64,000 nucleotides of DNA from an uncultured archaeon (GTDB lineage: Archaea > Thermoplasmatota > Penumbrarchaeia > JASLWR01), in assembly GCA_964430885.1 (NCBI GenBank), contig CAYSHM010000001.1, positions 64,001-128,000 of the forward strand, in the 5' to 3' direction. The notes beneath the pieces are model-generated. The model was not told where the DNA came from. It searched no databases and saw nothing but the letters and a program-made list of their open reading frames with translations. Of this stretch, positions 1-64,000 are shown piece by piece. Position 1 is the first letter of the stretch. Each line of letters starts with the position of its first letter. The translations under genes and the position numbers were made by a program.

Positions 1-866
1 GGTATATTTACACTATAGTAGCATTTATATGCTACGGACTGCAGAACTTTCTTTACAATTACTCGGCCAAAAAAAGCTATCCTACAAGTCAGGTCCTTTT
101 CTTCTTCATGCTTACAGTAACAATATCCGCCGTGGTGAGCATGATAGCCCTAGGAGGTTCTTCCGACCCGACTAGATCACTTATGATATATTCACTTTCC
201 AATGCTGTCCTTTTCCTGGTTGTAACGACCTCCACTATTGAGGCCCTCAAGACCATACCTTCGAACCTTTTTTATCCCATATTTAGAGCCAGCATTGTGG
301 CGGTTATTCTGTTCTCATTGACATATTATAATGAGAATATATCATTCTCTCAGATCCTTGGAATAATCCTGTCAATAATGGTCATACTGCTGATTTTCAA
401 GGAAAAAAGTGATTATTATGCTGAGATCAATAAGAATTGTAAAAGAGCTTCCCCTTACATTGCTGCAGCCTTTATATCAGGGGCTTTGGTAACAATAGTG
501 GTAAAACTTGGTGCTGATGAGGGGAATCCTTTATGGTTTATTACAATGTCATATGGGCTGAACATATTTCTTGTTCTGCTGTTCAGAGGCAGGATCGACG
601 GCAAGATTAAACCTGGGAAACAAAGAAATGACCTCAAGGGATCAATGATATTGGGAATAGGCATTGGAATACTGAATTTTGCAGGTTTCTATACATTGAT
701 AAAGGCCTTTTCCACGGGCTCTCTAGCTATTGTAGCAACATTGGTGAGTCTCTCATTTGTAATTCCAATAATGCTCTCAATTCCGTTTTTCAAAGAAAGG
801 GTTACGGTTATAAGGGTAGTCGTGATAGTGATGACAATAGGTGCGGCCCTGTTGTTGAGAATATAG
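1..866 (+). CDS. EamA/DMT family transporter (5'-truncated by window edge)
   Basis: Frame 3 is open from base 3 (YIYTIVAFICYGLQNFLY...) into the listed ORF 108..866. About 10 hydrophobic segments in two repeats, with DMT-like 'YYNENIS..QILGI' and 'FFKERVT' motifs. Confidence 0.85.
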   Translation, partial: YIYTIVAFICYGLQNFLYNYSAKKSYPTSQVLFFFMLTVTISAVVSMIALGGSSDPTRSLMIYSLSNAVLFLVVTTSTIEALKTIPSNLFYPIFRASIVAVILFSLTYYNENISFSQILGIILSIMVILLIFKEKSDYYAEINKNCKRASPYIAAAFISGALVTIVVKLGADEGNPLWFITMSYGLNIFLVLLFRGRIDGKIKPGKQRNDLKGSMILGIGIGILNFAGFYTLIKAFSTGSLAIVATLVSLSFVIPIMLSIPFFKERVTVIRVVVIVMTIGAALLLRI

Positions 867-886
867 CCATGGATTGTTTGTGTTAG

Positions 887-1132
887 CTAAAGAATTATTT
901 TTCCAACTTCGACAACCTCAACGAAATCAGTGAACTCATATGGTTTGTTTGTAACGGTGTAATAATTTTTTTCCTGCCAAACCATGAGATAAGAGTTTTT
1001 CTTCTTGAATAAACCCTTTTTGGCTGCATATACTGTTGGCTTGTAGGTTTTTGCCAGAGCATCTATAAATCCCTGTCTATCCAATTTTTCTACATTGCCC
1101 TGCGCCTTTACAGACCTGATCTTATTCGACAT
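887..1132 (-). CDS. Small hypothetical protein (81 aa)
   Basis: ORF fills the gap between two genes and has a GGAGG-type RBS upstream of the ATG. No recognised family. Confidence 0.65.
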   Translation of the reverse strand: MSNKIRSVKAQGNVEKLDRQGFIDALAKTYKPTVYAAKKGLFKKKNSYLMVWQEKNYYTVTNKPYEFTDFVEVVEVGKIIL

Positions 1133-1262
1133 AATTCACATTCCTCCGGAAGAATTGAAATGGATTATTTTAGATAATAATTATTGCATGAAAATATAAT
1201 TATGCATGGGTTCAGATTTCCTTCATATTCCTAATGTATAATAGAATACGGGAGGTATTGGA

Positions 1263-2042
1263 TTGGATAAAACTCAGGACAAGATAATAATATATTTCAT
1301 TGGGACTGCAGGTTCCGGAAAGACGACCTTATGCGGTTCCTTTGCCGAAACCCTGGAAAAGGAAGGCGGCAGCGTTTACAGGGTGAACCTGGATCCGGGT
1401 GTGGATACTCTGCCCTACACTCCGGATTATGATATAAGAAACCACATTGATCTTTTTGATGTTATGGAGGAGTATGAACTGGGGCCGAACGGGGCCCAGA
1501 TTGCCTGTGCGGACAACATCGCGTTTGAGGCCAAGAGAATAGCCAGCATAATTAATTCGTCAGAAGGTAATTATGTTATTATTGATACCCCTGGGCAGAT
1601 AGAGCTGTTTGCATACAGGAACTCTTCCAGTGTCATTATTGAAGAATTGGGTTCTTCAAGGTCGTTTTTCGTCTTCCTAATGGATCCCTTTCTGGCCCAC
1701 AGCCCCAGCGGTTTCATTACGCAGCATTTGCTCTATCTTTCCTGTCAATTCAAATTTCATATTCCATCCATGATTGTTCTTTCCAAAAGTGATATGATAG
1801 AGCTTTCAAAGATAGAAGAGATAATCGCTTGGTCCAGCGACCCAGATTCATTGTATGCATCATCCTTGGATGAAATCGTCACCGTTAGGAGTCAGTTCCA
1901 TATTGAGGTACTTCGTTCCCTAATGGATTTGGACCTTTTTACAGGTCTTTTCCCTTGTTCATCAGAAACTGGGGAGGGTCTACTGGACATTTACAATTAC
2001 ATCCAACAGATATATTCAGGCGGAGAGGACATATCCGATTAA
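1263..2042 (+). CDS. GPN-loop GTPase (ATP/GTP-binding protein)
   Basis: Walker A GTAGSGKT, VNLDPG, signature LGPNG, DTPGQIE and SKSD (G4). GGAGG RBS before the TTG start. Confidence 0.93.
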   Translation: MDKTQDKIIIYFIGTAGSGKTTLCGSFAETLEKEGGSVYRVNLDPGVDTLPYTPDYDIRNHIDLFDVMEEYELGPNGAQIACADNIAFEAKRIASIINSSEGNYVIIDTPGQIELFAYRNSSSVIIEELGSSRSFFVFLMDPFLAHSPSGFITQHLLYLSCQFKFHIPSMIVLSKSDMIELSKIEEIIAWSSDPDSLYASSLDEIVTVRSQFHIEVLRSLMDLDLFTGLFPCSSETGEGLLDIYNYIQQIYSGGEDISD

Positions 2043-2060
2043 GGTTCAATTGGTTTTTTT

Positions 2061-3101
2061 ATGGTATGTATCATAGTGCAAGGTGGAGCCTGGGCAATAC
2101 CTGCAAAAATGCACAGGGATAGTATTGAGGGATGCCGTAGGGCCGCTCTGGCAGGCCGGAAAATATTGAAAAGCGGAGGGTCGGCTCTTGATGCTGTCGA
2201 AGAAGCGGTTCGATCAATGGAATCCGATCCTATATATGATGCAGGCAGGGGGACAGTTCTGAATATGCGTGGCGATATTGAGCTTGACGCGATGATAATG
2301 AACGGCAGGGATCTGACTTATGGGTCGGTGGCGGCCGTAAAGGATATTCTTCATCCTGTATCTTTAGCTAGAAAGGTTATGGAGGATACCCCTCATTGTA
2401 TGGTAGCCGGAGAAGGAGCGAACCTTTTAGCTGAAAGATTTGGTATAGATAAATGCAGCCCAGAAGAGCTTCTGACCGAGTATGAGATGAATAAGAGAAA
2501 GAAAATCGAAGGGGGAGAACCCTTTGACCTGATGGGACAGTTTCGATATCCCGTACTTAGTGAACCCATGAGAATTGCCGCAGCTGGAACTGATATCGAA
2601 AGGGAGTCTGCCTCGATACCCGTGTCATGGATAAGGGTCAATAATAACAAAATGTTGAATATTTTAGAAGGATCAAAGTGTGATATGATATCACCAAAGG
2701 GCGATACGGTAGGAGCTTGCGCCTTGGATGCCGACGGTAATATTGCCACTGCCCTTTCAACAGGTGGGACGACCAACAAGTATCCGGGCAGGGTGGGAGA
2801 TACTCCTATAGCTGGCTGCGGAGGGTATGCTGATAATCATTTTGGAGCGGTTTCATCAACGGGTATGGGGGAATGGATCATGCGCTATATGCTCTCGGCC
2901 CGTGCTTTCAATGAACTTGTAAATGGCAGTGGCCCAATGGAAGCTTCAGTTAGGGCGGTTAAAGGGTTCGAGGAACGCATCGGCGGTTTGGGAGGTATGA
3001 TAATATTATCGAGGGATGGAAGAATGGGCCTAGCATATAATACGCCGTATATGCCCTATGCTTGGATTGAATGCAATGGTGATATTGTATTGGGAATATA
3101 G
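2061..3101 (+). CDS. Isoaspartyl peptidase/L-asparaginase (Ntn hydrolase, asparaginase_2 family)
   Basis: GGSALDAVEEAV, ELDAMIM, autocleavage site GD/TVGA (Thr codon 2706-2708), STGG, GRVGDTP, STGxGE. Confidence 0.93.
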   Translation: MVCIIVQGGAWAIPAKMHRDSIEGCRRAALAGRKILKSGGSALDAVEEAVRSMESDPIYDAGRGTVLNMRGDIELDAMIMNGRDLTYGSVAAVKDILHPVSLARKVMEDTPHCMVAGEGANLLAERFGIDKCSPEELLTEYEMNKRKKIEGGEPFDLMGQFRYPVLSEPMRIAAAGTDIERESASIPVSWIRVNNNKMLNILEGSKCDMISPKGDTVGACALDADGNIATALSTGGTTNKYPGRVGDTPIAGCGGYADNHFGAVSSTGMGEWIMRYMLSARAFNELVNGSGPMEASVRAVKGFEERIGGLGGMIILSRDGRMGLAYNTPYMPYAWIECNGDIVLGI

Positions 3102-3196
3102 CATTCACCATCCATTTCTAACATCATTTTATATAAAATTTATCCGTAAATGCGGGAACTTTAATATACTATAAATCTATTAAAAACACATTCCTG

Positions 3197-4888
3197 GTGT
3201 TAAATATGTCCGATAACAATATAGTAACAGATCTTGATTTGACAAAACCCTTTTTTTTGGTTCAAGTGGAAAGGGCCCAGGGTTCGGATAAGTTCTTTTG
3301 GTCACCTAATATGTTCATTGATGACGAGGCGCCTTCAGGATATGAAATCCAGGAGAATACCTATATTACCAGAATCGAGGTCAGCAATAATTTTGATCCT
3401 CCCGTAAATCAATGTATCCTTACTTTCAATCGGGTGGCGGGAACTCCACTGGATATTATTCCAGGGGATAAATTAGAGGTTTTCCTTGGATATTACAAGA
3501 GGGACGCCCTTACAGAACCTGAGTATGCTAAGGTCTTCACAGGATTTGTTTCAGAAATAGATAGACAGCTTACTGTATGCAGCGTCATGGCACTGAGTAA
3601 AATGCATATTCTTCTGTCGGTAAGAAAACATGTTGTCTTCAACAAGGATACTGCTGATAATATTATCAATAAATTGGTGGAAGATGTGGAGGGCATTGAG
3701 GTAAATGAAGTGTCCGCCAGCGAGATCCAAAAGAGCAAATATATTTTTTCACAGGCACGGAGCCTTTATGAAATAATCAAAGATCTATGCATACAGTCCA
3801 AATTCGATCTATACACTGATGTGAATGATAAATTGGTTGCTAAGCTTTGGGAACCTGAGAAATCATCCCCTGGCGATCACGGACTTGAGAAGATATATCC
3901 TGACACAAAAGATGCATCCAATACTAAACAGTATATTCATAATTTTTATTTTGGTTTGAACATATTAGGTATGGATATTAGTTATGTCAAATCCGATGTT
4001 GGTTCCGTGGAAGTGGTTAGCTTTTCCAGTTATGGTGAGGATAACGAGAACCAGTACTCCATCGAAAGGACTAGTTTTGTCAAGGAATTGGAGATAAGTG
4101 CCGATGAATATCAGCCCATGAATAAGAAGATCATTCAGCTCCCCTACACCCCTGCGGAAAGTGCCGAGAAGATCCAGGATAATCTATTATTTTATTACAA
4201 TCCAAAATTGAAAGGTTCCATAAAGGTAATTGGCTCGCCTCATGTAAGATTGAATGACGGTTTGAGGGTGGCCGGGAAGTTCTTTGGAAAACCGCCCTTC
4301 ACCGGGGTCACCTCCTCAGGAAGCGAGTGGGATGCAAGAGAATCGGAGGACACCGAATCCTCTGATGAGGGCAAAGGCAAGACCTTTCAGATTGTGGGTG
4401 TGAACCATATTTTCAGCTTCAAACAGGGTTTTATTTCAGAGTTTGGCATAGTTGAGAGAGAACCGCCTGAAGGCAGTACTGGTGACGAGGTGGAGGAAGC
4501 TACTGGGACTGAGGGTGCTGAAGGGGAACCCGCCGAGGAGCAGCAGGAGGATTACGGACAGTCCGTAGTGGCCCCCGAGTATCCCGAGGTTGCCGACAAG
4601 GAGGCGAATGCTCTGATGGAGGCCCAGCAAGAGTTCGTCCAGCAGATGGAGGGACTGATGAACAACGCTACCGAAGTGAAGACCGAGCGATCCGAGGTGG
4701 CAAAGGAGTATACAGACCTCCACCCCCAGCAGGAGGGGGGTTTAATGGATGCCTTGGATGATTTCCACACATCAATGGGAGATCTGAAGAGCAAGACAAA
4801 GGGCCTTTCCGAGGCAAAAAAGGATCCTGACGATTGGTACAAGAAGACCGAGAAGGAGAAGCCCAAGGCCTGGAAGGATGAGGAATAG
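3197..4888 (+). CDS. Phage late-control D / baseplate hub (VgrG N-terminal-like) protein with acidic linker and helical C-terminal extension
   Basis: Pattern typical of gpD/gp27-like hubs: 'GDKLEVFLGY', 'KVFTGFVSEI', 'TADNIINKL', 'SLYEIIKDLC..SKFDLYTD', 'GSIKVIGSPHVRLND', 'FQIVGVNHIFS.KQGFIS'. Likely start is ATG 3206. Recognised by eye only. Confidence 0.65.
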   Translation: MLNMSDNNIVTDLDLTKPFFLVQVERAQGSDKFFWSPNMFIDDEAPSGYEIQENTYITRIEVSNNFDPPVNQCILTFNRVAGTPLDIIPGDKLEVFLGYYKRDALTEPEYAKVFTGFVSEIDRQLTVCSVMALSKMHILLSVRKHVVFNKDTADNIINKLVEDVEGIEVNEVSASEIQKSKYIFSQARSLYEIIKDLCIQSKFDLYTDVNDKLVAKLWEPEKSSPGDHGLEKIYPDTKDASNTKQYIHNFYFGLNILGMDISYVKSDVGSVEVVSFSSYGEDNENQYSIERTSFVKELEISADEYQPMNKKIIQLPYTPAESAEKIQDNLLFYYNPKLKGSIKVIGSPHVRLNDGLRVAGKFFGKPPFTGVTSSGSEWDARESEDTESSDEGKGKTFQIVGVNHIFSFKQGFISEFGIVEREPPEGSTGDEVEEATGTEGAEGEPAEEQQEDYGQSVVAPEYPEVADKEANALMEAQQEFVQQMEGLMNNATEVKTERSEVAKEYTDLHPQQEGGLMDALDDFHTSMGDLKSKTKGLSEAKKDPDDWYKKTEKEKPKAWKDEE

Positions 4889-4966
4889 CTTAAGGATTGG
4901 AATGGAATTTGAAATCCATTGATTTGGATTGAATTTGGATAAATGTGTTAATTCGGAGAGATTATA

Positions 4967-7900
4967 ATGCCAGATTGTGATTGTGTGGCTTGTCAAATGG
5001 GCATGAAGGCCCTTGAGCAGATAGATAAGGCCGATGTGGCTTCCCAAAAGGCCCTGGTTCAGGTAGAGGAGAAGACCAATGGGATAATAGACCAGGTCCA
5101 GGATGCCCTTTCCCAGTTCAACTCCAAGGCCCTCGATATGAAGAACGCGGTTCTTGATGCGGTGAACACCGCCATTGATACGGTGGAACAGCAGATCGGC
5201 GATATAGGTCCGGAGCTCAAGGAAAAGGGACAAGGGGCTGTGAACGAGGCTTTTGCACAGGTGGAAACCCTTCCTGACGAGTTCAATGCCAAATTGACCG
5301 AGATGAAGGACGAGGTTGTGGCCCAGATAGAGGAGCAGGTTCACAAGATAAGCGAAGCGGCCCAGGAAAAGATTGGCACCATAAGAGGTCAGGTCGAGGG
5401 GAAGAAGGATGAGGTAATGGGCACACTTGATGAGCAGATAGACAATGTCACGGCCAAGATGGGGGAGATCACGGACGGCATCAATTCCAAACTTGATGAG
5501 ATAGTCAATCTTCTGAAGGAGAAGTTCGATTCGGTCTACAAGGGCAAACCGGGGTATGATGAAGCATCGGCAGAGCTGGACCATATACTCGAGGAGTTGA
5601 AGACAACACTCCAGAATACCATAAACCAGCTCTCCGAGGATATCCGAAATACCATTACAGAGATCAAGGATGAGATAATCACTGCAATAAATGATACATT
5701 CGATGATGTTTTCGATCTAATAGAGAGCATCCCAGGGAAGATAGAGACTGCCATATCGGATATAGTCAATCTTGTTGATACTGCCCTGCAGGAAACTCTG
5801 GACCAGGCGACGGAGTTGGTCAATGATATAATTGCCGACGCCAAGCAGAAGCTTAATGATGCCATAGCTCTCATAACCGATACGGTGGACAATCTGATTG
5901 ATGAGGGGATCGCCCTTGTAAAGTCCCTCCGTGATGAGATCAGGGATGCCCTGAACAGCTTGATAGATCAGATCAGGGAGTTCACCCAGGATACTCTGGA
6001 TCAGGTGAGGAACGGGGCTAACGGGATATTCGAAACGGTCAGTACTGAGCTTCATAAAGGCCTTATGATGGCTCGGGAAACAATAAATGAGATAGTCATC
6101 GACATGGGGGATCGGCTTAACCAGAAGATAGAACAGGTCAAGACCGATATGGTGAACGAGGCCAACAAGCAGGTCAGGCAGCTCAGGGTTATGGGCGAGG
6201 AGGCCTATGCTGATGCTGAGGAAGCTTTCATCGATAATGGCTATACTGAGGATACATCAGTTGTAGATAATATTAGGGATGCAGGAGAACAGGCCGTCCA
6301 GGAGATGCAGACCACAATGCAGGCCCAAGCTGAAAAACTGATATCGGATTTCAAGCTCCAGGTCACACTCTACATACCCAAGATAGTACAGCAGGGTGCG
6401 GCCTTGATAAGTTCGGCTTCCAGTGCTACAAGCGGAGTGATACAGCAGTGCATAACCATAGGAACTGATCTGTCGACAAGCATAACTGAAAAAATTGATG
6501 GATTCATATCCACTTTCGAGACCGCCAAGAACAATATTACTGAGATAATAACGGTGAAAGGACCTGAATATATCGAGCTTTGTAAGACCTCGGTAATGGA
6601 GGCAGTGGACACATTGAAGAACATGGGTGAGGAGTTCTATACCAATACTGTGGAGAAAACAAAGAAATTGGTTGAAGATACTAAGAACCGTTTCGTCACA
6701 CTCTACGAAGATATCAAGTCCACAGTTGAGGATCTTATTGACGATCTTGTATCATCAGTAATGGACACCATTGAGACCATAAAGGACAGATTTGTGGAGC
6801 TCTACAACAGCATCAAGGATAATGTAGAGAATTTGGTAAGTGAGATAACCGATACGGTCTCTTCCATGGTGGACGATTTGAAGGCCCTTATAGATGAAGA
6901 GCTTGAAAAACTCAAAGAGGGAGTTGAGAATGCTGTCGATGCAGTTAAGGAATTGAAGGACAAGGTTGTGGGTCAGATTGAGGAGAAGATGAATGATGTC
7001 CTCGGTCAGGTGGACAGTAAATACCTTGAAGCCCTAGGTCTGGATGATGAGGTTGATGCATTGAAGGAAAAGGCAGGGGAATTGATGGATGAGATAAGTT
7101 CAACCATAGATGAGCAGGCCGATAATATCGGAAACAGCATTCAGGATCAGATAAGCGGTGCCCAGGATGCCTTGATGGGGGATGTTGAGTCCGCAGCAGA
7201 TGATTTCCAGAGCAAGGCCGGTGAGACTCTGGACGGGGGCAATTTCGAGGAAGGCTTGAGCGGGGTGAACGAGGAATTCCAGACCACTTTAGAGGAAGTC
7301 AAGGAGAAAACCGGGGAACTGGAGGAAGTGGGTAAAAATGCCAAACAGGGTATGATCGAGGTCAACGATGCTGCCAATGAGGCTGCAGCTTCAGCTTCTG
7401 AAGCGGCCAAGGAGAGCGTGAATGAGGCAATGGCATCAGCCGGTGATGCAGGCGGTGCTATCAAGGAATCTGGAAGCGAGATGAACGAGAAGTTGAACGA
7501 GGCCACCGAGGCGGTCAAAGCTGCTGGAGAGGCGGGTAAGAAGGGAATGGAAGCCGCAAAGGATGCAGGTAAACCCAGTGGTGGCGCCCCGGCAGGCGAG
7601 GGCGGAGCGGAAGCCGCTGGCGGAGAAGGCGGAGGTGCTGAGGAGGGTGCCGGAGGCGAGGAAGCTGCAGGTGGAGAGGAGGCAGGTGAATCAGGCGGGG
7701 CGGAAGAAAGTGGCGGTGCGCCCGGAGAGAAAGGTGCTGGAACTGCTGAACAGACGGAAGGAGCCGGTGAAGATAAAGAAAAGGCTCCAGATGAAGAGAA
7801 GAAGGGACCTGCGAAGAAGGAAGATGAACCTGGGGAAGGTGAAGCTGTGACAGAAGAAAAATCTGATGAGTCGGGGGGGAAGGAAGAAGAGCAAGAGGAG

Positions 7901-8497
7901 GAAAGAGAGGGCGAAGGTGAACCTGCCAAGAAGAAGGATGAAGAAGCAGAGGATACTGGTAAAGAGGGCGAGGAGAAAGAGGATGGCAAGTCTGGGGAAG
8001 GTTTGGGTATGCCTGGTGAAGGTGATGAGGATGGTACCGAGACTGATGAAGGCGGTTTGGGATTGCCAGGTGAAGAGGCCGGAGAGAAAGAGGGTGACGG
8101 AGGCTTGGAAATTCCAGAAGGTGAGGGAAAGGAGGGCGATGGTGAAGGACTTGGTATTCCGGATGATACTGAGACTGGTGAAGAGGGAGGTATGGACCTT
8201 ACCAAAGAGAAACCTGATGGAGGAGAGGAGACCGGCGGTCTCGGAGTTCCAGAAGAAGGGACTGGGACAGGCGAGGAGAAAGAAGGATTGGGATTGTCGG
8301 ATGATAGTTCATCAGAGACCGTTAGCGGCGGAAGTATGACAGGTGAACAGGCAGAAACTGGTGGAGGTAAGACCGTTGCCGGAGGGGCAGTAGTGAAAGA
8401 TGATGGAGGCCCAGGAGATTCAAAACCCACCCCCAAGAAAGGTGGGGGAAAAGGAAAAAAGGGTAAAGGTCTGAAAGGCAAGGTAAATAAAAAATAA
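4967..8497 (+). CDS. Long 11-residue-repeat (hendecad) amphipathic helical protein with Gly/Glu-rich disordered tail (tape-measure/apolipoprotein-like)
   Basis: Clear 11-aa periodicity (IIDQVQDALSQ/FNSKALDMKNA/VLDAVNTAIDT/VEQQIGDIGPE...) over ~830 aa. N-terminal CxCxxC, G/E-rich tail and Lys-rich end. GGAG RBS. Confidence 0.75.
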   Translation: MPDCDCVACQMGMKALEQIDKADVASQKALVQVEEKTNGIIDQVQDALSQFNSKALDMKNAVLDAVNTAIDTVEQQIGDIGPELKEKGQGAVNEAFAQVETLPDEFNAKLTEMKDEVVAQIEEQVHKISEAAQEKIGTIRGQVEGKKDEVMGTLDEQIDNVTAKMGEITDGINSKLDEIVNLLKEKFDSVYKGKPGYDEASAELDHILEELKTTLQNTINQLSEDIRNTITEIKDEIITAINDTFDDVFDLIESIPGKIETAISDIVNLVDTALQETLDQATELVNDIIADAKQKLNDAIALITDTVDNLIDEGIALVKSLRDEIRDALNSLIDQIREFTQDTLDQVRNGANGIFETVSTELHKGLMMARETINEIVIDMGDRLNQKIEQVKTDMVNEANKQVRQLRVMGEEAYADAEEAFIDNGYTEDTSVVDNIRDAGEQAVQEMQTTMQAQAEKLISDFKLQVTLYIPKIVQQGAALISSASSATSGVIQQCITIGTDLSTSITEKIDGFISTFETAKNNITEIITVKGPEYIELCKTSVMEAVDTLKNMGEEFYTNTVEKTKKLVEDTKNRFVTLYEDIKSTVEDLIDDLVSSVMDTIETIKDRFVELYNSIKDNVENLVSEITDTVSSMVDDLKALIDEELEKLKEGVENAVDAVKELKDKVVGQIEEKMNDVLGQVDSKYLEALGLDDEVDALKEKAGELMDEISSTIDEQADNIGNSIQDQISGAQDALMGDVESAADDFQSKAGETLDGGNFEEGLSGVNEEFQTTLEEVKEKTGELEEVGKNAKQGMIEVNDAANEAAASASEAAKESVNEAMASAGDAGGAIKESGSEMNEKLNEATEAVKAAGEAGKKGMEAAKDAGKPSGGAPAGEGGAEAAGGEGGGAEEGAGGEEAAGGEEAGESGGAEESGGAPGEKGAGTAEQTEGAGEDKEKAPDEEKKGPAKKEDEPGEGEAVTEEKSDESGGKEEEQEEEREGEGEPAKKKDEEAEDTGKEGEEKEDGKSGEGLGMPGEGDEDGTETDEGGLGLPGEEAGEKEGDGGLEIPEGEGKEGDGEGLGIPDDTETGEEGGMDLTKEKPDGGEETGGLGVPEEGTGTGEEKEGLGLSDDSSSETVSGGSMTGEQAETGGGKTVAGGAVVKDDGGPGDSKPTPKKGGGKGKKGKGLKGKVNKK
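8000..8299 (+). repeat. Seven GLG[MLIV]P-like peptide motifs in the acidic tail of the hendecad protein
   Basis: GLGMP, GLGLP, GLEIP, GLGIP, GMDLT, GLGVP, GLGLS separated by G/E/K/D spacers. Confidence 0.75.
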
Positions 8498-8601
8498 TTT
8501 TTACATATATCCCTTCCTTTCAGGAAAAATCCTGAACACCAGAATTAGCCAGTCTGAACTATGAAATTTTTTAAAGGATAAGTATGATAAAAGTAATATA
8601 G

Positions 8602-10584
8602 GTGTATAACAATGTTGAATTCATCGGTTTTTATTTTATCATCATCATAGTGACTGGCATGTTGGAAAAAGGAAAAAGGGAACTTCTGGATACCAGGGAG
8701 ATAAATATTCTCTTTGACTTTCCGTTCTTGGATGAGTATGACATCGAAGTTAAGGAAATAGAGCCGGAGGATTCTAGGGAATCGAATCTGTCGACCCATG
8801 AAATAGATATCCATAAACTTCTGGGTAAGGTCGTTGAAAGATACAGCGAAAAGGAATCCCACATTCTTCCACAAAGTAAGGGATCTGAAATTGCAAATGA
8901 TTCATATGATGCCTATGCCCATACGGTCGATTCAGGGAATATCAAAGAAGATGCTGATAATGTTCCAGCTACCAAAAAGGCCTCTAAACCGGGAAGAAAA
9001 AGATCAAAGAAAAAAGTAGGTTTCACAATTATAAGTGAAAATGATGATCTAAATACAGGTGAAAAGGAATCAGAAGGGCTGGATGAGTTCAATAATGACA
9101 AGAAATCCGGGGGAAAATCACCGGGAAACATAACAATGCCGCCGGACAGCAGTAAAGATGTGATTGAATTGCCAGTAAAGTCTTCCGGGCCTGATGAATC
9201 GTTGAAAGAGGATAAGGTGATTGAACTGCCACCCACAATTCATACTCCGCAGGATGTAGAAGAACCAGAGTATATAAAAATTGAAGACGGCATGCAATAT
9301 CGGAAGGAAACCAAGGGCCAGATCTCCGAAGATTATTACAGCGATAATACGGAGGCTGATAAAGGTAATGGCGCGGTTTCCCAAAAAGTATATGATAATT
9401 CTCATGAAGTGGCAGAAGAGGGAGATGTATTGGCAGAAGAAGCTGATGAAAATGGAGAAGGCGTAAAGGAACAACAGGTTTTAGACACACAAAAAGATAG
9501 CAATATTGATGATATAGAGGACAATTCCGAAAAGAAGGATGAAGGCGATGAAGATGAATTAAAGGAAGTAATCGAATTGCCTGTTAGAGCGCAGAAAGAT
9601 AGCGGTGAAGTAACATCTAAAGGTGTAATAGAGCTCCCGGTAAAAAGTGCTGGGAGATCAGTAGATGAGCCTCTAAAAAGTGTGATAGAACTGCCAGTGA
9701 AGAGCGCCGGGGAATTAGTAGATAAACCTGCAGAAGGTGTGATTGAACTGCCGGTAAAAGGAATGAAAAAATCAGATATTGAGCAGGATGGAGATGAAGG
9801 TATCATTGAGCTTCCAGTCAAATCAGGTGGAGATATTAGACGCGGTCAGCCTAGTGTTATTGAATTACCTGTGAAATCAAAAGGAGAGGTTGAAACCGGA
9901 ATTAATGAAGTAATAAAATTGCCATCCTGGTCTGAAGTATATCCTAAAATGGACGGCTGCCCTGAAGGAACTGATCTTGAAAAAATACCTATCCATGATG
10001 AAGTGAAGAAACGCCAGGATGCCCTTGAGCAGATGATGGCTAGAAAAGGCCTATTGAGGAAGAAGAAAAAGGAAAAACCAAAACTAACAGATATAGAAAG
10101 GGTAAGATTGAATAGGCTACATGAGAAACAGCATAATGCAATTAAGCAGACATTGAGGCAGAGGAAAAGAAAGAAAAAATACACAACATTGACCTGGGAG
10201 GATCTCAAGGTACTGAGAACAAAGAACTTTGATTCCATCAAAAAGATCACACAAAAACCGGGAATACAGGAAGAACGAAAATCTGATCTGCCCATACTTA
10301 AAAAGATATCCCCAGATACCTCGATTGACGTTGCAGACAAAAAGAAAACCCATGAGGGGCGCCCTAATTCAGATGAAGGCATAACACAATTAAAAAGGAT
10401 CATTGATTCGTCATCTCCAGCAAGATTCAAAGTCGAAAACGCTTCAGCCGCACCACAACCAAATCCCTCAGTTGTTCCAGGCGTCACTTTCAGTAAAATA
10501 TACAGATGTACAAAGTGCAATGCTATTGTTAATCGAAGGGTCACTAACAGATGCTTTTCATGTGGTCAGGTGATATCTGATTGA
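8602..10584 (+). CDS. Largely disordered protein with VIELPV-type motif array and C-terminal zinc ribbon
   Basis: Acidic low-complexity body, nine motif copies, a basic helical segment, and C-terminal CTKC-x11-CFSC. True start may be ATG 8659. Confidence 0.75.
   Translation: MYNNVEFIGFYFIIIIVTGMLEKGKRELLDTREINILFDFPFLDEYDIEVKEIEPEDSRESNLSTHEIDIHKLLGKVVERYSEKESHILPQSKGSEIANDSYDAYAHTVDSGNIKEDADNVPATKKASKPGRKRSKKKVGFTIISENDDLNTGEKESEGLDEFNNDKKSGGKSPGNITMPPDSSKDVIELPVKSSGPDESLKEDKVIELPPTIHTPQDVEEPEYIKIEDGMQYRKETKGQISEDYYSDNTEADKGNGAVSQKVYDNSHEVAEEGDVLAEEADENGEGVKEQQVLDTQKDSNIDDIEDNSEKKDEGDEDELKEVIELPVRAQKDSGEVTSKGVIELPVKSAGRSVDEPLKSVIELPVKSAGELVDKPAEGVIELPVKGMKKSDIEQDGDEGIIELPVKSGGDIRRGQPSVIELPVKSKGEVETGINEVIKLPSWSEVYPKMDGCPEGTDLEKIPIHDEVKKRQDALEQMMARKGLLRKKKKEKPKLTDIERVRLNRLHEKQHNAIKQTLRQRKRKKKYTTLTWEDLKVLRTKNFDSIKKITQKPGIQEERKSDLPILKKISPDTSIDVADKKKTHEGRPNSDEGITQLKRIIDSSSPARFKVENASAAPQPNPSVVPGVTFSKIYRCTKCNAIVNRRVTNRCFSCGQVISD
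9160..9924 (+). repeat. Nine-copy [VI]I[EK]LP(V[KR]) peptide repeat
   Basis: Copies are VIELPVK x5, VIELPVR, IIELPVK, VIELPP and VIKLP. Codons differ between copies, and the last seven are ~18-21 aa apart. Confidence 0.9.
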
Positions 10585-10650
10585 TATGACAAAATATTAT
10601 TAACAAATTTTTCATTTAGGAATGTTTTTTTTTGTATTCAGTAATTTTTA

Positions 10651-11442
10651 TTAATGGAAATTCTCTATCATCGACATGAACTCCTTTATGGCAGTCTTTT
10701 TTTTACCCTGAAGCTGAACAGCATAATTCTTGTTATCCTGAAGTCCCTTTCTCCACCTCTCTTTCACATCATCCTTCGCCTGACCCACCAAAGCCGCAAG
10801 GCCCAATTTATCATCTCTAATCTTTTCAAGAGCTTCAATGTCCCCCCATGAATCTGCCACAAAATGAATTGGATAGTAACCATAGTCCAGAGCCATTTCT
10901 ATACCGTTTGCCTTAGTAAATCCTCGAGGCATGAAATCCACTGCCTCTGATGAGGTTGTAACGGTCAATTTATTGGCCCAATGGGGAAATATAGAAAGAA
11001 AATCCTCTTTAATGCTTTCTATTGTTTCCTTCAACTCGTATCTCGGGACCAGTGTTACCATGATCTCAGAGCCTGGAAAAAGTTCATAATGAAGGCTCAT
11101 CTCTTTCCTCAACTGGTCAAGCATCTCTTTTTCCTCATGTGCTGCTCCGATAAGCTTTTCTCCATTGTTTAGCTGAACCAGCCCCATTTCGCAGTAGAAA
11201 TGCCCCATCTGGATCCATCTTTCAAGCCTTTTATCAGTTTCCCGTAAAGCACCCTTTATCCTGTAGATCTCACATCCGGTAAGAAGGCCGCTTTTATGAT
11301 CTTCAATAAAGGGAGCTAACAGATCAGCCATTCCTTCATACAGGTATCCTACCCCGTTCTCCCGCCAGGAATCGGGCCTAAGGAGCGTCCCATCCATATC
11401 GAATAGTACCAGCGGGCCTTTGTTCCCCTTATGTCTGTACAT
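10651..11442 (-). CDS. HAD-superfamily hydrolase (Cof/IIB-like)
   Basis: Motif I LFDMDGTL, motif III VDFMPRGFTK, motif IV-like ADSWGD. Confidence 0.8.
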   Translation of the reverse strand: MYRHKGNKGPLVLFDMDGTLLRPDSWRENGVGYLYEGMADLLAPFIEDHKSGLLTGCEIYRIKGALRETDKRLERWIQMGHFYCEMGLVQLNNGEKLIGAAHEEKEMLDQLRKEMSLHYELFPGSEIMVTLVPRYELKETIESIKEDFLSIFPHWANKLTVTTSSEAVDFMPRGFTKANGIEMALDYGYYPIHFVADSWGDIEALEKIRDDKLGLAALVGQAKDDVKERWRKGLQDNKNYAVQLQGKKKTAIKEFMSMIENFH

Positions 11443-11525
11443 ATGATAACCTGTGTTTTGTTAGTTATTTGTAAATAAAAATGGATATGATCCGAATTTC
11501 ATGTAATATGCATCAATAAAAAGTT

Positions 11526-13841
11526 CTATGTCTCCCATCCGTCATCGTCATCCCAGTCATCGCTGCTTTCATCATCATCTTTCCACCAATCCTTATCTGG
11601 GCGTGATCGATGTATCCTTTCTCTCCCATGATCTCCGGCAACTTTCTGTCGTCCTTTCCGCTGTCTTCTAACCGCTGCTCCTCTCGTCATGCTTGGATGC
11701 CGGCCATCTATTCTTTTTCTCCTTCCGGCAATTGGGGAAACATCCTCCTTATCATCGTACCAATCATCATCGTCCGGCTCTGCCATCTTAGGTCCATCAT
11801 CCCATCCGTCATCGTCATCCCAGAATTTTTTACTCCTCCTCTCATATCCGAATCTTTCGCTACTGTCCTCCTCTCTTCTGTATTTTGCCCTTCCTGATGA
11901 TCCCTTAATTCTCACCCCTCTTCTCTTTCCCCTTGGGGGTACATCCTCTCTCCTTTGTTCATGCCATCTTTCCTTCTTCTTATCCTTTGGGGCCCTAGTA
12001 GTGCTTTCCTTTTCTGGCGGAGATTCACCGGCAGGAGTATCATCAGAGGTCTTATCCCCCTTCTTTTTTGTTTTTCCAAACTCATCCAGATCCCATTTAC
12101 TCCGAAGAAATTGGATTATTATTATACAGACAATTATTAGAATGAATGCACCGATACCCAAAATAGCAATGGTTCCCCACAGTGAAATATTCGAACCCTT
12201 CTTTTGCCCCTTCTCATTAACCTGTAATGAAGGGTCAAGAGGAAATACATCCAATTGCAGTCCAGTGGTAGAATCAGCATCGGTCTTACCAGGGTTCCAA
12301 TTATCTGGCCAATTATCGCCGTCGGAATCCAGACTTGCAGCGGGATCCTTCGGAAAAGAATCGATATGGGTTACATTGGAATCAGGATGCTCTTCTTCAT
12401 ATCCTGGGTTCCACTGGTCAGGATATCCATCGTCGTCCGCATCCAAACTTACAGCAGGGTCCAGGGGGAAACAGTCAGTATAATTGATTCCTCCTATTGA
12501 GTCCTCTTTTCCTTTTCCCAGATTCCATTCATCCGGGAATCCGTCCCCATCGGAATCCCTACTCACCGCAGGATCATCAGGATAATCATCCAGATATGGG
12601 ATGCTGGTTGTAGAATCAGTTTGATCATATCCCTGGTTCCACTTATTGGGATATCCATCCCCATCGGAATCCATACTGGCCGAAGGGTCAGTCGGAAAAT
12701 CATCGATGTAATCAATATCTGACATGTTATGGTCTTCCTCATAACCGGGATTCCATTCATTGGGAAACCCGTCCCCATCACTGTCCTTGCTGACGGCGGG
12801 ATCGTTTGGATATTCATCTTGAATTTTCCCATCATTATCTGGATCAGCATTGTATATATCTATGATCTCATTTGCAGTCCCCATAGCCAACAGATTATCC
12901 CCTGGATGAAAAGAAATATCCCGAACAGTCAAGGAGTTATCACCTATCGATAAAATTGCCTCCCCTTCATGAAGGGACCAAAGGTAAACAGGCCCCCCTA
13001 TACCGGCTGAAATTATAGTTTCCTCTTTTTTCACAAACTCTACATCATAAACCTTATCCAGATTTCCGCTGAAGACCTTATAGATTATTTCCATATTAAG
13101 GTCCCAGACTATTGTTTTTCCATCGTTCCCTCCAGATATGAGCCAGCGCCCTTCATCCGGCTGAGAGGGCCACAGAAGGCACTGTATGGTATCGGTATGC
13201 CCGTGATATGTGTTGAATATGTTTCCGGTTTCCACATCCCATATCAATATTGTGTTGAAAGCCGAAGAGGCGATGGTTTTACCATTTGAAGACCAATCCA
13301 GATCAGTGACAGCATCGTCATGTGAGGTGAAATTCATGATGGAACGCTCCATGGAGCTGGTATAGATGTAGATTGACCCATTGCTGGTCCCCATCCCTAT
13401 CCTGCTCCCGTCCGGAGACCATTCCACGCATGTCGGATATTCGTTAACAAGGGATATGTTCTTCAGGATATCTCCGGTCCTTTCCTGCCATAATATTACC
13501 GAGTTGTCCATGCTCCCGGAGACTATCATTTTCCCGTCTGGAGACCAATCCAGATCTGTAATTCCCGATGAATGTTCAGTGAATTTGAGTGTATAATTAC
13601 CGTTTTCGGTATTCCAAATTCTGATTATACCATCCAAGGAACCTGAGGCCATTTTATCCTCACTATCATACCAGTCCAGTGCGAAAACAGGGGCATTATG
13701 ACCTATCAATGCTGTATCTGCCAGGGTTATGTTTAGTATATCTCCCTTTGTCGTCGATAAACATAGGGTGGAGGTGAACATTATCATCAATAGGGAGACC
13801 GCACAACTCCACGGAATATATTTTTTTTTAAGTTTATACAT
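11526..13841 (-). CDS. Membrane-anchored WD40 beta-propeller protein with thrombospondin type-3-like Ca-binding repeats and charged cytoplasmic tail
   Basis: Signal peptide, ~7 WD40 repeats (GH..V..LDW..D....ASGS.DG.IRIW), five DxxPxDP..SxDxDxDGxPxxWN repeats, one TM helix, and an acidic/basic Trp-rich tail. Confidence 0.88.
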   Translation of the reverse strand: MYKLKKKYIPWSCAVSLLMIMFTSTLCLSTTKGDILNITLADTALIGHNAPVFALDWYDSEDKMASGSLDGIIRIWNTENGNYTLKFTEHSSGITDLDWSPDGKMIVSGSMDNSVILWQERTGDILKNISLVNEYPTCVEWSPDGSRIGMGTSNGSIYIYTSSMERSIMNFTSHDDAVTDLDWSSNGKTIASSAFNTILIWDVETGNIFNTYHGHTDTIQCLLWPSQPDEGRWLISGGNDGKTIVWDLNMEIIYKVFSGNLDKVYDVEFVKKEETIISAGIGGPVYLWSLHEGEAILSIGDNSLTVRDISFHPGDNLLAMGTANEIIDIYNADPDNDGKIQDEYPNDPAVSKDSDGDGFPNEWNPGYEEDHNMSDIDYIDDFPTDPSASMDSDGDGYPNKWNQGYDQTDSTTSIPYLDDYPDDPAVSRDSDGDGFPDEWNLGKGKEDSIGGINYTDCFPLDPAVSLDADDDGYPDQWNPGYEEEHPDSNVTHIDSFPKDPAASLDSDGDNWPDNWNPGKTDADSTTGLQLDVFPLDPSLQVNEKGQKKGSNISLWGTIAILGIGAFILIIVCIIIIQFLRSKWDLDEFGKTKKKGDKTSDDTPAGESPPEKESTTRAPKDKKKERWHEQRREDVPPRGKRRGVRIKGSSGRAKYRREEDSSERFGYERRSKKFWDDDDGWDDGPKMAEPDDDDWYDDKEDVSPIAGRRKRIDGRHPSMTRGAAVRRQRKGRQKVAGDHGRERIHRSRPDKDWWKDDDESSDDWDDDDGWET

Positions 13842-13876
13842 TTTATTCCCCGGTTAAACCGATTATCCCGATCAGT

Positions 13877-15403
13877 TCAAAGTGTATTGATGGATGGATA
13901 CAGTTCAAGTACCATCCCTTGTATCTTAATGGGTTTGATCTTCCGGCTCTGGTTTATTGCTTCTTTCAGTTTGCGCTTACTGTCCGAATAGATGGTGAAA
14001 ATGGGTTCGCCCTTTTCCACCTTTTCACCCTTTTTTCTGCAAAGCCAAATTCCTGCACCTTTATCCTTGGGTGCACCGGCAGCCCTGACTATCTTTACAA
14101 TTCCTTTGTTATCTATTGCCTCAATGTAACCCTCTTCATCAGCCTTTTCCTCGTAGGTAAACTGACCCATGGGAACGGTATCAGATGTGATATTTTTGTC
14201 GCCGCCCTGCTCACTGATTATCTCTTTGAACTTGGCCAGGGCCAAACCGGATTCCAATAATTCCCTTGCCTTGGCCTTTCCCTCTCCTCTATGAGCAGCT
14301 CCGCCTGCTTCTATGATGGTCCCGGCAAGGGCAGTTGCTTTTTCCGTAAGGGAGCTTCGGACCTTTTTTCCTTCAAGGGCCATAAGTGCCTCTTTCACCT
14401 CGAGTGCCGGACCTATACCTGAGCCGATAGGCTGCCCCCCGAATGTAATGGCGCATTCCACCTTCATCCCTAACCGTCTTCCAATTTCGACGAAATCCGC
14501 GGCATATTTTCTGGCCATATCCTCTTCCTCTACTTTGGTTCCAGGGCCCATGGGAATGTCCAAAAGCAGGTATTCAGCACCGCCTGCCTTTTTCTTTGAC
14601 ATTATTGATGCTATTACCTGAGGATAGGGATCAATTGAAAGAGGATATTCAGCCTGAATGATCAGATCGTCAGCCGGAGCGATATTAACTGCTCCCCCCC
14701 ATGCAATCACACCTCCCACCTTTTCACCGATTCTTTTGATATCCTCCAAGGAAAGGGTCACGTTAGCGATTGTCTCAAGAATATCAGCAGTCCCGCAGGC
14801 GCTGGATATGGCCCTGGAGCAAGTCTTTGGTATCAAAAGATCAGCGGCAGCTACCATGGGCACGATAAGCAGGGTGATCTTGTTTCCCGGCAGACCGCCG
14901 ATGGAATGAAAATCCAGTACTGGTCCCCTGTCGAACTTCTGTATCTCTCCTGTATCTATCATGGCCTGTGTGAGCTTCTCCGTTTCATCTATGGACATTC
15001 CTCTAGTGTAGCAAGCTGTGACATAGGCAGATAGCTCAATATCGGATATGGAATGGTCTACAATATCATTTACAATAATTCTCAATTCCTTTTCATCTAG
15101 CTCCTTTCCTTCCAGTTTCTTCCGGATAAAATCAACCGATTCAGGTTTAGATGTGACCCTGAGCTGAACCTTCTCGCCCTCATCAAGTTCAAGTATCTTG
15201 TAAGTATTGTTGAAAAGTCCTATCTCTCCCTTTTCAATTAGAGTATCAGTAACGTTCACCTTGGCGGTAATTGTCTTCTTCCTGCTGACTATCTTCATAC
15301 GGTCTTCTTTGTAAACACTGAAATCTCTTGCATCATCAATATGTATGATAAGTTCATATTTTCCAGTGCTGACATCAATCTTTTTAACACTAAATTCTCT
15401 CAT
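13877..15403 (-). CDS. deoA: AMP phosphorylase (archaeal thymidine phosphorylase family)
   Basis: DFHSIGGLPGNK, PKTCSRAISSACGTAD, APADD, ASIMSKK, QPIGSGIGPALE, plus the archaeal N-terminal extension. ATG 15403 has a GAGGTG RBS. Adjacent to RuBisCO. Confidence 0.95.
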   Translation of the reverse strand: MREFSVKKIDVSTGKYELIIHIDDARDFSVYKEDRMKIVSRKKTITAKVNVTDTLIEKGEIGLFNNTYKILELDEGEKVQLRVTSKPESVDFIRKKLEGKELDEKELRIIVNDIVDHSISDIELSAYVTACYTRGMSIDETEKLTQAMIDTGEIQKFDRGPVLDFHSIGGLPGNKITLLIVPMVAAADLLIPKTCSRAISSACGTADILETIANVTLSLEDIKRIGEKVGGVIAWGGAVNIAPADDLIIQAEYPLSIDPYPQVIASIMSKKKAGGAEYLLLDIPMGPGTKVEEEDMARKYAADFVEIGRRLGMKVECAITFGGQPIGSGIGPALEVKEALMALEGKKVRSSLTEKATALAGTIIEAGGAAHRGEGKAKARELLESGLALAKFKEIISEQGGDKNITSDTVPMGQFTYEEKADEEGYIEAIDNKGIVKIVRAAGAPKDKGAGIWLCRKKGEKVEKGEPIFTIYSDSKRKLKEAINQSRKIKPIKIQGMVLELYPSINTL

Positions 15404-15456
15404 AAATAACACCTCGTCATGTAAATAATTGAAATTGAAAAATGAATTTATGCGCT

Positions 15457-16752
15457 TCATTGAGGCTTATGGCGTCCCCACTTCTTCAATGCCTCTGCCA
15501 GCTCATTGGAGGAATCCGCCTTCTCTTCCAGGGTCATCCCGTCCTTCCATGCATCTATGGCAGCCATTGATGCCTTGGCTCCGGCCCTTGTACCATAGGG
15601 GTGTCCGTGAATACCTCCGCTTACCAGCAGGATAAAATCCGTTCCGTATATGTCCATCACATCAGGCACCAAGCCGGGGTGAAGTCCGCCGGATGAAACC
15701 GGGAATGCGGGTTTTATATTGCCCCAATCCTGGTCCAGAAGCATGTTCTTCTTCTCCTTTGTCTTCCTGTCCCTTAGAACACTAGCTATTGAAAGAACCT
15801 CATCCTTGGTACCGACGAGTTTTCCAACTGCCGTACCCGAGTGTAGCTGATTCAATCCCAATAGACGCATCTCCTTGGCAACGAACTGCATTGTCATACC
15901 GTGCTTTGGATTCCTATCGAAAGAAGCATGCATGGCCCTGTGGGCGTGTGTTGTCATGCCCAGGTCACCCAGGTGATCGCGCATGGTCATCAGCCCGGCA
16001 GAACCCACGATGACAACATCAAGCATGGCATATGAAAATCCGTATTCATGGAGCAGGTCTGCCCGTTTCTTCATTGTCTCCACGTCGGCAGTGATATTGA
16101 TGAAAGCGCCCTTCTTGCCCCCCGTTTCCTTCTCTGCCTTGTCCCTCATCTTTGCCAGGAGCTGGACTCTTTTATCGAACTTGTTGAACTTGGTGGAAGT
16201 AAGATTCTCATCGTCCTTTACAAAATCAAAGCCGCCCATCCATGTCTCATATCCGATATCCGCATGCTCGGCAGCGCTGAATCCTATCTTTGGCTTTGGT
16301 ACGGCCCCGGTCAGTGGTCGGTCGTGAACACCCCATCTCTTTTTGATCCCGTCAATGCCAAGTATTGGACCCTTGAAATGTTCTATGTAGCTTTTGGGAA
16401 GGGAGACGTCTATGAGGCGCAGGTTTTCCACGCCTTTCATACCGAAGATGTTGCCTGCGATACCGCTTTTAAGCTGGCACCAGTTTCCGTCCTCCCAGAG
16501 GTCCCTAGGGTAGGCAACCTTAAGGTAGTTTTCTTTGATCTCGAAGGCAGTAGCCTGCAGCCCTTTCATTCTAGGGGGTAGCTTTGCCAGGGTGGTCCAT
16601 GTTCCTGTTGAACTCTCGGAAGCGATCCTGCCTGCAGATTCCTTTTTTGTCATGCCTTTGGGAGGTTCGAAGTAAAAAAGGACCGTAAGGTCGTCCTTTG
16701 CCGGAACATAGTTCGGGTCAACAAACTCATCATACCAATCTATCTTTGCCAT
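15457..16752 (-). CDS. rbcL: Form III ribulose-1,5-bisphosphate carboxylase (RuBisCO) large subunit
   Basis: ESSTGTW, AGN, PKPKIG, GGFDFVKDDENL (carbamylated Lys), HAHRAMH, HSGT..GKL, SSGGLH, GGIHGHP all present. Likely start is ATG 16752 (MAKIDWY). Confidence 0.96.
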   Translation of the reverse strand: MAKIDWYDEFVDPNYVPAKDDLTVLFYFEPPKGMTKKESAGRIASESSTGTWTTLAKLPPRMKGLQATAFEIKENYLKVAYPRDLWEDGNWCQLKSGIAGNIFGMKGVENLRLIDVSLPKSYIEHFKGPILGIDGIKKRWGVHDRPLTGAVPKPKIGFSAAEHADIGYETWMGGFDFVKDDENLTSTKFNKFDKRVQLLAKMRDKAEKETGGKKGAFINITADVETMKKRADLLHEYGFSYAMLDVVIVGSAGLMTMRDHLGDLGMTTHAHRAMHASFDRNPKHGMTMQFVAKEMRLLGLNQLHSGTAVGKLVGTKDEVLSIASVLRDRKTKEKKNMLLDQDWGNIKPAFPVSSGGLHPGLVPDVMDIYGTDFILLVSGGIHGHPYGTRAGAKASMAAIDAWKDGMTLEEKADSSNELAEALKKWGRHKPQ

Positions 16753-16836
16753 AACAATACCAATTCGATTACGGTGTCGAAGCAATAAATACCTTTTTAC
16801 AAAAAGTAAATCTATTTACAATACTATATCGGGTAC

Positions 16837-16920
16837 TTGGAAAATTGCACTTTTTCAATAGCTGAATTGTACACTCGGAAAGTAATATTATATCATCTCA
16901 ATTAGTATAGTTGAACTATA
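16837..16920. promoter_or_regulatory. Two palindromes (candidate operators) in the divergent rbcL / JAB intergenic region
   Basis: TTGGAAAATTGCACTTTTTCAA (16837-16858, 9 of 11 pairs match) and a perfect TATAGTT-G-AACTATA (16906-16920). Confidence 0.35.
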
Positions 16921-17029
16921 TTCATATAGGATATTCCAATGAGAAAAAATTGAACTAATTACAGGAAATCCGTATTATGAAATATATGGGTATAATGGGA
17001 AACATTATAGAAATCGGCGGTATGAAAAA

Positions 17030-18883
17030 ATGACTGACGGCAACCCCGGGGAAATAGGATTGGCCTCTTTTCTCTCTCAATATCGAAGTAAATTGAAGGA
17101 GCTGGGATCTCAATATTTAAGCTTGGAGAGAGTATCATTTTTTTCAGAACCGGATCCCAATTCACCGGGCACTTTAAAAACCTCGTGTCTGAAATTTGAT
17201 GAAATTGAAAAAAATGTGGATACACTCATTGATCACGGGAGGACCTGGGAGAACCGCCTATCCAAATATCTAAAAGACAGTCTTGACCAAGGTCCCCGTT
17301 CACATCCCCTTTCCGCCGCTGTTCTGGATATTTCAATGATCACCGGCGCCGACATGACCAAGGTTTGCCAGCGTTATCTTAAAAAGAGGGCGGCCGAGTA
17401 TCATATTGATTTTTTCCTATACCATTATCTGACAGTGTATCCCCTCCTGAAGCAGTTTTCCAGAAAGAGCCGGAGATTGTCCTACAAATACCAGCCTTTT
17501 CTTTTTAAATGCCTGGATAAATATGTTATCAACTATAGAAAGAAAAAAATTAAGGCAAGGAATGGAAAAAAAGGCGGCATGAATGATCTAATCTTCGATA
17601 TCGGTGAAGAGAGGCTCAGGATACCCGCCCAGGGCCCTGACGAATTTATGTTCCTTGTAAGAAGGTTCATCTTCACTTTGGTTATGAATCGGGCGGTTGT
17701 TCTCTATTTCATAGAAGATGAAAAGCACAGGCAAAGTATCCTGAATTCTCTTTCTGAATTGGTAAGAATGATTTATATGAGAGGCGGTGAAGAATACAGG
17801 AAAATATTCCTCCTAACCACATTGCAGATAGCTGCCGGAGAGGATGAAGAGGCAATATCTCATTTTCAGGTAATTTTAAAGCAATTAGGAGAAAAAGGAA
17901 ATCACTCAATATTCCTTAGCAAACTTGATGATCTGCCAGTACTGGAAGGTTTCTATTTTGGAAAATCCCTTCTATCCGCCGGAGAGTCCGCATTGGAATA
18001 TAATGTTAAAGTTGCAAGAGTATTATGCAATCTTAGCCTGAAATTGAGCATCCAATGTTTCAACCGACGAGAAACGGCACTTTCCATGATGGTGCTTTCA
18101 AGAGTTTTCCTGGATTCAGATGATCTTGATCTTTCTCTATTGCTTTCAGATCTCTCAAGGGCTTTGGCTAGATCCATCAATGATCCGCTGCTGATCACCA
18201 GTTCGCATTTTACATCCGGCTGGGCCTATCTTGAAAATGAAAGATTCCGAGAATCTGCCAGGTTTTTCAAGAAGTCGAGGTCCGCCTCAGGTAAATTGGG
18301 CGACGAAAAGGGGTACACTGAAGCCTTGGTAGGTTTAGCCTTGATCTCCCTGAAGGTAGATAATAGAAGAAAGGCTAAAAAATTCCTGAAGGAGATTGTT
18401 TTTTCCATGCCGATAAAACAGTATCCAAATCTTTTTTCAAAATTGAAAGAGGAGGTCATGAAATATAATTGGCTCAAGAAAGATAAGGCCATGGCCCCAA
18501 TGTTCCAGGGATCGAAGAAGGTGTACCTTAAGAGAACAGTTCTCATAAAAATAATATCCTATGCAAAGGATTCCTATCCCAATGAGTTCGGGGCTGTTCT
18601 CCATGGCAATGAGGTGATTGAGAACCTGGAAATTCTTTACAATACCCAGGCAAACAGGAATTCAGTCATGTTCTCTAAGTATGACGGTGCGGGTACAAGG
18701 ATATCGGTTGACGGTTTTGTTCATTCTCACCCCAGCGGGGGCGCAGTCCCCTCTCAAGCAGACTTGCGTTCTTTCTCCCTGTTCATAACCAATCTGATAA
18801 TAGGTTATCCCTTCAATGATAACTCCATCGCTGCATATGACCGAGTTGGTAATCGGCTTGAGCTGGAGATAGTCGAAGGCTGA
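17030..18883 (+). CDS. TPR-like helical protein fused to C-terminal JAMM/MPN+ (Mov34) metalloprotease domain
   Basis: C-terminal ~120 aa contain 'PNEFGAVL' and the JAMM motif HSHPSGGAVPSQAD. The central region has TPR-like helices (GWAYL...ESARFFKKS; ALVGLALI...KAKKFL). Confidence 0.8.
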   Translation: MTDGNPGEIGLASFLSQYRSKLKELGSQYLSLERVSFFSEPDPNSPGTLKTSCLKFDEIEKNVDTLIDHGRTWENRLSKYLKDSLDQGPRSHPLSAAVLDISMITGADMTKVCQRYLKKRAAEYHIDFFLYHYLTVYPLLKQFSRKSRRLSYKYQPFLFKCLDKYVINYRKKKIKARNGKKGGMNDLIFDIGEERLRIPAQGPDEFMFLVRRFIFTLVMNRAVVLYFIEDEKHRQSILNSLSELVRMIYMRGGEEYRKIFLLTTLQIAAGEDEEAISHFQVILKQLGEKGNHSIFLSKLDDLPVLEGFYFGKSLLSAGESALEYNVKVARVLCNLSLKLSIQCFNRRETALSMMVLSRVFLDSDDLDLSLLLSDLSRALARSINDPLLITSSHFTSGWAYLENERFRESARFFKKSRSASGKLGDEKGYTEALVGLALISLKVDNRRKAKKFLKEIVFSMPIKQYPNLFSKLKEEVMKYNWLKKDKAMAPMFQGSKKVYLKRTVLIKIISYAKDSYPNEFGAVLHGNEVIENLEILYNTQANRNSVMFSKYDGAGTRISVDGFVHSHPSGGAVPSQADLRSFSLFITNLIIGYPFNDNSIAAYDRVGNRLELEIVEG

Positions 18884-18960
18884 CCTATTGACGGTAAATT
18901 TCATGAAAAAATAATATAAATAATTGCAAATTTGTCTTTCAGCATTTTATTGACCCCCTA

Positions 18961-20286
18961 ATGAGAAAGGTGCAGCAGCAGATGAAAATAAGAGCAGATC
19001 TCCATATTCATACCAAATATGCATCATCCACATCGCCGGATGCTTCCATTGAAAATATTGCCGCCACCGCGGTAAAAAAAGGGGTGGATCTAATATCCTC
19101 AGGGGATTGTCTTCATCCGGAAAATCTGAATTTATTGAGAACTATGCCTTTCGAAAATGGAATATTTCAATTGAACGGGATTCATCTGGTCCTTGGAGCT
19201 GAGATAGAGGATATCAACGGAGCTCATCATCTTCTTTTCTTCCCGAACATTGATGCAGTAATAGGGTTCAGGGGAATGATAGGGGATCATTCTTTGGACC
19301 TCGATACCGAAGGCAGGCCTAAAGTGGATCTGTTCCCTCGGGACATTGCAGTCATGGCCAAACAGTGTAGGGCCTCTATTGGTCCTGCTCATTATTTCAC
19401 TCCATTCAAGGGTGCATTGGCCATTTACGGAGGGATGAGGGAAACATACCGGGAGATGGAGGATTATGTGGATTTCATAGAACTTGGCCTTTCGGCTGAT
19501 ACTGATATTGCATCCCCCATCCAGGATCTGGATAAAAGGACCTTTCTTTCCAACAGCGACTCTCACAGTCATCATCCTAGACGAATTGGCAGGGAATACA
19601 ATCTGCTGGAAATGGGAGGAATTTCCTATGGTGCTCTAATGGATGTTCTCAGAAGCAGAAAGAAACTGAACCATCCTGGTCTGAAGGGATGGGTAGTTGC
19701 CAATTACGGTCTACCTCCCGAAGAAGGCAGATATAACCGGACTGCCTGTTCTTCCTGTTATGATCACTATAATATGGAGGAGGCTAGAAGAATAAGGCTG
19801 CGATGTCCATGCGGAGGGAATATCAAATGGGGCGTTGTGGATATTGCAAGGAAGAATTACGGCTCAGGATTAGGGGTGAAAAACGGAAATTCAAGACCTC
19901 CTTACAATAATATACTACCGATTCATGATATACTAAGCGAGATAACAGGGAAACCCTGGAACTCGAGGGCGGTGAGTGATATGTACAGTGATATTATCTC
20001 TATTGGGGGCAGTGAACTGGATATTATCACATCCGGAAAGATGCTGGGCAACTATGAGGATAGGGTGCGGGCCAATTACCCTATGGTAATAATTGCTGCA
20101 GAAAGGCTGAGATCAGGTCAGTTCAAAGCAATTCCCGGAGGAGGCGGCCGATACGGAGAGATTCGGCTTTTAGATGATATCGTAAAACGTTCGGAGGCCG
20201 ACACATCTTCACCAGCGCCATCGCCCTCCGAGACACCCTGCCAGAGCGTGGGTCGACGGGGTCAAAAGGGGTTGTTCGATTTTTAG
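18961..20286 (+). CDS. Endonuclease Q / TIGR00375 family PHP-domain protein
   Basis: DLHIHTKYA, GDCLHP, PAHYFTP, ELGLSAD, SNSDSHS, zinc site CSSC...CPCG, GGGGRYG, and C-terminal PIP-box QKGLFDF. Confidence 0.88.
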   Translation: MRKVQQQMKIRADLHIHTKYASSTSPDASIENIAATAVKKGVDLISSGDCLHPENLNLLRTMPFENGIFQLNGIHLVLGAEIEDINGAHHLLFFPNIDAVIGFRGMIGDHSLDLDTEGRPKVDLFPRDIAVMAKQCRASIGPAHYFTPFKGALAIYGGMRETYREMEDYVDFIELGLSADTDIASPIQDLDKRTFLSNSDSHSHHPRRIGREYNLLEMGGISYGALMDVLRSRKKLNHPGLKGWVVANYGLPPEEGRYNRTACSSCYDHYNMEEARRIRLRCPCGGNIKWGVVDIARKNYGSGLGVKNGNSRPPYNNILPIHDILSEITGKPWNSRAVSDMYSDIISIGGSELDIITSGKMLGNYEDRVRANYPMVIIAAERLRSGQFKAIPGGGGRYGEIRLLDDIVKRSEADTSSPAPSPSETPCQSVGRRGQKGLFDF

Positions 20287-20451
20287 ATTTTTAAAGGAGA
20301 ATTTCATCAAATATTTTTCATTCACATGATTCCAAACAATCAATCTTCATGAGAAGTATTATTATTGGCTCTGAATTATAGCAGAGGTCTGATAAAAGTA
20401 TGCATTTATATATTTAGTGACGCATGACAGAAAATGATTTAGGGTGTTTTA

Positions 20452-21468
20452 ATGGGCATCAATTTAAAAGCGCTGGTGATTTCAGAGAATATCAAATTGG
20501 ATGACCTGTCAGGAAAGGTCCTTGCACTGGATGCCTATAATATTATCTATCAGTTTCTGTCATCCATAAGAACCTACGATGGAGAACCACTTAAAGATGA
20601 GAATGGGAATGTAGTATCTCATATTTTAGGCCTCCTCACCCGGACATCGAATCTAATTGAGTCAGGTATCAAACCGGTCTTTGTCTTTGACGGTGAACCT
20701 CACCCCCTGAAGGAGAGCACCATTACCTACAGGAAGATGAGAAAACTTGAGGCTATGGAAGAATGGAAGAAGGCTCTTGAGGAGGGGGATATGAAAAGGG
20801 CCAGGAGCAAGGCCCAGCAGACATCGCATTTCACAATAGAGATGGTGAGAGAGTGCAAGCATGTTCTGGACCTGATGGGCATTCCCCATGTCCAGGCACC
20901 TTCGGACGGTGAAGGACAGGCAAGTTACATGGCCGGGAAGGGTAACGTTCATGGTACAGCTTCCCAGGATTTTGACTGTCTGCTTTACGGCTGTCCTTTA
21001 ATGATCAGGAACATATCCATATCCGGCAGAAGGAAACTCCCTGGAAGGAACAAGTATGTATCTGTCAGCGTCCAGCAGATTGCTCTTAACAGTTCCCTTT
21101 CAGCACTGGAGATAAGCAGGGAACAGCTTATTGATATGGCAATACTCATGGGTACCGATTTCAATGAAGGTATTAAGGGAGTCGGCCCAAAGACCGCCCT
21201 GAAGCTTCTTAAAAACCACGGGACTCTTGAAGAAGTTATTGAAGAGAAGGGATATGAGCTCCCCCATTATGGGGCGATCAGAGAAATATTCCTCGATCCT
21301 GATGTTACTGATGACTATGATCTGAAATGGTCAAGTCCCCGAATTGATGATCTAAAGGAACTATATATAGGGGGTCACCAGTTCAAGGAGGAGACCATAG
21401 CCAAGCATCTTGAAAAGCTGGAATTTGGTTTGAAGAAGAACCAGCAGACCTCATTATTCTCCTTCTGA
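20452..21468 (+). CDS. fen: Flap endonuclease 1
   Basis: DAYNIIYQFLSSIR, PVFVFDG, APSDGEGQAS, SQDFD, GTDFN..GVGPKTA, C-terminal PIP-box QTSLFSF. Confidence 0.97.
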   Translation: MGINLKALVISENIKLDDLSGKVLALDAYNIIYQFLSSIRTYDGEPLKDENGNVVSHILGLLTRTSNLIESGIKPVFVFDGEPHPLKESTITYRKMRKLEAMEEWKKALEEGDMKRARSKAQQTSHFTIEMVRECKHVLDLMGIPHVQAPSDGEGQASYMAGKGNVHGTASQDFDCLLYGCPLMIRNISISGRRKLPGRNKYVSVSVQQIALNSSLSALEISREQLIDMAILMGTDFNEGIKGVGPKTALKLLKNHGTLEEVIEEKGYELPHYGAIREIFLDPDVTDDYDLKWSSPRIDDLKELYIGGHQFKEETIAKHLEKLEFGLKKNQQTSLFSF

Positions 21469-21482
21469 AAATAGCCGGATAA

Positions 21483-22244
21483 TTATTGTATTATTGTTTT
21501 TTTTATTACCGTTTTCTTATGTGCAGGCTGCTTTCGGGATTCATCATCCTTATCAAAAATATGCCTTTTGCCTTTCTTAACCAGATGGGAAATGATATTT
21601 TGCCTCATTTTTTCCCACTTCTCCTTCCCGGGACCATTATTATTATTTTCCACCACTCTGAATCCTTTGATGTTCAGTTTTTCAACCAGACCGAACAGGG
21701 TCTTCAATCCGCCAGCACGAGGCTTTTCATCCAAAACAATTGTCAGCATATACTGGCTATATAGGTAATGCGTTTTCATTTCCTTTAGATCCTCGATTTC
21801 AGCGAAGAAGCGAGTGTTCAATTCCTCAATCTCTTTAACTTTGATACTGCCTGAAATATAATTATTCTTCAAGGTTCTTGAAATGGGGAGATGTATATCC
21901 TTGATCTCAAAATGACGGGCCAACCTTCTCCAATCCATTGTTTTCAATCCTTGCAGCTGTTTAATATCTATCTTCAATTTCGACGGGATATGTTTTTTGA
22001 TCCAGAAATCTGATATGTCTTTGATATTATCTATGACTTTTTCAACTTCATTCTCAGCCAGACTTCTAATATCCGCCGTCATTCCCCATATCGATTCTCC
22101 TGATATGCCTCGGTTTCGAAGTTTATTCTTCAATTCGAGGGAGGAAACCGGTGCGGCCTTTGGTTCAATATAAATGCAGATATTCCGTTTTTCATTTGGA
22201 ATGCCCGGTCCGAATTTCCTCACAAGATGTTCCATCAGTTTCAT
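21483..22244 (-). CDS. Hypothetical protein (253 aa, basic)
   Basis: Long ORF filling the gap between fen and dph2. No recognised motif. Confidence 0.6.
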   Translation of the reverse strand: MKLMEHLVRKFGPGIPNEKRNICIYIEPKAAPVSSLELKNKLRNRGISGESIWGMTADIRSLAENEVEKVIDNIKDISDFWIKKHIPSKLKIDIKQLQGLKTMDWRRLARHFEIKDIHLPISRTLKNNYISGSIKVKEIEELNTRFFAEIEDLKEMKTHYLYSQYMLTIVLDEKPRAGGLKTLFGLVEKLNIKGFRVVENNNNGPGKEKWEKMRQNIISHLVKKGKRHIFDKDDESRKQPAHKKTVIKKTIIQ

Positions 22245-22359
22245 AATGAAGATGCCCCAAGCCCTGTTTTAGCTCATTTTCGTTTCAAAAGGATGATCCT
22301 ATCCATGAATTGTTGGTATTCAGTAATAAATTGTTCGGGAAATGATTTAAATTTACACT

Positions 22360-23436
22360 ATGTTATGGTCTCTAGTGAAGGATATGGAAAAAGAAGGCTC
22401 TTTGGTGAATTCAGCCCTAAAGGGGCTGGGTTTCGCATTGGAAAATTGGATTGATCCATTTTTCGACAATCTTAGTCTGAAGGATGATGACAGCATAAAT
22501 ATTGCGCTTCAGCTCCCAGCGGGCCTCATAAGGTATCACCGGGAGTTTATTGACCTTATTGAGAGCTCCCTTGGTTCAGCGGTATCCCTCTATCTGAAAC
22601 CTACCTACGGTTCCTGCGATATTCCATATTTTCAGCTGATGGGTTTGGGTTATACCCATTTGATACATGTGGGTCATTCACCTATTAGAAGTCTGGGATC
22701 TCCAATTCCAACTCTATTTGTACCAGTTCATATCCAATATGATGATCAAGTTCTTCAAAAGGGACTGGATGATGCAGTGGATGCATATTCTCTGAAGGGA
22801 AAAAAGGTGTGTTTGGTTACAACGATTCAGTATTCAGATGGCATTGGGTCAGCCTATGAATATCTGAAAAAGCAGGGCATGGAGGTGCTGTTGCTGAAAG
22901 AGAGCCTACGGGCAGATGGCAAAGGCCAGATACTCGGCTGCAATTTTCAGAACTCCGCAGGTGCAGGCGTAAAGGATGTCATCTACATTGGTACAGGATT
23001 ATTTCACCCTCGAGGAGTGGCTATCAACGGAGGTCACCGTGTGATCAAGGTGAATCCTCATACGGGAAAGCACACAGAGGTAGATGGCAGGGATTTTCTT
23101 AAAAAAAGGGCAGCTTTGGCCCTTTCCCTTTCTGAAAAGAAAAACTTTATGATAGTCTGCACAAGCAAATCCGGACAGTGCAGGATAGATGTGGCCGAAG
23201 AACTGGTTGAACTTGGAAAGAAAAGGGGATATGCAGTCTCAATGGCTCTGGCGGATGAGATAAGACCTGAACTTTTCACCGGTTTGGGACTTGAATGTAT
23301 AGTATCAACCGCCTGCCCCAGGATAGCTTATGATGATATGTCATCCTATCCAGTTCCAGTGATCACACCCCAGGAGTTCAGGCTGGCAGTTGGGGATCTG
23401 GCTCTTGAGGATTTTACAATTGATGAATTAATATGA
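22360..23436 (+). CDS. dph2: Diphthamide biosynthesis enzyme Dph2
   Basis: QLPAGL, three Fe-S cysteines in YGSCD, QILGC and TACPR, GHS, TTIQY, GLFHP. Exact start is uncertain. Confidence 0.9.
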   Translation: MLWSLVKDMEKEGSLVNSALKGLGFALENWIDPFFDNLSLKDDDSINIALQLPAGLIRYHREFIDLIESSLGSAVSLYLKPTYGSCDIPYFQLMGLGYTHLIHVGHSPIRSLGSPIPTLFVPVHIQYDDQVLQKGLDDAVDAYSLKGKKVCLVTTIQYSDGIGSAYEYLKKQGMEVLLLKESLRADGKGQILGCNFQNSAGAGVKDVIYIGTGLFHPRGVAINGGHRVIKVNPHTGKHTEVDGRDFLKKRAALALSLSEKKNFMIVCTSKSGQCRIDVAEELVELGKKRGYAVSMALADEIRPELFTGLGLECIVSTACPRIAYDDMSSYPVPVITPQEFRLAVGDLALEDFTIDELI

Positions 23437-23443
23437 TGGAGAT

Positions 23444-25894
23444 ATGAGGTCATCCATGAAGAGGGACGCAGTTCAAAGGATCATGGGGGTATCGGGAGAG
23501 TTCATATTGAAGTACCGATACTTCTTTTTCATACTACTTCTAGTGATAACTGCAGTATTCTCACTGTTCCTCTCGGATCTGGAATTGAAGAGCGACATGC
23601 AGACCTGGCACGATAAGGATGATCCGACCTATGTCAAGTACAGGGAGATGAAGGATAATTTTGAGATATCACCATTCATTTCAGTTGCATATTCAACAGA
23701 TGACCCATTTTCTTCGGATGAACTAGAGTATCTGGATCATCTATCAGCTAGGATCTCAAGTGAGGTTCAGGATGTCGTAAAAGTTACCACTCTGTCCAAC
23801 TATACAAAAACAGTAATCATTCCCGGATCGAATGTGACTGGATCAATACCATTGATTCAGCAGAACATGAATCAAAGCCAAATGAGCGAACTTGAAATTT
23901 ACATTTCTTCTGATCCATTTGTAGAAGGCGTTTTGATCAGCAGGGATAGAGAGAGCTTGGGTTTATCCATTCAGATGATTGCCCGGGATGATCCAGGTAA
24001 AAGCCAGGCCCCTGATGAGGAATTGATTTCCCAGATAAGAAAGGTTCTTGATGACGAATCAGAATCAACAGGAAAAAAATTCCATGTGGGCGGAACACTG
24101 GTAACCCACAGCGATGTTAACAGTATGATGATGAAGGATATAACCACCTTTCTGCCCCTGGCAGTCATTGTCAATACTCTTATCCTGGTCATACTGTTCA
24201 GAAGGTTCTTCAGGGTGGTGCTCCCTCTCATCACCGTTCTTTTTGCTCTAGTATGGACAATGGGACTGAAGGGTGCATTCAACTCGCCCATTTCTCCTGT
24301 TTCCACCACTCTTTTCGCACTGGTTGTTGTTATAGGAATAGCCGATTCCATACATTTTATTTCGCATTACCGTATTGAGTTGACCAGGACACCCGATAGA
24401 AAGAGTGCTCTTAAGGCTACCTATTCCAAGGCAGGCGTAGGGTGTCTTTTCACCTCGCTGACCACCAGTGCGGGTTTCGGGTCCCTGCTGTTCAGCCCTC
24501 TGTTGATTCTGAGAAATCTAGGAATGTATTCGGCTTTCGGAATAATGAGTGCTTTCATATGCACAATGGTGCTTGTCCCCACGGGCCTTCTTCTGGAAGG
24601 CGCGATAGAGGACCGTCTGTCCAAGAACAGAAAGGCCAGTAAGGGAAAGGGAAGTGAAAGACCGAATAAAAAACTGCTGCGGGACAGAGCTCTGCCCCGA
24701 CTTGGAAGGTTCAACCTGGCCCATCCCAAGAAGATACTTGTTTTTTTTGTGATTTTTATATTGATACTGTCAATAGGTATCCCACTTATCAAGGTTGAAG
24801 GTTCCCTCATGGAATATCTCAAGGAGGATACCAGGATAGTTAAGGATGCTGAATATCTTGACGAGAACATGAATGGCATATCTGATGTCGAGGTAATGCT
24901 CTATGGTGAAGAGGGCGATTTTGAGAAGGCGGATACCCTAAATCGTATAGCGGCCTTTCAATGGAAGATAGAGAAGCAGGAATCGGTGGTGCAGTCCTAT
25001 TCCATGGTTGATATCCTGTCCCTTATCATCGGCAGTTTCTATATTGAGACCCAAAAATCCGGTAGCATAATGCCTCTTGAAGGCAATATGTCATATCAAA
25101 ACAGCTCACAAGAATATAATTCCAGTAATCGGGGAATGCCCTCGATCCCTGCAGATATTGATATTTCACCGCTGCTGGAAAGGATTACTTCCAATTCCTC
25201 CGTCGGAGGTAAGAACAGTTCGGTCTTGTCCCCATATTTAACATCTGACGGTTCTAAGGTCCTTATATCCTTCAGGATCAGGTCGATAAGCGGTGAGAAG
25301 AGAACAGAACTTTTATCAGATATTGATGACTACTGCGCAGATAATTTTGAGGATTTTCAGGTCAGAGTAACCGGTTTCGAGCAGATAATTCACCAGACCA
25401 CACTGGATATTGTAACAACCCAGGTTAGGAGCCTTATAATCTCCTTTGCAATTATTCTGCTGTTCATGGTGCTTCTTTTCGGTATTAAGGGCGGATTGAT
25501 CAGTTTGGTTCCGAATATACTGCCGATAGTGCTTCTTTTCGGATTCATGGGATATGCAGGTTTTCCTCTCAATATAGCCACCGCTACAATAGCCGCCATA
25601 GCTATAGGTCTAGTGGTGGATGATACTGTTCATTTCTTCTTCCATTTCAAGGTATGTCTGAACAAATATGGAAACCGGGTCAAAGCAATGAAGGAGGCCT
25701 TGCGGGAGGTTGGAGAGGCACTGTGCTTTACCACAGTAACACTGTCATTGGGTTTCATGATATTCATATTCTCAAGAACAAGCGTATTGGTGGATTATGC
25801 CATACTTTCCACTCTTGCTATTGTATCGGCTTTATTCTCGGACCTGCTTATAGGCTCGGTTGTACTCTTGAAGATAAAAGTATTCGGGAAATAA
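23444..25894 (+). CDS. RND superfamily (MMPL-type) transporter
   Basis: Two repeats of TM + large extracytoplasmic loop + 5 TM. GIADSIH and GLVVDDTVH motifs, TSLTTSAGF. Confidence 0.9.
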   Translation: MRSSMKRDAVQRIMGVSGEFILKYRYFFFILLLVITAVFSLFLSDLELKSDMQTWHDKDDPTYVKYREMKDNFEISPFISVAYSTDDPFSSDELEYLDHLSARISSEVQDVVKVTTLSNYTKTVIIPGSNVTGSIPLIQQNMNQSQMSELEIYISSDPFVEGVLISRDRESLGLSIQMIARDDPGKSQAPDEELISQIRKVLDDESESTGKKFHVGGTLVTHSDVNSMMMKDITTFLPLAVIVNTLILVILFRRFFRVVLPLITVLFALVWTMGLKGAFNSPISPVSTTLFALVVVIGIADSIHFISHYRIELTRTPDRKSALKATYSKAGVGCLFTSLTTSAGFGSLLFSPLLILRNLGMYSAFGIMSAFICTMVLVPTGLLLEGAIEDRLSKNRKASKGKGSERPNKKLLRDRALPRLGRFNLAHPKKILVFFVIFILILSIGIPLIKVEGSLMEYLKEDTRIVKDAEYLDENMNGISDVEVMLYGEEGDFEKADTLNRIAAFQWKIEKQESVVQSYSMVDILSLIIGSFYIETQKSGSIMPLEGNMSYQNSSQEYNSSNRGMPSIPADIDISPLLERITSNSSVGGKNSSVLSPYLTSDGSKVLISFRIRSISGEKRTELLSDIDDYCADNFEDFQVRVTGFEQIIHQTTLDIVTTQVRSLIISFAIILLFMVLLFGIKGGLISLVPNILPIVLLFGFMGYAGFPLNIATATIAAIAIGLVVDDTVHFFFHFKVCLNKYGNRVKAMKEALREVGEALCFTTVTLSLGFMIFIFSRTSVLVDYAILSTLAIVSALFSDLLIGSVVLLKIKVFGK

Positions 25895-25925
25895 TATTGA
25901 ATAAATTCCGACTGGACAATAATCA

Positions 25926-27269
25926 TCAGTCCTTTTTCTTTTTCCTAAGCAGAAATAGATATATGATGGCAGTTAAGAAGAATATTCCCAGAATAACAAG
26001 GCACCCCTCCTTTCCCATCTCATTCTCCTCTTCCTTAACATCATCTGATAATGACGAAGGTGTAATTGTCAGATCAGTTTCATTTTTCCTCATGAAATAA
26101 TGTCCCTGGAAATCCTCATGCACTATCGAGATATTGTATCCTTCAGTATCAGCAATTCTACCATTTTCGGCGCTTTTCCACAATAGGGTGATATTGGATA
26201 CCTGGCCGTTATCATTGGAAATATATCTATGCTCAAGTATGTTTTGGCCGTTGAGCCTAAGCTGTGCTCTGCTTACTGGAAGGCCTTTATCGTCAGCCAC
26301 CCGTATGTTGTGAATATTGTACAATGTAAAGTTTAAAGCACCGGTATTTTTTTCGGTTGAAATAAATCTCTGGATACCAAATATCTCATAATCCATTTTG
26401 TTCATATGAAATTGACATTTTTTCATCTCTCCTTTTGTATCCCTTATTGATAATCCTTTCTTACAGGAATCAAGGCTGATGTTCAGGAGAACCAGGTTTT
26501 CCAGGGAAGTGGCCGCCACTCCGATACCGGTATTGTAAAAGATAGTATCCTGTATTTGCGCTTCCATCAATTGAGGTTTCTCAATGATAGTTTCCAATTT
26601 ATCAATGCGGTCTATCTTGAATTTATAATATGAGCCTATCTGCCAGATCTCTGAATGCATCATCAGACTTTGGAGATTGTCCAGGTATTGGGTGTTATTA
26701 ATATTTACTTCTGACCTTACGAGCCTGCAGCCCATGTCGCAGAAGATAAATCTGCAGCATTTCAATCGGATTCTGCTCTCGTAGGATAGAATCCCTAGAC
26801 CAGTGTTGTTGAATTCGCAGTGATTGAAGATTGCTTGGGAATATATCGCTTCAGCCCCCAGTCCGAGATCTCTGAAAATGGTCTGGTTGAATACTGCATT
26901 TCTGCAATTTATCAATTCAATCATTCCTGATAGGCGTTCTTCGGTGTTTTCAAATATTACCGTATTTTTCATTGACACGTTCCCGTCAGCGTTCCCTCCG
27001 CACTTCAGCGCTCCCTCTATCCTCAAGGCAACATCCCGTCCGATAATGACTTTGGTTCCAGGTTCTATCCTCAATGTTTGATTGGATAATATTGTGGTAT
27101 TCGAATCCAGATGGATGGTCCCGTTCCAGATCAATAGCTCATTATTTCCTTCAATGTTACGTCGGCCTGCCGTTTGAAATTCGCATTCCTTATTAATAGC
27201 GCAGCTTCGAAATCCAATGCATAACAGCAGCAGCGTTCCTAATAAAACAAAGTAGGGCCGATATCTCAT
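25926..27269 (-). CDS. Secreted/membrane-anchored right-handed beta-helix (pectin-lyase/NosD-like) protein
   Basis: Signal peptide, 'TLRIEPGTKV...LRIEGAL' start typical of beta-helix proteins, Asn/Cys ladder repeats, C-terminal TM + KKKK. Start overlaps the upstream stop. Confidence 0.7.
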   Translation of the reverse strand: MRYRPYFVLLGTLLLLCIGFRSCAINKECEFQTAGRRNIEGNNELLIWNGTIHLDSNTTILSNQTLRIEPGTKVIIGRDVALRIEGALKCGGNADGNVSMKNTVIFENTEERLSGMIELINCRNAVFNQTIFRDLGLGAEAIYSQAIFNHCEFNNTGLGILSYESRIRLKCCRFIFCDMGCRLVRSEVNINNTQYLDNLQSLMMHSEIWQIGSYYKFKIDRIDKLETIIEKPQLMEAQIQDTIFYNTGIGVAATSLENLVLLNISLDSCKKGLSIRDTKGEMKKCQFHMNKMDYEIFGIQRFISTEKNTGALNFTLYNIHNIRVADDKGLPVSRAQLRLNGQNILEHRYISNDNGQVSNITLLWKSAENGRIADTEGYNISIVHEDFQGHYFMRKNETDLTITPSSLSDDVKEEENEMGKEGCLVILGIFFLTAIIYLFLLRKKKKD

Positions 27270-28783
27270 TCCTCCACCGTCCCGTTTGAATCAGGATAGA
27301 TGTCCTTGAATTCCACAAAAGCGAAATATACGTCGGAATTGTATTCGGATGGGGATCCATTCCTAACGTCACACCAGCATGCATAGGCACCGATCTCATT
27401 GGTATCCACCTGGATATAGTCACCTATGAATGCAGTATGTTCACTGGAGGTCAGCTGGCCCAGGAAGGAACCTGCTGAATTCTCTCCGTCAAACATCTCA
27501 TTTGTTATGTTGAAATTTATAGGAAAGGTCAAACCTCCGTCCACTGACATGGCGAAATACACATGCAGCAGTATTCCCTCCGGATCGCCCCTCATATCAT
27601 AGAATATCAGGCATACGTCTCCCTTGGGATTCACTGATACCGAGGGGAAGAACTGGTGAACGCCGTTTTCCAGAGTATCATTGTTGACTCTAACAGGGTC
27701 GGACCAGGTGCTACCCGAATCCCTGCTGTAGCAAAGAAGTATATCTCCGTCCCCATTCCTGCTGTCCGGCCAGGTCACGTAAAGTGATCCCGACATATTG
27801 GTGTCAGACCTATCAACTGCCAATGAAGGCATGGTAGGAGTTCGGTAGGTATGAGGGTCAAGATTGTAAGGAAGTGGCACAACCGTGGATATATCCATGG
27901 GTGTGGAGAAGCTCAAACCCTTATCGGTACTCTTCGAATAACGAATATGATTGGTATTGTATTCTATCCAAACAACATGAACATTTCCTTGGTCGTCAAC
28001 CACTGGATAGGATCCTTGTGTCTGGGTTTCTCCTTCAGTGATTTCAGAAATGAGAACATAGTCATTCCAGGTGTTTCCTCCATCAGTCGATCGTGCACAG
28101 ACTATTTCAGATGCGTATAAAAAATTGAACACGGTCCAAGTCACATACAGAGTTCCGTCATTGGGGTCAACTGTGAGCCATTCCTTGTCATGAAAGTTAA
28201 CGGAAGTGATGGCCGTAGCCAGTGTTCTTACCTGATCCCATGTCTCCCCTCCGTCCCTAGATCGGGCTACCCAGATACAGGACATCTTCTGGAAGGGCCT
28301 GAAAGGACTGAGCTGTTTTCGTCTGGCAGCCAAACCTGCCATATAACAGGTTCCGTCAGGTCCAAATACCACGACAGGGTCACCTGCTATACCATATCCT
28401 GTTAGAGCGGATGCGGGACCTCCTCTGTAGCCTGGGATCAGGGTCTGCCCCCATGTTCCCCCGCCGTCCCTAGACCAGTATGCACCGCACCAAGAGTCGC
28501 CGGTTGGAGTAGTATAATCATTGGCACCCGATACCACATTAAGGGGGTCATTTGGGTTTACTGCAATAGTGGTCTCGCATGTGTTCTGTTTGGAGAAGGT
28601 TACCTGCTGGTTCTCGCCTGAGAACTCAAGATATTCATCTATTATGGATCCCTCCTCTTCTAGGTCCTTATCACCTTTCTTCTCCTCATTACCTTGAAAG
28701 AACAGTAGGGCGCTGGACAGCAGGATAATTATAATTAAAATACCAATCAATGATCTAATCTTGTTCCATTCCATATGGATCAA
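27266..28783 (-). CDS. BNR/Asp-box beta-propeller (sialidase-like) protein
   Basis: Six Asp-boxes (SRDGGGTW, SRDGGETW, STDGGNTW, STDKGLSF, SRDSGSTW, SVDGGLTF), 'GDP', 'DKEW', 'FIGDY', N-terminal TM anchor. Confidence 0.85.
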   Translation of the reverse strand: MIHMEWNKIRSLIGILIIIILLSSALLFFQGNEEKKGDKDLEEEGSIIDEYLEFSGENQQVTFSKQNTCETTIAVNPNDPLNVVSGANDYTTPTGDSWCGAYWSRDGGGTWGQTLIPGYRGGPASALTGYGIAGDPVVVFGPDGTCYMAGLAARRKQLSPFRPFQKMSCIWVARSRDGGETWDQVRTLATAITSVNFHDKEWLTVDPNDGTLYVTWTVFNFLYASEIVCARSTDGGNTWNDYVLISEITEGETQTQGSYPVVDDQGNVHVVWIEYNTNHIRYSKSTDKGLSFSTPMDISTVVPLPYNLDPHTYRTPTMPSLAVDRSDTNMSGSLYVTWPDSRNGDGDILLCYSRDSGSTWSDPVRVNNDTLENGVHQFFPSVSVNPKGDVCLIFYDMRGDPEGILLHVYFAMSVDGGLTFPINFNITNEMFDGENSAGSFLGQLTSSEHTAFIGDYIQVDTNEIGAYACWCDVRNGSPSEYNSDVYFAFVEFKDIYPDSNGTVEE

Positions 28784-28918
28784 ACCTCATATTTGTTCAT
28801 GTAATGCTAATAGGGGTATGGATAATCAATAGGGCAATTAGATATATAACAATATACCGAAAATTCAACCGCTTTTTTTCAGGGAAATGGTTCCAGTCCT
28901 ATAATGAATTAATTACCG

Positions 28919-29203
28919 CTAGGAGGTATCGATACCTTTGGGGAAGAATATTCCTATTATGAATAGTAAAGCAAATATAATGAAACCCCCGAAATATATT
29001 ATATTGTTCCAGGAGAATGGGCCGAATTCATTTTTTAGGATATTGAAAACAACCAGGAAGAAGAGAAAGATCATCACTCCGGCCAGCATTTTCAAGGTTT
29101 GCCTCCTCGTCAAGGGCCAAAACACGTGCGGTATTGGAAACTTCAAACCTATGGCTGCCAAAACAGCTAGGGCTATCAGCCAAATTAGAATTATCCATCC
29201 CAA
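28919..29203 (-). CDS. Small 3-TM membrane protein
   Basis: 94 aa with three hydrophobic segments, co-oriented directly after the AAA gene. Confidence 0.65.
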   Translation of the reverse strand: MGWIILIWLIALAVLAAIGLKFPIPHVFWPLTRRQTLKMLAGVMIFLFFLVVFNILKNEFGPFSWNNIIYFGGFIIFALLFIIGIFFPKGIDTS

Positions 29204-29264
29204 TGCATCTATTTTATCACACTCCTGGAGGAAATATCATTTCAATATTAAATTTTAATTTCCA

Positions 29265-32200
29265 TCACTCCTCTATCCATCCTTCAGAACTCTCATCCTC
29301 TCCATCCTCATCGTACTCTCTTCCATCCACTGTTTCTTTTTCCTCCTCTTCTTCTTTGATCCACCCGTCTTCATCTGTGATGGTTTGTTTTTTTCCTTTA
29401 TCCTTTTTTGTCTGGGTCTTCTTTATCTTCCTCTCAAAATTGATCTGGAGTTCCTCGTATTCCTTTATAATATCCGATGATAGTGAAGGTTTCAAGGTTC
29501 TGCTCATCTTGACGAAATCCTTCATGTTTATAACAGTATTCCTCCCGGTCTTGATGGCTCTTTTAAGGTTTACCACTGCACATTCCTTGCACAGGTTGGC
29601 AACATCAGCTCCAGAATATCCTTTTGTTAACTTTGCTATCTTTTTAAGATCAATATTTCTGGATACGGGTTTACCCTTAAGGTGGATTTTCAGTATATCC
29701 ATCCGGGATTTGGCCTTGGGGGGAGGAATATAGACCACTTTATCGAACCTGCCGGGCCTTAACAGGGCCGGATCTATTAGCTCGGGTCTATTGGTGGCTG
29801 CTATGATTATTATCTCCTCGAACTTGTCCATACCGTCCATTTCGGAGAGCATTATGCTGAGAAGCCGCGGCGTCACATCATCCGCGCTGTAGAAATCCCT
29901 TCTTTTGGCTATGGCATCGATCTCATCAAGGAAAAGAACGCAGGGTTTTCTCTCCCTTGCGCTCTCGAAAAGAGCGGCAATCAGATTCTCTGATTCACCG
30001 TACCACTTGGACATTATATCCGAACATTTCACTCCTATCATATCCACTTCCAGCTCGGTGGCAATCACTCTCATTAAGAGTGTCTTACCGCATCCTGGTG
30101 GCCCGAACAGTATAAGGCCTTTTGGCGGCTCCACTCCGAATTTTTTGGACATTTCAGGCTTCAAAAGGGGACCGACGATGGAATCCCTGATCTCCTCCTT
30201 TACGTCCTTCAGACCGCCCACCTTCTTGAAACTTGTTTTTCGGAGGTTCATTGATTCTCCGATCCTAGTACCGATTATGGTCTTCTTGGTATCCTGGTAA
30301 AGCTCCGCGAATGCATTTCTGATCACGGTTCCGGACAGCACAGCAGTCATTACTGCAGGAAACATCAATAGGTAGATAACAATGTTCTTGGTCCTGAAAA
30401 TCACATCAGAATCAAAATCGGACACAAGCATCCCTATAATGGATACGGACAATAAAATGAAATAGGCTATTATCCCAAGGAACCAGGGGTTGATCTTCTC
30501 CTTTTTCCCACTTATATGCTTCTTGAAAAGATATATTCCAATTATAAGAATTATCCAGAACAGAAGCTGGATTAGGGGAACCATGGAGTCCATGTAGTTC
30601 TTGATGAAGCTGCCAAGTATGGAGAGGTCTAGATTGCGGATCCCGGAAATAGAATCAAGAAATTTCCTAGGGGTAAAGATCCCATAATCCGCGGACCTTG
30701 AAAAAGTGATTATGCTCTCCTTTTGGCTTGCAAAATCGGTAACTAGGAAAGAGAGGTTGTTCAGGTTTCCCGTGGCAACTAATATTGTCATGAATATCCC
30801 TGATACCAGTGTAGAGGTCACACTGAGGAAGAGCGAGAACATGAATATGGCCGCAATGGGTACGAGGAATGACAGCCCGAAGCTAGACAGGAAGACCATC
30901 ATAAAGGTAAGATATCCGAACTTCCAGTTGAACAGGGAACAAATACAGACGATCAGAGAGAATACCAGGAAGATCAGTCCGAACTGAGGAGTCTGGAAAC
31001 CTGCGGCGCCAATGGATATGAAGCTCACCATAATAAGACCGATAAAGGGGAACTTGTAGCCTACGCTGCCGAGGATAAGTGTGAAAAGCAGTATCATCCA
31101 CCAAGGATAGAATGGGCACCAGGAAGAAGCGAGGAATCCTAAAAGGGCAAAGGCAGCCCCAGTACCCAGGTTCTTCTTCAATTCGGGTTCCTCTTCGATA
31201 ACAGCCAACAATTTACTGAATATACCTGGATCGGATGATCCTTTCCCCCCCTTTTTGCCCTTTTTCCCAGTCCCATCCTCTTCCTCTGTAAGATATTTCC
31301 TGTAGGCAATGAACAACAGGGGCATCAAGATCGCTGCGGCAGCATAGGCAACTATGGTCCTGGTAGTTGGGAACTTGGAAATATCCATTTTTGTTGATAT
31401 GTCCTCCTCACCGTAATATACGACGAACTTGAAATCATCCATTCCCTGATAGATAGTGATTGGTATGGTCTTCATATCTCCTTCTTCTTCTATCAGAGGA
31501 GTAACCTTAATTATATATTCACCAGGGGCCATATTGCTGGGTGTCCAGTATATACCGTTAACAGTTTCTCCCCTTGAAAGATAACCGCTGGTGTTGGTCA
31601 CAGTAATGTTCGCTTCCATATACTGGCTGGTAATATTGTTGAAAACCACCACATATATTCCGTAAAGGAATTTCTCTTGGGGCGGTGTAACAGTATAGGT
31701 GAAGCTGTCTGAGGTTGTAGGGTTCCACAGTTCGTCATAGGCAGTGATGAAAAAGGTTATTTCGGCGGATCCCGGATATGGAGGAATTGCGGCCTGGAAA
31801 GTGTAATCATCCACTTTGTCCATGAGTTCCGCACCTTTCAGCTCCTCCTGAAAATCGGGTAGTTTAATAGAAACGTTAACATCTGCCCTTTGGATCTTTA
31901 CATCAAGGTCCTTTGAGGTGATGGTAAGATTGACTCCCTGATTGTAATCCGGCGGATTGGGCCCGAATTGAAGATTGACGTTCTGAGCAAATGAAGGGTA
32001 CTTCCAGGACCTCTTTGCCGCGACATCGTAATAGTAGTTCTTTGACTTTATTTGGTTCAGACCATCATAGGCCGTGATATGGAAAGTAACATTGGTCTGG
32101 GCTGCATAACCGTTAAGAACAGTGTACCTGTGGGTGGTATTAATTCTTTCCATCTGGTAGGCACCCGATGAAGTGTATTGTGGACCGTTTATTTCCACCC

Positions 32201-32429
32201 AGAGATCGGCCTGTATTATAGGTACTCCGTATTTGCTGCCAATGGTAACGTTAACACTCTGGTATTCGCTTGGCCGGTTCGGGCTGAATTTCACCGATAT
32301 ATTATCCTCGAAATTATCGCCTGTGAACTGTGCTGCAGATGCTTGGTTAGTTAGGATCAATAATGAAATGAGCAGGAATCCCAGTATGGTCATGGATGTC
32401 ATGATTCTCTTTAGTGGTATGTGTCTCAT
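29265..32429 (-). CDS. Fusion protein: extracellular Ig-like repeats + polytopic membrane domain + single classic-clade AAA+ ATPase
   Basis: Signal peptide, two internally homologous ~105-aa domains (..F.PN.P...Q.VN.TI.SK...ITAYD), roughly 10-12 TM segments, Walker A GPPGCGKT, pore loop KWYG, Walker B LFLDE, SRH ATNRPELIDPALLRPGRFD. Confidence 0.88.
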   Translation of the reverse strand: MRHIPLKRIMTSMTILGFLLISLLILTNQASAAQFTGDNFEDNISVKFSPNRPSEYQSVNVTIGSKYGVPIIQADLWVEINGPQYTSSGAYQMERINTTHRYTVLNGYAAQTNVTFHITAYDGLNQIKSKNYYYDVAAKRSWKYPSFAQNVNLQFGPNPPDYNQGVNLTITSKDLDVKIQRADVNVSIKLPDFQEELKGAELMDKVDDYTFQAAIPPYPGSAEITFFITAYDELWNPTTSDSFTYTVTPPQEKFLYGIYVVVFNNITSQYMEANITVTNTSGYLSRGETVNGIYWTPSNMAPGEYIIKVTPLIEEEGDMKTIPITIYQGMDDFKFVVYYGEEDISTKMDISKFPTTRTIVAYAAAAILMPLLFIAYRKYLTEEEDGTGKKGKKGGKGSSDPGIFSKLLAVIEEEPELKKNLGTGAAFALLGFLASSWCPFYPWWMILLFTLILGSVGYKFPFIGLIMVSFISIGAAGFQTPQFGLIFLVFSLIVCICSLFNWKFGYLTFMMVFLSSFGLSFLVPIAAIFMFSLFLSVTSTLVSGIFMTILVATGNLNNLSFLVTDFASQKESIITFSRSADYGIFTPRKFLDSISGIRNLDLSILGSFIKNYMDSMVPLIQLLFWIILIIGIYLFKKHISGKKEKINPWFLGIIAYFILLSVSIIGMLVSDFDSDVIFRTKNIVIYLLMFPAVMTAVLSGTVIRNAFAELYQDTKKTIIGTRIGESMNLRKTSFKKVGGLKDVKEEIRDSIVGPLLKPEMSKKFGVEPPKGLILFGPPGCGKTLLMRVIATELEVDMIGVKCSDIMSKWYGESENLIAALFESARERKPCVLFLDEIDAIAKRRDFYSADDVTPRLLSIMLSEMDGMDKFEEIIIIAATNRPELIDPALLRPGRFDKVVYIPPPKAKSRMDILKIHLKGKPVSRNIDLKKIAKLTKGYSGADVANLCKECAVVNLKRAIKTGRNTVINMKDFVKMSRTLKPSLSSDIIKEYEELQINFERKIKKTQTKKDKGKKQTITDEDGWIKEEEEEKETVDGREYDEDGEDESSEGWIEE

Positions 32430-32522
32430 CTTGGTACACCTTGGTTTTGATTCTGATTCGTATATTTTTTAGCTGGATAATGTAATTTTTTCATTTTGAT
32501 AGATTGATATTCATAAGCTACA

Positions 32523-34031
32523 TCATGTTCCGACAGTTACTTTCTGCTTAGCAACTATCCTTTTTCTCAGTTTGAGCCTTTCAATTATCCCCAGACCAAT
32601 GAATCCACCTATGAAATATTCCACTGGGAATACTGCCGGAGAGGCGGAGGCGGGCAGCCCGGTGGGGGTGGTTAACGGTACCACCGTCGGAGAGGCCGGA
32701 GTGGTTATGGGTATGGGATATCCTCCTGGTGGGGGGGGCGGAGGTACAGGTCCTGTTGGCGGAGGAGGTGGGGGTGGGGTAACGCCAAGCTCATCAGCAA
32801 GCACGAAAAATGTAATGGCAGGGAAATATTCTTCTGTCACCAGGTCATCCAGTAAATATCTGACCCTGGAAGCCCCGTATGGGTGAAGATCGAATCTACC
32901 CCCTTCAAGGGCTGAAATATTATAGGTTATGGTTATCTCATCTCCTATCATTATCCTGCTGAAATTCCATTCCAGTATGGTCCTGTCATTGGCTCCGTAG
33001 TAAATCGAATCAGGATAGAGTGAGAAAGAATTGTTGTCAAATTGAAAATTACCGGCTATTATATCCCGTATCATGGGGTAGCTGTCAGAAACATCATCAT
33101 CGTAGCCTGCCGTATAATTTCTAAATCTGTTCGCTATGGAATTATAGACTTGAAGAAGATCTTCAGGCCGGCTTGCGGTGTAATATTGGCCTCCGGTTTT
33201 TTTTGCCAACCATTTCAGAAGGTCCTCGTCCAGAAGATTTGAGGAACCATATTGATATAGTCCGATAGTGAAGATGACTATATCATTGGATATTGTTTCA
33301 TTCAGCAGTTCCAGACTGATATTCGTTGAAGCAGGCTCCGGCTTCCCATCGGTCAACAGAATACATACTTTGAGATTCTCGTCCGATCCGTGGTCAATGA
33401 GTTCCTGGTTAGTCAACTCCATGGCAGAGGTGAAATTGGTCTGACCGCCATTATCCAGGTAGTTCAGATCCTGAAGAATCTGTTGGTAGTTCGAGGATAA
33501 GTGATGATTGTTGATGACCTCAGCTGTATCCGAGAACCTAATAACTGCAGCATTGTCAGGCGAGATAAGCTGGTCCACGTAGCTCTTAGCAGCTTCACGT
33601 CTCAGATAGGTGGGATCAACACTGTCCATACTCGCTGAGCAATCAATGGTGAAAACTACATCCTGAGAATTGAAGTTTATAGCCGGATTCCCTTCACCTT
33701 TGATATTCAGGGTAACCGTGGATGTTTTGGGTGTTCTTTTATCTTCGGGACGCCATATCTCGTCGTAATTTACTGACTTATCTATTTCAAGGTGGGGAGG
33801 GGAGTCAGGGTCAATACCGGTCTGCAAACGGGTCTGAACTTGATCAGGCACAGTTCCAAACTGTTGAAGGGAAATCGGCTTTCCTTCTTCATTACCTTTT
33901 ACTTCAACAGCAGTATCATCATCTAAATCATCCTGCAGACAGGATGAAGAGCCGAATAGCCTCATCGAGGCTGAACCAAGCCAAATGATTCCGAGCCCAA
34001 TCAATATGGATAATAATACCTTTCTTTTCAT
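32523..34031 (-). CDS. VWA-domain surface protein with Pro-rich stalk and C-terminal TM
   Basis: MIDAS DCSAS...T...TDG, 'IFTIGL', 'LAKKTGGQYY', PPPPPPP stalk, hydrophobic anchor + basic tail. Confidence 0.88.
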   Translation of the reverse strand: MKRKVLLSILIGLGIIWLGSASMRLFGSSSCLQDDLDDDTAVEVKGNEEGKPISLQQFGTVPDQVQTRLQTGIDPDSPPHLEIDKSVNYDEIWRPEDKRTPKTSTVTLNIKGEGNPAINFNSQDVVFTIDCSASMDSVDPTYLRREAAKSYVDQLISPDNAAVIRFSDTAEVINNHHLSSNYQQILQDLNYLDNGGQTNFTSAMELTNQELIDHGSDENLKVCILLTDGKPEPASTNISLELLNETISNDIVIFTIGLYQYGSSNLLDEDLLKWLAKKTGGQYYTASRPEDLLQVYNSIANRFRNYTAGYDDDVSDSYPMIRDIIAGNFQFDNNSFSLYPDSIYYGANDRTILEWNFSRIMIGDEITITYNISALEGGRFDLHPYGASRVRYLLDDLVTEEYFPAITFFVLADELGVTPPPPPPPTGPVPPPPPPGGYPIPITTPASPTVVPLTTPTGLPASASPAVFPVEYFIGGFIGLGIIERLKLRKRIVAKQKVTVGT

Positions 34032-34100
34032 GGTCTCAGCTCACTTGGATTATGATACTTAGCTCTCTGAAATATGTAGTGTAATACGGTTAAAATTGGA

Positions 34101-37100
34101 TCATTCGTCTATCCATCCGCCTAATTCTCCATTCTCTTCACCGTCGTCCACCCAATCAGCGCCATCATCCTCGATCCACGGTTCGTCTTCAATTTCTTTT
34201 TTCTTTTCTTCATTTTTCCCGCCCCTTTTCCTGTCAGTGCCTTTCCCCCGTCCTTTCCCTTTACCTTTATTTTTATTTTTCCCCTTCGAATCGCCTTTTT
34301 TCTTACTGCCTCTACTTCCCTTCTTTTTACCTTTACCTTTGGTTTTATCGTCCCCAGGTGAAGTTTTTCCTACTTTGTTCTTCTTTTCACCCTTTTCCTC
34401 CTTACCGGCGCCGTCATCTTCCTCATAAATGGAAAACTTTTTTTCCTCCATATTTACCCCCTCCTCGTCGTCCTCCATGAACTCCGCCCCGCATTTTGGG
34501 CAGACCGTGTCGTTATCCCCTACTGCAGTACCGCAGTCTGGGCATTCATAATCCAGATTCTCATCTTCAATTTCTTTGGATTTGCCCTTCATCTCCAAGT
34601 CGTCATCATCTTCATCGCCGACATTCTCCCAGATCCCGCTTACAAGTCCGCTTTCTTCCTCTTCTTCCTTTACCTCCTCCTCTTCCTCTTTATCATCTTT
34701 CGCCACCCATTTCCTTACTTTTCCGCTTCTAATAAGCAGGAATATCAGAATTATTAGGAACAATATCAGCATGATGAACAATATCAGCGGGAGTATGTTT
34801 GTGAACTTCTTCATAAAGGTGATTTCGTTGTTCACTTCAATTGTATCTGAACTGATCCTCTCATTTCCATAGGCATCAACGGCTTTTATCTGATAGGTAT
34901 GCAGTCCATTATCACCGGTATCTGTGTTCCAGATATACCAGAAAGTATTATCACTGCTCCGGTAAGCCATCTCTCTCCAGCCGCTGCTGTCAATGTTGAT
35001 GTACATCTTCGTGGCGTTATCGGTATTGTTTATCCTGAACTCTATATCCCCACTGTCCTTTTCAGGGAGGTCTGTAGTGATGAAACCGGGTCCGGCATTC
35101 TTGAATCTGACCTGGAGTGTGGCGGTGTTGGAATTCCCTACTCTGTCCCTTGAGACCAGTGTTATGGTGTGTGCACCGTCGGGATAGAGCTCAGTATCCA
35201 AAGGAGATTCGAAGAGGCCAGTTATCTGGTTGATGAACACTTCTTCCTGAGTCCCGTTGTCGATCACCATGAATGTATTCTCAAGTGATACCGAATCCTG
35301 GGAATACACCTTTACAGTGATGATTCCTGTGAGATAGTCCCCATTCCTCGGTGTGACAAACTTGATTATTGGTGCAGAATTATCAATGAAAACGTTAATC
35401 TCCCTCTCGGTAACATGCCCTGCGTTGTCAGTTACCCTGATCTTTACCTCATGCTCTCCGTCCTTGTACTGTGTTGTGTCCCAGGTATTGCCTCTGGTAT
35501 TGCCGTAGGTCTCCCATCCTCCTTCATCGATATTGAATTCTATCTTCACATCAAAGGAATCCTCTGAAGAGAGGTTGAAATAGGATATTCCAGATAGATG
35601 TTCTCCGTTAAGGGGCTTTTGAATATTCAGGACCGGAAATGACTGGTCAATATGGAAATTCACTGAATCCAGAACTACCTTTTTCAAGCTTATGTCCGTT
35701 ACCTCGGCGTTCATGCTGTATGTTCCGTCCTCGATACCGTATAGGGATTGTGTGTATTCGTAGTAGTTTGTGACCGAATTGTAGGTACCTTCTATTGTTT
35801 TCTCGTACTGGGTGTCGGTGAATATATTGAAAAGGACCGTATCAATACCCAGATTGTCGGATGCCAGAACCTTGAAGGTAATGGACTTCTCTACGAACTG
35901 TGAAGGGGTTGGTGTGTGTATGGTGCAGGAAGGGGCATTATTATCAACAATTACCTCTATGCTTTCCACGGTCTCATGCCCTATGGAATCCCTAGCTCTG
36001 AAGATTATTGTATGTGTTCCATCCTGTATCTTGGTAGTGTCCCATGGAAATCCGACATCATGCCATCCAGATGAATCCACATTATATTCTGTGGGAAGGG
36101 GATAGGTATCGGTGGTAGTGGCATTTATTATAACTGTACCATTCACAAACTGCAGATTGCTAGGTGAGTTTATCCCCAATTTTGGCGGTGTGTTATCGAT
36201 ATTGAAGGTAGTGATGCCTGTGTTCACGAACTTCCCTGAAAGATCGTAGGCTGTGGCTCTAACGGACTTGGTACCATCCTCGGCGATGGTAGTGGTATCG
36301 AAGGTATACTCATAATAGCCGGATTGTGAGTTGTAGGAAGCGTTTATGTACTCTTCCTGGAAATATAGGATCACCCTATCCAATCCAACCTTGTCAGTGG
36401 CCTTTATCTTAAAAGTGATAGTGTCCTCCATATGCTGATTCTGGATGGGAGTGTGTATCTCACATGTCGGTGCGCTGTTGTCCACAATTACGCTTATGGT
36501 ATAGGTCCTTTCTAAACCTGACATGTCGCTGCCGCGGATGTCTATTGTGTGAACCCCGTCGCTGAATCTGCTGGTATTCCAGGGGCCTATATAATTGTCG
36601 TAGGATAAGGTGGAATTTCCCGGATCCCAAACAAGAGGTATCCATCCCTTGTTATCAATATTATATTCACATTGAGTGAGAGAAGTAAAATGGTCGTGGA
36701 CCTCTACATTGAAATCCACAATCCCCTCAACATAATCCATTTCACCTGGAGAATTGATATTAATTTCAGGAATGTGATTGTCAACATTGAACTGCTGCCC
36801 TCCTATTATCACTGCTCTGTTGGCCAGATCAATTACCTGGGCAGTTATGAAATAGGTCCCATCCTGTTGAAGCGTGGTGTCTATACCTACCTCGTAGGTG
36901 TTGGTAAGGGGGTTGTAGGTTGCATTATAAGAATTGGAAAACACGTTAATCCTCACGCTCTGAATTCCGACAGTATCTCCCCCGCTGACCTTGAAGGAAT
37001 ATTTCCCGCTGATATATTCGTTATTATTGGGAGAAAGAACATCACCGAAGGGCAGGTTATTATCGACAATTACAGTGATCTCTACCGTACTCTCTTTTCC

Positions 37101-40100
37101 CGAGCGATCTCTAGCTCTTATATCTACAGAGTGCTCCCCGTCAGATACCAGTGTAGTGTTCCAGGGTACTGTGATATTGACCCAGCCCTTGCTGTCGATG
37201 TTGTATTGAAGAATATGGAGGAAAGGTTCCCCGCGTATCCCTATGCCGAAGGAAACCGAACCCCATACGATATCCATGTCATCAGGCTGGTTGATGGTTA
37301 TCTCAGGAGCATTATTATCAATCATGAAGGTCACATTGGCCGAAACTGTAATGTTCCCCGCGGCGTCCATTGCGAAGACCCTGGCGGTATAATTTCCATC
37401 CTGAACCTGATTTGTATCTAGAAATGTTTCGTAATAACCTGTATTGGCGTTATAACTCATTGTGGTATTCAGAATTGATATATTTGTAATATTGTCCTCC
37501 GCTACTATCCAAACCCGGTCAAGACCTACATTATCATTAACAAGAGCGCCGAAGGTGTAGATGCCGGATATGAACTGCTGGTCCGTGGGCAGACTGAGCG
37601 TGGAGGTGGGAACGTTATTATCCACTGTAACAATGATTGTTTCCTCCACTTGGTGTCCTCCACCGTCCACAGCCCTTATTTTGATGGTATGCTGGCCGTC
37701 AGAATATAGCCAGGTATCCCAACTCAGGTTTGAATTGGTCCATCCGGAACTGTCTATCTTATATTCCAGTTTGGTCAGGAACACCTCATCGATGGAGATG
37801 TTGAATTCCAATCTGCCTGAAATGATGTCTCCATCCTGAGGATGAAGTATGCTCATTGACGGTTCGTTATTATCGATATAGAATTCAGTTTTTACTGAAG
37901 GAGTAGTATGCCCGGACCCATCAGTGGCATAGGCAGTAATATTAAAGGCCCCGTCAGGAAGATTGGCGGTGTTATAGGATAGTTCATAGTAACCGGAATC
38001 TGCGTTATATCCCACAGAAACATTCGATACCATTTCCGCACCAGTTTCATTCAATATTGTTATGTTGACATGCTCCATGCCAATATTATCATTGGCGGTT
38101 ATCTTGAATGAATATACTCCATCAGTAAATTCGCTCACCACAGGAGCCACTATGGAGCATTGTTCTGGAGGTGAGTTGTCGAATATCACAGTTGTCTCAT
38201 AGGTGGATTGTGCTCCGTATATGTCCTCACCATGAACATAAAGAGTGTGTTCTCCATCCAGATAATTTGAGGTATTTATCACCGCTTGGAATCTGCTTCC
38301 GGATATGAGGGTCATATCTATCCACTGATTTGCATCAATGCGGTATCTTGGATTGTCAGCTTCATCAGGTATTCCATCTGGATCTGTAATATTTGTGATA
38401 AGCTGATAATTACCGGTCAATATGTCTCCTTCAGCTATGTTTTCCAGAATGATGTCAACATCGTTATATATCTCAATATTTCCTGATTGGGAACCTTTAT
38501 TTCCTGCCCTGTCGTAGGAATTTACCGTATAGGTATAAATTCCGGATATCAATCCAGTTGCCACGGTGACATTTTCTGAAGTGTAAATACCGTCAAAGGC
38601 CACTTGATCGTTCCCGCTCCCATCATCTTTCATGGGGACCTGATCGCTCCCTCCTATATTGGATGCGTCAAGATAAACATTTCCCAATCCAGTTTGTCCG
38701 TCGCTGCAGTTGGATTCCACATAGATTGAATACTGGTCCTGGGCTACGTCTCTTCCAGGGGGATATGTGGTATTGACCCAGGCAACGTTGGGCTGTAGAT
38801 TATCCAGCTGAATATTATACTGGGTTCCGTTAACATTTCCTGCCTCATCAGTACCTTCAACCTGGAAAACTATGTTCCCGGTATCAAGGCTGTTGATTGT
38901 TACTAGATCTGAACCGTATACCTTGTCCCCTGCCTTCCCATCAGAGTGAAGCCCGTCATCGAACATGTTGACCTTTAAGGGGATTCCAACCGATGATAGG
39001 TCGCCCTGGACAGAGGCAATTCCTTTGGGCTGTTCCAAACCCAGAACGTCGGTTCCGAAGGTCTGTATTATCTGGGAAACATTGGTGTATATTGCAAAAA
39101 GATCTGTAGATTCCGGAGCGTAATAGTACTTACCGCCGTTAGAGGTATTTCCGATACTAGAAAGATCGAATTCAGTGGTGTATTTGTATGATGCTTCATT
39201 GGCGCTTAGATAACCTGGGACGAGATGATCCGATGCCTGAGGTGTAATTCCCAGACCTATTGTGAAAACGGGGATACTCGAATTGATCAATCCAGTTCTG
39301 GTTCTCTCATCGGCTCCGGGATCGAAGTTCACAGTGGTCAAGGGATTATTGGGATTGGTATCCGTCTCTCTCTGGACCGATGGATAGGTCCTAACCGGTG
39401 AGCCCCATTCACAGCCCCCGTTGACAGTCCAGGTCTGCCCCACGGCACCGTCACTGGCCCCTGGGCAGAAAGTCTCGGATCCTTCTTCCCTTCCATTCTG
39501 TCCTACAGTGTCGTCACCATCGGTCATGGCTATCACAACAGGAACGGCATCAGCTCTACGGTTGTTAATGGCGTACTGCATAGCCATACCAATTGTGTCC
39601 CAAATAGGTGTGTTGCAGGCAGGCCTCCCGAAGAAGTTCGTCAAATGTGCATTATCATCCTCAGTTATTACGAATTTTGTAACGTTCTTGCCAGTTGAAG
39701 TGTAGGCTGCCCCTTGAGGATCGTTATAGGTATCAGACATGGTAAGGAAAGGTGAATACATTTTCACATCCTCAACCGGAAAACCCGCCTGAAGGTCGAA
39801 TCCGAAAACAGCGCATCGGTCATCATCGACGAGCTGATCGATAAAGGTTGTAGCAGCATATTCAAGATCATCCCACATCATACCTCCGCTTCCGTTGTCC
39901 GCAGCCATTGAACCAGAATTGTCAAGAGCTAGAACCACATCCAGAGGTTTTCTGCTCACAACTTCTTCTATAATTATTTTGTAATCGAGAGCTTTAGCAG
40001 TGATCCGGACCTGGTCGGCGTTCTTCACAGCTTCCTGTCCTGCAGGAAGTATTGTCTGGATCTCCAGTATGGTAGGTTCGTAAATATCGATATTGCAGGG

Positions 40101-40772
40101 AACTGTGACATTCCTTTTATTGCCCATTGTATCGCCGGCCTTGACATATGCGGCTTTATATCCGCCTCCGGAGCTGATGTTTATTGGTGACGTTCCCCAG
40201 ATATCATCATTTGGTGCATCATCCTGGTGCTGTCCGTCATCGTACATTGTGATATTATTCCCACCCCCTATGGGGGAAGCATCGCATGTTACCCAGGCAA
40301 TATCGGATACAGCTTCAGTCACTTTTGCAGTAATCGCTACCTGATCTCCCGGTTTTGCATTGTTCTGACCCTGAGGATAAATTGTGGATCCGTTTGATAT
40401 CAGAGGACCGTTATTATCAAATTTTACTGGGATAGACATCACATCATTTGTGGTATCTCCATTTGAATCATATCTGATGATATGAGCGCCGTCATCCCAA
40501 CCAGATGTATTTATTGTATAGGTCCAGGTGTTGGCATTTTCTGCCATTGTTCCTATCAGTATTCCATCTATTCTCAGTTCCACGCTGTCGGCCGAATTGG
40601 AATCGCATGAGAATTCCACATTCCCTCTTAATATCTGCCCGGATGTGGGAGTGTTCGGCGCAATTGCATTACCGCTAACATTATAAGCAATATTGACCAA
40701 AGAAAAAAAACCGGTTAGGCATATCAATGCCGTCAAGACATAGCTTATTATCTTATAAGTTTTTGTTTTCAT
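34101..40772 (-). CDS. Giant surface adhesin: Ig-like repeats, choice-of-anchor-X-like modules, VWA domain, TM, cytoplasmic zinc ribbon and charged tail
   Basis: Signal peptide, three MxDDG..D...D motifs, VWA MIDAS DNSGS/T/TDG, about a dozen 'WDT...DG.H.I.I.A.D..G' Ig-like repeats, TM, CPDC-x10-CPKC, K/G-rich and acidic tail. Confidence 0.88.
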   Translation of the reverse strand: MKTKTYKIISYVLTALICLTGFFSLVNIAYNVSGNAIAPNTPTSGQILRGNVEFSCDSNSADSVELRIDGILIGTMAENANTWTYTINTSGWDDGAHIIRYDSNGDTTNDVMSIPVKFDNNGPLISNGSTIYPQGQNNAKPGDQVAITAKVTEAVSDIAWVTCDASPIGGGNNITMYDDGQHQDDAPNDDIWGTSPINISSGGGYKAAYVKAGDTMGNKRNVTVPCNIDIYEPTILEIQTILPAGQEAVKNADQVRITAKALDYKIIIEEVVSRKPLDVVLALDNSGSMAADNGSGGMMWDDLEYAATTFIDQLVDDDRCAVFGFDLQAGFPVEDVKMYSPFLTMSDTYNDPQGAAYTSTGKNVTKFVITEDDNAHLTNFFGRPACNTPIWDTIGMAMQYAINNRRADAVPVVIAMTDGDDTVGQNGREEGSETFCPGASDGAVGQTWTVNGGCEWGSPVRTYPSVQRETDTNPNNPLTTVNFDPGADERTRTGLINSSIPVFTIGLGITPQASDHLVPGYLSANEASYKYTTEFDLSSIGNTSNGGKYYYAPESTDLFAIYTNVSQIIQTFGTDVLGLEQPKGIASVQGDLSSVGIPLKVNMFDDGLHSDGKAGDKVYGSDLVTINSLDTGNIVFQVEGTDEAGNVNGTQYNIQLDNLQPNVAWVNTTYPPGRDVAQDQYSIYVESNCSDGQTGLGNVYLDASNIGGSDQVPMKDDGSGNDQVAFDGIYTSENVTVATGLISGIYTYTVNSYDRAGNKGSQSGNIEIYNDVDIILENIAEGDILTGNYQLITNITDPDGIPDEADNPRYRIDANQWIDMTLISGSRFQAVINTSNYLDGEHTLYVHGEDIYGAQSTYETTVIFDNSPPEQCSIVAPVVSEFTDGVYSFKITANDNIGMEHVNITILNETGAEMVSNVSVGYNADSGYYELSYNTANLPDGAFNITAYATDGSGHTTPSVKTEFYIDNNEPSMSILHPQDGDIISGRLEFNISIDEVFLTKLEYKIDSSGWTNSNLSWDTWLYSDGQHTIKIRAVDGGGHQVEETIIVTVDNNVPTSTLSLPTDQQFISGIYTFGALVNDNVGLDRVWIVAEDNITNISILNTTMSYNANTGYYETFLDTNQVQDGNYTARVFAMDAAGNITVSANVTFMIDNNAPEITINQPDDMDIVWGSVSFGIGIRGEPFLHILQYNIDSKGWVNITVPWNTTLVSDGEHSVDIRARDRSGKESTVEITVIVDNNLPFGDVLSPNNNEYISGKYSFKVSGGDTVGIQSVRINVFSNSYNATYNPLTNTYEVGIDTTLQQDGTYFITAQVIDLANRAVIIGGQQFNVDNHIPEININSPGEMDYVEGIVDFNVEVHDHFTSLTQCEYNIDNKGWIPLVWDPGNSTLSYDNYIGPWNTSRFSDGVHTIDIRGSDMSGLERTYTISVIVDNSAPTCEIHTPIQNQHMEDTITFKIKATDKVGLDRVILYFQEEYINASYNSQSGYYEYTFDTTTIAEDGTKSVRATAYDLSGKFVNTGITTFNIDNTPPKLGINSPSNLQFVNGTVIINATTTDTYPLPTEYNVDSSGWHDVGFPWDTTKIQDGTHTIIFRARDSIGHETVESIEVIVDNNAPSCTIHTPTPSQFVEKSITFKVLASDNLGIDTVLFNIFTDTQYEKTIEGTYNSVTNYYEYTQSLYGIEDGTYSMNAEVTDISLKKVVLDSVNFHIDQSFPVLNIQKPLNGEHLSGISYFNLSSEDSFDVKIEFNIDEGGWETYGNTRGNTWDTTQYKDGEHEVKIRVTDNAGHVTEREINVFIDNSAPIIKFVTPRNGDYLTGIITVKVYSQDSVSLENTFMVIDNGTQEEVFINQITGLFESPLDTELYPDGAHTITLVSRDRVGNSNTATLQVRFKNAGPGFITTDLPEKDSGDIEFRINNTDNATKMYINIDSSGWREMAYRSSDNTFWYIWNTDTGDNGLHTYQIKAVDAYGNERISSDTIEVNNEITFMKKFTNILPLILFIMLILFLIILIFLLIRSGKVRKWVAKDDKEEEEEVKEEEEESGLVSGIWENVGDEDDDDLEMKGKSKEIEDENLDYECPDCGTAVGDNDTVCPKCGAEFMEDDEEGVNMEEKKFSIYEEDDGAGKEEKGEKKNKVGKTSPGDDKTKGKGKKKGSRGSKKKGDSKGKNKNKGKGKGRGKGTDRKRGGKNEEKKKEIEDEPWIEDDGADWVDDGEENGELGGWIDE

Positions 40773-41096
40773 TAAAACACCGTCCTATTTTATAAAAATG
40801 GATTATTACATCGGTTATTTTGATATTATTTTCACATGAGTGATTAAGAAGCAGTTCATGATTCCTAACTCATAGGATATTTTAAATAAATACTTTTTAT
40901 GGTACGGATATTAAATTATTTCAAAAAGGTTTGATCAGCAAAACTATTAAAGTAAACGCAGAATTATATTCCATTTGAATAGGATGATCCTATGCCATAT
41001 TATGTAAGTTCCAAATAAATTCAAATCAGGAATAATTTATTTATCTCAACAAATACATATTACACTGTATTAATAAAATGGTTAGGGTGATGTAGG

Positions 41097-43148
41097 ATGA
41101 AAATTCAGGATATCAGCAGAAAGAATATTGCAATAATCATATGCATTATTCTGCTTCTGAGCTCAATTGGGCTCTATTATCTCACTCGGTCAAAAAAAGA
41201 AGTAGTACCTCCTTATGCTCCTTCCAAGGAATTACCGAAAAATTTTATTGCTTTAGTGGAAGCTCCAAGCAACCAAGATGACATGATGTTCATATCCTCA
41301 CTATCGTCTATCACAGTCAGGAATGAGGGTTATAATCCTCTATTTATTTTGGATGAGGGTTCCCTGGATTCTCATCAACTTTGGACAATTGACCATATGG
41401 AGGATAAGTACAAAAATGCACCCAAAATACTTTTTACCAATAATGATGCCACCTATGAGAATGTTAAGGGCCAAGTTAATGATGTAATTAGATATAACGT
41501 GACCGACACCATCCTTTCCACCTTCAAGGGATTCAGCGGAGTGATCGACGTGGCTTCTCATGAAGAGGCTCTTTGGGTCTCTCCCATAGCCAAGGTAGAG
41601 AACAAAGTGATACGCCTGGGAAGGGCAACCTTTGCAGATCAGGAGATGGCCTGGGGAAGGTTGAAGGAATTGGGAATAAATGCCAATTATATTGTTATGG
41701 CAAATCCTAACGATATATCCATTGAGGCCCTTGCGGCTGCATCGGAATTCTATGATCCTTACGATGATAATTTCCACACACCTGCCCTATCATGCCTTGC
41801 ATCCCAGTTAGCTGCGTTCCACAACGGGTTTGTCCTCACCCAGATGACTCCCTCCACAGAGCAGATATATACATTTAACAACCCGAATTATGATGATACC
41901 AATTATCATTTAAATGCCCGTTCTACCGGTTATTACAAGGAGCTGAAAAAATTATCTGCAAATTATTATGTACAAAAGATGGATAGCACTCAGCCGGAAG
42001 ATTTTGCAGACACACCTGAATATGTTTGTATTGTCGGAAGTTCGGCAGCAATCCCCCAGTTCCAGATACCTGGTAATGGGGATGGTGATAATCTGGTCAA
42101 TGTCGATGTGATGTTCGGATTTCTGGACGATGACCTGTATCATATGGATGCAGCGGTTGCAAGGTTTATCAATCTGAACATACAGGGCGCATCCAATCAA
42201 TTGGTGAGAACCCTGGCCTATGACAGTATTGTTGACACTGTTAGCGTTGAATACTCTGACGGTCCCCGTAATGTGGATTGGAGGAGGCACGGCGCTTCAT
42301 TCAGTGGTTATGAGATCACCTATGAACGAATGCAGGTTTCACCCGGTCGTTTTATCTGCAAGGATTATACGGATGAAGGGCTGGAATATGAGTATTATGG
42401 TCCTGCAATGGTTGAACAGGAAGTCACCCTCTCTCCAGAGACTACTCTGGAGCCAGCGGTCCAGGCAAGTGCCTTTGTTGCATACAGAGGTCATGGGAGC
42501 GACACAGGGGCCCTTTATATGGCCTCCTATGTAGTTGGAAATGAGGAAGCAGTACTAAGAGGTACTGAGGCCAGGGACTTATTCATTCCGCCTCAAGTAG
42601 CTTTTTGGGTATCATGTATGAACGGGAAGATCCACGGTACGGATTTTGGTGCCGACGCTGATGATGTTGTGTATGATGAGCTTTTCTCCTTGAACTATCT
42701 GTACGGCGGAGCTGTTGCTCTTGGCGGAGCTACAGAAGTGAGCTACAGCAATATTGGCCAAGACTTATATTCATACCCTGAGGAATACCTGCCTGGAATA
42801 ATCAATCCAGCATGGTCTGATGGGAATCATGAATGGAATAGGAATGATGCTTGGTATGCTTTCTTCTGGGACGGCATGCTGAACTTTGAAAAAACCCACG
42901 GTTCCATCGGCAAGGCACTGCAGTGGGCCGAGAACAGGTATATTGATTATCAGACGGGTAGGGGAATGCCTGTAACTCCATTTGAATCCAGTATGACTGG
43001 TGGAGGAGATGGCGATACGGGGGAAGACCCGGCAGTTCATTGGAAAGAGGTGGCCATGTTTGTTATTTATGGAGATCCGGCCTTTACTCCTGCTAGTTAT
43101 AAACCTGGTTCAAATAATTACAATCCCTGGAGCAATGGTGATACTTGA
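41097..43148 (+). CDS. C25 (gingipain-like, clan CD) cysteine peptidase
   Basis: N-terminal TM, 'YVCIVG', 'AVAR', catalytic-like His in YRGHG and Cys in VSCMNG, C-terminal 'IYGDPA'. Confidence 0.72.
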   Translation: MKIQDISRKNIAIIICIILLLSSIGLYYLTRSKKEVVPPYAPSKELPKNFIALVEAPSNQDDMMFISSLSSITVRNEGYNPLFILDEGSLDSHQLWTIDHMEDKYKNAPKILFTNNDATYENVKGQVNDVIRYNVTDTILSTFKGFSGVIDVASHEEALWVSPIAKVENKVIRLGRATFADQEMAWGRLKELGINANYIVMANPNDISIEALAAASEFYDPYDDNFHTPALSCLASQLAAFHNGFVLTQMTPSTEQIYTFNNPNYDDTNYHLNARSTGYYKELKKLSANYYVQKMDSTQPEDFADTPEYVCIVGSSAAIPQFQIPGNGDGDNLVNVDVMFGFLDDDLYHMDAAVARFINLNIQGASNQLVRTLAYDSIVDTVSVEYSDGPRNVDWRRHGASFSGYEITYERMQVSPGRFICKDYTDEGLEYEYYGPAMVEQEVTLSPETTLEPAVQASAFVAYRGHGSDTGALYMASYVVGNEEAVLRGTEARDLFIPPQVAFWVSCMNGKIHGTDFGADADDVVYDELFSLNYLYGGAVALGGATEVSYSNIGQDLYSYPEEYLPGIINPAWSDGNHEWNRNDAWYAFFWDGMLNFEKTHGSIGKALQWAENRYIDYQTGRGMPVTPFESSMTGGGDGDTGEDPAVHWKEVAMFVIYGDPAFTPASYKPGSNNYNPWSNGDT

Positions 43149-43287
43149 AATGGTAATTTGCTGATCATTTTCAGTGGTAATTTATGCAATCAATTTGGTA
43201 TGTCCGATTAATTTTATTCAGCCAGGTTTTTTAGTAGGAAAATATATTTATTCAATAATAAGTTCGGGTCTATGATTGTAAACCTAT

Positions 43288-43388
43288 GCCGGGGTGGCTC
43301 AGCTGGTTAGAGCGTCGGACTCATAGGGAAAAAAAAGTCAGCCTCCTGGGTTATCCGGAGGCCGCGGGTTCGAACCCCGCCCCCGGCA
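43288..43388 (+). tRNA. tRNA-Met(CAT), elongator type, with 27-nt intron at canonical 37/38 position
   Basis: Acceptor GCCGGGG/CCCCGGC + A, T-arm GCGGG-TTCGAAC-CCCGC, anticodon CAT at 43322-43324. Intron 43326-43352 forms a bulge-helix-bulge (CTCA/TGGG helix, bulges TAG and TTA). Confidence 0.93.
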
Positions 43389-43416
43389 CATTGATATTGA
43401 TTTCTTTGATACTTCT

Positions 43417-43448
43417 AACCCCTGTATGGATACTATGGGGTTGTTTTT
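43417..43448 (+). terminator. Hairpin + T-tract downstream of tRNA-Met
   Basis: AACCCC...GGGGTT stem followed by GTTTTT. Confidence 0.35.
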
Positions 43449-43536
43449 ATGGTCTTTAATATTATAATTCATTCAGTTCAATTAAGTCTGGTGTTGTTTA
43501 AAAAATTGTAGTCGATTATCACTCTAATTATTACAG

Positions 43537-43896
43537 GTGTTGTTTGTGTATAAGATGGTCATTGTGATTAGGTCAGATCTGAAGATGTCTAAAGGAAAAA
43601 TGGCGGCCCAAGTGGCACATGCAGCGGTATCCTGTGCTATGAAGTCAAATAAATACTCCAGTGCACTGTTCAAAGGGTGGATGAATCAAGGGCAGAAGAA
43701 GGTAGTGTTGAAGGTTCCAGACAAAAAAGCGCTCTTAGATCTATATGAAGAAGCCCAAGTAAAGGGTTTGACATCAAAGATCATTGCGGATGCAGGACAT
43801 ACTGAACTGGAGCCAGGTACAATTACCTGCCTGGGAATTGGACCAAGTAAGGAAAAGGATATTGACAGGTTAACGAGTGATTTGAAGTTGGTATGA
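43537..43896 (+). CDS. pth2: Peptidyl-tRNA hydrolase (Pth2)
   Basis: KMVIVIRSDLKMSKGKMAAQVAHAA, GQKKVVLK, DAGHTE, GIGP. Confidence 0.96.
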   Translation: MLFVYKMVIVIRSDLKMSKGKMAAQVAHAAVSCAMKSNKYSSALFKGWMNQGQKKVVLKVPDKKALLDLYEEAQVKGLTSKIIADAGHTELEPGTITCLGIGPSKEKDIDRLTSDLKLV

Positions 43897-44483
43897 TGTC
43901 TTACGATATTCGAAAGGGAAATATTAGGGTATTAGCCATAGATGATTCGCCTTTTACTTTTTCAGATGAACGGACACAAATAATTGGTATTGTTTCCAAA
44001 GGCCCCACTTATATGGAAATAATAATGAAAGAAGTAGTTGTCGTAGATGGTCATGACTCTACGGAAAAAATCATTTCTATGGTAAAGGGGTCCCACCTGC
44101 GTGACCAAATTAGATTAATATTGCTGGATGGAGCATCTTTCGGGGGTTTTAATATTTTTGATCCAGAATATATTTTCCACAAATTAAACATACCCTTGAT
44201 CACAGTTTGCAGAAGAAATCCGGATTTGATATCTATTAAACAGGCATTGATTAAAAACTTCCCTGATTGGGAAGAAAGATATGCTGTACTGACCAAGAAT
44301 GTGATTCAGAAAACGGAAATACCAGGCGGTCATTTGTATATCAAACGATTTGGAATCAATCCTGCGGATTCACAAATCGTAATCAATAATCTGTTGGTGA
44401 ATGGAAAATTCCCTGAACCGCTGAGACAGGCGCATATGGTAGCATCAATTCTGAAAAGGAATATTTCCAAAGGTAAGGCATAG
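43893..44483 (+). CDS. DUF99 family protein (endonuclease V-like / endonuclease dU)
   Basis: VLAIDDSPF, VDGHDST, LDGASFGGFN, PEPLRQAH. ATGA overlap with pth2. Confidence 0.88.
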   Translation: MMSYDIRKGNIRVLAIDDSPFTFSDERTQIIGIVSKGPTYMEIIMKEVVVVDGHDSTEKIISMVKGSHLRDQIRLILLDGASFGGFNIFDPEYIFHKLNIPLITVCRRNPDLISIKQALIKNFPDWEERYAVLTKNVIQKTEIPGGHLYIKRFGINPADSQIVINNLLVNGKFPEPLRQAHMVASILKRNISKGKA

Positions 44484-44521
44484 ATACCCCATTCATGAAA
44501 ATTGATTGCGCGATTCAGATA

Positions 44522-45235
44522 TTATTTATTCGTGACCCTTTTTTTCCTTCTTTTCCTGGTGCGTTTGTCTGCTTTTCTGGTATCTGCACTGGTGACTTCT
44601 ACAGCCTCTTCAAGCTCTATTGGTTCAACTATCAATGTCAGGAACTGTTTATTCAAATCACTCAATAAATGATTCTTAAAAAGACCTAGTCTTGCCGAAC
44701 CGTTCAGCCACTCTCTTTCCAACTGAGTGAAGGTGCCGATTGCCATAATGTCATAATAATTCTTCAGCATTTTATCCAGGAAAATATTCTTTACAAGATC
44801 AGTATCAATTGCAACAATCTTTTTATTCATATTAAGATATTTTTCACCTATATACGTGCATAATTCTCCAATGTTTATATCCTGGTAGCTGAAATTTCTA
44901 TCTTCAAACATGATATTGTGGAACAATTCTCTCATCCGGGTTTTGTTTTGTCCGTTGTTCATCAATCGGATAAATTCTTTAATTGGTGATATATTATCTT
45001 TAGATAGGAATATCTCTATATCATTGAGGTGTTTTATTTCATCAATGCCTCCGGTTCTTTTAATGTAAGTAATATCCAAATTATTTAAAGCGACTATCCC
45101 TAGAAATAGCTTTGTTTTACATTCTATAGAGGAAAAGTAAAGTTTAGAAAGTGGAATATTTACTTCGGAAGAGATAAATTCCATAGTATTTTTAATTTTA
45201 TAGGGTACCTTAAGTGCGAATATTTTATTTTTCAT
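44522..45235 (-). CDS. Hypothetical protein (237 aa, basic C-terminus)
   Basis: Long ORF with GGGAG RBS. AT-rich, no recognised motif. Confidence 0.6.
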   Translation of the reverse strand: MKNKIFALKVPYKIKNTMEFISSEVNIPLSKLYFSSIECKTKLFLGIVALNNLDITYIKRTGGIDEIKHLNDIEIFLSKDNISPIKEFIRLMNNGQNKTRMRELFHNIMFEDRNFSYQDINIGELCTYIGEKYLNMNKKIVAIDTDLVKNIFLDKMLKNYYDIMAIGTFTQLEREWLNGSARLGLFKNHLLSDLNKQFLTLIVEPIELEEAVEVTSADTRKADKRTRKRRKKRVTNK

Positions 45236-45481
45236 TTTTCATTCTCCCTTTTATTTTTAGGAATGAAAATTACTTTATTTAAATTATTGTTTAACTATAA
45301 TATTATTTATGTCAAATTATTATTTTAAAAAGGTATTTCTCATATGCGGTAATGTTTATATAATGATGAAAGCCATTTACCTTATTCGATTGTAAAATAT
45401 AATCTATGAGAATAATGTGAACATAATTTTTAAAAAAGTTGAAAAAATATATTTCAGTATGAAAAGAAAAGGTGAATAGAA

Positions 45482-48400
45482 ATGAACAAGAATAAACAAA
45501 GTAACAAGAGATTTCATAACTTAATGATAGCAACTATTCTTTTGTTTGCTTCCTTCGGAGCAATAATATTTGCAACAGATTATGCTAGTGCGGGCCCGAT
45601 CGTTTTGATTAATATTACTGGTCAGCAGAGCGGAACTTCTATCGAAACTGGTGATCCAGGTCAGGATATATTATTTGATGTTAGAGTGGAGAACAATGGG
45701 GATACAATAGCTACTATTAATCTTACAATCATTGGAACTCCAGTTACGTGGGGTAGTACCTTGACGGGAACTGATTTTACAGTTTCAGCCGGGTCTAGTG
45801 TCACTGAAATATTAACAGTTCATATATATGAAGAGGCTCTAGAGACTGCCACGGCTTCCATGACCGTAAAGGATTCCACAAATAATAAGCAGGATACATG
45901 TACCGTGAATGTAGATCAAACCTTTGGTTTGATATATGAATCGGCAGATACCATAAAATCTTCATTGCCTGATTCTATAATCACTTTCACACTACCAATT
46001 AATAACACGGGTAATGGAGTAGATACCACAAGTTTCAGCGATATCGGTGCACCACAAGATTGGGAAGTGTCCTATGATAATACAAAAAATCTACCAGCAT
46101 TCAGTTTGGTTAATTTTGGAGTTTCAGTATACATCCCTGCCGGAACTAATTCAGGCACTTATTCTGTGTCAATGACTGGAACTTCAGAAGATACAATTAC
46201 CACCACCACGAAAACACTTACCATAACAGTTGAAGCAGAGTACGGATTGATTGTAACAACATTACCGAGCGCTAGCTTGGAAGTCAGCCCCGGTGGCAAG
46301 GCAACATATACCTTAGAGGTTACGAACGAGGGTAACGCTCAGGATCGTTTTGACTTGGCCATTGAAAGTAAAACTGTAGGCTGGACAGTCACTTTGCTGA
46401 CCCAAACAACTCCGAAATTATCGGCAGGTGAGTCATACGAGGTAACAATGCACGTCAGATCACCAATAAATGCATTGGATTCTGATCTGGGCTACGCAAA
46501 CGTAACCGTTTCTTCACAAGAAAATGAATCTCAGAATGAAACAGCATTTACAATTACAACTATACTGCAAGAGCGATACTTATCCTTAGGTGTAGATAAC
46601 TCAACAGTATCTGGAGCACAAGATGATACTGTAACATTCAATTTTGAATTGACGAATTCCGGTAACGGCCAGGACCGAGTGGATATTACAGCGACTCCTC
46701 CTGATGGCTGGTCATCCCCAAACATTTCACCAATCTTCTTCACTTTAGATTCTGGACAGACGGATCAATTTACAGTTCAGCAGACAATACCTTCTGACGC
46801 ATTGAACGAAGGTTATACATTGCTGGTTACTGCTCAGTCAAGGGATGATGCAAATGCGAGCACACAGGCGAGTGTAACAGTAGATGTGGATCAGGAATTT
46901 GGCGTCCAGGTAAGCATACCAGGTTCAAACTCCAAGGACGTCAATCCCGGTGACACGGTCTCTTACACTTTCGATGTCAAGAACAAAGGAAATGGAGAAG
47001 ATACATTTTCCATTGATCAAAGCGGAATACCTGCAGGTTGGTCATGGGTTCTTTCAGATAGTTCAGTTACCATCAATCCTGGAGAGATACAGACTGTCAA
47101 CCTCACAGTTACAGTGCCCGGTGATTACGAACAATTTGGGCCCCTTGAAGCGGAGGTTATAGCTACCTCTGATGGCGATGCCCAAGTTTCCGATAATTCA
47201 AGCAAAATTATCATAAATATTCAGAAATTCTACAATGTAGTACTATCAAGCAATAGTCTTGCCAAGAGCGCTTTCCCTGAAGAGGTTATTAATTATACCA
47301 TCACAATTACTAATGAAGGGAACGCGGAAGACCTAATAAAAGTAGAGGTTGATGATGGACCTTACAGCGACTGGACATCTTTGGATTCTTCTCTTTTCAC
47401 CATAGGTCCCAATAATAATTCAGTTGCGACATTATCGGTAGAGATACCTGATAATCAGGAAGCGGCAAAATATTACATCAACCTAACAGCTACTTCAGAA
47501 TACGCTGATGACAAGGGCCTTGTTGTCACAGATACGATATCCACAAAAACAACTGTTAAACCCCTTTATGAAGTATATTTATTCCCTGACGGCGGAAATT
47601 TAAAGGAGGCTGCCGCAGGCGAATCAGTAGCATACATGTTGGGCGTCCAGAACCGTGGTTTGGATGTTGACACATTTGATATGGAATTCTCCGGTGATTA
47701 TCCATTCACAAATTGGGTAGTTATGGATTACGAGAACTACACGGTGACCGACCTAGCTTCAAATGCAATTCAACAGATTTCTTTCTCAGTAGATATACCC
47801 GCAAATGTTCATGAGAATCACCCAGGATTGACCTCTGGAATTATTAACATAACAGGTACTTCAAGAGGGGACCCGGATCAGAGTTATGCCATTAGTTTTG
47901 AAACAGTCGTGAAAGCCGAGTATGGCGCGACTCTTTCAACTGAAAATGATTATGACAGTGCAATGCCTGGCTCCAATGCATCATTTACTGTGACCTTGAA
48001 GAACACTGGATCGTCAGCTTCAGACATATTTGGTGTTAAAGAAAAGGATTCAGAGTTTGAGAACATCTACATATCACCTTCAACTATTGAGATAAACCGT
48101 TCAGCTACTGTGGAAATAACGATTACAGTAACAATTGACGAAGATGCCAAAATGGGAACACATATGTTCAACATAACTGCGAAATCCGCCGGAGCTGACG
48201 GAATCCTTTCCGGAGGGGATGAAATTGTTGCTACATTGTCCCTAGAGATTAGAGTTGAACAGAAGTTCGACATCAGGGCAACCTGTTCCCAGAATGCCAA
48301 GGAAATTGCCCCCGGCGAATATGTTCTATATGAAATTGAGATAGAGAACCAGGGTAATGGAGAAGATACATTCGATATCACAAAATATTCCTCAAATGTC

Positions 48401-51400
48401 ACACATCTCGGTTGGGCGGTGTTGGACGCGAGCAGTCTCACTCTAGATAGCGAAGAAATAGTGACAGTAGAAATGAATATAACAATTCCGTCAAACACCG
48501 AGCCGATAAATGTGAACATTTACGTTAATATTTCATCAAGAGAAAACGATACTGCGAAGGTCAGTGTTAGGACCATAACAACTGTTACCCAGAAATATGC
48601 TTTACGATTGACCAGCAATGACCTCAACAAGGATGCAGACCCTGATTCAATCGTTACTTTCAATATTGATATTAAGAACGATGGAACTGGAACCGATCAA
48701 TTTGAATTGACAGTTGTATCTGAAGGAGCAGCTGGTGCTCAGGCCAGTTGGGTATCAATCCCCATTCAGGATACGATATTCACACTATCGCCTTCGGAGC
48801 TCAAAAGAGTGGTCATTGATGTTTCGATCCCTGCCGATACCGAAGTAGGGGATTATCAGGTCTCCTTAAAAGCCGAATCATTGAGGAGTATTGAAGATGT
48901 GGAAGATACTATTACTGCAACCGTTACAGTCAATCCAAAAAGAGACATTTCTTTGGAACTGCCGGAGGACCGTAAGGAAATCGTACCAAATCTGAGCGGC
49001 GATGAAGCAGAGGTCCCTTATGATCTCAAAGTAATTAATAAAGGGACTGATACGGACCAATATAAATTACAGATCATGGGAGCCCCATATTCTGATCATC
49101 CCTCTTGGGTCAGATTGTCTACAAAGACCATTTCCTCCCTGTCAGCGGATGCGGAGAAGACTGTTACAGTAACAATAGAAATCCCCAACAATGAAGCGCC
49201 TACAAGCTCGGATGGATTCAATACAGTGATCTATGTTTATTCACCGGGTGAATCAGGCACTGCTGATGATATCGGTATGATGATCAACATTACTACAGTA
49301 ATAAAGACAGCTTACGGATTGGAACTAAGTGCCAATTCCGAGAAGAAGGAAACCCCCTCACTGCCCAATGCAGCAGCAAGATATCGAACCGTATCATTCC
49401 CATTCTCAGTTGAAAATCTGGGAACCGGCGATGATGCAGTGAAATTTGAGATTGAGGATAAACCGGATGATTGGAACGATGTATCCATCGATTTGTCCAC
49501 TGAAGACCTTGCCGAGGGCGCCAAGATCAATGCCTTGCTGACTGTAAATGTTGATAGAGAGGTAGCAACAGGGAACTACGATATCAAAGTAAAGGTAACT
49601 TCCCGGGGAGATGATTCTCTTTATGTAACCGATTCTAACGATGAAGATGAGAACGATGAGTTCGAAGAGATCACCTTCACTGTTAAGGTAACGGTCATCA
49701 ATGAGGTCAAGATCACCTCCCCAAAAGCCATTCAGGAAGGAAATCCTGGTTCTACAGTCACTTATACTATCAAGGTGGAGAATCTCGGTAATGAAAAGAG
49801 CGACATATCGTTAAAACTTCCAAATACATTGGTGGATTGGGCTTCATCCATAACCATCTCTCCCTCGTCTATTTCTCTTGATGCCAAAGGAGGAAGCAAT
49901 GATGAGGCTGAAGCAACCATGACAGTTAGGATTTCGAGTGATTACAGCGAAGCACTATCCGAAACTTATGTAACAATGATAACAGCCGAAGCAGGTGACC
50001 GTGATGACATGTTCACCACTACACTGAATCTATCAACAACTATTCATCAGGAATATGGATTGGACCTATCTAGTACCGACTGGGATAAGGACCTGGAAGT
50101 GGATAATGTGAGAAATCCCTCCGCCCAGACAGTTAGATATTCATTCAAGGTGGAGAACACTGGTAATGGAAGGGACCGATATGAACTGGAATTAAGCGGA
50201 GATTATGCAAAATGGGCCAAATTCGACAATGATCTTACAACCAAGACAACCGATTACATTGAGGCTGGGGAAACACTGCTTCTTTATGTTGATGTTATTG
50301 TGGATATAAATGACAAGAACGATTTCGAGGAATTCTCTGCTGGAGATTATGACATTACGCTGAAAGTGACCTCCATGGGTGACGATACTAAATATCTCAG
50401 TACGACCTTGAGTATTACCATAGAGGAAGCCTTTTATGTTATACTCACACCTTATTCCGATGCCCAGACTATAACTATGAACCCCTCAGAGAAGATCACC
50501 TACACCTATAAGATAGACGCTGAGAATGCAGGCAATAAAGATGATACGGTGAAGTTCCAGGTGAAGGATTACCCTGATGATTGGTCAGTCAGTTTCAGCC
50601 CATCTTCCAGAAAAGTGGATATTGGATCAACTGAGACAATAAATCTAGAGATATCACCGGATTCAGAAGTCGAGGAGGGCAATTACTATATCAAGGTCAG
50701 AGCCCAGAGCAGCGATGGAACCTATAGCGATCAGTTCTCAATTACTGTTACAATAGAGCTGCCAGTCCTCGAACTGAATAAACCCGTGATAGATGAGGAT
50801 AAACTCAAGGCAGGTGAAGAGATCGATATTGTTGTTACACTAGAGAACACAGGTCTGGGTGATGCAGAGGATATAACTGTCAATTTCTACGATGATAAAA
50901 AATTAATAGGCAGTGCCGATGTATCAGATCTTAAAGCGGGTGATAGTGAAGAGATAACCTTTTCAGATTGGAACGCAGAGGATATCACGTCAGGTGAGCA
51001 CAAGATAAGGGTTACAGTGTCCCAGCCTTTATCCGGCGAGGAAGAGGAAGAGGAAAAGAAAATTGAGGTTCCAGAGGAATTAGGTTTCTTCGATGAACTT
51101 CCAAAGGGTTCACTATACACAATAGGCATTCTGGGTGTAATAATTATTATTTTGATAATAATAATAATTGCACTGTTCTCCCGTACAAGGAGATCACTTC
51201 CGGAGGACTACAAGGACGAGATAGCCAAAGCTAAATCCGAAGGTGATGAGGAAGAGGAAGAGGAGGAGGAGGAAGAAGTGGAGGACAAGAAGCTTCTAGC
51301 CTCGAAAGAGCGGCCAGCTTTACCGGAAAAAGCCGGGGAAGAGGGGGAAGAGGGTGAGGATAAGAAACCTCCAAAAAAGGTAAAGATCAAATGCCCCAAG

Positions 51401-51490
51401 TGTAATGAGATCCAAACAGTCACGTCCCCCAAACGTCCCTTGGAGTTTGAATGCGACGAATGCGGCATGAGACTTATATTAAAGAAATAG
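45482..51490 (+). CDS. Giant cell-surface glycoprotein with ~15 NEW3/COG1470-like Ig repeats, CARDB domain, TM and cytoplasmic zinc ribbon
   Basis: Signal peptide, ~15 repeats with 'V.N.GN..D.F.L' about every 105-130 aa, CARDB-like last domain, TM, poly-E, CPKC...CDEC. Confidence 0.88.
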   Translation: MNKNKQSNKRFHNLMIATILLFASFGAIIFATDYASAGPIVLINITGQQSGTSIETGDPGQDILFDVRVENNGDTIATINLTIIGTPVTWGSTLTGTDFTVSAGSSVTEILTVHIYEEALETATASMTVKDSTNNKQDTCTVNVDQTFGLIYESADTIKSSLPDSIITFTLPINNTGNGVDTTSFSDIGAPQDWEVSYDNTKNLPAFSLVNFGVSVYIPAGTNSGTYSVSMTGTSEDTITTTTKTLTITVEAEYGLIVTTLPSASLEVSPGGKATYTLEVTNEGNAQDRFDLAIESKTVGWTVTLLTQTTPKLSAGESYEVTMHVRSPINALDSDLGYANVTVSSQENESQNETAFTITTILQERYLSLGVDNSTVSGAQDDTVTFNFELTNSGNGQDRVDITATPPDGWSSPNISPIFFTLDSGQTDQFTVQQTIPSDALNEGYTLLVTAQSRDDANASTQASVTVDVDQEFGVQVSIPGSNSKDVNPGDTVSYTFDVKNKGNGEDTFSIDQSGIPAGWSWVLSDSSVTINPGEIQTVNLTVTVPGDYEQFGPLEAEVIATSDGDAQVSDNSSKIIINIQKFYNVVLSSNSLAKSAFPEEVINYTITITNEGNAEDLIKVEVDDGPYSDWTSLDSSLFTIGPNNNSVATLSVEIPDNQEAAKYYINLTATSEYADDKGLVVTDTISTKTTVKPLYEVYLFPDGGNLKEAAAGESVAYMLGVQNRGLDVDTFDMEFSGDYPFTNWVVMDYENYTVTDLASNAIQQISFSVDIPANVHENHPGLTSGIINITGTSRGDPDQSYAISFETVVKAEYGATLSTENDYDSAMPGSNASFTVTLKNTGSSASDIFGVKEKDSEFENIYISPSTIEINRSATVEITITVTIDEDAKMGTHMFNITAKSAGADGILSGGDEIVATLSLEIRVEQKFDIRATCSQNAKEIAPGEYVLYEIEIENQGNGEDTFDITKYSSNVTHLGWAVLDASSLTLDSEEIVTVEMNITIPSNTEPINVNIYVNISSRENDTAKVSVRTITTVTQKYALRLTSNDLNKDADPDSIVTFNIDIKNDGTGTDQFELTVVSEGAAGAQASWVSIPIQDTIFTLSPSELKRVVIDVSIPADTEVGDYQVSLKAESLRSIEDVEDTITATVTVNPKRDISLELPEDRKEIVPNLSGDEAEVPYDLKVINKGTDTDQYKLQIMGAPYSDHPSWVRLSTKTISSLSADAEKTVTVTIEIPNNEAPTSSDGFNTVIYVYSPGESGTADDIGMMINITTVIKTAYGLELSANSEKKETPSLPNAAARYRTVSFPFSVENLGTGDDAVKFEIEDKPDDWNDVSIDLSTEDLAEGAKINALLTVNVDREVATGNYDIKVKVTSRGDDSLYVTDSNDEDENDEFEEITFTVKVTVINEVKITSPKAIQEGNPGSTVTYTIKVENLGNEKSDISLKLPNTLVDWASSITISPSSISLDAKGGSNDEAEATMTVRISSDYSEALSETYVTMITAEAGDRDDMFTTTLNLSTTIHQEYGLDLSSTDWDKDLEVDNVRNPSAQTVRYSFKVENTGNGRDRYELELSGDYAKWAKFDNDLTTKTTDYIEAGETLLLYVDVIVDINDKNDFEEFSAGDYDITLKVTSMGDDTKYLSTTLSITIEEAFYVILTPYSDAQTITMNPSEKITYTYKIDAENAGNKDDTVKFQVKDYPDDWSVSFSPSSRKVDIGSTETINLEISPDSEVEEGNYYIKVRAQSSDGTYSDQFSITVTIELPVLELNKPVIDEDKLKAGEEIDIVVTLENTGLGDAEDITVNFYDDKKLIGSADVSDLKAGDSEEITFSDWNAEDITSGEHKIRVTVSQPLSGEEEEEEKKIEVPEELGFFDELPKGSLYTIGILGVIIIILIIIIIALFSRTRRSLPEDYKDEIAKAKSEGDEEEEEEEEEEVEDKKLLASKERPALPEKAGEEGEEGEDKKPPKKVKIKCPKCNEIQTVTSPKRPLEFECDECGMRLILKK

Positions 51491-51524
51491 TATCATAAGC
51501 CAGAAATACGAAGGAAATGTATAT

Positions 51525-51552
51525 AAGGCGCTATCGAGTATAGCGCCTTTTT
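51525..51552 (+). terminator. Perfect 10-bp hairpin followed by T-tract
   Basis: AAGGCGCTAT-CGAGT-ATAGCGCCTT then TTT. Lies 35 nt after the surface-protein stop and just before tRNA-His. Confidence 0.5.
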
Positions 51553-51561
51553 GTTATTTAT

Positions 51562-51635
51562 GGCTGAGATAGTGTAGCCTGGCAGCATATGGGACTGTGG
51601 ATCCTCTGGCCCGGGTTCAAATCCCGGTCTCGGCC
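51562..51635 (+). tRNA. tRNA-His(GTG) with encoded G-1
   Basis: G-1 at 51562, acceptor GCTGAGA/TCTCGGC + C discriminator, anticodon GTG at 51597-51599, T-arm CCGGG-TTCAAAT-CCCGG. Confidence 0.93.
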
Positions 51636-51652
51636 CTTTTTTATTTAGTTTT

Positions 51653-53707
51653 TTATAGGACTACTTTCTGCAGGTAATCGGAGATTCCGATTAATCTTTC
51701 CACTTCTCCTCTCCAGTTCAGCAGAATATTTTCATATTTTTTCTCTATCCTGTTAATGCTACTAGATAAATGCCTGAATATTCTGTTCTTATTACCTGAT
51801 TCTGAGATTCCCACAAGTATGAGGTCCTTTCCTGTAGCTATTACAACCGAGAATTTACCAAAGTCAATGGTGTTGAGAAATATTTTTTCACCGGCTATGC
51901 TTTCCGGCAGGTCAAATGAATCTTTAATGAAGTTTTTTACAGCTATCAACATGCTCCCCAGTATATCTTTGTCAACAATACTTCGCTGTCTGAAAACAAT
52001 ATGTTCTATAAGTATTCCATAGGTTGTCATTAGGAACAATTCATCAATGCCCATATCCGAAGCTTTTCCCTTTTTAATGGTTTTCGCTTCTGGAAATGTA
52101 AATGAAAATACATCTTCTTTTAAACCTTTTGGTGATCGACATCTGTGGGAATCAATACTGAATTTGGAATATTGTTCAAGGTCAGCCCAAATTGCAGGGG
52201 TGTACATTGAGGAACCAAGGGAAATACCCGCTTCTTCCATCATGGTTATTGCCGTGGTTGATAAGTATATAGAATGGCCAAAATCATATGTTTTTATCGA
52301 TTTGATAGCATCTATCAATAACATGTGTATCTCTTTTCTTTTGGCATCATTTTTCCTCATTTTTTCAATTATTCTAGATCCCTCAACAATATAAGTCATA
52401 GCTTTTCGGTATTCAAAACGGTCAATTTTAAGTGTATCAAGGGCTTCTTTTGCCTTGTCTTTAACTAGGGGATTGGAATCTTCAGTTGAATTGATTAGGG
52501 CAGGAATGGTATCAACTACGTATTCTCTATTGATTATGCCTATGTTCTTAATAATTTGAGCTATTCGCCATCTCACGAAGTAATAATTGTCCTTCAATCC
52601 TATAATGATCTCTTTAATGTTATCCTTGAATACTGATATATTCAGAAAACTGATAATTGTCAATGTGTTAGCTATTGATTTCTTAACTTCATTACTTCTT
52701 TCTTTCATCAATTTTTCAATAAGAATAGGTGCTAGCTGTTCACATGATTTGGGGCTGTATGGTATCAATGATCCCAGTGCGGATATTGTTTCAGCTCTTA
52801 CGATTATATTCCTGTTATTCATTTGTTCCTGTAGAATGGGAATAACTAACCGAGTTTGTTTTTTCCCTATATCTATTATGAAACTGGTAATGGTATTCTT
52901 ATCCGTTACGGCGCTGGAAGCATAGGCATTAATCAGCAAGTTCAATAGTGCGGTCAAGTCTTTTGACAGATCCGATAGAATATCATAAACATCTTGTTTT
53001 ACAAGGTTGTTTTTGTTATCAAGTTCGTTTATTATTAAGGGTATTACTTCGTCCGGGTTCTGCATTCCAACATTCTTGATGATCGACATCGAAGCTTCTC
53101 GAATATCAGAATTTTCATCTACCTTATATTGTCTTAATTTTTCATTCTTATAGCAGTCCATGAATAATTTATGGATGTATTGAATATTTTTTTTAAGATA
53201 GACCGGTTCCTTTCTACTTATTTTCTCTAAAGCAAACAAAGAAGAGGCATACAGAGAGATTTTATCATCAGTAAATGTGTGGGGTGGATATAATGGATAC
53301 TTCAAGGGCCGATTTAAAATTGCTGACATCCTTCCCTCAAGATTTGGCACCCTTCCTATAATATTACCAATACAGTATATAATATTCGTAAAGGGCTTCC
53401 ATCTTTTTATCCTTCCGTTTTTCATCTCAATAAGTGACCATTTCAGAATATTTTCCAAATTTTTATAATTCTTGATCACTGGTCTTTTATTTATCTCTGA
53501 GATACTCTTAATAAGATTGGAGGCCCCTATTCTGACTCTTTCGTTCCGGTGCTTCAGGAGGGGTACTAGTTGGTTCAATATTTCTTCAAGTGGTTTCTCC
53601 TTTTTACCAATGATATATTTATCAATTTTTTCAATAGCATTTTTTCTCTTTTTTGGTTTGGGGCTCTGAATATTTTTCAATTCCTTTTTAATATCTTTAG
53701 GAAGCAT
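51653..53707 (-). CDS. HEAT-repeat protein with C-terminal longin/roadblock-like domain
   Basis: HEAT motifs (ERVRIGASNLI, IIVRAETISALG, FVRWRIAQII, LVKDKAKEAL). C-terminal ~130 aa 'IDELFLM..YGILI.H...DKDILGSML.AV.NFIKDSF...NW.G'. Confidence 0.75.
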   Translation of the reverse strand: MLPKDIKKELKNIQSPKPKKRKNAIEKIDKYIIGKKEKPLEEILNQLVPLLKHRNERVRIGASNLIKSISEINKRPVIKNYKNLENILKWSLIEMKNGRIKRWKPFTNIIYCIGNIIGRVPNLEGRMSAILNRPLKYPLYPPHTFTDDKISLYASSLFALEKISRKEPVYLKKNIQYIHKLFMDCYKNEKLRQYKVDENSDIREASMSIIKNVGMQNPDEVIPLIINELDNKNNLVKQDVYDILSDLSKDLTALLNLLINAYASSAVTDKNTITSFIIDIGKKQTRLVIPILQEQMNNRNIIVRAETISALGSLIPYSPKSCEQLAPILIEKLMKERSNEVKKSIANTLTIISFLNISVFKDNIKEIIIGLKDNYYFVRWRIAQIIKNIGIINREYVVDTIPALINSTEDSNPLVKDKAKEALDTLKIDRFEYRKAMTYIVEGSRIIEKMRKNDAKRKEIHMLLIDAIKSIKTYDFGHSIYLSTTAITMMEEAGISLGSSMYTPAIWADLEQYSKFSIDSHRCRSPKGLKEDVFSFTFPEAKTIKKGKASDMGIDELFLMTTYGILIEHIVFRQRSIVDKDILGSMLIAVKNFIKDSFDLPESIAGEKIFLNTIDFGKFSVVIATGKDLILVGISESGNKNRIFRHLSSSINRIEKKYENILLNWRGEVERLIGISDYLQKVVL

Positions 53708-53740
53708 TGTTGCACCGGTTTTTTGGAAGGACTTCTATTA

Positions 53741-54292
53741 TTAGTTTCTGTTACGGTAGTATATAATAACTGCTACCATAAGGACCGAGGCAATAAAAAT
53801 CATATGAAAGCCTGGACTATCCTTTTCTTTTCCATTGTCGGATGTGTTACCATCTGGTTCAGAATCATCGTCACCAGGTGTATCATCATCAGATGTTTCG
53901 TTGCCAGTATCCAAGTGACCATCCAGATCGATCTCTTCAAAATCATTTTGATAGGTCTCAGTTCCATTATATGTGATCATTATCTTGTATTGATAGTGAT
54001 ATTGTACATCAAAATCTTCATAAGTGATTTCATAAGACCCAGGAGAATTTTGGGTCATTGGCAATGTGTCAGGCCGCAGACACATCTCACCTTCGCATTT
54101 CTGTATCATGAAATCAATTTTTTCAATATTATCTCCACTTACCGAGATATTTAGAACAAAGATTGCATCTTCGTAGTTTGTACCTGAGATATTTTCTTCC
54201 ATATTTGTAATGGAAACTTCCTCTGCAATTGCGGAAGGTAGTCCCAGTAATACCAGTATAGCTATCACAACTATCATTATTCTCCATTTCAT
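53741..54292 (-). CDS. Secreted protein with PGF-CTERM-like sorting signal
   Basis: Signal peptide, acidic linker, C-terminal SPGF + hydrophobic helix + RNRN. Confidence 0.75.
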   Translation of the reverse strand: MKWRIMIVVIAILVLLGLPSAIAEEVSITNMEENISGTNYEDAIFVLNISVSGDNIEKIDFMIQKCEGEMCLRPDTLPMTQNSPGSYEITYEDFDVQYHYQYKIMITYNGTETYQNDFEEIDLDGHLDTGNETSDDDTPGDDDSEPDGNTSDNGKEKDSPGFHMIFIASVLMVAVIIYYRNRN

Positions 54293-54389
54293 TTTATCAC
54301 CGAATTAGATACTTTTTTTGAAATATGATTTTACATTGTATATATTTAGCTTATATTAATACCAAATAATAATAATAATAACCCAGGGC

Positions 54390-54986
54390 TTAGAGGTTGC
54401 TTCCACCATAGAACAAGGTGACTCCGATATCACATATTATTCTAGCCTTATCGTTTATCACAACAGCAGATCTATGTATTGTGACCGTGTTCTTGCTGGA
54501 TTCGGTCTGGCTTGCTCCGCAACTTAGATCGATAATGTCGTTATTGACAGAAGTAATCGTGATGTTTATTTCCATATTGTTCTTCAATCCGAGGGTATCC
54601 TTGATTATTTGTATATCCAACACATCAACAAGGGCAATTATTTTATCATAACTAAGAACGCCGTAGCTTCTATTATCCCTGCATAATCCCAATGATTCCA
54701 TATAATATACGTTCTCGTTGTTGATATGTACCCCAGGTATATATTCCCAATTACGGGTTTTCATATGGGGTTTATTCATATTAGAAACCATTCCTGTGTT
54801 GCTTACTAAACTTTCGGACACACTGATGCATTTGTCCTCAACACCCGTAGTTTCACCACTTGAAGAATCAAATAATGTGGATACGGCTGTGAAATAAATG
54901 CTGGTCACTAGAATGAACACTGTAAATGCGAATATGTATTCGATAACTGGAGCAATGCCATCCTTATCACCTTTCAGCATTCTCAT
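54390..54986 (-). CDS. Type IV pilin-like protein (class III signal peptide)
   Basis: Short charged leader ending KDG followed by hydrophobic IAPVIEYIFAFTVFILV. Confidence 0.55.
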   Translation of the reverse strand: MRMLKGDKDGIAPVIEYIFAFTVFILVTSIYFTAVSTLFDSSSGETTGVEDKCISVSESLVSNTGMVSNMNKPHMKTRNWEYIPGVHINNENVYYMESLGLCRDNRSYGVLSYDKIIALVDVLDIQIIKDTLGLKNNMEINITITSVNNDIIDLSCGASQTESSKNTVTIHRSAVVINDKARIICDIGVTLFYGGSNL

Positions 54987-55098
54987 TCCAATCCCTTTTT
55001 GGAAAGCAGTATCGTATGAGGTTCATTCATCTTAAGCTTAACATTAGTTAGTTCCATTGTTAAACGAATCAATTAATTGATACTTTAAATAGGATATA

Positions 55099-57819
55099 TT
55101 ACCTTCTTTTTCGGTTGGAAATAGCTACTACGATAATACCAGAAATTACAGCAACAGCAACAAGGGTGCTGGTGAATCCAGGACTTTTAGGTTTACTTTT
55201 TTTCTTTACTTCAAGAGTGTAGTTATCAGCATTGCTTTCCATTCCTTTATCATCCTTTACCCACAGGCTTATCACATGTTCTCCGTATTTAGTAAACGTA
55301 TAATTCAATTCAGTTTCGTTTCCCCAATCCTGAATAACTTCTCCGTCAATGGACCACTTATATTGAGTGACATTTCCATCCAAATCAGTTCCGTCACCGG
55401 TGAAAACATAGAATTGCTTTAGCTTGTACTGGTCCTTATCTATGCTGGGTGTTATGAGTTTTGCAGTGGGAACCAGATTATTGATGATAATGGTTTTGAT
55501 TACCAAGTCGCTCTGGTCTCGTCGGTCATCTTCAACTAGCAGGGTTACATCATATGTTCCAGGTTTGGAAAAGCTGTGGCTGGGATTGGTATCAGTTGAC
55601 CTTGCTCCATCACCGAAATCCCAATTATATCTGATAATATCACCGCCTGTCTCGTTATCAGGATCATATGAGTATTCGGAGCTGAACTTGATCTCTTCAA
55701 GGGAATCATATGAGCTCTTCTCATCGGCGATGGTTATTGCAGCCACAGGAATCTTGTTTGGTACCAGGACATATACTATAATCGTATCTTTATCTGATTG
55801 TCCGCGGGGATCTGTGACAGTGATGGTCGCAGTATAGGTGCCAGGTTCATCGTATGAATGGGATGCATTGGGCTGATTTTGGCTTCCTGATGTTGAGTTG
55901 TCACCGAAATCCCAGTTATAGATACAGTTGTCCCCCTCACCTCCATCAATTGTTTCGTTTCCATTTGTATCATCATTAGGATCATATGAACGGCTACCGT
56001 CAAAAACAATGATATCGTCGGTTGTGAGTTCACCTTCACCGAATACCTGGGTACCCATTTTCTCAGTGGCCCCTGCTGAGGCTATCGGAGGTACATCGAT
56101 GTGAGCATAGAACATGATGTTCTCGGTGATATCGCCGTCAGTAATAATTATGTGTATTTCATACATATTATTGGGTCCGCCAGTGGTATATCTGTGTGTG
56201 AAGACAGCATTCAGTGATCTATTTACCTGGGTTCCCGAGTTATCGCCGAAATCTATCTCTATTTTCAATTCATGATCGTTATCAACACCTGGCAAATTAT
56301 CGGGGTCATCAGTTCCTGAGAAATCAAATACAATATCGTCTCCGATCATTACTAGGATGTCGTTATCTGCTGGATACTGAGCATCATCAAATTCGGATGA
56401 AACATTGAAATTGATTATTGGCCCTTCATTATTCTTTATCCATAGTTCATAGACATAGGTTATATTCCGGGTCCATTTATTGTTTACTGGCCCGTCGAAT
56501 ATTTTGACCGCAACATCATATGTTCCAGGAATATCATAGGTGTGCTGCAAAGTATGGAATTCTCTGCTGGCATTTGTATCCCAAACATCATCACCATCAA
56601 AATCCCATTGATATAAGATGGGCGCATTATAGATGGTGGCGTGTCTGTCATCATCAGCATGGATGGTAAAATCAACAGGCGTATGAACCAAAGCAGGATT
56701 ATTACTTACCAAGAAGTTCTCCACATATGGGTCTGAACCTGGATTCTGGCTTACATTTATCCAATGAGAAGTCCATCCACTTCTACCGTTTTCGTCCCAT
56801 ACATTCATTTCTATCCAAAATATGCCTGGGCTATCGAAGGAATGGTTGACATTTACCCCATTAAGACTTGCTACTTCATGATCGTATTGATACCATCCAT
56901 CACCATCTGTATCGGACCAAATTATCCAGGCTGCAGTCTGTATTTCAGCACCGACGGGACTTGTTGAGTTAATAGCCGAAAGATGGACACTTTCATTTGT
57001 GAGGAATCCATTTCTATGAACTGGATTAGTAGCAAAAGCTGGGTCCACCCACCAATCAGAACCATCCTGATCGGGGTCCGGTTCAATCACTGCAACAGGA
57101 TTCACTATTTGCCACTCATAGGGGAGTATGGCCCTGCTAGTTTTATTGAACGCTCCGCCGTAAATTGTACACCAGTCTTCATCCATTGCTGTGTTAGGAT
57201 TATCAGTTATACCATCAGTTCTCCATAATGCAAGCTGGATGTATCCTCCATTCATATTTCCGGGAGCCCCATTGGTATAACCCGTCGATTCAAAGTTGAT
57301 ATACTCTTCTGTAAGTCCACCTGGCTGTTGAGTGATGAAGGTTCCGAACTGTGCTCTAGTGTCCCAATCTCCATTACCGTCAGTATCAAACCTCAACTCC
57401 ATATGTATCTCTTTATTATCCACGTAATTTGTGTTTATCGTGAGATTGAGAGTGGGGATGATATTTGCATTGAAATTGGAAGTAAGACCATCTTCCCATC
57501 CTGGATACTCGGTATTCTCGTGATGCCAAGGGAACCAGAAGGTCATGGCGGAACTGCTGGAATCAAAGGATGAGTTCAGATTTGCCATGTTGAACTGATT
57601 GCTCCCACCCCCAACACTTGAATAATCGTCCAAATGCCAGATCTTTGCACCTTTATGATAGGAGTAGATATAATAAATGTTTCTTCCAGTCAAGACATCA
57701 GAAAAATTGTTCCAGGGTCTTCCATCGTCCTTAGTGGTTTCCGAGGCCATGGTAATGCTTACAGCGCTAACTGTGATTAGTAATAGCGTTATCATTATCA
57801 CTTTTGTTGCTGATCTCAT
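55099..57819 (-). CDS. PKD-domain surface protein with PGF-CTERM-like sorting signal
   Basis: Signal peptide, about six PKD-like repeats (YNWDFGD, H.Y..PG.Y.V.L.V.D), C-terminal SPGF + TM + RKRR. Confidence 0.87.
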   Translation of the reverse strand: MRSATKVIMITLLLITVSAVSITMASETTKDDGRPWNNFSDVLTGRNIYYIYSYHKGAKIWHLDDYSSVGGGSNQFNMANLNSSFDSSSSAMTFWFPWHHENTEYPGWEDGLTSNFNANIIPTLNLTINTNYVDNKEIHMELRFDTDGNGDWDTRAQFGTFITQQPGGLTEEYINFESTGYTNGAPGNMNGGYIQLALWRTDGITDNPNTAMDEDWCTIYGGAFNKTSRAILPYEWQIVNPVAVIEPDPDQDGSDWWVDPAFATNPVHRNGFLTNESVHLSAINSTSPVGAEIQTAAWIIWSDTDGDGWYQYDHEVASLNGVNVNHSFDSPGIFWIEMNVWDENGRSGWTSHWINVSQNPGSDPYVENFLVSNNPALVHTPVDFTIHADDDRHATIYNAPILYQWDFDGDDVWDTNASREFHTLQHTYDIPGTYDVAVKIFDGPVNNKWTRNITYVYELWIKNNEGPIINFNVSSEFDDAQYPADNDILVMIGDDIVFDFSGTDDPDNLPGVDNDHELKIEIDFGDNSGTQVNRSLNAVFTHRYTTGGPNNMYEIHIIITDGDITENIMFYAHIDVPPIASAGATEKMGTQVFGEGELTTDDIIVFDGSRSYDPNDDTNGNETIDGGEGDNCIYNWDFGDNSTSGSQNQPNASHSYDEPGTYTATITVTDPRGQSDKDTIIVYVLVPNKIPVAAITIADEKSSYDSLEEIKFSSEYSYDPDNETGGDIIRYNWDFGDGARSTDTNPSHSFSKPGTYDVTLLVEDDRRDQSDLVIKTIIINNLVPTAKLITPSIDKDQYKLKQFYVFTGDGTDLDGNVTQYKWSIDGEVIQDWGNETELNYTFTKYGEHVISLWVKDDKGMESNADNYTLEVKKKSKPKSPGFTSTLVAVAVISGIIVVAISNRKRR

Positions 57820-57993
57820 AGTTGATCACTCCATATAGAATAATACTTCGAATTTAAATTTTTATATTTTTTACTCTATACCATATTCCTTCTGATTGAT
57901 TATAAACATTTTGACTAATTTTAAATCCCCAGGCCAATACCAGATACTAGTAAGAATAGGTGCATTTCCCCTGGGAAATAATTTGAAAACTTG

Positions 57994-58536
57994 TTAAAGA
58001 TGAATGTCTAGCCAGGCATCCTCAAAGGAATCCACGATCTCATCGGTGAAGCTCTTCTTATATGTGACCAATGCCTTTGCGACCATTTCGGGTTCCTTTA
58101 CATAATATCTTTTTTTACGTCCTATTTTCTCAAAATCAACAAATCCGGTTTTTACAACTTTTTTCATATGATAGGAAAATGTAGATGCTGAAAGGTTGAA
58201 TTCCTTTTTTATATCGCCATGACTCGCGCCTTCATTTAGAAGAATATAAATAATGATTTCACGAGGAGTTTTTTGTCTTAATATCGCCAGTAACTCTTTA
58301 TCGAATGTTTTTACCTGATCCCTGACGTAGTATCTTTTAAAACCTCTGCTTTTTTTAGATACGATGAGTTCCTTATCTTCTAGGTATCTTAAATGATAGT
58401 CCACAACTCCAGTAGGGAGATCCAATGAATGATAGATTTCTCTGAAATGGCACCCTGGGTGTTGGGAAACATATTCAAATATTATTTTTCGGGTATCCAG
58501 CTCCAGGATTCCTTTGTGTTTCATGGGATACCTCAA
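57994..58536 (-). CDS. Double winged-helix (ArsR/MarR-like) transcriptional regulator
   Basis: TRKIIFEYV..HPG.HFREI...YHLRYLE, and a second HTH 'LSASTFSYHMKK'. Confidence 0.85.
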   Translation of the reverse strand: MRYPMKHKGILELDTRKIIFEYVSQHPGCHFREIYHSLDLPTGVVDYHLRYLEDKELIVSKKSRGFKRYYVRDQVKTFDKELLAILRQKTPREIIIYILLNEGASHGDIKKEFNLSASTFSYHMKKVVKTGFVDFEKIGRKKRYYVKEPEMVAKALVTYKKSFTDEIVDSFEDAWLDIHL

Positions 58537-58558
58537 GGATGGGAATTATTATGATAAT

Positions 58559-58876
58559 TTACCTCTTGAATATGGAAAGGTAAAGGGCGATCAGTATGAG
58601 AAGGTCGATGGTGATCAGTATGGCCAGAACATAAATGGATGAGCCTTCCAGCTCTAATAATCCTGTAAATAGTGTTATGGTGAGAACTACACCTTTAATG
58701 AAAAACAGACAAAACCCAACAGCAATATGCAGGATTTTATTATTTCTGGTCCTCCGGTAGGAGAGTAGCGCAATAGTGGTAATGCTCAAAGACAGTATAA
58801 CTATACTAGCCATAAGAACATCCATAAGATAGATTGACCAATTTGTTATGATTTCACCTCCTCTGGGAAAATGCAC
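58559..58876 (-). CDS. Small 3-TM membrane protein upstream of wHTH regulator
   Basis: Hydrophobic protein with 'LLSYRRTRN.KIL..AVGF.LF' pattern. Real start is probably downstream of the GGAGGTGA RBS. Confidence 0.7.
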   Translation of the reverse strand: MHFPRGGEIITNWSIYLMDVLMASIVILSLSITTIALLSYRRTRNNKILHIAVGFCLFFIKGVVLTITLFTGLLELEGSSIYVLAILITIDLLILIALYLSIFKR

Positions 58877-59196
58877 TCTGGTTTTTGTTGGATTTCACAT
58901 GAAATAAATGCAGTGATAATAATCTAGATATATTTTTTTGATATATGACATATCTCTACTTTTAGATATTAAATTTGCCTTAAGTTTGAGATAATGTCCC
59001 TTCCAAGCACAACTGAAACCTATTTGTCATTGGGCATAAGCTTAAATCTTAATATAAGTAATTTACTTTTATCTGGCCCTCCCCCCCTTGTCCCTTAACT
59101 TAAATAGAACCTAAGAAATGTTCATATTGAAAAATGATGCAAGAGAATCTTATGAGTTCTAATGCTGAACATTGTAATGAATGTTGGTGAGAACAG

Positions 59197-59499
59197 ATGT
59201 GCAAAGAAAAGGGCAGTAAGGAAGAAAGATACAACAAACTGAGATTAATTGAAATGGATTGCAATGAAAACATTTCACAAAATAGTTATGATGAAGTTTT
59301 GTCAAGTTTCATCGAAAGGGTAATATACAGGGAAAAATTGATTAGAAGAGTGGTAAAGCTCCTCACTTCGAGAAGGATTATGGAATTGAAACCTTGGTTT
59401 GACTTCCATTATATTTATTTAATAAGAAAAAAAAGAATGAGAGATATTATCAGGAGGATTAGACTTAAGACTCAGATCAAATGTATTTTTTCAACTTAA
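59197..59499 (+). CDS. Possible small basic hypothetical protein
   Basis: 100-aa ORF with a GGTGAG RBS-like element upstream. No homology recognised, so it may be spurious. Confidence 0.3.
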   Translation: MCKEKGSKEERYNKLRLIEMDCNENISQNSYDEVLSSFIERVIYREKLIRRVVKLLTSRRIMELKPWFDFHYIYLIRKKRMRDIIRRIRLKTQIKCIFST

Positions 59500-59556
59500 T
59501 TTTCCCAATGGATGAAATGAATGCAGTTGATCTAAATCGGCAATGTAAGACCGCAA

Positions 59557-62500
59557 TTATTTTTTCATTTTATTAATCAGCACCCCGCCTGCTACAATAG
59601 CACCAGCCCCAAGGGCCACTATGCCGCCGAAAACAGCCCATGAACCGGCTGAAATACCGAAGACCTCTATGGCTTTATCTTCAACAGTAAATTTTTTCTT
59701 AACAACATTATTATTTACCCCTTGAGTTTGGTCATTCAGCTCTACTATCTCATCGATAGGATCTATAATGATCTCAAGTTCATGGTTACCCGCCTTTGCG
59801 GTCCAGGGGAAGGAAACAAATTTATTTTGCCCAGAACCTAGAACCTCAATGGTCATAGAATATGTTTCTTCTCCATCGATTTTCAGGACTGTCTCAACAT
59901 TTTCCGCATGAATATCTCCAATATTGGACACTCTAATGCTTATTGAATAGTCCATTCCATCTTTCATGTTATTTTCATAGGTTAGGCTTTCTTCAATAAT
60001 CAATAATTCAGCATAATCTATTAGATAAAGGATATTAATCTGATTATCATCTTTGACTTTCTCCACAAAAGTTTGTTCATCTCCGTCATCCCACGCAGAC
60101 ACGTTGATGTATGTTGATATGTTCTCATCAGATATTGCCCGGGGAATATTGGAATTAAGTGTGATCCACACACTCTGGTCGATATCCAGCTTGAATGTTG
60201 CAAAATCTGTTTTATTGGAGTAGATATAATTCACAATTTCACCTTGGCCGACTAGGTCAAGGGATTCGGAGAAATCCCATTTGATTTTATTTTCGGTAAG
60301 TGAACCGGTTCTTTGGTTTGCTATGCTTGAAAACCATACATCCCAATTCAGCGGGAAATTACCAGTAGAAATTCTCACATAGTCTTCACAGTTACCTTTA
60401 TTCGTAACAATAAACAGAAATGAACCCTGGGAGTTTGGATCAGTATTTACTGTCAGGCTCATCCCATCTCTGGATGCATCCCTATCGAGAGATTTTATCT
60501 CTATATCATGAACCTTGAAAACGGTGATCTGGACGCTTCTGAATCTAGGATCATCCTCCGATTTGATGCTTTCACCAAATTTATCACCTTTTCCTCTGCT
60601 GGATATGCCGAGATCGTAGACTCCGGCAATAGCGTCTTCCGGAACGAAGACCACAAAGCTCAGCTCCCGTTTTTCTCCAATAGCAAGTATTAAATTGGAA
60701 ATCTCAATGCCATCCTCTTCAAAATGACCGGTCCAATAAATGGTAGGTAGATCTTTGATATAGATGTTTATCTGATCCTGGGCATTGCCAATATTCTCCA
60801 TGGTAAAGTTATATATTACTTTCCTGCCCTTCACGGATATCTTCTCAGGGATCCCGTCCTTATTCTCGTCAAAATTAATTTCATATTTTATGCTGGCCTT
60901 TGGAGTAAGGCTGTCTGCTTTCTTTGAGAAATTCAACTGGTAATCGTAATATTCATTGACGATGGCAGTTATTTCTCCTCTTGCAACAACACTAGGATCA
61001 TCCACATCCTCCGCTCTTATAGTCATAACAATACGGGTTCCTGCAATGGCTCCAGCAGGGCATTCAACAATTGCTTTTAAAGGAACGGGCTCATGCTTTC
61101 TGAGATCTAAAGTGTGAATGTTGGTCAGACTGTCCTCCCAATATACTATCCATTTTTCATCGTCCTCCAAATTTAATTGCTGGGGAGGGAGATCTACAGT
61201 CAATCTTACAGTGGATCTGCTATTTCCTCTGTTGGTGATCACTACATTATAGGCCTCGGTATCACCAGGATCAACCTTCTTTATTGAATCGGATATCTCC
61301 AGTGATAATAGATTAGTTTCCTCAACAATTAAAATGACAGTATCTTCATTGGTCACGGTCTCTATCTTGCTTTGTTTGGAGATCTGGGAGGTAGCAGTCA
61401 CAGTTATATCCAACTGTTCGTTCTTTTCCGCAGTTATGGGGCAGTGTATGTAAATTGGGAATGAGGTTCGGCTATCCTCATTGCCGAAAAGACTTGTAGA
61501 AAGATAAATATCCTTTATATCGTGAACTCCATTATCATTGGGATCAAATGATACGGTCCATCCTGAAGGTATTCCTGACCTTATATCTATATCATAGGTA
61601 TCATTTATATTTCCAGTATTGGTGAGTTCAATATTCAGCATTTTATCCGCCCCGGCCGAAATACCGCTTATCTTCTGATCGGTAAATGGGTCTATATCTG
61701 CAGCTATATTCACAGACATGTCCACAATGATATCAATGAAGGTTGTCGTAGTAATGGAATCGGTGGCATTATTATCGCTCTCACTCATGGCAAAGGCTTC
61801 TATGGCTGCAAAATCACCAAATGATACATTCGCCTTAGGCGCAGTAATCTCAAGAGTGAAATCCACTCCTTGTCTTTCTTCGAGCTGTATATGTTCGATA
61901 ACTTCAACATTGGTGAAATCTTCGTAACGAGGATCCTCATGAACTGTTTCTCCATCATTGATTGGTACATTTTTAGCAATTAAGGTAGCAGTCCAGTTTT
62001 CGGGGATATTCTTTGTACTGAGTGTAAAGCGGTCTCTGAACATTCCAACGATTACACTTTGATGCCCAACATTTGTAAGGGTCAGATTGTATTGTGTGGT
62101 CGCCCCGGGTTCAATAAAATGAATGAGCGGGGACTGCAGAGAAGTATCAGTATGTTCTTCATCGACCGTTATTGAGGCCCCGTATTCAAGGGTACCGTTG
62201 TAGAAACCAGTATGTTCTCTATCGTATCTGAACATAGGCCAAGGCAATGCACTGGACGGCACTTGTCCGTCAGTTTCCAATGCCCTTAATGTACCCGATC
62301 CAGTAGCAAACACAACCTCAAGATAGCCATCTGAATTAATGTCGCCTATTACAGGTGAGGGGTCTGCGGTCACCGAAGAAGTTGGAATACCTTCATGAGT
62401 ATCATACTGCCATAGGATGGAACCATCTTCATCTATGGCGAAGCAGTTCCCGTCATTATTGACCTCCACAACTTCCAGTAATCCATCGCCGTCTAGATCG

Positions 62501-63552
62501 GCAACAGCAGGAGAAGGTTTGATATCCGCTCCTAGATTGACGCTCCATATCTGCTCTCCTTCATCACTGATACAGTAAAGATTACCGCTGGTATCACCTA
62601 TTATGACCTCCCATATCTCATCGACATCCAGATCGACCAAGGCTGCTGAGGACATGGATCCGGATTGCATATTGAAAGACCATTCCTGATCTCCTGTTAC
62701 AGCATCAAGACAATAGAGCTGATTTGATGCCTCCGAAACAACTATTACTTCCTTTGTCCCATCCTGGTCAAGATCGCCTATTGCTGGTGATGGATTTGTA
62801 GTTGTACCGGTGAATATGTTCTTCTGCCACATGATCGCACCCCCCATCCTCACTGCGTATATGGTACCGCTAGCACCCTGATGAATATATTCCAGATTAG
62901 TTGGATTTCCATCGAGATCGCCTATTGCTGGTGATGAATGCCAACCTCCTGAACTTACGGATCCTCCGCCGATCGGATCTTCATTGCCATTATCGGATAT
63001 GACTGCCATGGTACCTGAACTCTGGGGTGAGAAGATAGTTTCCAAGGTTCCATCCATATTGAGATCTCCGCTTGCAACAGATGAATGACAGTCGGACCAA
63101 CCTCCAATGTTCCTGTAGTTGAACTGCCATTTTGTATTTCCGTTGTTATCTATAGCAAATAGAGAATCCGCTGATTCAGATATGATAAGCACTTCTACCT
63201 CGCCGTCCCCCTCCAGGTCTGCAATATTTGGGGAATTGTGTATGGAACTTCCGATTCGATTCGACCATCTTTCAGACCAGCTTCCATCTCCATCGGGATC
63301 CTCGAGACATCTGATGGTATCATGACTGCCGACAATAATCTCAATTTTTCCATCGGACTCGAAATCCAATAAAATAGGAGTGTAGAGAACATTTCCAGTT
63401 ATCTCTGTCAATAGTTCACCGGGTCCTCCGGCTCTTTGATTGCCAGGGGCCCTGTTAGCAATGGAAATTGCTCCGAAAACGGATAGGATCAATACAGAGA
63501 TGATTAATATTGATGAACCCAATCTTTTTCTTCCTACCATATATATCGCCAA
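59557..63552 (-). CDS. FG-GAP/PQQ-like beta-propeller surface protein with NEW3-like Ig repeats, CARDB domain and TM anchor
   Basis: About eight SPAIGDLDGDG..EV-type repeats, 'WPMFRYDREHTG', N.GN..D repeats, CARDB (W.AKAG.H.L.I..DP.DEI.E.N), C-terminal TM. Confidence 0.87.
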   Translation of the reverse strand: MAIYMVGRKRLGSSILIISVLILSVFGAISIANRAPGNQRAGGPGELLTEITGNVLYTPILLDFESDGKIEIIVGSHDTIRCLEDPDGDGSWSERWSNRIGSSIHNSPNIADLEGDGEVEVLIISESADSLFAIDNNGNTKWQFNYRNIGGWSDCHSSVASGDLNMDGTLETIFSPQSSGTMAVISDNGNEDPIGGGSVSSGGWHSSPAIGDLDGNPTNLEYIHQGASGTIYAVRMGGAIMWQKNIFTGTTTNPSPAIGDLDQDGTKEVIVVSEASNQLYCLDAVTGDQEWSFNMQSGSMSSAALVDLDVDEIWEVIIGDTSGNLYCISDEGEQIWSVNLGADIKPSPAVADLDGDGLLEVVEVNNDGNCFAIDEDGSILWQYDTHEGIPTSSVTADPSPVIGDINSDGYLEVVFATGSGTLRALETDGQVPSSALPWPMFRYDREHTGFYNGTLEYGASITVDEEHTDTSLQSPLIHFIEPGATTQYNLTLTNVGHQSVIVGMFRDRFTLSTKNIPENWTATLIAKNVPINDGETVHEDPRYEDFTNVEVIEHIQLEERQGVDFTLEITAPKANVSFGDFAAIEAFAMSESDNNATDSITTTTFIDIIVDMSVNIAADIDPFTDQKISGISAGADKMLNIELTNTGNINDTYDIDIRSGIPSGWTVSFDPNDNGVHDIKDIYLSTSLFGNEDSRTSFPIYIHCPITAEKNEQLDITVTATSQISKQSKIETVTNEDTVILIVEETNLLSLEISDSIKKVDPGDTEAYNVVITNRGNSRSTVRLTVDLPPQQLNLEDDEKWIVYWEDSLTNIHTLDLRKHEPVPLKAIVECPAGAIAGTRIVMTIRAEDVDDPSVVARGEITAIVNEYYDYQLNFSKKADSLTPKASIKYEINFDENKDGIPEKISVKGRKVIYNFTMENIGNAQDQINIYIKDLPTIYWTGHFEEDGIEISNLILAIGEKRELSFVVFVPEDAIAGVYDLGISSRGKGDKFGESIKSEDDPRFRSVQITVFKVHDIEIKSLDRDASRDGMSLTVNTDPNSQGSFLFIVTNKGNCEDYVRISTGNFPLNWDVWFSSIANQRTGSLTENKIKWDFSESLDLVGQGEIVNYIYSNKTDFATFKLDIDQSVWITLNSNIPRAISDENISTYINVSAWDDGDEQTFVEKVKDDNQINILYLIDYAELLIIEESLTYENNMKDGMDYSISIRVSNIGDIHAENVETVLKIDGEETYSMTIEVLGSGQNKFVSFPWTAKAGNHELEIIIDPIDEIVELNDQTQGVNNNVVKKKFTVEDKAIEVFGISAGSWAVFGGIVALGAGAIVAGGVLINKMKK

Positions 63553-63809
63553 ATTTTATTATACACTATATGTGAAGTTAAAGCACTTCATATAAATTAA
63601 ATGTATATGATTCCAGTTATGATTTATATAATTCCGCTATAAATATATCTTTAAGCTGATATTTAAAAAAATCGGTACATTTTTGGAATCCGCTCGGGTG
63701 ATTTTTTATTAAAAACTTCATTTTAACTAAATCCTTTTATAATGTACCTGGATATTTATTGGCCTAAGCCCAAAATATTATCAAGAATTATCATCCAGGG
63801 GTTTAAATT

Positions 63810-64000
63810 ATGACCAATAAAAATTACAGTAATGATGATGTAATCGTATCATTGACAAATGTTGCGCGGAATATTTATAATCAGCTGAACAAGGGTTCAA
63901 TACCAAAGATTAGACTACCTTCTAGAACCCGTTCAAACATCGTTTTTAATGAGAAGAAAGGAGTATGGAAGTATGGGAGCAACAAGGTGGAGAGATCTGC
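63810..64000 (+). CDS. top6A: DNA topoisomerase VI subunit A, N-terminus (3'-truncated by window edge)
   Basis: Translates to MTNKNYSNDDVIVSLTNVARNIYNQLNKGSIPKIRLPSRTRSNIVFNEKKGVWKYGSNKVERS, matching the archaeal TopoVI-A N-terminal pattern (P...LPSRT.SNI.F....GVW.YG....RS). Confidence 0.78.
   Translation, partial: MTNKNYSNDDVIVSLTNVARNIYNQLNKGSIPKIRLPSRTRSNIVFNEKKGVWKYGSNKVERS

What the first reader, a model, noticed from the sequence alone, without database searches (positions are those of the whole stretch)
3197..10584. Orphan baseplate-hub + tape-measure-like + motif-array three-gene module with no other phage genes
Seen: three co-oriented genes (gaps ~80-160 bp) sit between housekeeping genes (asparaginase, HAD). 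The first reads like a gpD/gp27/VgrG-N hub, the second has ~830 aa of 11-residue repeats, the third is a disordered motif array. No sheath, tube, wedge, PAAR, capsid, terminase or integrase gene is present in the 64 kb. Established: gp27-like hubs trimerise and cap the tail tube in phage tails, T6SS and eCIS, and 11-mer periodicity is typical of tape measures (and of apolipoproteins). Inference: this could be an archaeal 'orphan hub + cargo/ruler' island serving an injection system encoded elsewhere, or a domesticated tail-derived filament. At 0.15 nm per residue, the repeat region would span ~125 nm if fully extended.
Basis: partly seen in the sequence, partly recalled or inferred. Interest (0 to 1): 0.78.

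Follow-up and report, generated by a model that had tools for sequence, protein, structure and literature searches.

The report
Hub gene of a scattered archaeal injection system
The first gene is a genuine phage-tail-type baseplate hub, and the other parts of a contractile injection machine (sheath, tube, spike, wedge, fibre-like genes) are present in this marine archaeon but split over at least six other places among housekeeping genes, an unusual layout that cluster-based searches would miss.

Summary
The ORFs, gaps and flanks are as described. Gene 1 (3206-4888) is a gp27/gpD/Mu-gp44-type hub: the AF2 model has pLDDT 83 and aligns to the Streptomyces CIS hub at Z 28.6 and Mu gp44 at Z 24.6. 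It has no spike domain and ends in helices. Gene 2 (4967-8497) has a hydrophobic period of 3.65 residues (11/3) over about 720-870 aa. It resembles the rods of true tape-measure proteins. Its rod length is almost invariant (869/868/865 aa) in three orthologues that are only 34-39% identical. Gene 3 is a lineage-specific orphan and not part of a conserved module.

The hub is not orphan in the genome. Sheath, tube + TMP-like + Mu-gp43-like, gp25 + gp6/J + wedge, spike + PAAR, a chaperone-like gene and a fibre-like trio lie at six other loci, each among housekeeping genes. No capsid or terminase was detected.

The same scattered set recurs in up to 9 of 37 genomes of the class, in five families. 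It was found in none of the 24 genomes of the largest family.

Best reading: this is the hub plus inner-rod module of a vertically inherited, dispersed contractile injection system. Whether gene 2 is the length ruler, a cargo or a tether is unresolved.

The parts
3206..4888 (+). Baseplate hub (gp27 / P2 gpD / Mu gp44 / XkdQ type). The core is aa ~10-425, followed by an acidic linker and then C-terminal helices at aa 462-541. There is no OB-fold or beta-helix spike. The ORF is open from the GTG at 3197.
   Evidence: Pfam YQBQ-like E 1.6e-5, 24.9 bits, below the 27-bit cut-off. Family profile A2 against PDB: 9gtr_q 1.5e-11, Mu gp44 0.003. AF2 pLDDT 83.3, pTM 0.73. Foldseek 7aef_q 5.5e-21. VIA Z 28.6 to 9gtr_q (rmsd 3.1 A over 329 aa), 24.6 to Mu gp44, 19.6 to T4 gp27.
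4967..7573 (+). Gene 2, rod part (aa 1-869). It has an invariant N-terminal CxCxxCQMG motif, followed by amphipathic helix with 11/3 (hendecad) periodicity of the tape-measure / apolipoprotein-like type.
   Evidence: Period 3.65 aa, power 255 against shuffle 95th percentile 90. Per-window power stays high to about aa 720. Apolipoprotein PF01442 at 121 bits; TMP PHROGs 1.6e-29 to 6.7e-15. 20-22% identity over 700+ aa to PF10145-bearing TMPs that show the same periodicity. Rod length is 869/868/865 aa with 2 indels (4 residues) among three orthologues at 34-39% identity.
7574..8497 (+). Gene 2, acidic Gly/Glu-rich disordered tail. It carries 5 G-L-x-(I/L/V/M)-P motifs and has a basic C-terminus.
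   Evidence: Composition G 26%, E 22%. The motif [ILVM]x[ILVM]P occurs 5 times against 0.08 expected, and 0 of 1000 shuffles reached that count. The tail is indel-rich among orthologues, with 9-11 gap runs.
8602..10584 (+). Gene 3: a lineage-specific disordered protein with 9 (V/I)IELPVK-type motifs and a C-terminal zinc ribbon. It is not a conserved member of the module. The likely start is the ATG at 8659.
   Evidence: Translation. One weak relative (E 4.7e-6) in the 5.8-billion-protein search. No counterpart downstream of gene 2 in G003 (a kinase gene on the other strand) or in G001 (an unrelated 1985-aa surface protein). Motif enrichment 10 against 1.03 expected.
3157..3165 (+). AACTTTAAT, a BRE/TATA-like word 40 bp upstream of the 3197 start. 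The same word class lies upstream of the tube and gp25 modules elsewhere in the genome.
   Evidence: AACTTTAA[AT] occurs 29 times on both strands of the 3.13-Mb genome. 3 of the 29 lie 40-107 bp upstream of the first genes of the hub, tube and gp25 loci. It is not conserved upstream of the G003 orthologues, so this is only a lead.

Best explanation
Genes 1 and 2 are the central-hub module of a headless, phage-tail-derived contractile injection system (CIS). In this clade of marine Thermoplasmatota the system's genes are scattered over at least seven chromosomal loci.

Shown: gene 1 encodes the hub. By analogy with Mu gp44 and P2 gpD (inference), it would form a trimer that seats the separately encoded gpV-type spike and PAAR tip on one side and nucleates the tube on the other, together with a Mu-gp43-like protein.

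Inferred: gene 2 encodes a ~130-nm straight alpha-helical rod of the kind that makes up tape-measure proteins (869 aa at 0.15 nm per residue). It most likely docks on the hub and occupies the tube lumen as a length ruler or inner rod. Its acidic motif-bearing tail would be free to bind a partner or to be expelled on firing.

Gene 3 is a species-specific neighbour. It may share a binding motif with the tail of gene 2 but is not a conserved component.

The other parts are encoded at C6 (sheath), C1:175.8-181.1 kb (tube, TMP-like protein, gp43-like protein), C12 (gp25, gp6/J, wedge), C18 (spike, unknown 279 aa, PAAR, TPR), C32 (chaperone-like) and C3 (fibre-like trio).
For: Hub fold. Of 20 remote relatives scanned (out of the 132 found), 8 carry Phage_GPD, YQBQ or E217_GP41 hub domains.

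Other parts in the same genome:
- Sheath: PF04984 and PF17482.
- Baseplate_J at 1.5e-33 and a gp25-type sheath initiator.
- Wedge protein: phrog_1160 at 1.3e-12.
- Spike: PF04717. PAAR: 1.9e-18.
- Tube: a 133-aa protein whose AF2 model (pLDDT 68) has 25 Foldseek matches at E <= 1e-3. Those listed are tube or tube-fold proteins of phage, tailocin, CIS and GTA tails, plus Hcp.
- gp43-like protein: DNA_circ_N at 1.5e-3, with the G006 orthologue matching DUF6046.
- Chaperone-like protein: Atlas lead only, PF08890 at score 0.90.
- Fibre-like trio: phrog_5417 at 2.3e-24.

Each locus is flanked by housekeeping genes: ribosomal proteins and NOG1, CTP synthase, AglB, NMN-adenylyltransferase-like. The hub and tube loci lie about 103 kb apart on one 251-kb contig.

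Co-occurrence in the class (37 genomes): hub 7, sheath 9, J 9, spike 8, gp43-like 8. All hits fall in families f1, f2, f4, f6 and f7, with 0 of 24 in f9. In every positive genome the parts lie on different contigs. Sheath identity is 55-75% across families.

The hub-rod pair is syntenic in G003 (GPN ATPase, asparaginase, hub, rod) and in G001.

Rod-hub linkage elsewhere: the hendecad domain is fused to the gp43-like protein directly upstream of the hub in G009, and is fused to hubs in 2 of the 20 remote relatives scanned.

Rod length conservation.

Capsid (PF05065) and terminase (PF03237) searches gave only sub-cut-off noise.
Against: - No physical or expression evidence exists.
- Gene 2 carries no TMP Pfam domain. 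It lies after the hub, not between the chaperone and hub-proximal genes.
- A different TMP-like protein (P0141, 1124 aa, phrog_15478 at 2.3e-6) holds the canonical position.
- Gene 2 orthologues were found only in f1, plus weak hits in G004 (4 of 37), whereas the hub occurs in 7 of 37. The rod is therefore not universal to the system.
- The tube query also hit only 4 of 37 genomes.
- G002 has the sheath, spike and gp43-like genes but neither a hub nor a rod hit. It is a 93%-complete MAG.
- A terminator/cap and an AAA+ ATPase were not sought.
- All genomes are MAGs (own genome 91.6% complete, 1.4% contamination), so mis-binning of single contigs cannot be excluded formally. The recurrence of the same set in up to nine MAGs argues against it.
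Confidence: 0.6

Rival explanations
1. Gene 2 is not a ruler. It is a hub-associated cargo or membrane-active protein, and the locus is the analogue of a T6SS vgrG-effector island. The apolipoprotein-like amphipathic helices would bind or disrupt a membrane, or tether the baseplate to the cell membrane.
For: Apolipoprotein A1/A4/E HMM at 121 bits against a cut-off of 90. The profile hits ApoA-IV at 8.6e-15 in PDB. The gene lies directly downstream of the hub, as effectors do after vgrG (own knowledge). Hub relatives carry varied C-terminal extensions: OmpA/PG-binding, SpaA-like, and a 2831-aa giant in G004. A separate TMP-like protein already exists.
Against: The rod is strongly acidic (E + D 21.5% against K 7.3%), which does not favour binding to anionic membranes (inference). 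Its length is held almost constant at 34-39% identity, which a cargo need not be. Its best remote relatives are PF10145 tape-measure proteins with the same periodicity.
Confidence: 0.2
2. The scattered tail genes are decaying remnants of one or several ancient proviruses. They no longer build a machine, and the hub-rod pair has been co-opted for something else or does nothing.
For: No contiguous cluster exists in any of the genomes examined. No cap or ATPase was identified. The tube and rod queries hit only 4 of 37 genomes. Some relatives carry extra or broken copies: G009:C76 has a hub with one in-frame TAA plus a 98-aa fragment.
Against: In the own genome every part is a single intact ORF, and together the parts form a complementary, non-redundant set. 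Sheath identity is 55-75% and tube identity 54-80% across families. The hub family has 85 invariant columns among its 8 close members. The phyletic co-occurrence spans five families.
Confidence: 0.1
3. The hub and rod form an autonomous domesticated structure (a hub-capped filament) that works independently of the sheath and baseplate genes.
For: The pair is a self-contained, conserved two-gene unit in f1. The hub has its own C-terminal helices.
Against: The hub was never found in a genome that lacks the sheath (7 of 7 hub-positive genomes are sheath-positive). In f4 and f6 the hub gene directly follows the gp43-like and TMP-like genes, as in Mu-type tails.
Confidence: 0.07

Closest known systems
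Baseplate hub proteins Mu gp44 / P2 gpD / PBSX XkdQ-YqbQ (Pfam PF05954, PF24032) and the gp27-like N-terminal part of CIS VgrG-like proteins (Streptomyces 9gtr_q, AlgoCIS 7aef_q)
   Same: Same fold over aa ~10-425: Z 28.6 to 9gtr_q, 26.3 to 7aef_q, 24.6 to Mu gp44, 19.6 to T4 gp27. The spike is encoded separately, as in Mu and P2.
   Different: Sequence identity is 8-15%. Alone, the protein falls below the Pfam cut-off. It has an added acidic linker and about 80 aa of C-terminal helices. Its gene is not next to any other tail gene except the rod.
Orphan / auxiliary vgrG-hcp-PAAR islands of bacterial T6SS (929 orphan islands are reported in the abstract of PMC13098142, seen only in the search listing)
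   Same: A hub gene with a downstream partner gene lies away from the genes for the rest of the machine.
   Different: Those islands supplement a contiguous core cluster. Here no core cluster exists: sheath, tube, wedge and spike are each separate too. The downstream gene is a TMP-type rod, not a recognisable toxin.
Haloarchaeal T6SS-like CIS (Halogeometricum borinquense; PMC11566945; passages read)
   Same: An archaeal contractile injection system with sheath, tube, baseplate and spike.
   Different: That system is one gene cluster of 14 structural genes in two subclusters on a plasmid. The authors propose it was horizontally acquired, and no tape-measure homologue was found in it. The present system is chromosomal, split into seven or more loci, appears restricted to one Thermoplasmatota class, and has two TMP-like proteins.
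Phage tape-measure proteins with PF10145 and apolipoprotein-like repeats (P0144-P0146); T4 gp29 hub/tape-measure hybrid (recalled, not tested)
   Same: A long hendecad alpha-helical rod. Association with the central hub.
   Different: Gene 2 lacks the PF10145 domain, lies downstream of the hub, and has a 307-aa acidic motif-bearing tail.
Gene transfer agent of Rhodobacter capsulatus (recalled from own knowledge)
   Same: A domesticated phage-derived particle whose genes are spread over several chromosomal loci and inherited vertically.
   Different: GTAs have capsid, portal and terminase genes. None was detected here. The portal was not searched.

Membership tests
gp27 / gpD / gp44 baseplate hub | Multi-domain gp27-like fold covering the whole hub core | tested here: met
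   AF2 pLDDT 83. VIA Z 19-29 to more than 30 hub/VgrG entries, aligned 290-330 aa, rmsd ~3 A. Foldseek E down to 5.5e-21.
gp27 / gpD / gp44 baseplate hub | Sequence-profile membership (Pfam PF05954 / PF24032) | tested here: inconclusive
   The single sequence scores 24.9 bits for YQBQ against a cut-off of 27. The family profile reaches 9gtr_q at 1.5e-11 and Mu gp44 at 0.003. Its remote relatives carry PF05954 / PF24032 in 8 of 20 scanned.
gp27 / gpD / gp44 baseplate hub | Trimer forming the 3-to-6-fold adaptor under the tube | not tested
   No oligomer model was made.
gp27 / gpD / gp44 baseplate hub | Encoded beside other baseplate or tail genes | tested here: not met
   In this genome the neighbours are an asparaginase gene and the rod gene. 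In G006 and G009 the orthologue does follow the gp43-like and TMP-like genes.
VgrG (gp27 + gp5 fusion) | OB-fold and beta-helical spike C-terminal to the hub | tested here: not met
   After aa ~425 the model has only a disordered linker and helices. A separate 225-aa PF04717 spike and a PAAR protein are encoded on contig 18.
Tail tape-measure protein | Long alpha-helical rod | tested here: met
   Period 3.65 aa over about 720-830 aa. TMP PHROGs at 1.6e-29. The same periodicity occurs in the PF10145 proteins P0144-P0146.
Tail tape-measure protein | Recognised TMP domain (e.g. PF10145) | tested here: not met
   None appears among the 24 Pfam families listed at E <= 1.
Tail tape-measure protein | Gene lies between the chaperone/tube genes and the hub-proximal genes | tested here: not met
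   It lies downstream of the hub. The canonical slot (tube, X, gp43-like) is held by P0141.
Tail tape-measure protein | Length is constrained and sets tail length | tested here: inconclusive
   Rod length is 869/868/865 aa at 34-39% identity. This fits a ruler, but tail length is unknown.
Exchangeable apolipoproteins (PF01442) | HMM match above cut-off reflecting common descent | tested here: inconclusive
   121 bits against a cut-off of 90 and ApoA-IV at 8.6e-15. The match comes from 11-mer amphipathic repeats that true TMPs also possess, so repeat-type similarity is the likelier cause.
Contractile injection system (eCIS / T6SS-like / tailocin) | Core parts: sheath, tube, hub, spike, gp25, gp6/J, gp7-like wedge | tested here: met
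   All were found once each in the genome.
Contractile injection system (eCIS / T6SS-like / tailocin) | Parts encoded in one gene cluster | tested here: not met
   Seven loci on six contigs, each flanked by housekeeping genes. The same holds in relatives.
Contractile injection system (eCIS / T6SS-like / tailocin) | Cap/terminator and AAA+ ATPase (Cis16, Cis15/ClpV) | not tested
   No search was made. A 1054-aa AAA protein lies in the window (29265-32429), but it was not linked to the system.

The most novel reading that the evidence does not exclude
A whole clade of marine Thermoplasmatota carries a vertically inherited contractile injection machine whose genes have been atomised into seven or more single- to four-gene loci embedded in housekeeping neighbourhoods. 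The canonical tape measure is divided between a motif-bearing protein next to the tube gene and a length-invariant ~130-nm hendecad rod next to the hub. On this reading the system is a host organelle assembled from trans-encoded parts rather than a mobile cassette, and it is invisible to cluster-based CIS catalogues.
Probability: 0.45. Interest if true: 0.78.

Novelty: new variant of a known kind. Interest (0 to 1): 0.63.

Why it matters
CIS, T6SS and tailocin surveys define systems by gene clusters. The papers I saw describe archaeal CIS only as clusters (PMC11566945, passages read; listings).

A complete but fully dispersed set, conserved across five families of an uncultured marine archaeal class, would have three consequences:
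- Such catalogues undercount these machines.
- Tail-derived machines can be assimilated into the host chromosome to the point of losing operon structure.
- Marine Thermoplasmatota may carry out contact-dependent or particle-mediated interactions that have not been considered.

The hub-adjacent rod, with invariant length but fast-evolving sequence, offers a direct test of how tail length is set when two TMP-like proteins exist.

Tried and rejected
- Tube families PF06841, PF19266, PF04985, PF09393 and PF10618 gave no hit in the own genome. The tube was found instead by its position upstream of the TMP-like gene and by its fold.
- Complex prediction of hub aa 420-563 with rod aa 1-200 gave no answer (score 0.00). 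This is no evidence either way.
- The look-up of sequencing runs listed no RNA holder.
- The search for related loci found no relatives with hub alignment A1 or P0009 in metagenome contigs, or with P0083 in viral contigs. With the sheath alignment in genome contigs it returned only 8 loci of the same clade.
- tblastn of the sheath against 50,697 phage records gave one weak hit (24.7% identity, E 3e-4), so no known virus is a close source.
- PDB sequence searches with the gp43-like, wedge and unk279 profiles gave nothing significant.
- Looking for a shared regulatory motif upstream of the modules gave only the AACTTTAAW word at 3 loci, and it is not conserved in G003.
- One translation (the G004:C49 giant) was in the wrong frame (114 stops) and was discarded.
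- Literature searches found no paper describing a dispersed CIS in Thermoplasmatota. The search for 'tape measure protein' + 'hendecad' returned one irrelevant paper. Supplements of the cited papers were not opened.
- The scan's own index holds no look-alike of the hub.

Full report
**Observation**

- 3197-4888 (563 aa from GTG; homologues align from the ATG at 3206);
- 4967-8497 (1176 aa);
- 8602-10584 (660 aa from GTG; an ATG at 8659 is the alternative start).

The gaps are 78 and 104 bp. The flanks are an asparaginase gene and a HAD-type hydrolase gene.

The window is archaeal. It encodes endonuclease dU, form-III RuBisCO with AMP phosphorylase, diphthamide synthase and an HVO_0163-type regulator. 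Earlier notes of this scan, and the record titles of relatives, place it in marine Thermoplasmatota.

I scanned 28 of the 52 listed ORFs of 120 aa or more. None matched a tail, capsid, terminase or integrase family.

**Gene 1 is a hub**

Alone it only grazes Pfam YQBQ-like (24.9 bits, cut-off 27), and it has just 7 close homologues in 5.8 billion proteins.

A profile of these homologues found 132 representatives at E <= 1e-3. I scanned 20 of them:
- 8 carry the Phage_GPD, YQBQ or E217_GP41 hub domains;
- 2 (P0055, P0083) also have an apolipoprotein-like domain C-terminal to the hub.

The 49-sequence profile hits the Streptomyces CIS VgrG-like chain 9gtr_q at 1.5e-11 and Mu gp44 at 0.003.

The AF2 model has pLDDT 83.3 and pTM 0.73. 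Its structural matches are:

| Target | Score |
|---|---|
| AlgoCIS 7aef_q (Foldseek) | E 5.5e-21 |
| 9gtr_q (VIA-align) | Z 28.6, rmsd 3.1 A over 329 aa |
| 7aef_q (VIA-align) | Z 26.3 |
| Mu gp44 (VIA-align) | Z 24.6 |
| T4 gp27 (VIA-align) | Z 19.6 |

The matches cover model residues 9-427. After that come an acidic linker and helices at 462-541. There is no OB-fold or beta-helix. The protein is therefore of the gpD/gp44 type, not a VgrG.

**Gene 2 is a hendecad rod**

- Hydrophobicity has a single dominant period of 3.65 residues (11/3). Its power is 255, against 90 for the 95th percentile of shuffle maxima. Identity autocorrelation peaks at lags 11, 22 and 33.
- The signal is strong to about aa 720.
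- Pfam calls it Apolipoprotein (121 bits). PHROGs calls it tape measure (1.6e-29 and seven further TMP families at E <= 1e-14).
- The weak best hits in the big protein search include three proteins that carry the PF10145 TMP domain. These align to gene 2 at 20-22% identity over 700+ aa and show the same 11/3 periodicity in the aligned regions. The repeat type is therefore that of real tape measures.
- Gene 2 itself has no TMP domain.
- Three orthologues (own, G003, G001) share an invariant N-terminal CxCxxCQMG motif. Their rod lengths are 869/868/865 residues, with only two indels totalling 4 residues, at 34-39% identity. The G/E-rich tail, by contrast, has 9-11 gap runs.

**Gene 3 is not conserved**

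It has one weak relative. It has no counterpart after gene 2 in G003 or G001.

It does share a hydrophobic-x-hydrophobic-Pro motif with other acidic tails of this module:

| Segment | Observed | Expected from shuffles |
|---|---|---|
| Gene 3 | 10 | 1.03 |
| Gene 2 tail | 5 | 0.08 |
| G003 orthologue tail | 8 | 0.39 |
| Hub homologue P0009 tail | 7 | 1.9 (3 of 1000 shuffles reach it) |
| G001 orthologue tail | 0 | 0.04 |

**The hub is not orphan in the genome**

The assembly holds 3.13 Mb in 44 contigs and is 91.6% complete. It contains the following parts, one copy each:

| Locus | Genes | Flanking context |
|---|---|---|
| C6:21001-22428 | Sheath, alone | AglB-type giant and a radical-SAM gene |
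| C12:63670-66845 | gp25-type initiator, Baseplate_J (1.5e-33), 403-aa wedge protein (phrog_1160, 1.3e-12) | CTP synthase and a C25 peptidase |
| C18:55237-59192 | Zinc-ribbon protein, gpV-type spike (PF04717), unknown 279 aa, PAAR (1.9e-18), TPR protein | |
| C32:16800-17312 | 170-aa protein whose orthologues directly follow the sheath gene in G004, G006 and G009; Atlas suggests an XkdN-type chaperone (lead only) | |
| C1:175850-181104 | 133-aa tube protein, P0141 (1124 aa; P/S/G-rich; TMP motif region phrog_15478 at 2.3e-6), 426-aa Mu-gp43-like protein (DNA_circ_N 1.5e-3; the G006 orthologue hits DUF6046) | Ribosomal-protein genes and NOG1 |
| C3:65473-67312 | 257-aa protein (phrog_5417 at 2.3e-24; tail-fibre phrog 9e-6), 158-aa protein, 200-aa Ig-domain protein | |

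Five Pfam tube models had missed the tube. Its AF2 model (pLDDT 68) gives 25 Foldseek matches at E <= 1e-3. Those listed are tube or tube-fold proteins of phage, tailocin, CIS and GTA tails, plus Hcp.

Capsid and terminase searches gave only sub-cut-off noise.

The hub and tube loci lie about 103 kb apart on the same 251-kb contig. The dispersal is therefore not an assembly artefact.

**Conservation**

Counts of genomes with a match among the 37 genomes of the class:

| Part | Genomes with a match |
|---|---|
| Hub | 7 |
| Sheath | 9 |
| J | 9 (two weak or partial) |
| Spike | 8 |
| gp43-like | 8 |
| Tube | 4 |
| Rod | 4 |

- Every hit lies in families f1, f2, f4, f6 or f7.
- None lies in f9 (0 of 24), f8 (0 of 2), f3 or f5.
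- In a sample of 401 genomes of the phylum, the sheath family was found strongly only in these 9, plus 2 weak partial hits.
- In each positive genome the parts sit on different contigs, in the same small modules: gp25-J-wedge; spike-(279 aa)-PAAR-TPR; sheath alone or with the chaperone-like gene.
- G003 keeps the order GPN-ATPase, asparaginase, hub, rod.
- In G006 and G009 the hub still directly follows the gp43-like and TMP-like genes, as in Mu. In G009 the gp43-like protein carries a ~220-aa hendecad domain at its C-terminus.
- In G004 the hub is the N-terminus of a 2831-aa protein, and the tube is present in six copies.

**Interpretation**

The complementary, single-copy, intact and co-occurring parts are best read as one headless contractile machine. 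Its genes have been dispersed and are inherited vertically. Genes 1 and 2 are its hub module.

The rod is tied to the central hub complex three ways: by adjacency (f1), by fusion to the gp43-like protein (G009), and by fusion to hubs (P0055, P0083). Its invariant length fits a ruler or inner rod of about 130 nm. That figure assumes 0.15 nm per residue and is an inference.

Against this reading, P0141 holds the canonical tape-measure position, and the rod is absent from f4, f6 and f7 by my searches. Cargo and tether roles therefore remain open.

The presence of fibre-like genes hints at an extracellular mode. This is inference only.

**What failed**

The co-fold test gave no answer. No RNA-seq holder was listed. 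The searches for further loci in metagenome and viral collections were empty.

**Comparison with the literature**

The closest described archaeal system, the haloarchaeal T6SS-like CIS, is a plasmid-borne cluster without a tape-measure homologue (PMC11566945, passages read).

My three literature searches found no description of a dispersed CIS in Thermoplasmatota.

I therefore rate the hub as a new member of a known family. I rate the system it belongs to as a new variant (a dispersed architecture, with a hub-linked rod) of a known kind.

Noticed in passing
window 3157-3165; own genome C1:175752 and C12:66952: The word AACTTTAA[AT] occurs only 29 times on both strands of the 3.13-Mb genome. 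3 of the 29 lie 40-107 bp upstream of the first genes of the hub, tube and gp25 modules. AAACTTTAAAT occurs twice in the genome, both times upstream of CIS modules. It is not conserved upstream of the G003 orthologues. It could be a shared core promoter.
   Followed up: partly
window 7574-8497 and 8990-9980; P0009 aa 430-700; L021 (G003 orthologue tail): Acidic disordered regions attached to this module repeatedly carry hydrophobic-x-hydrophobic-Pro motifs (GLGIP, GIDIP, VIELP, IGVP), far above shuffle expectation. The G001 orthologue has none. A common reader protein may exist.
   Followed up: partly
L005:9546-9701; L029:7738-8211; L076:10159-10425; window 10480-10584: Small zinc-ribbon proteins or domains sit beside several of the dispersed modules: a 51-aa ORF upstream of the sheath, a 157-aa protein upstream of the spike, an 88-aa protein after the gp43-like gene, and the C-terminus of gene 3. 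The gp43-like protein itself has a CxxC...CPxH knuckle. Zinc ribbons are common in archaea, so this may be chance.
   Followed up: no
G004 (L025, L063, L064, L096, L112-L117): One relative has amplified parts: six tube copies, tandem sheath-chaperone pairs plus a divergent third sheath (30% identity), a hub fused into a 2831-aa protein, and a very long open frame after the gp43-like gene that runs off its contig.
   Followed up: partly
G009 (L013, L017, L019, L020): This relative has three full-length hub paralogues on different contigs, each among housekeeping genes. One has an in-frame TAA, and there is also a 98-aa hub fragment.
   Followed up: no
window 29265-40772 (minus strand): A 1054-aa AAA+ ATPase, a 502-aa VWA protein and a 2223-aa Ig-repeat surface protein lie in a row. 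I did not test whether the ATPase relates to the injection system.
   Followed up: no
window 11526-13841 (minus strand): A 771-aa WD40 beta-propeller protein lies two genes downstream of the module. It is a possible peptide-motif reader. This was not examined.
   Followed up: no
window 4001-10000: The module has higher GC (0.49-0.50 against about 0.43) and strong purine skew (GC skew 0.19-0.32, AT skew up to 0.28). This is explained by the Glu/Gly/Asp/Lys-rich coding of genes 2 and 3 rather than by foreign origin.
   Followed up: partly
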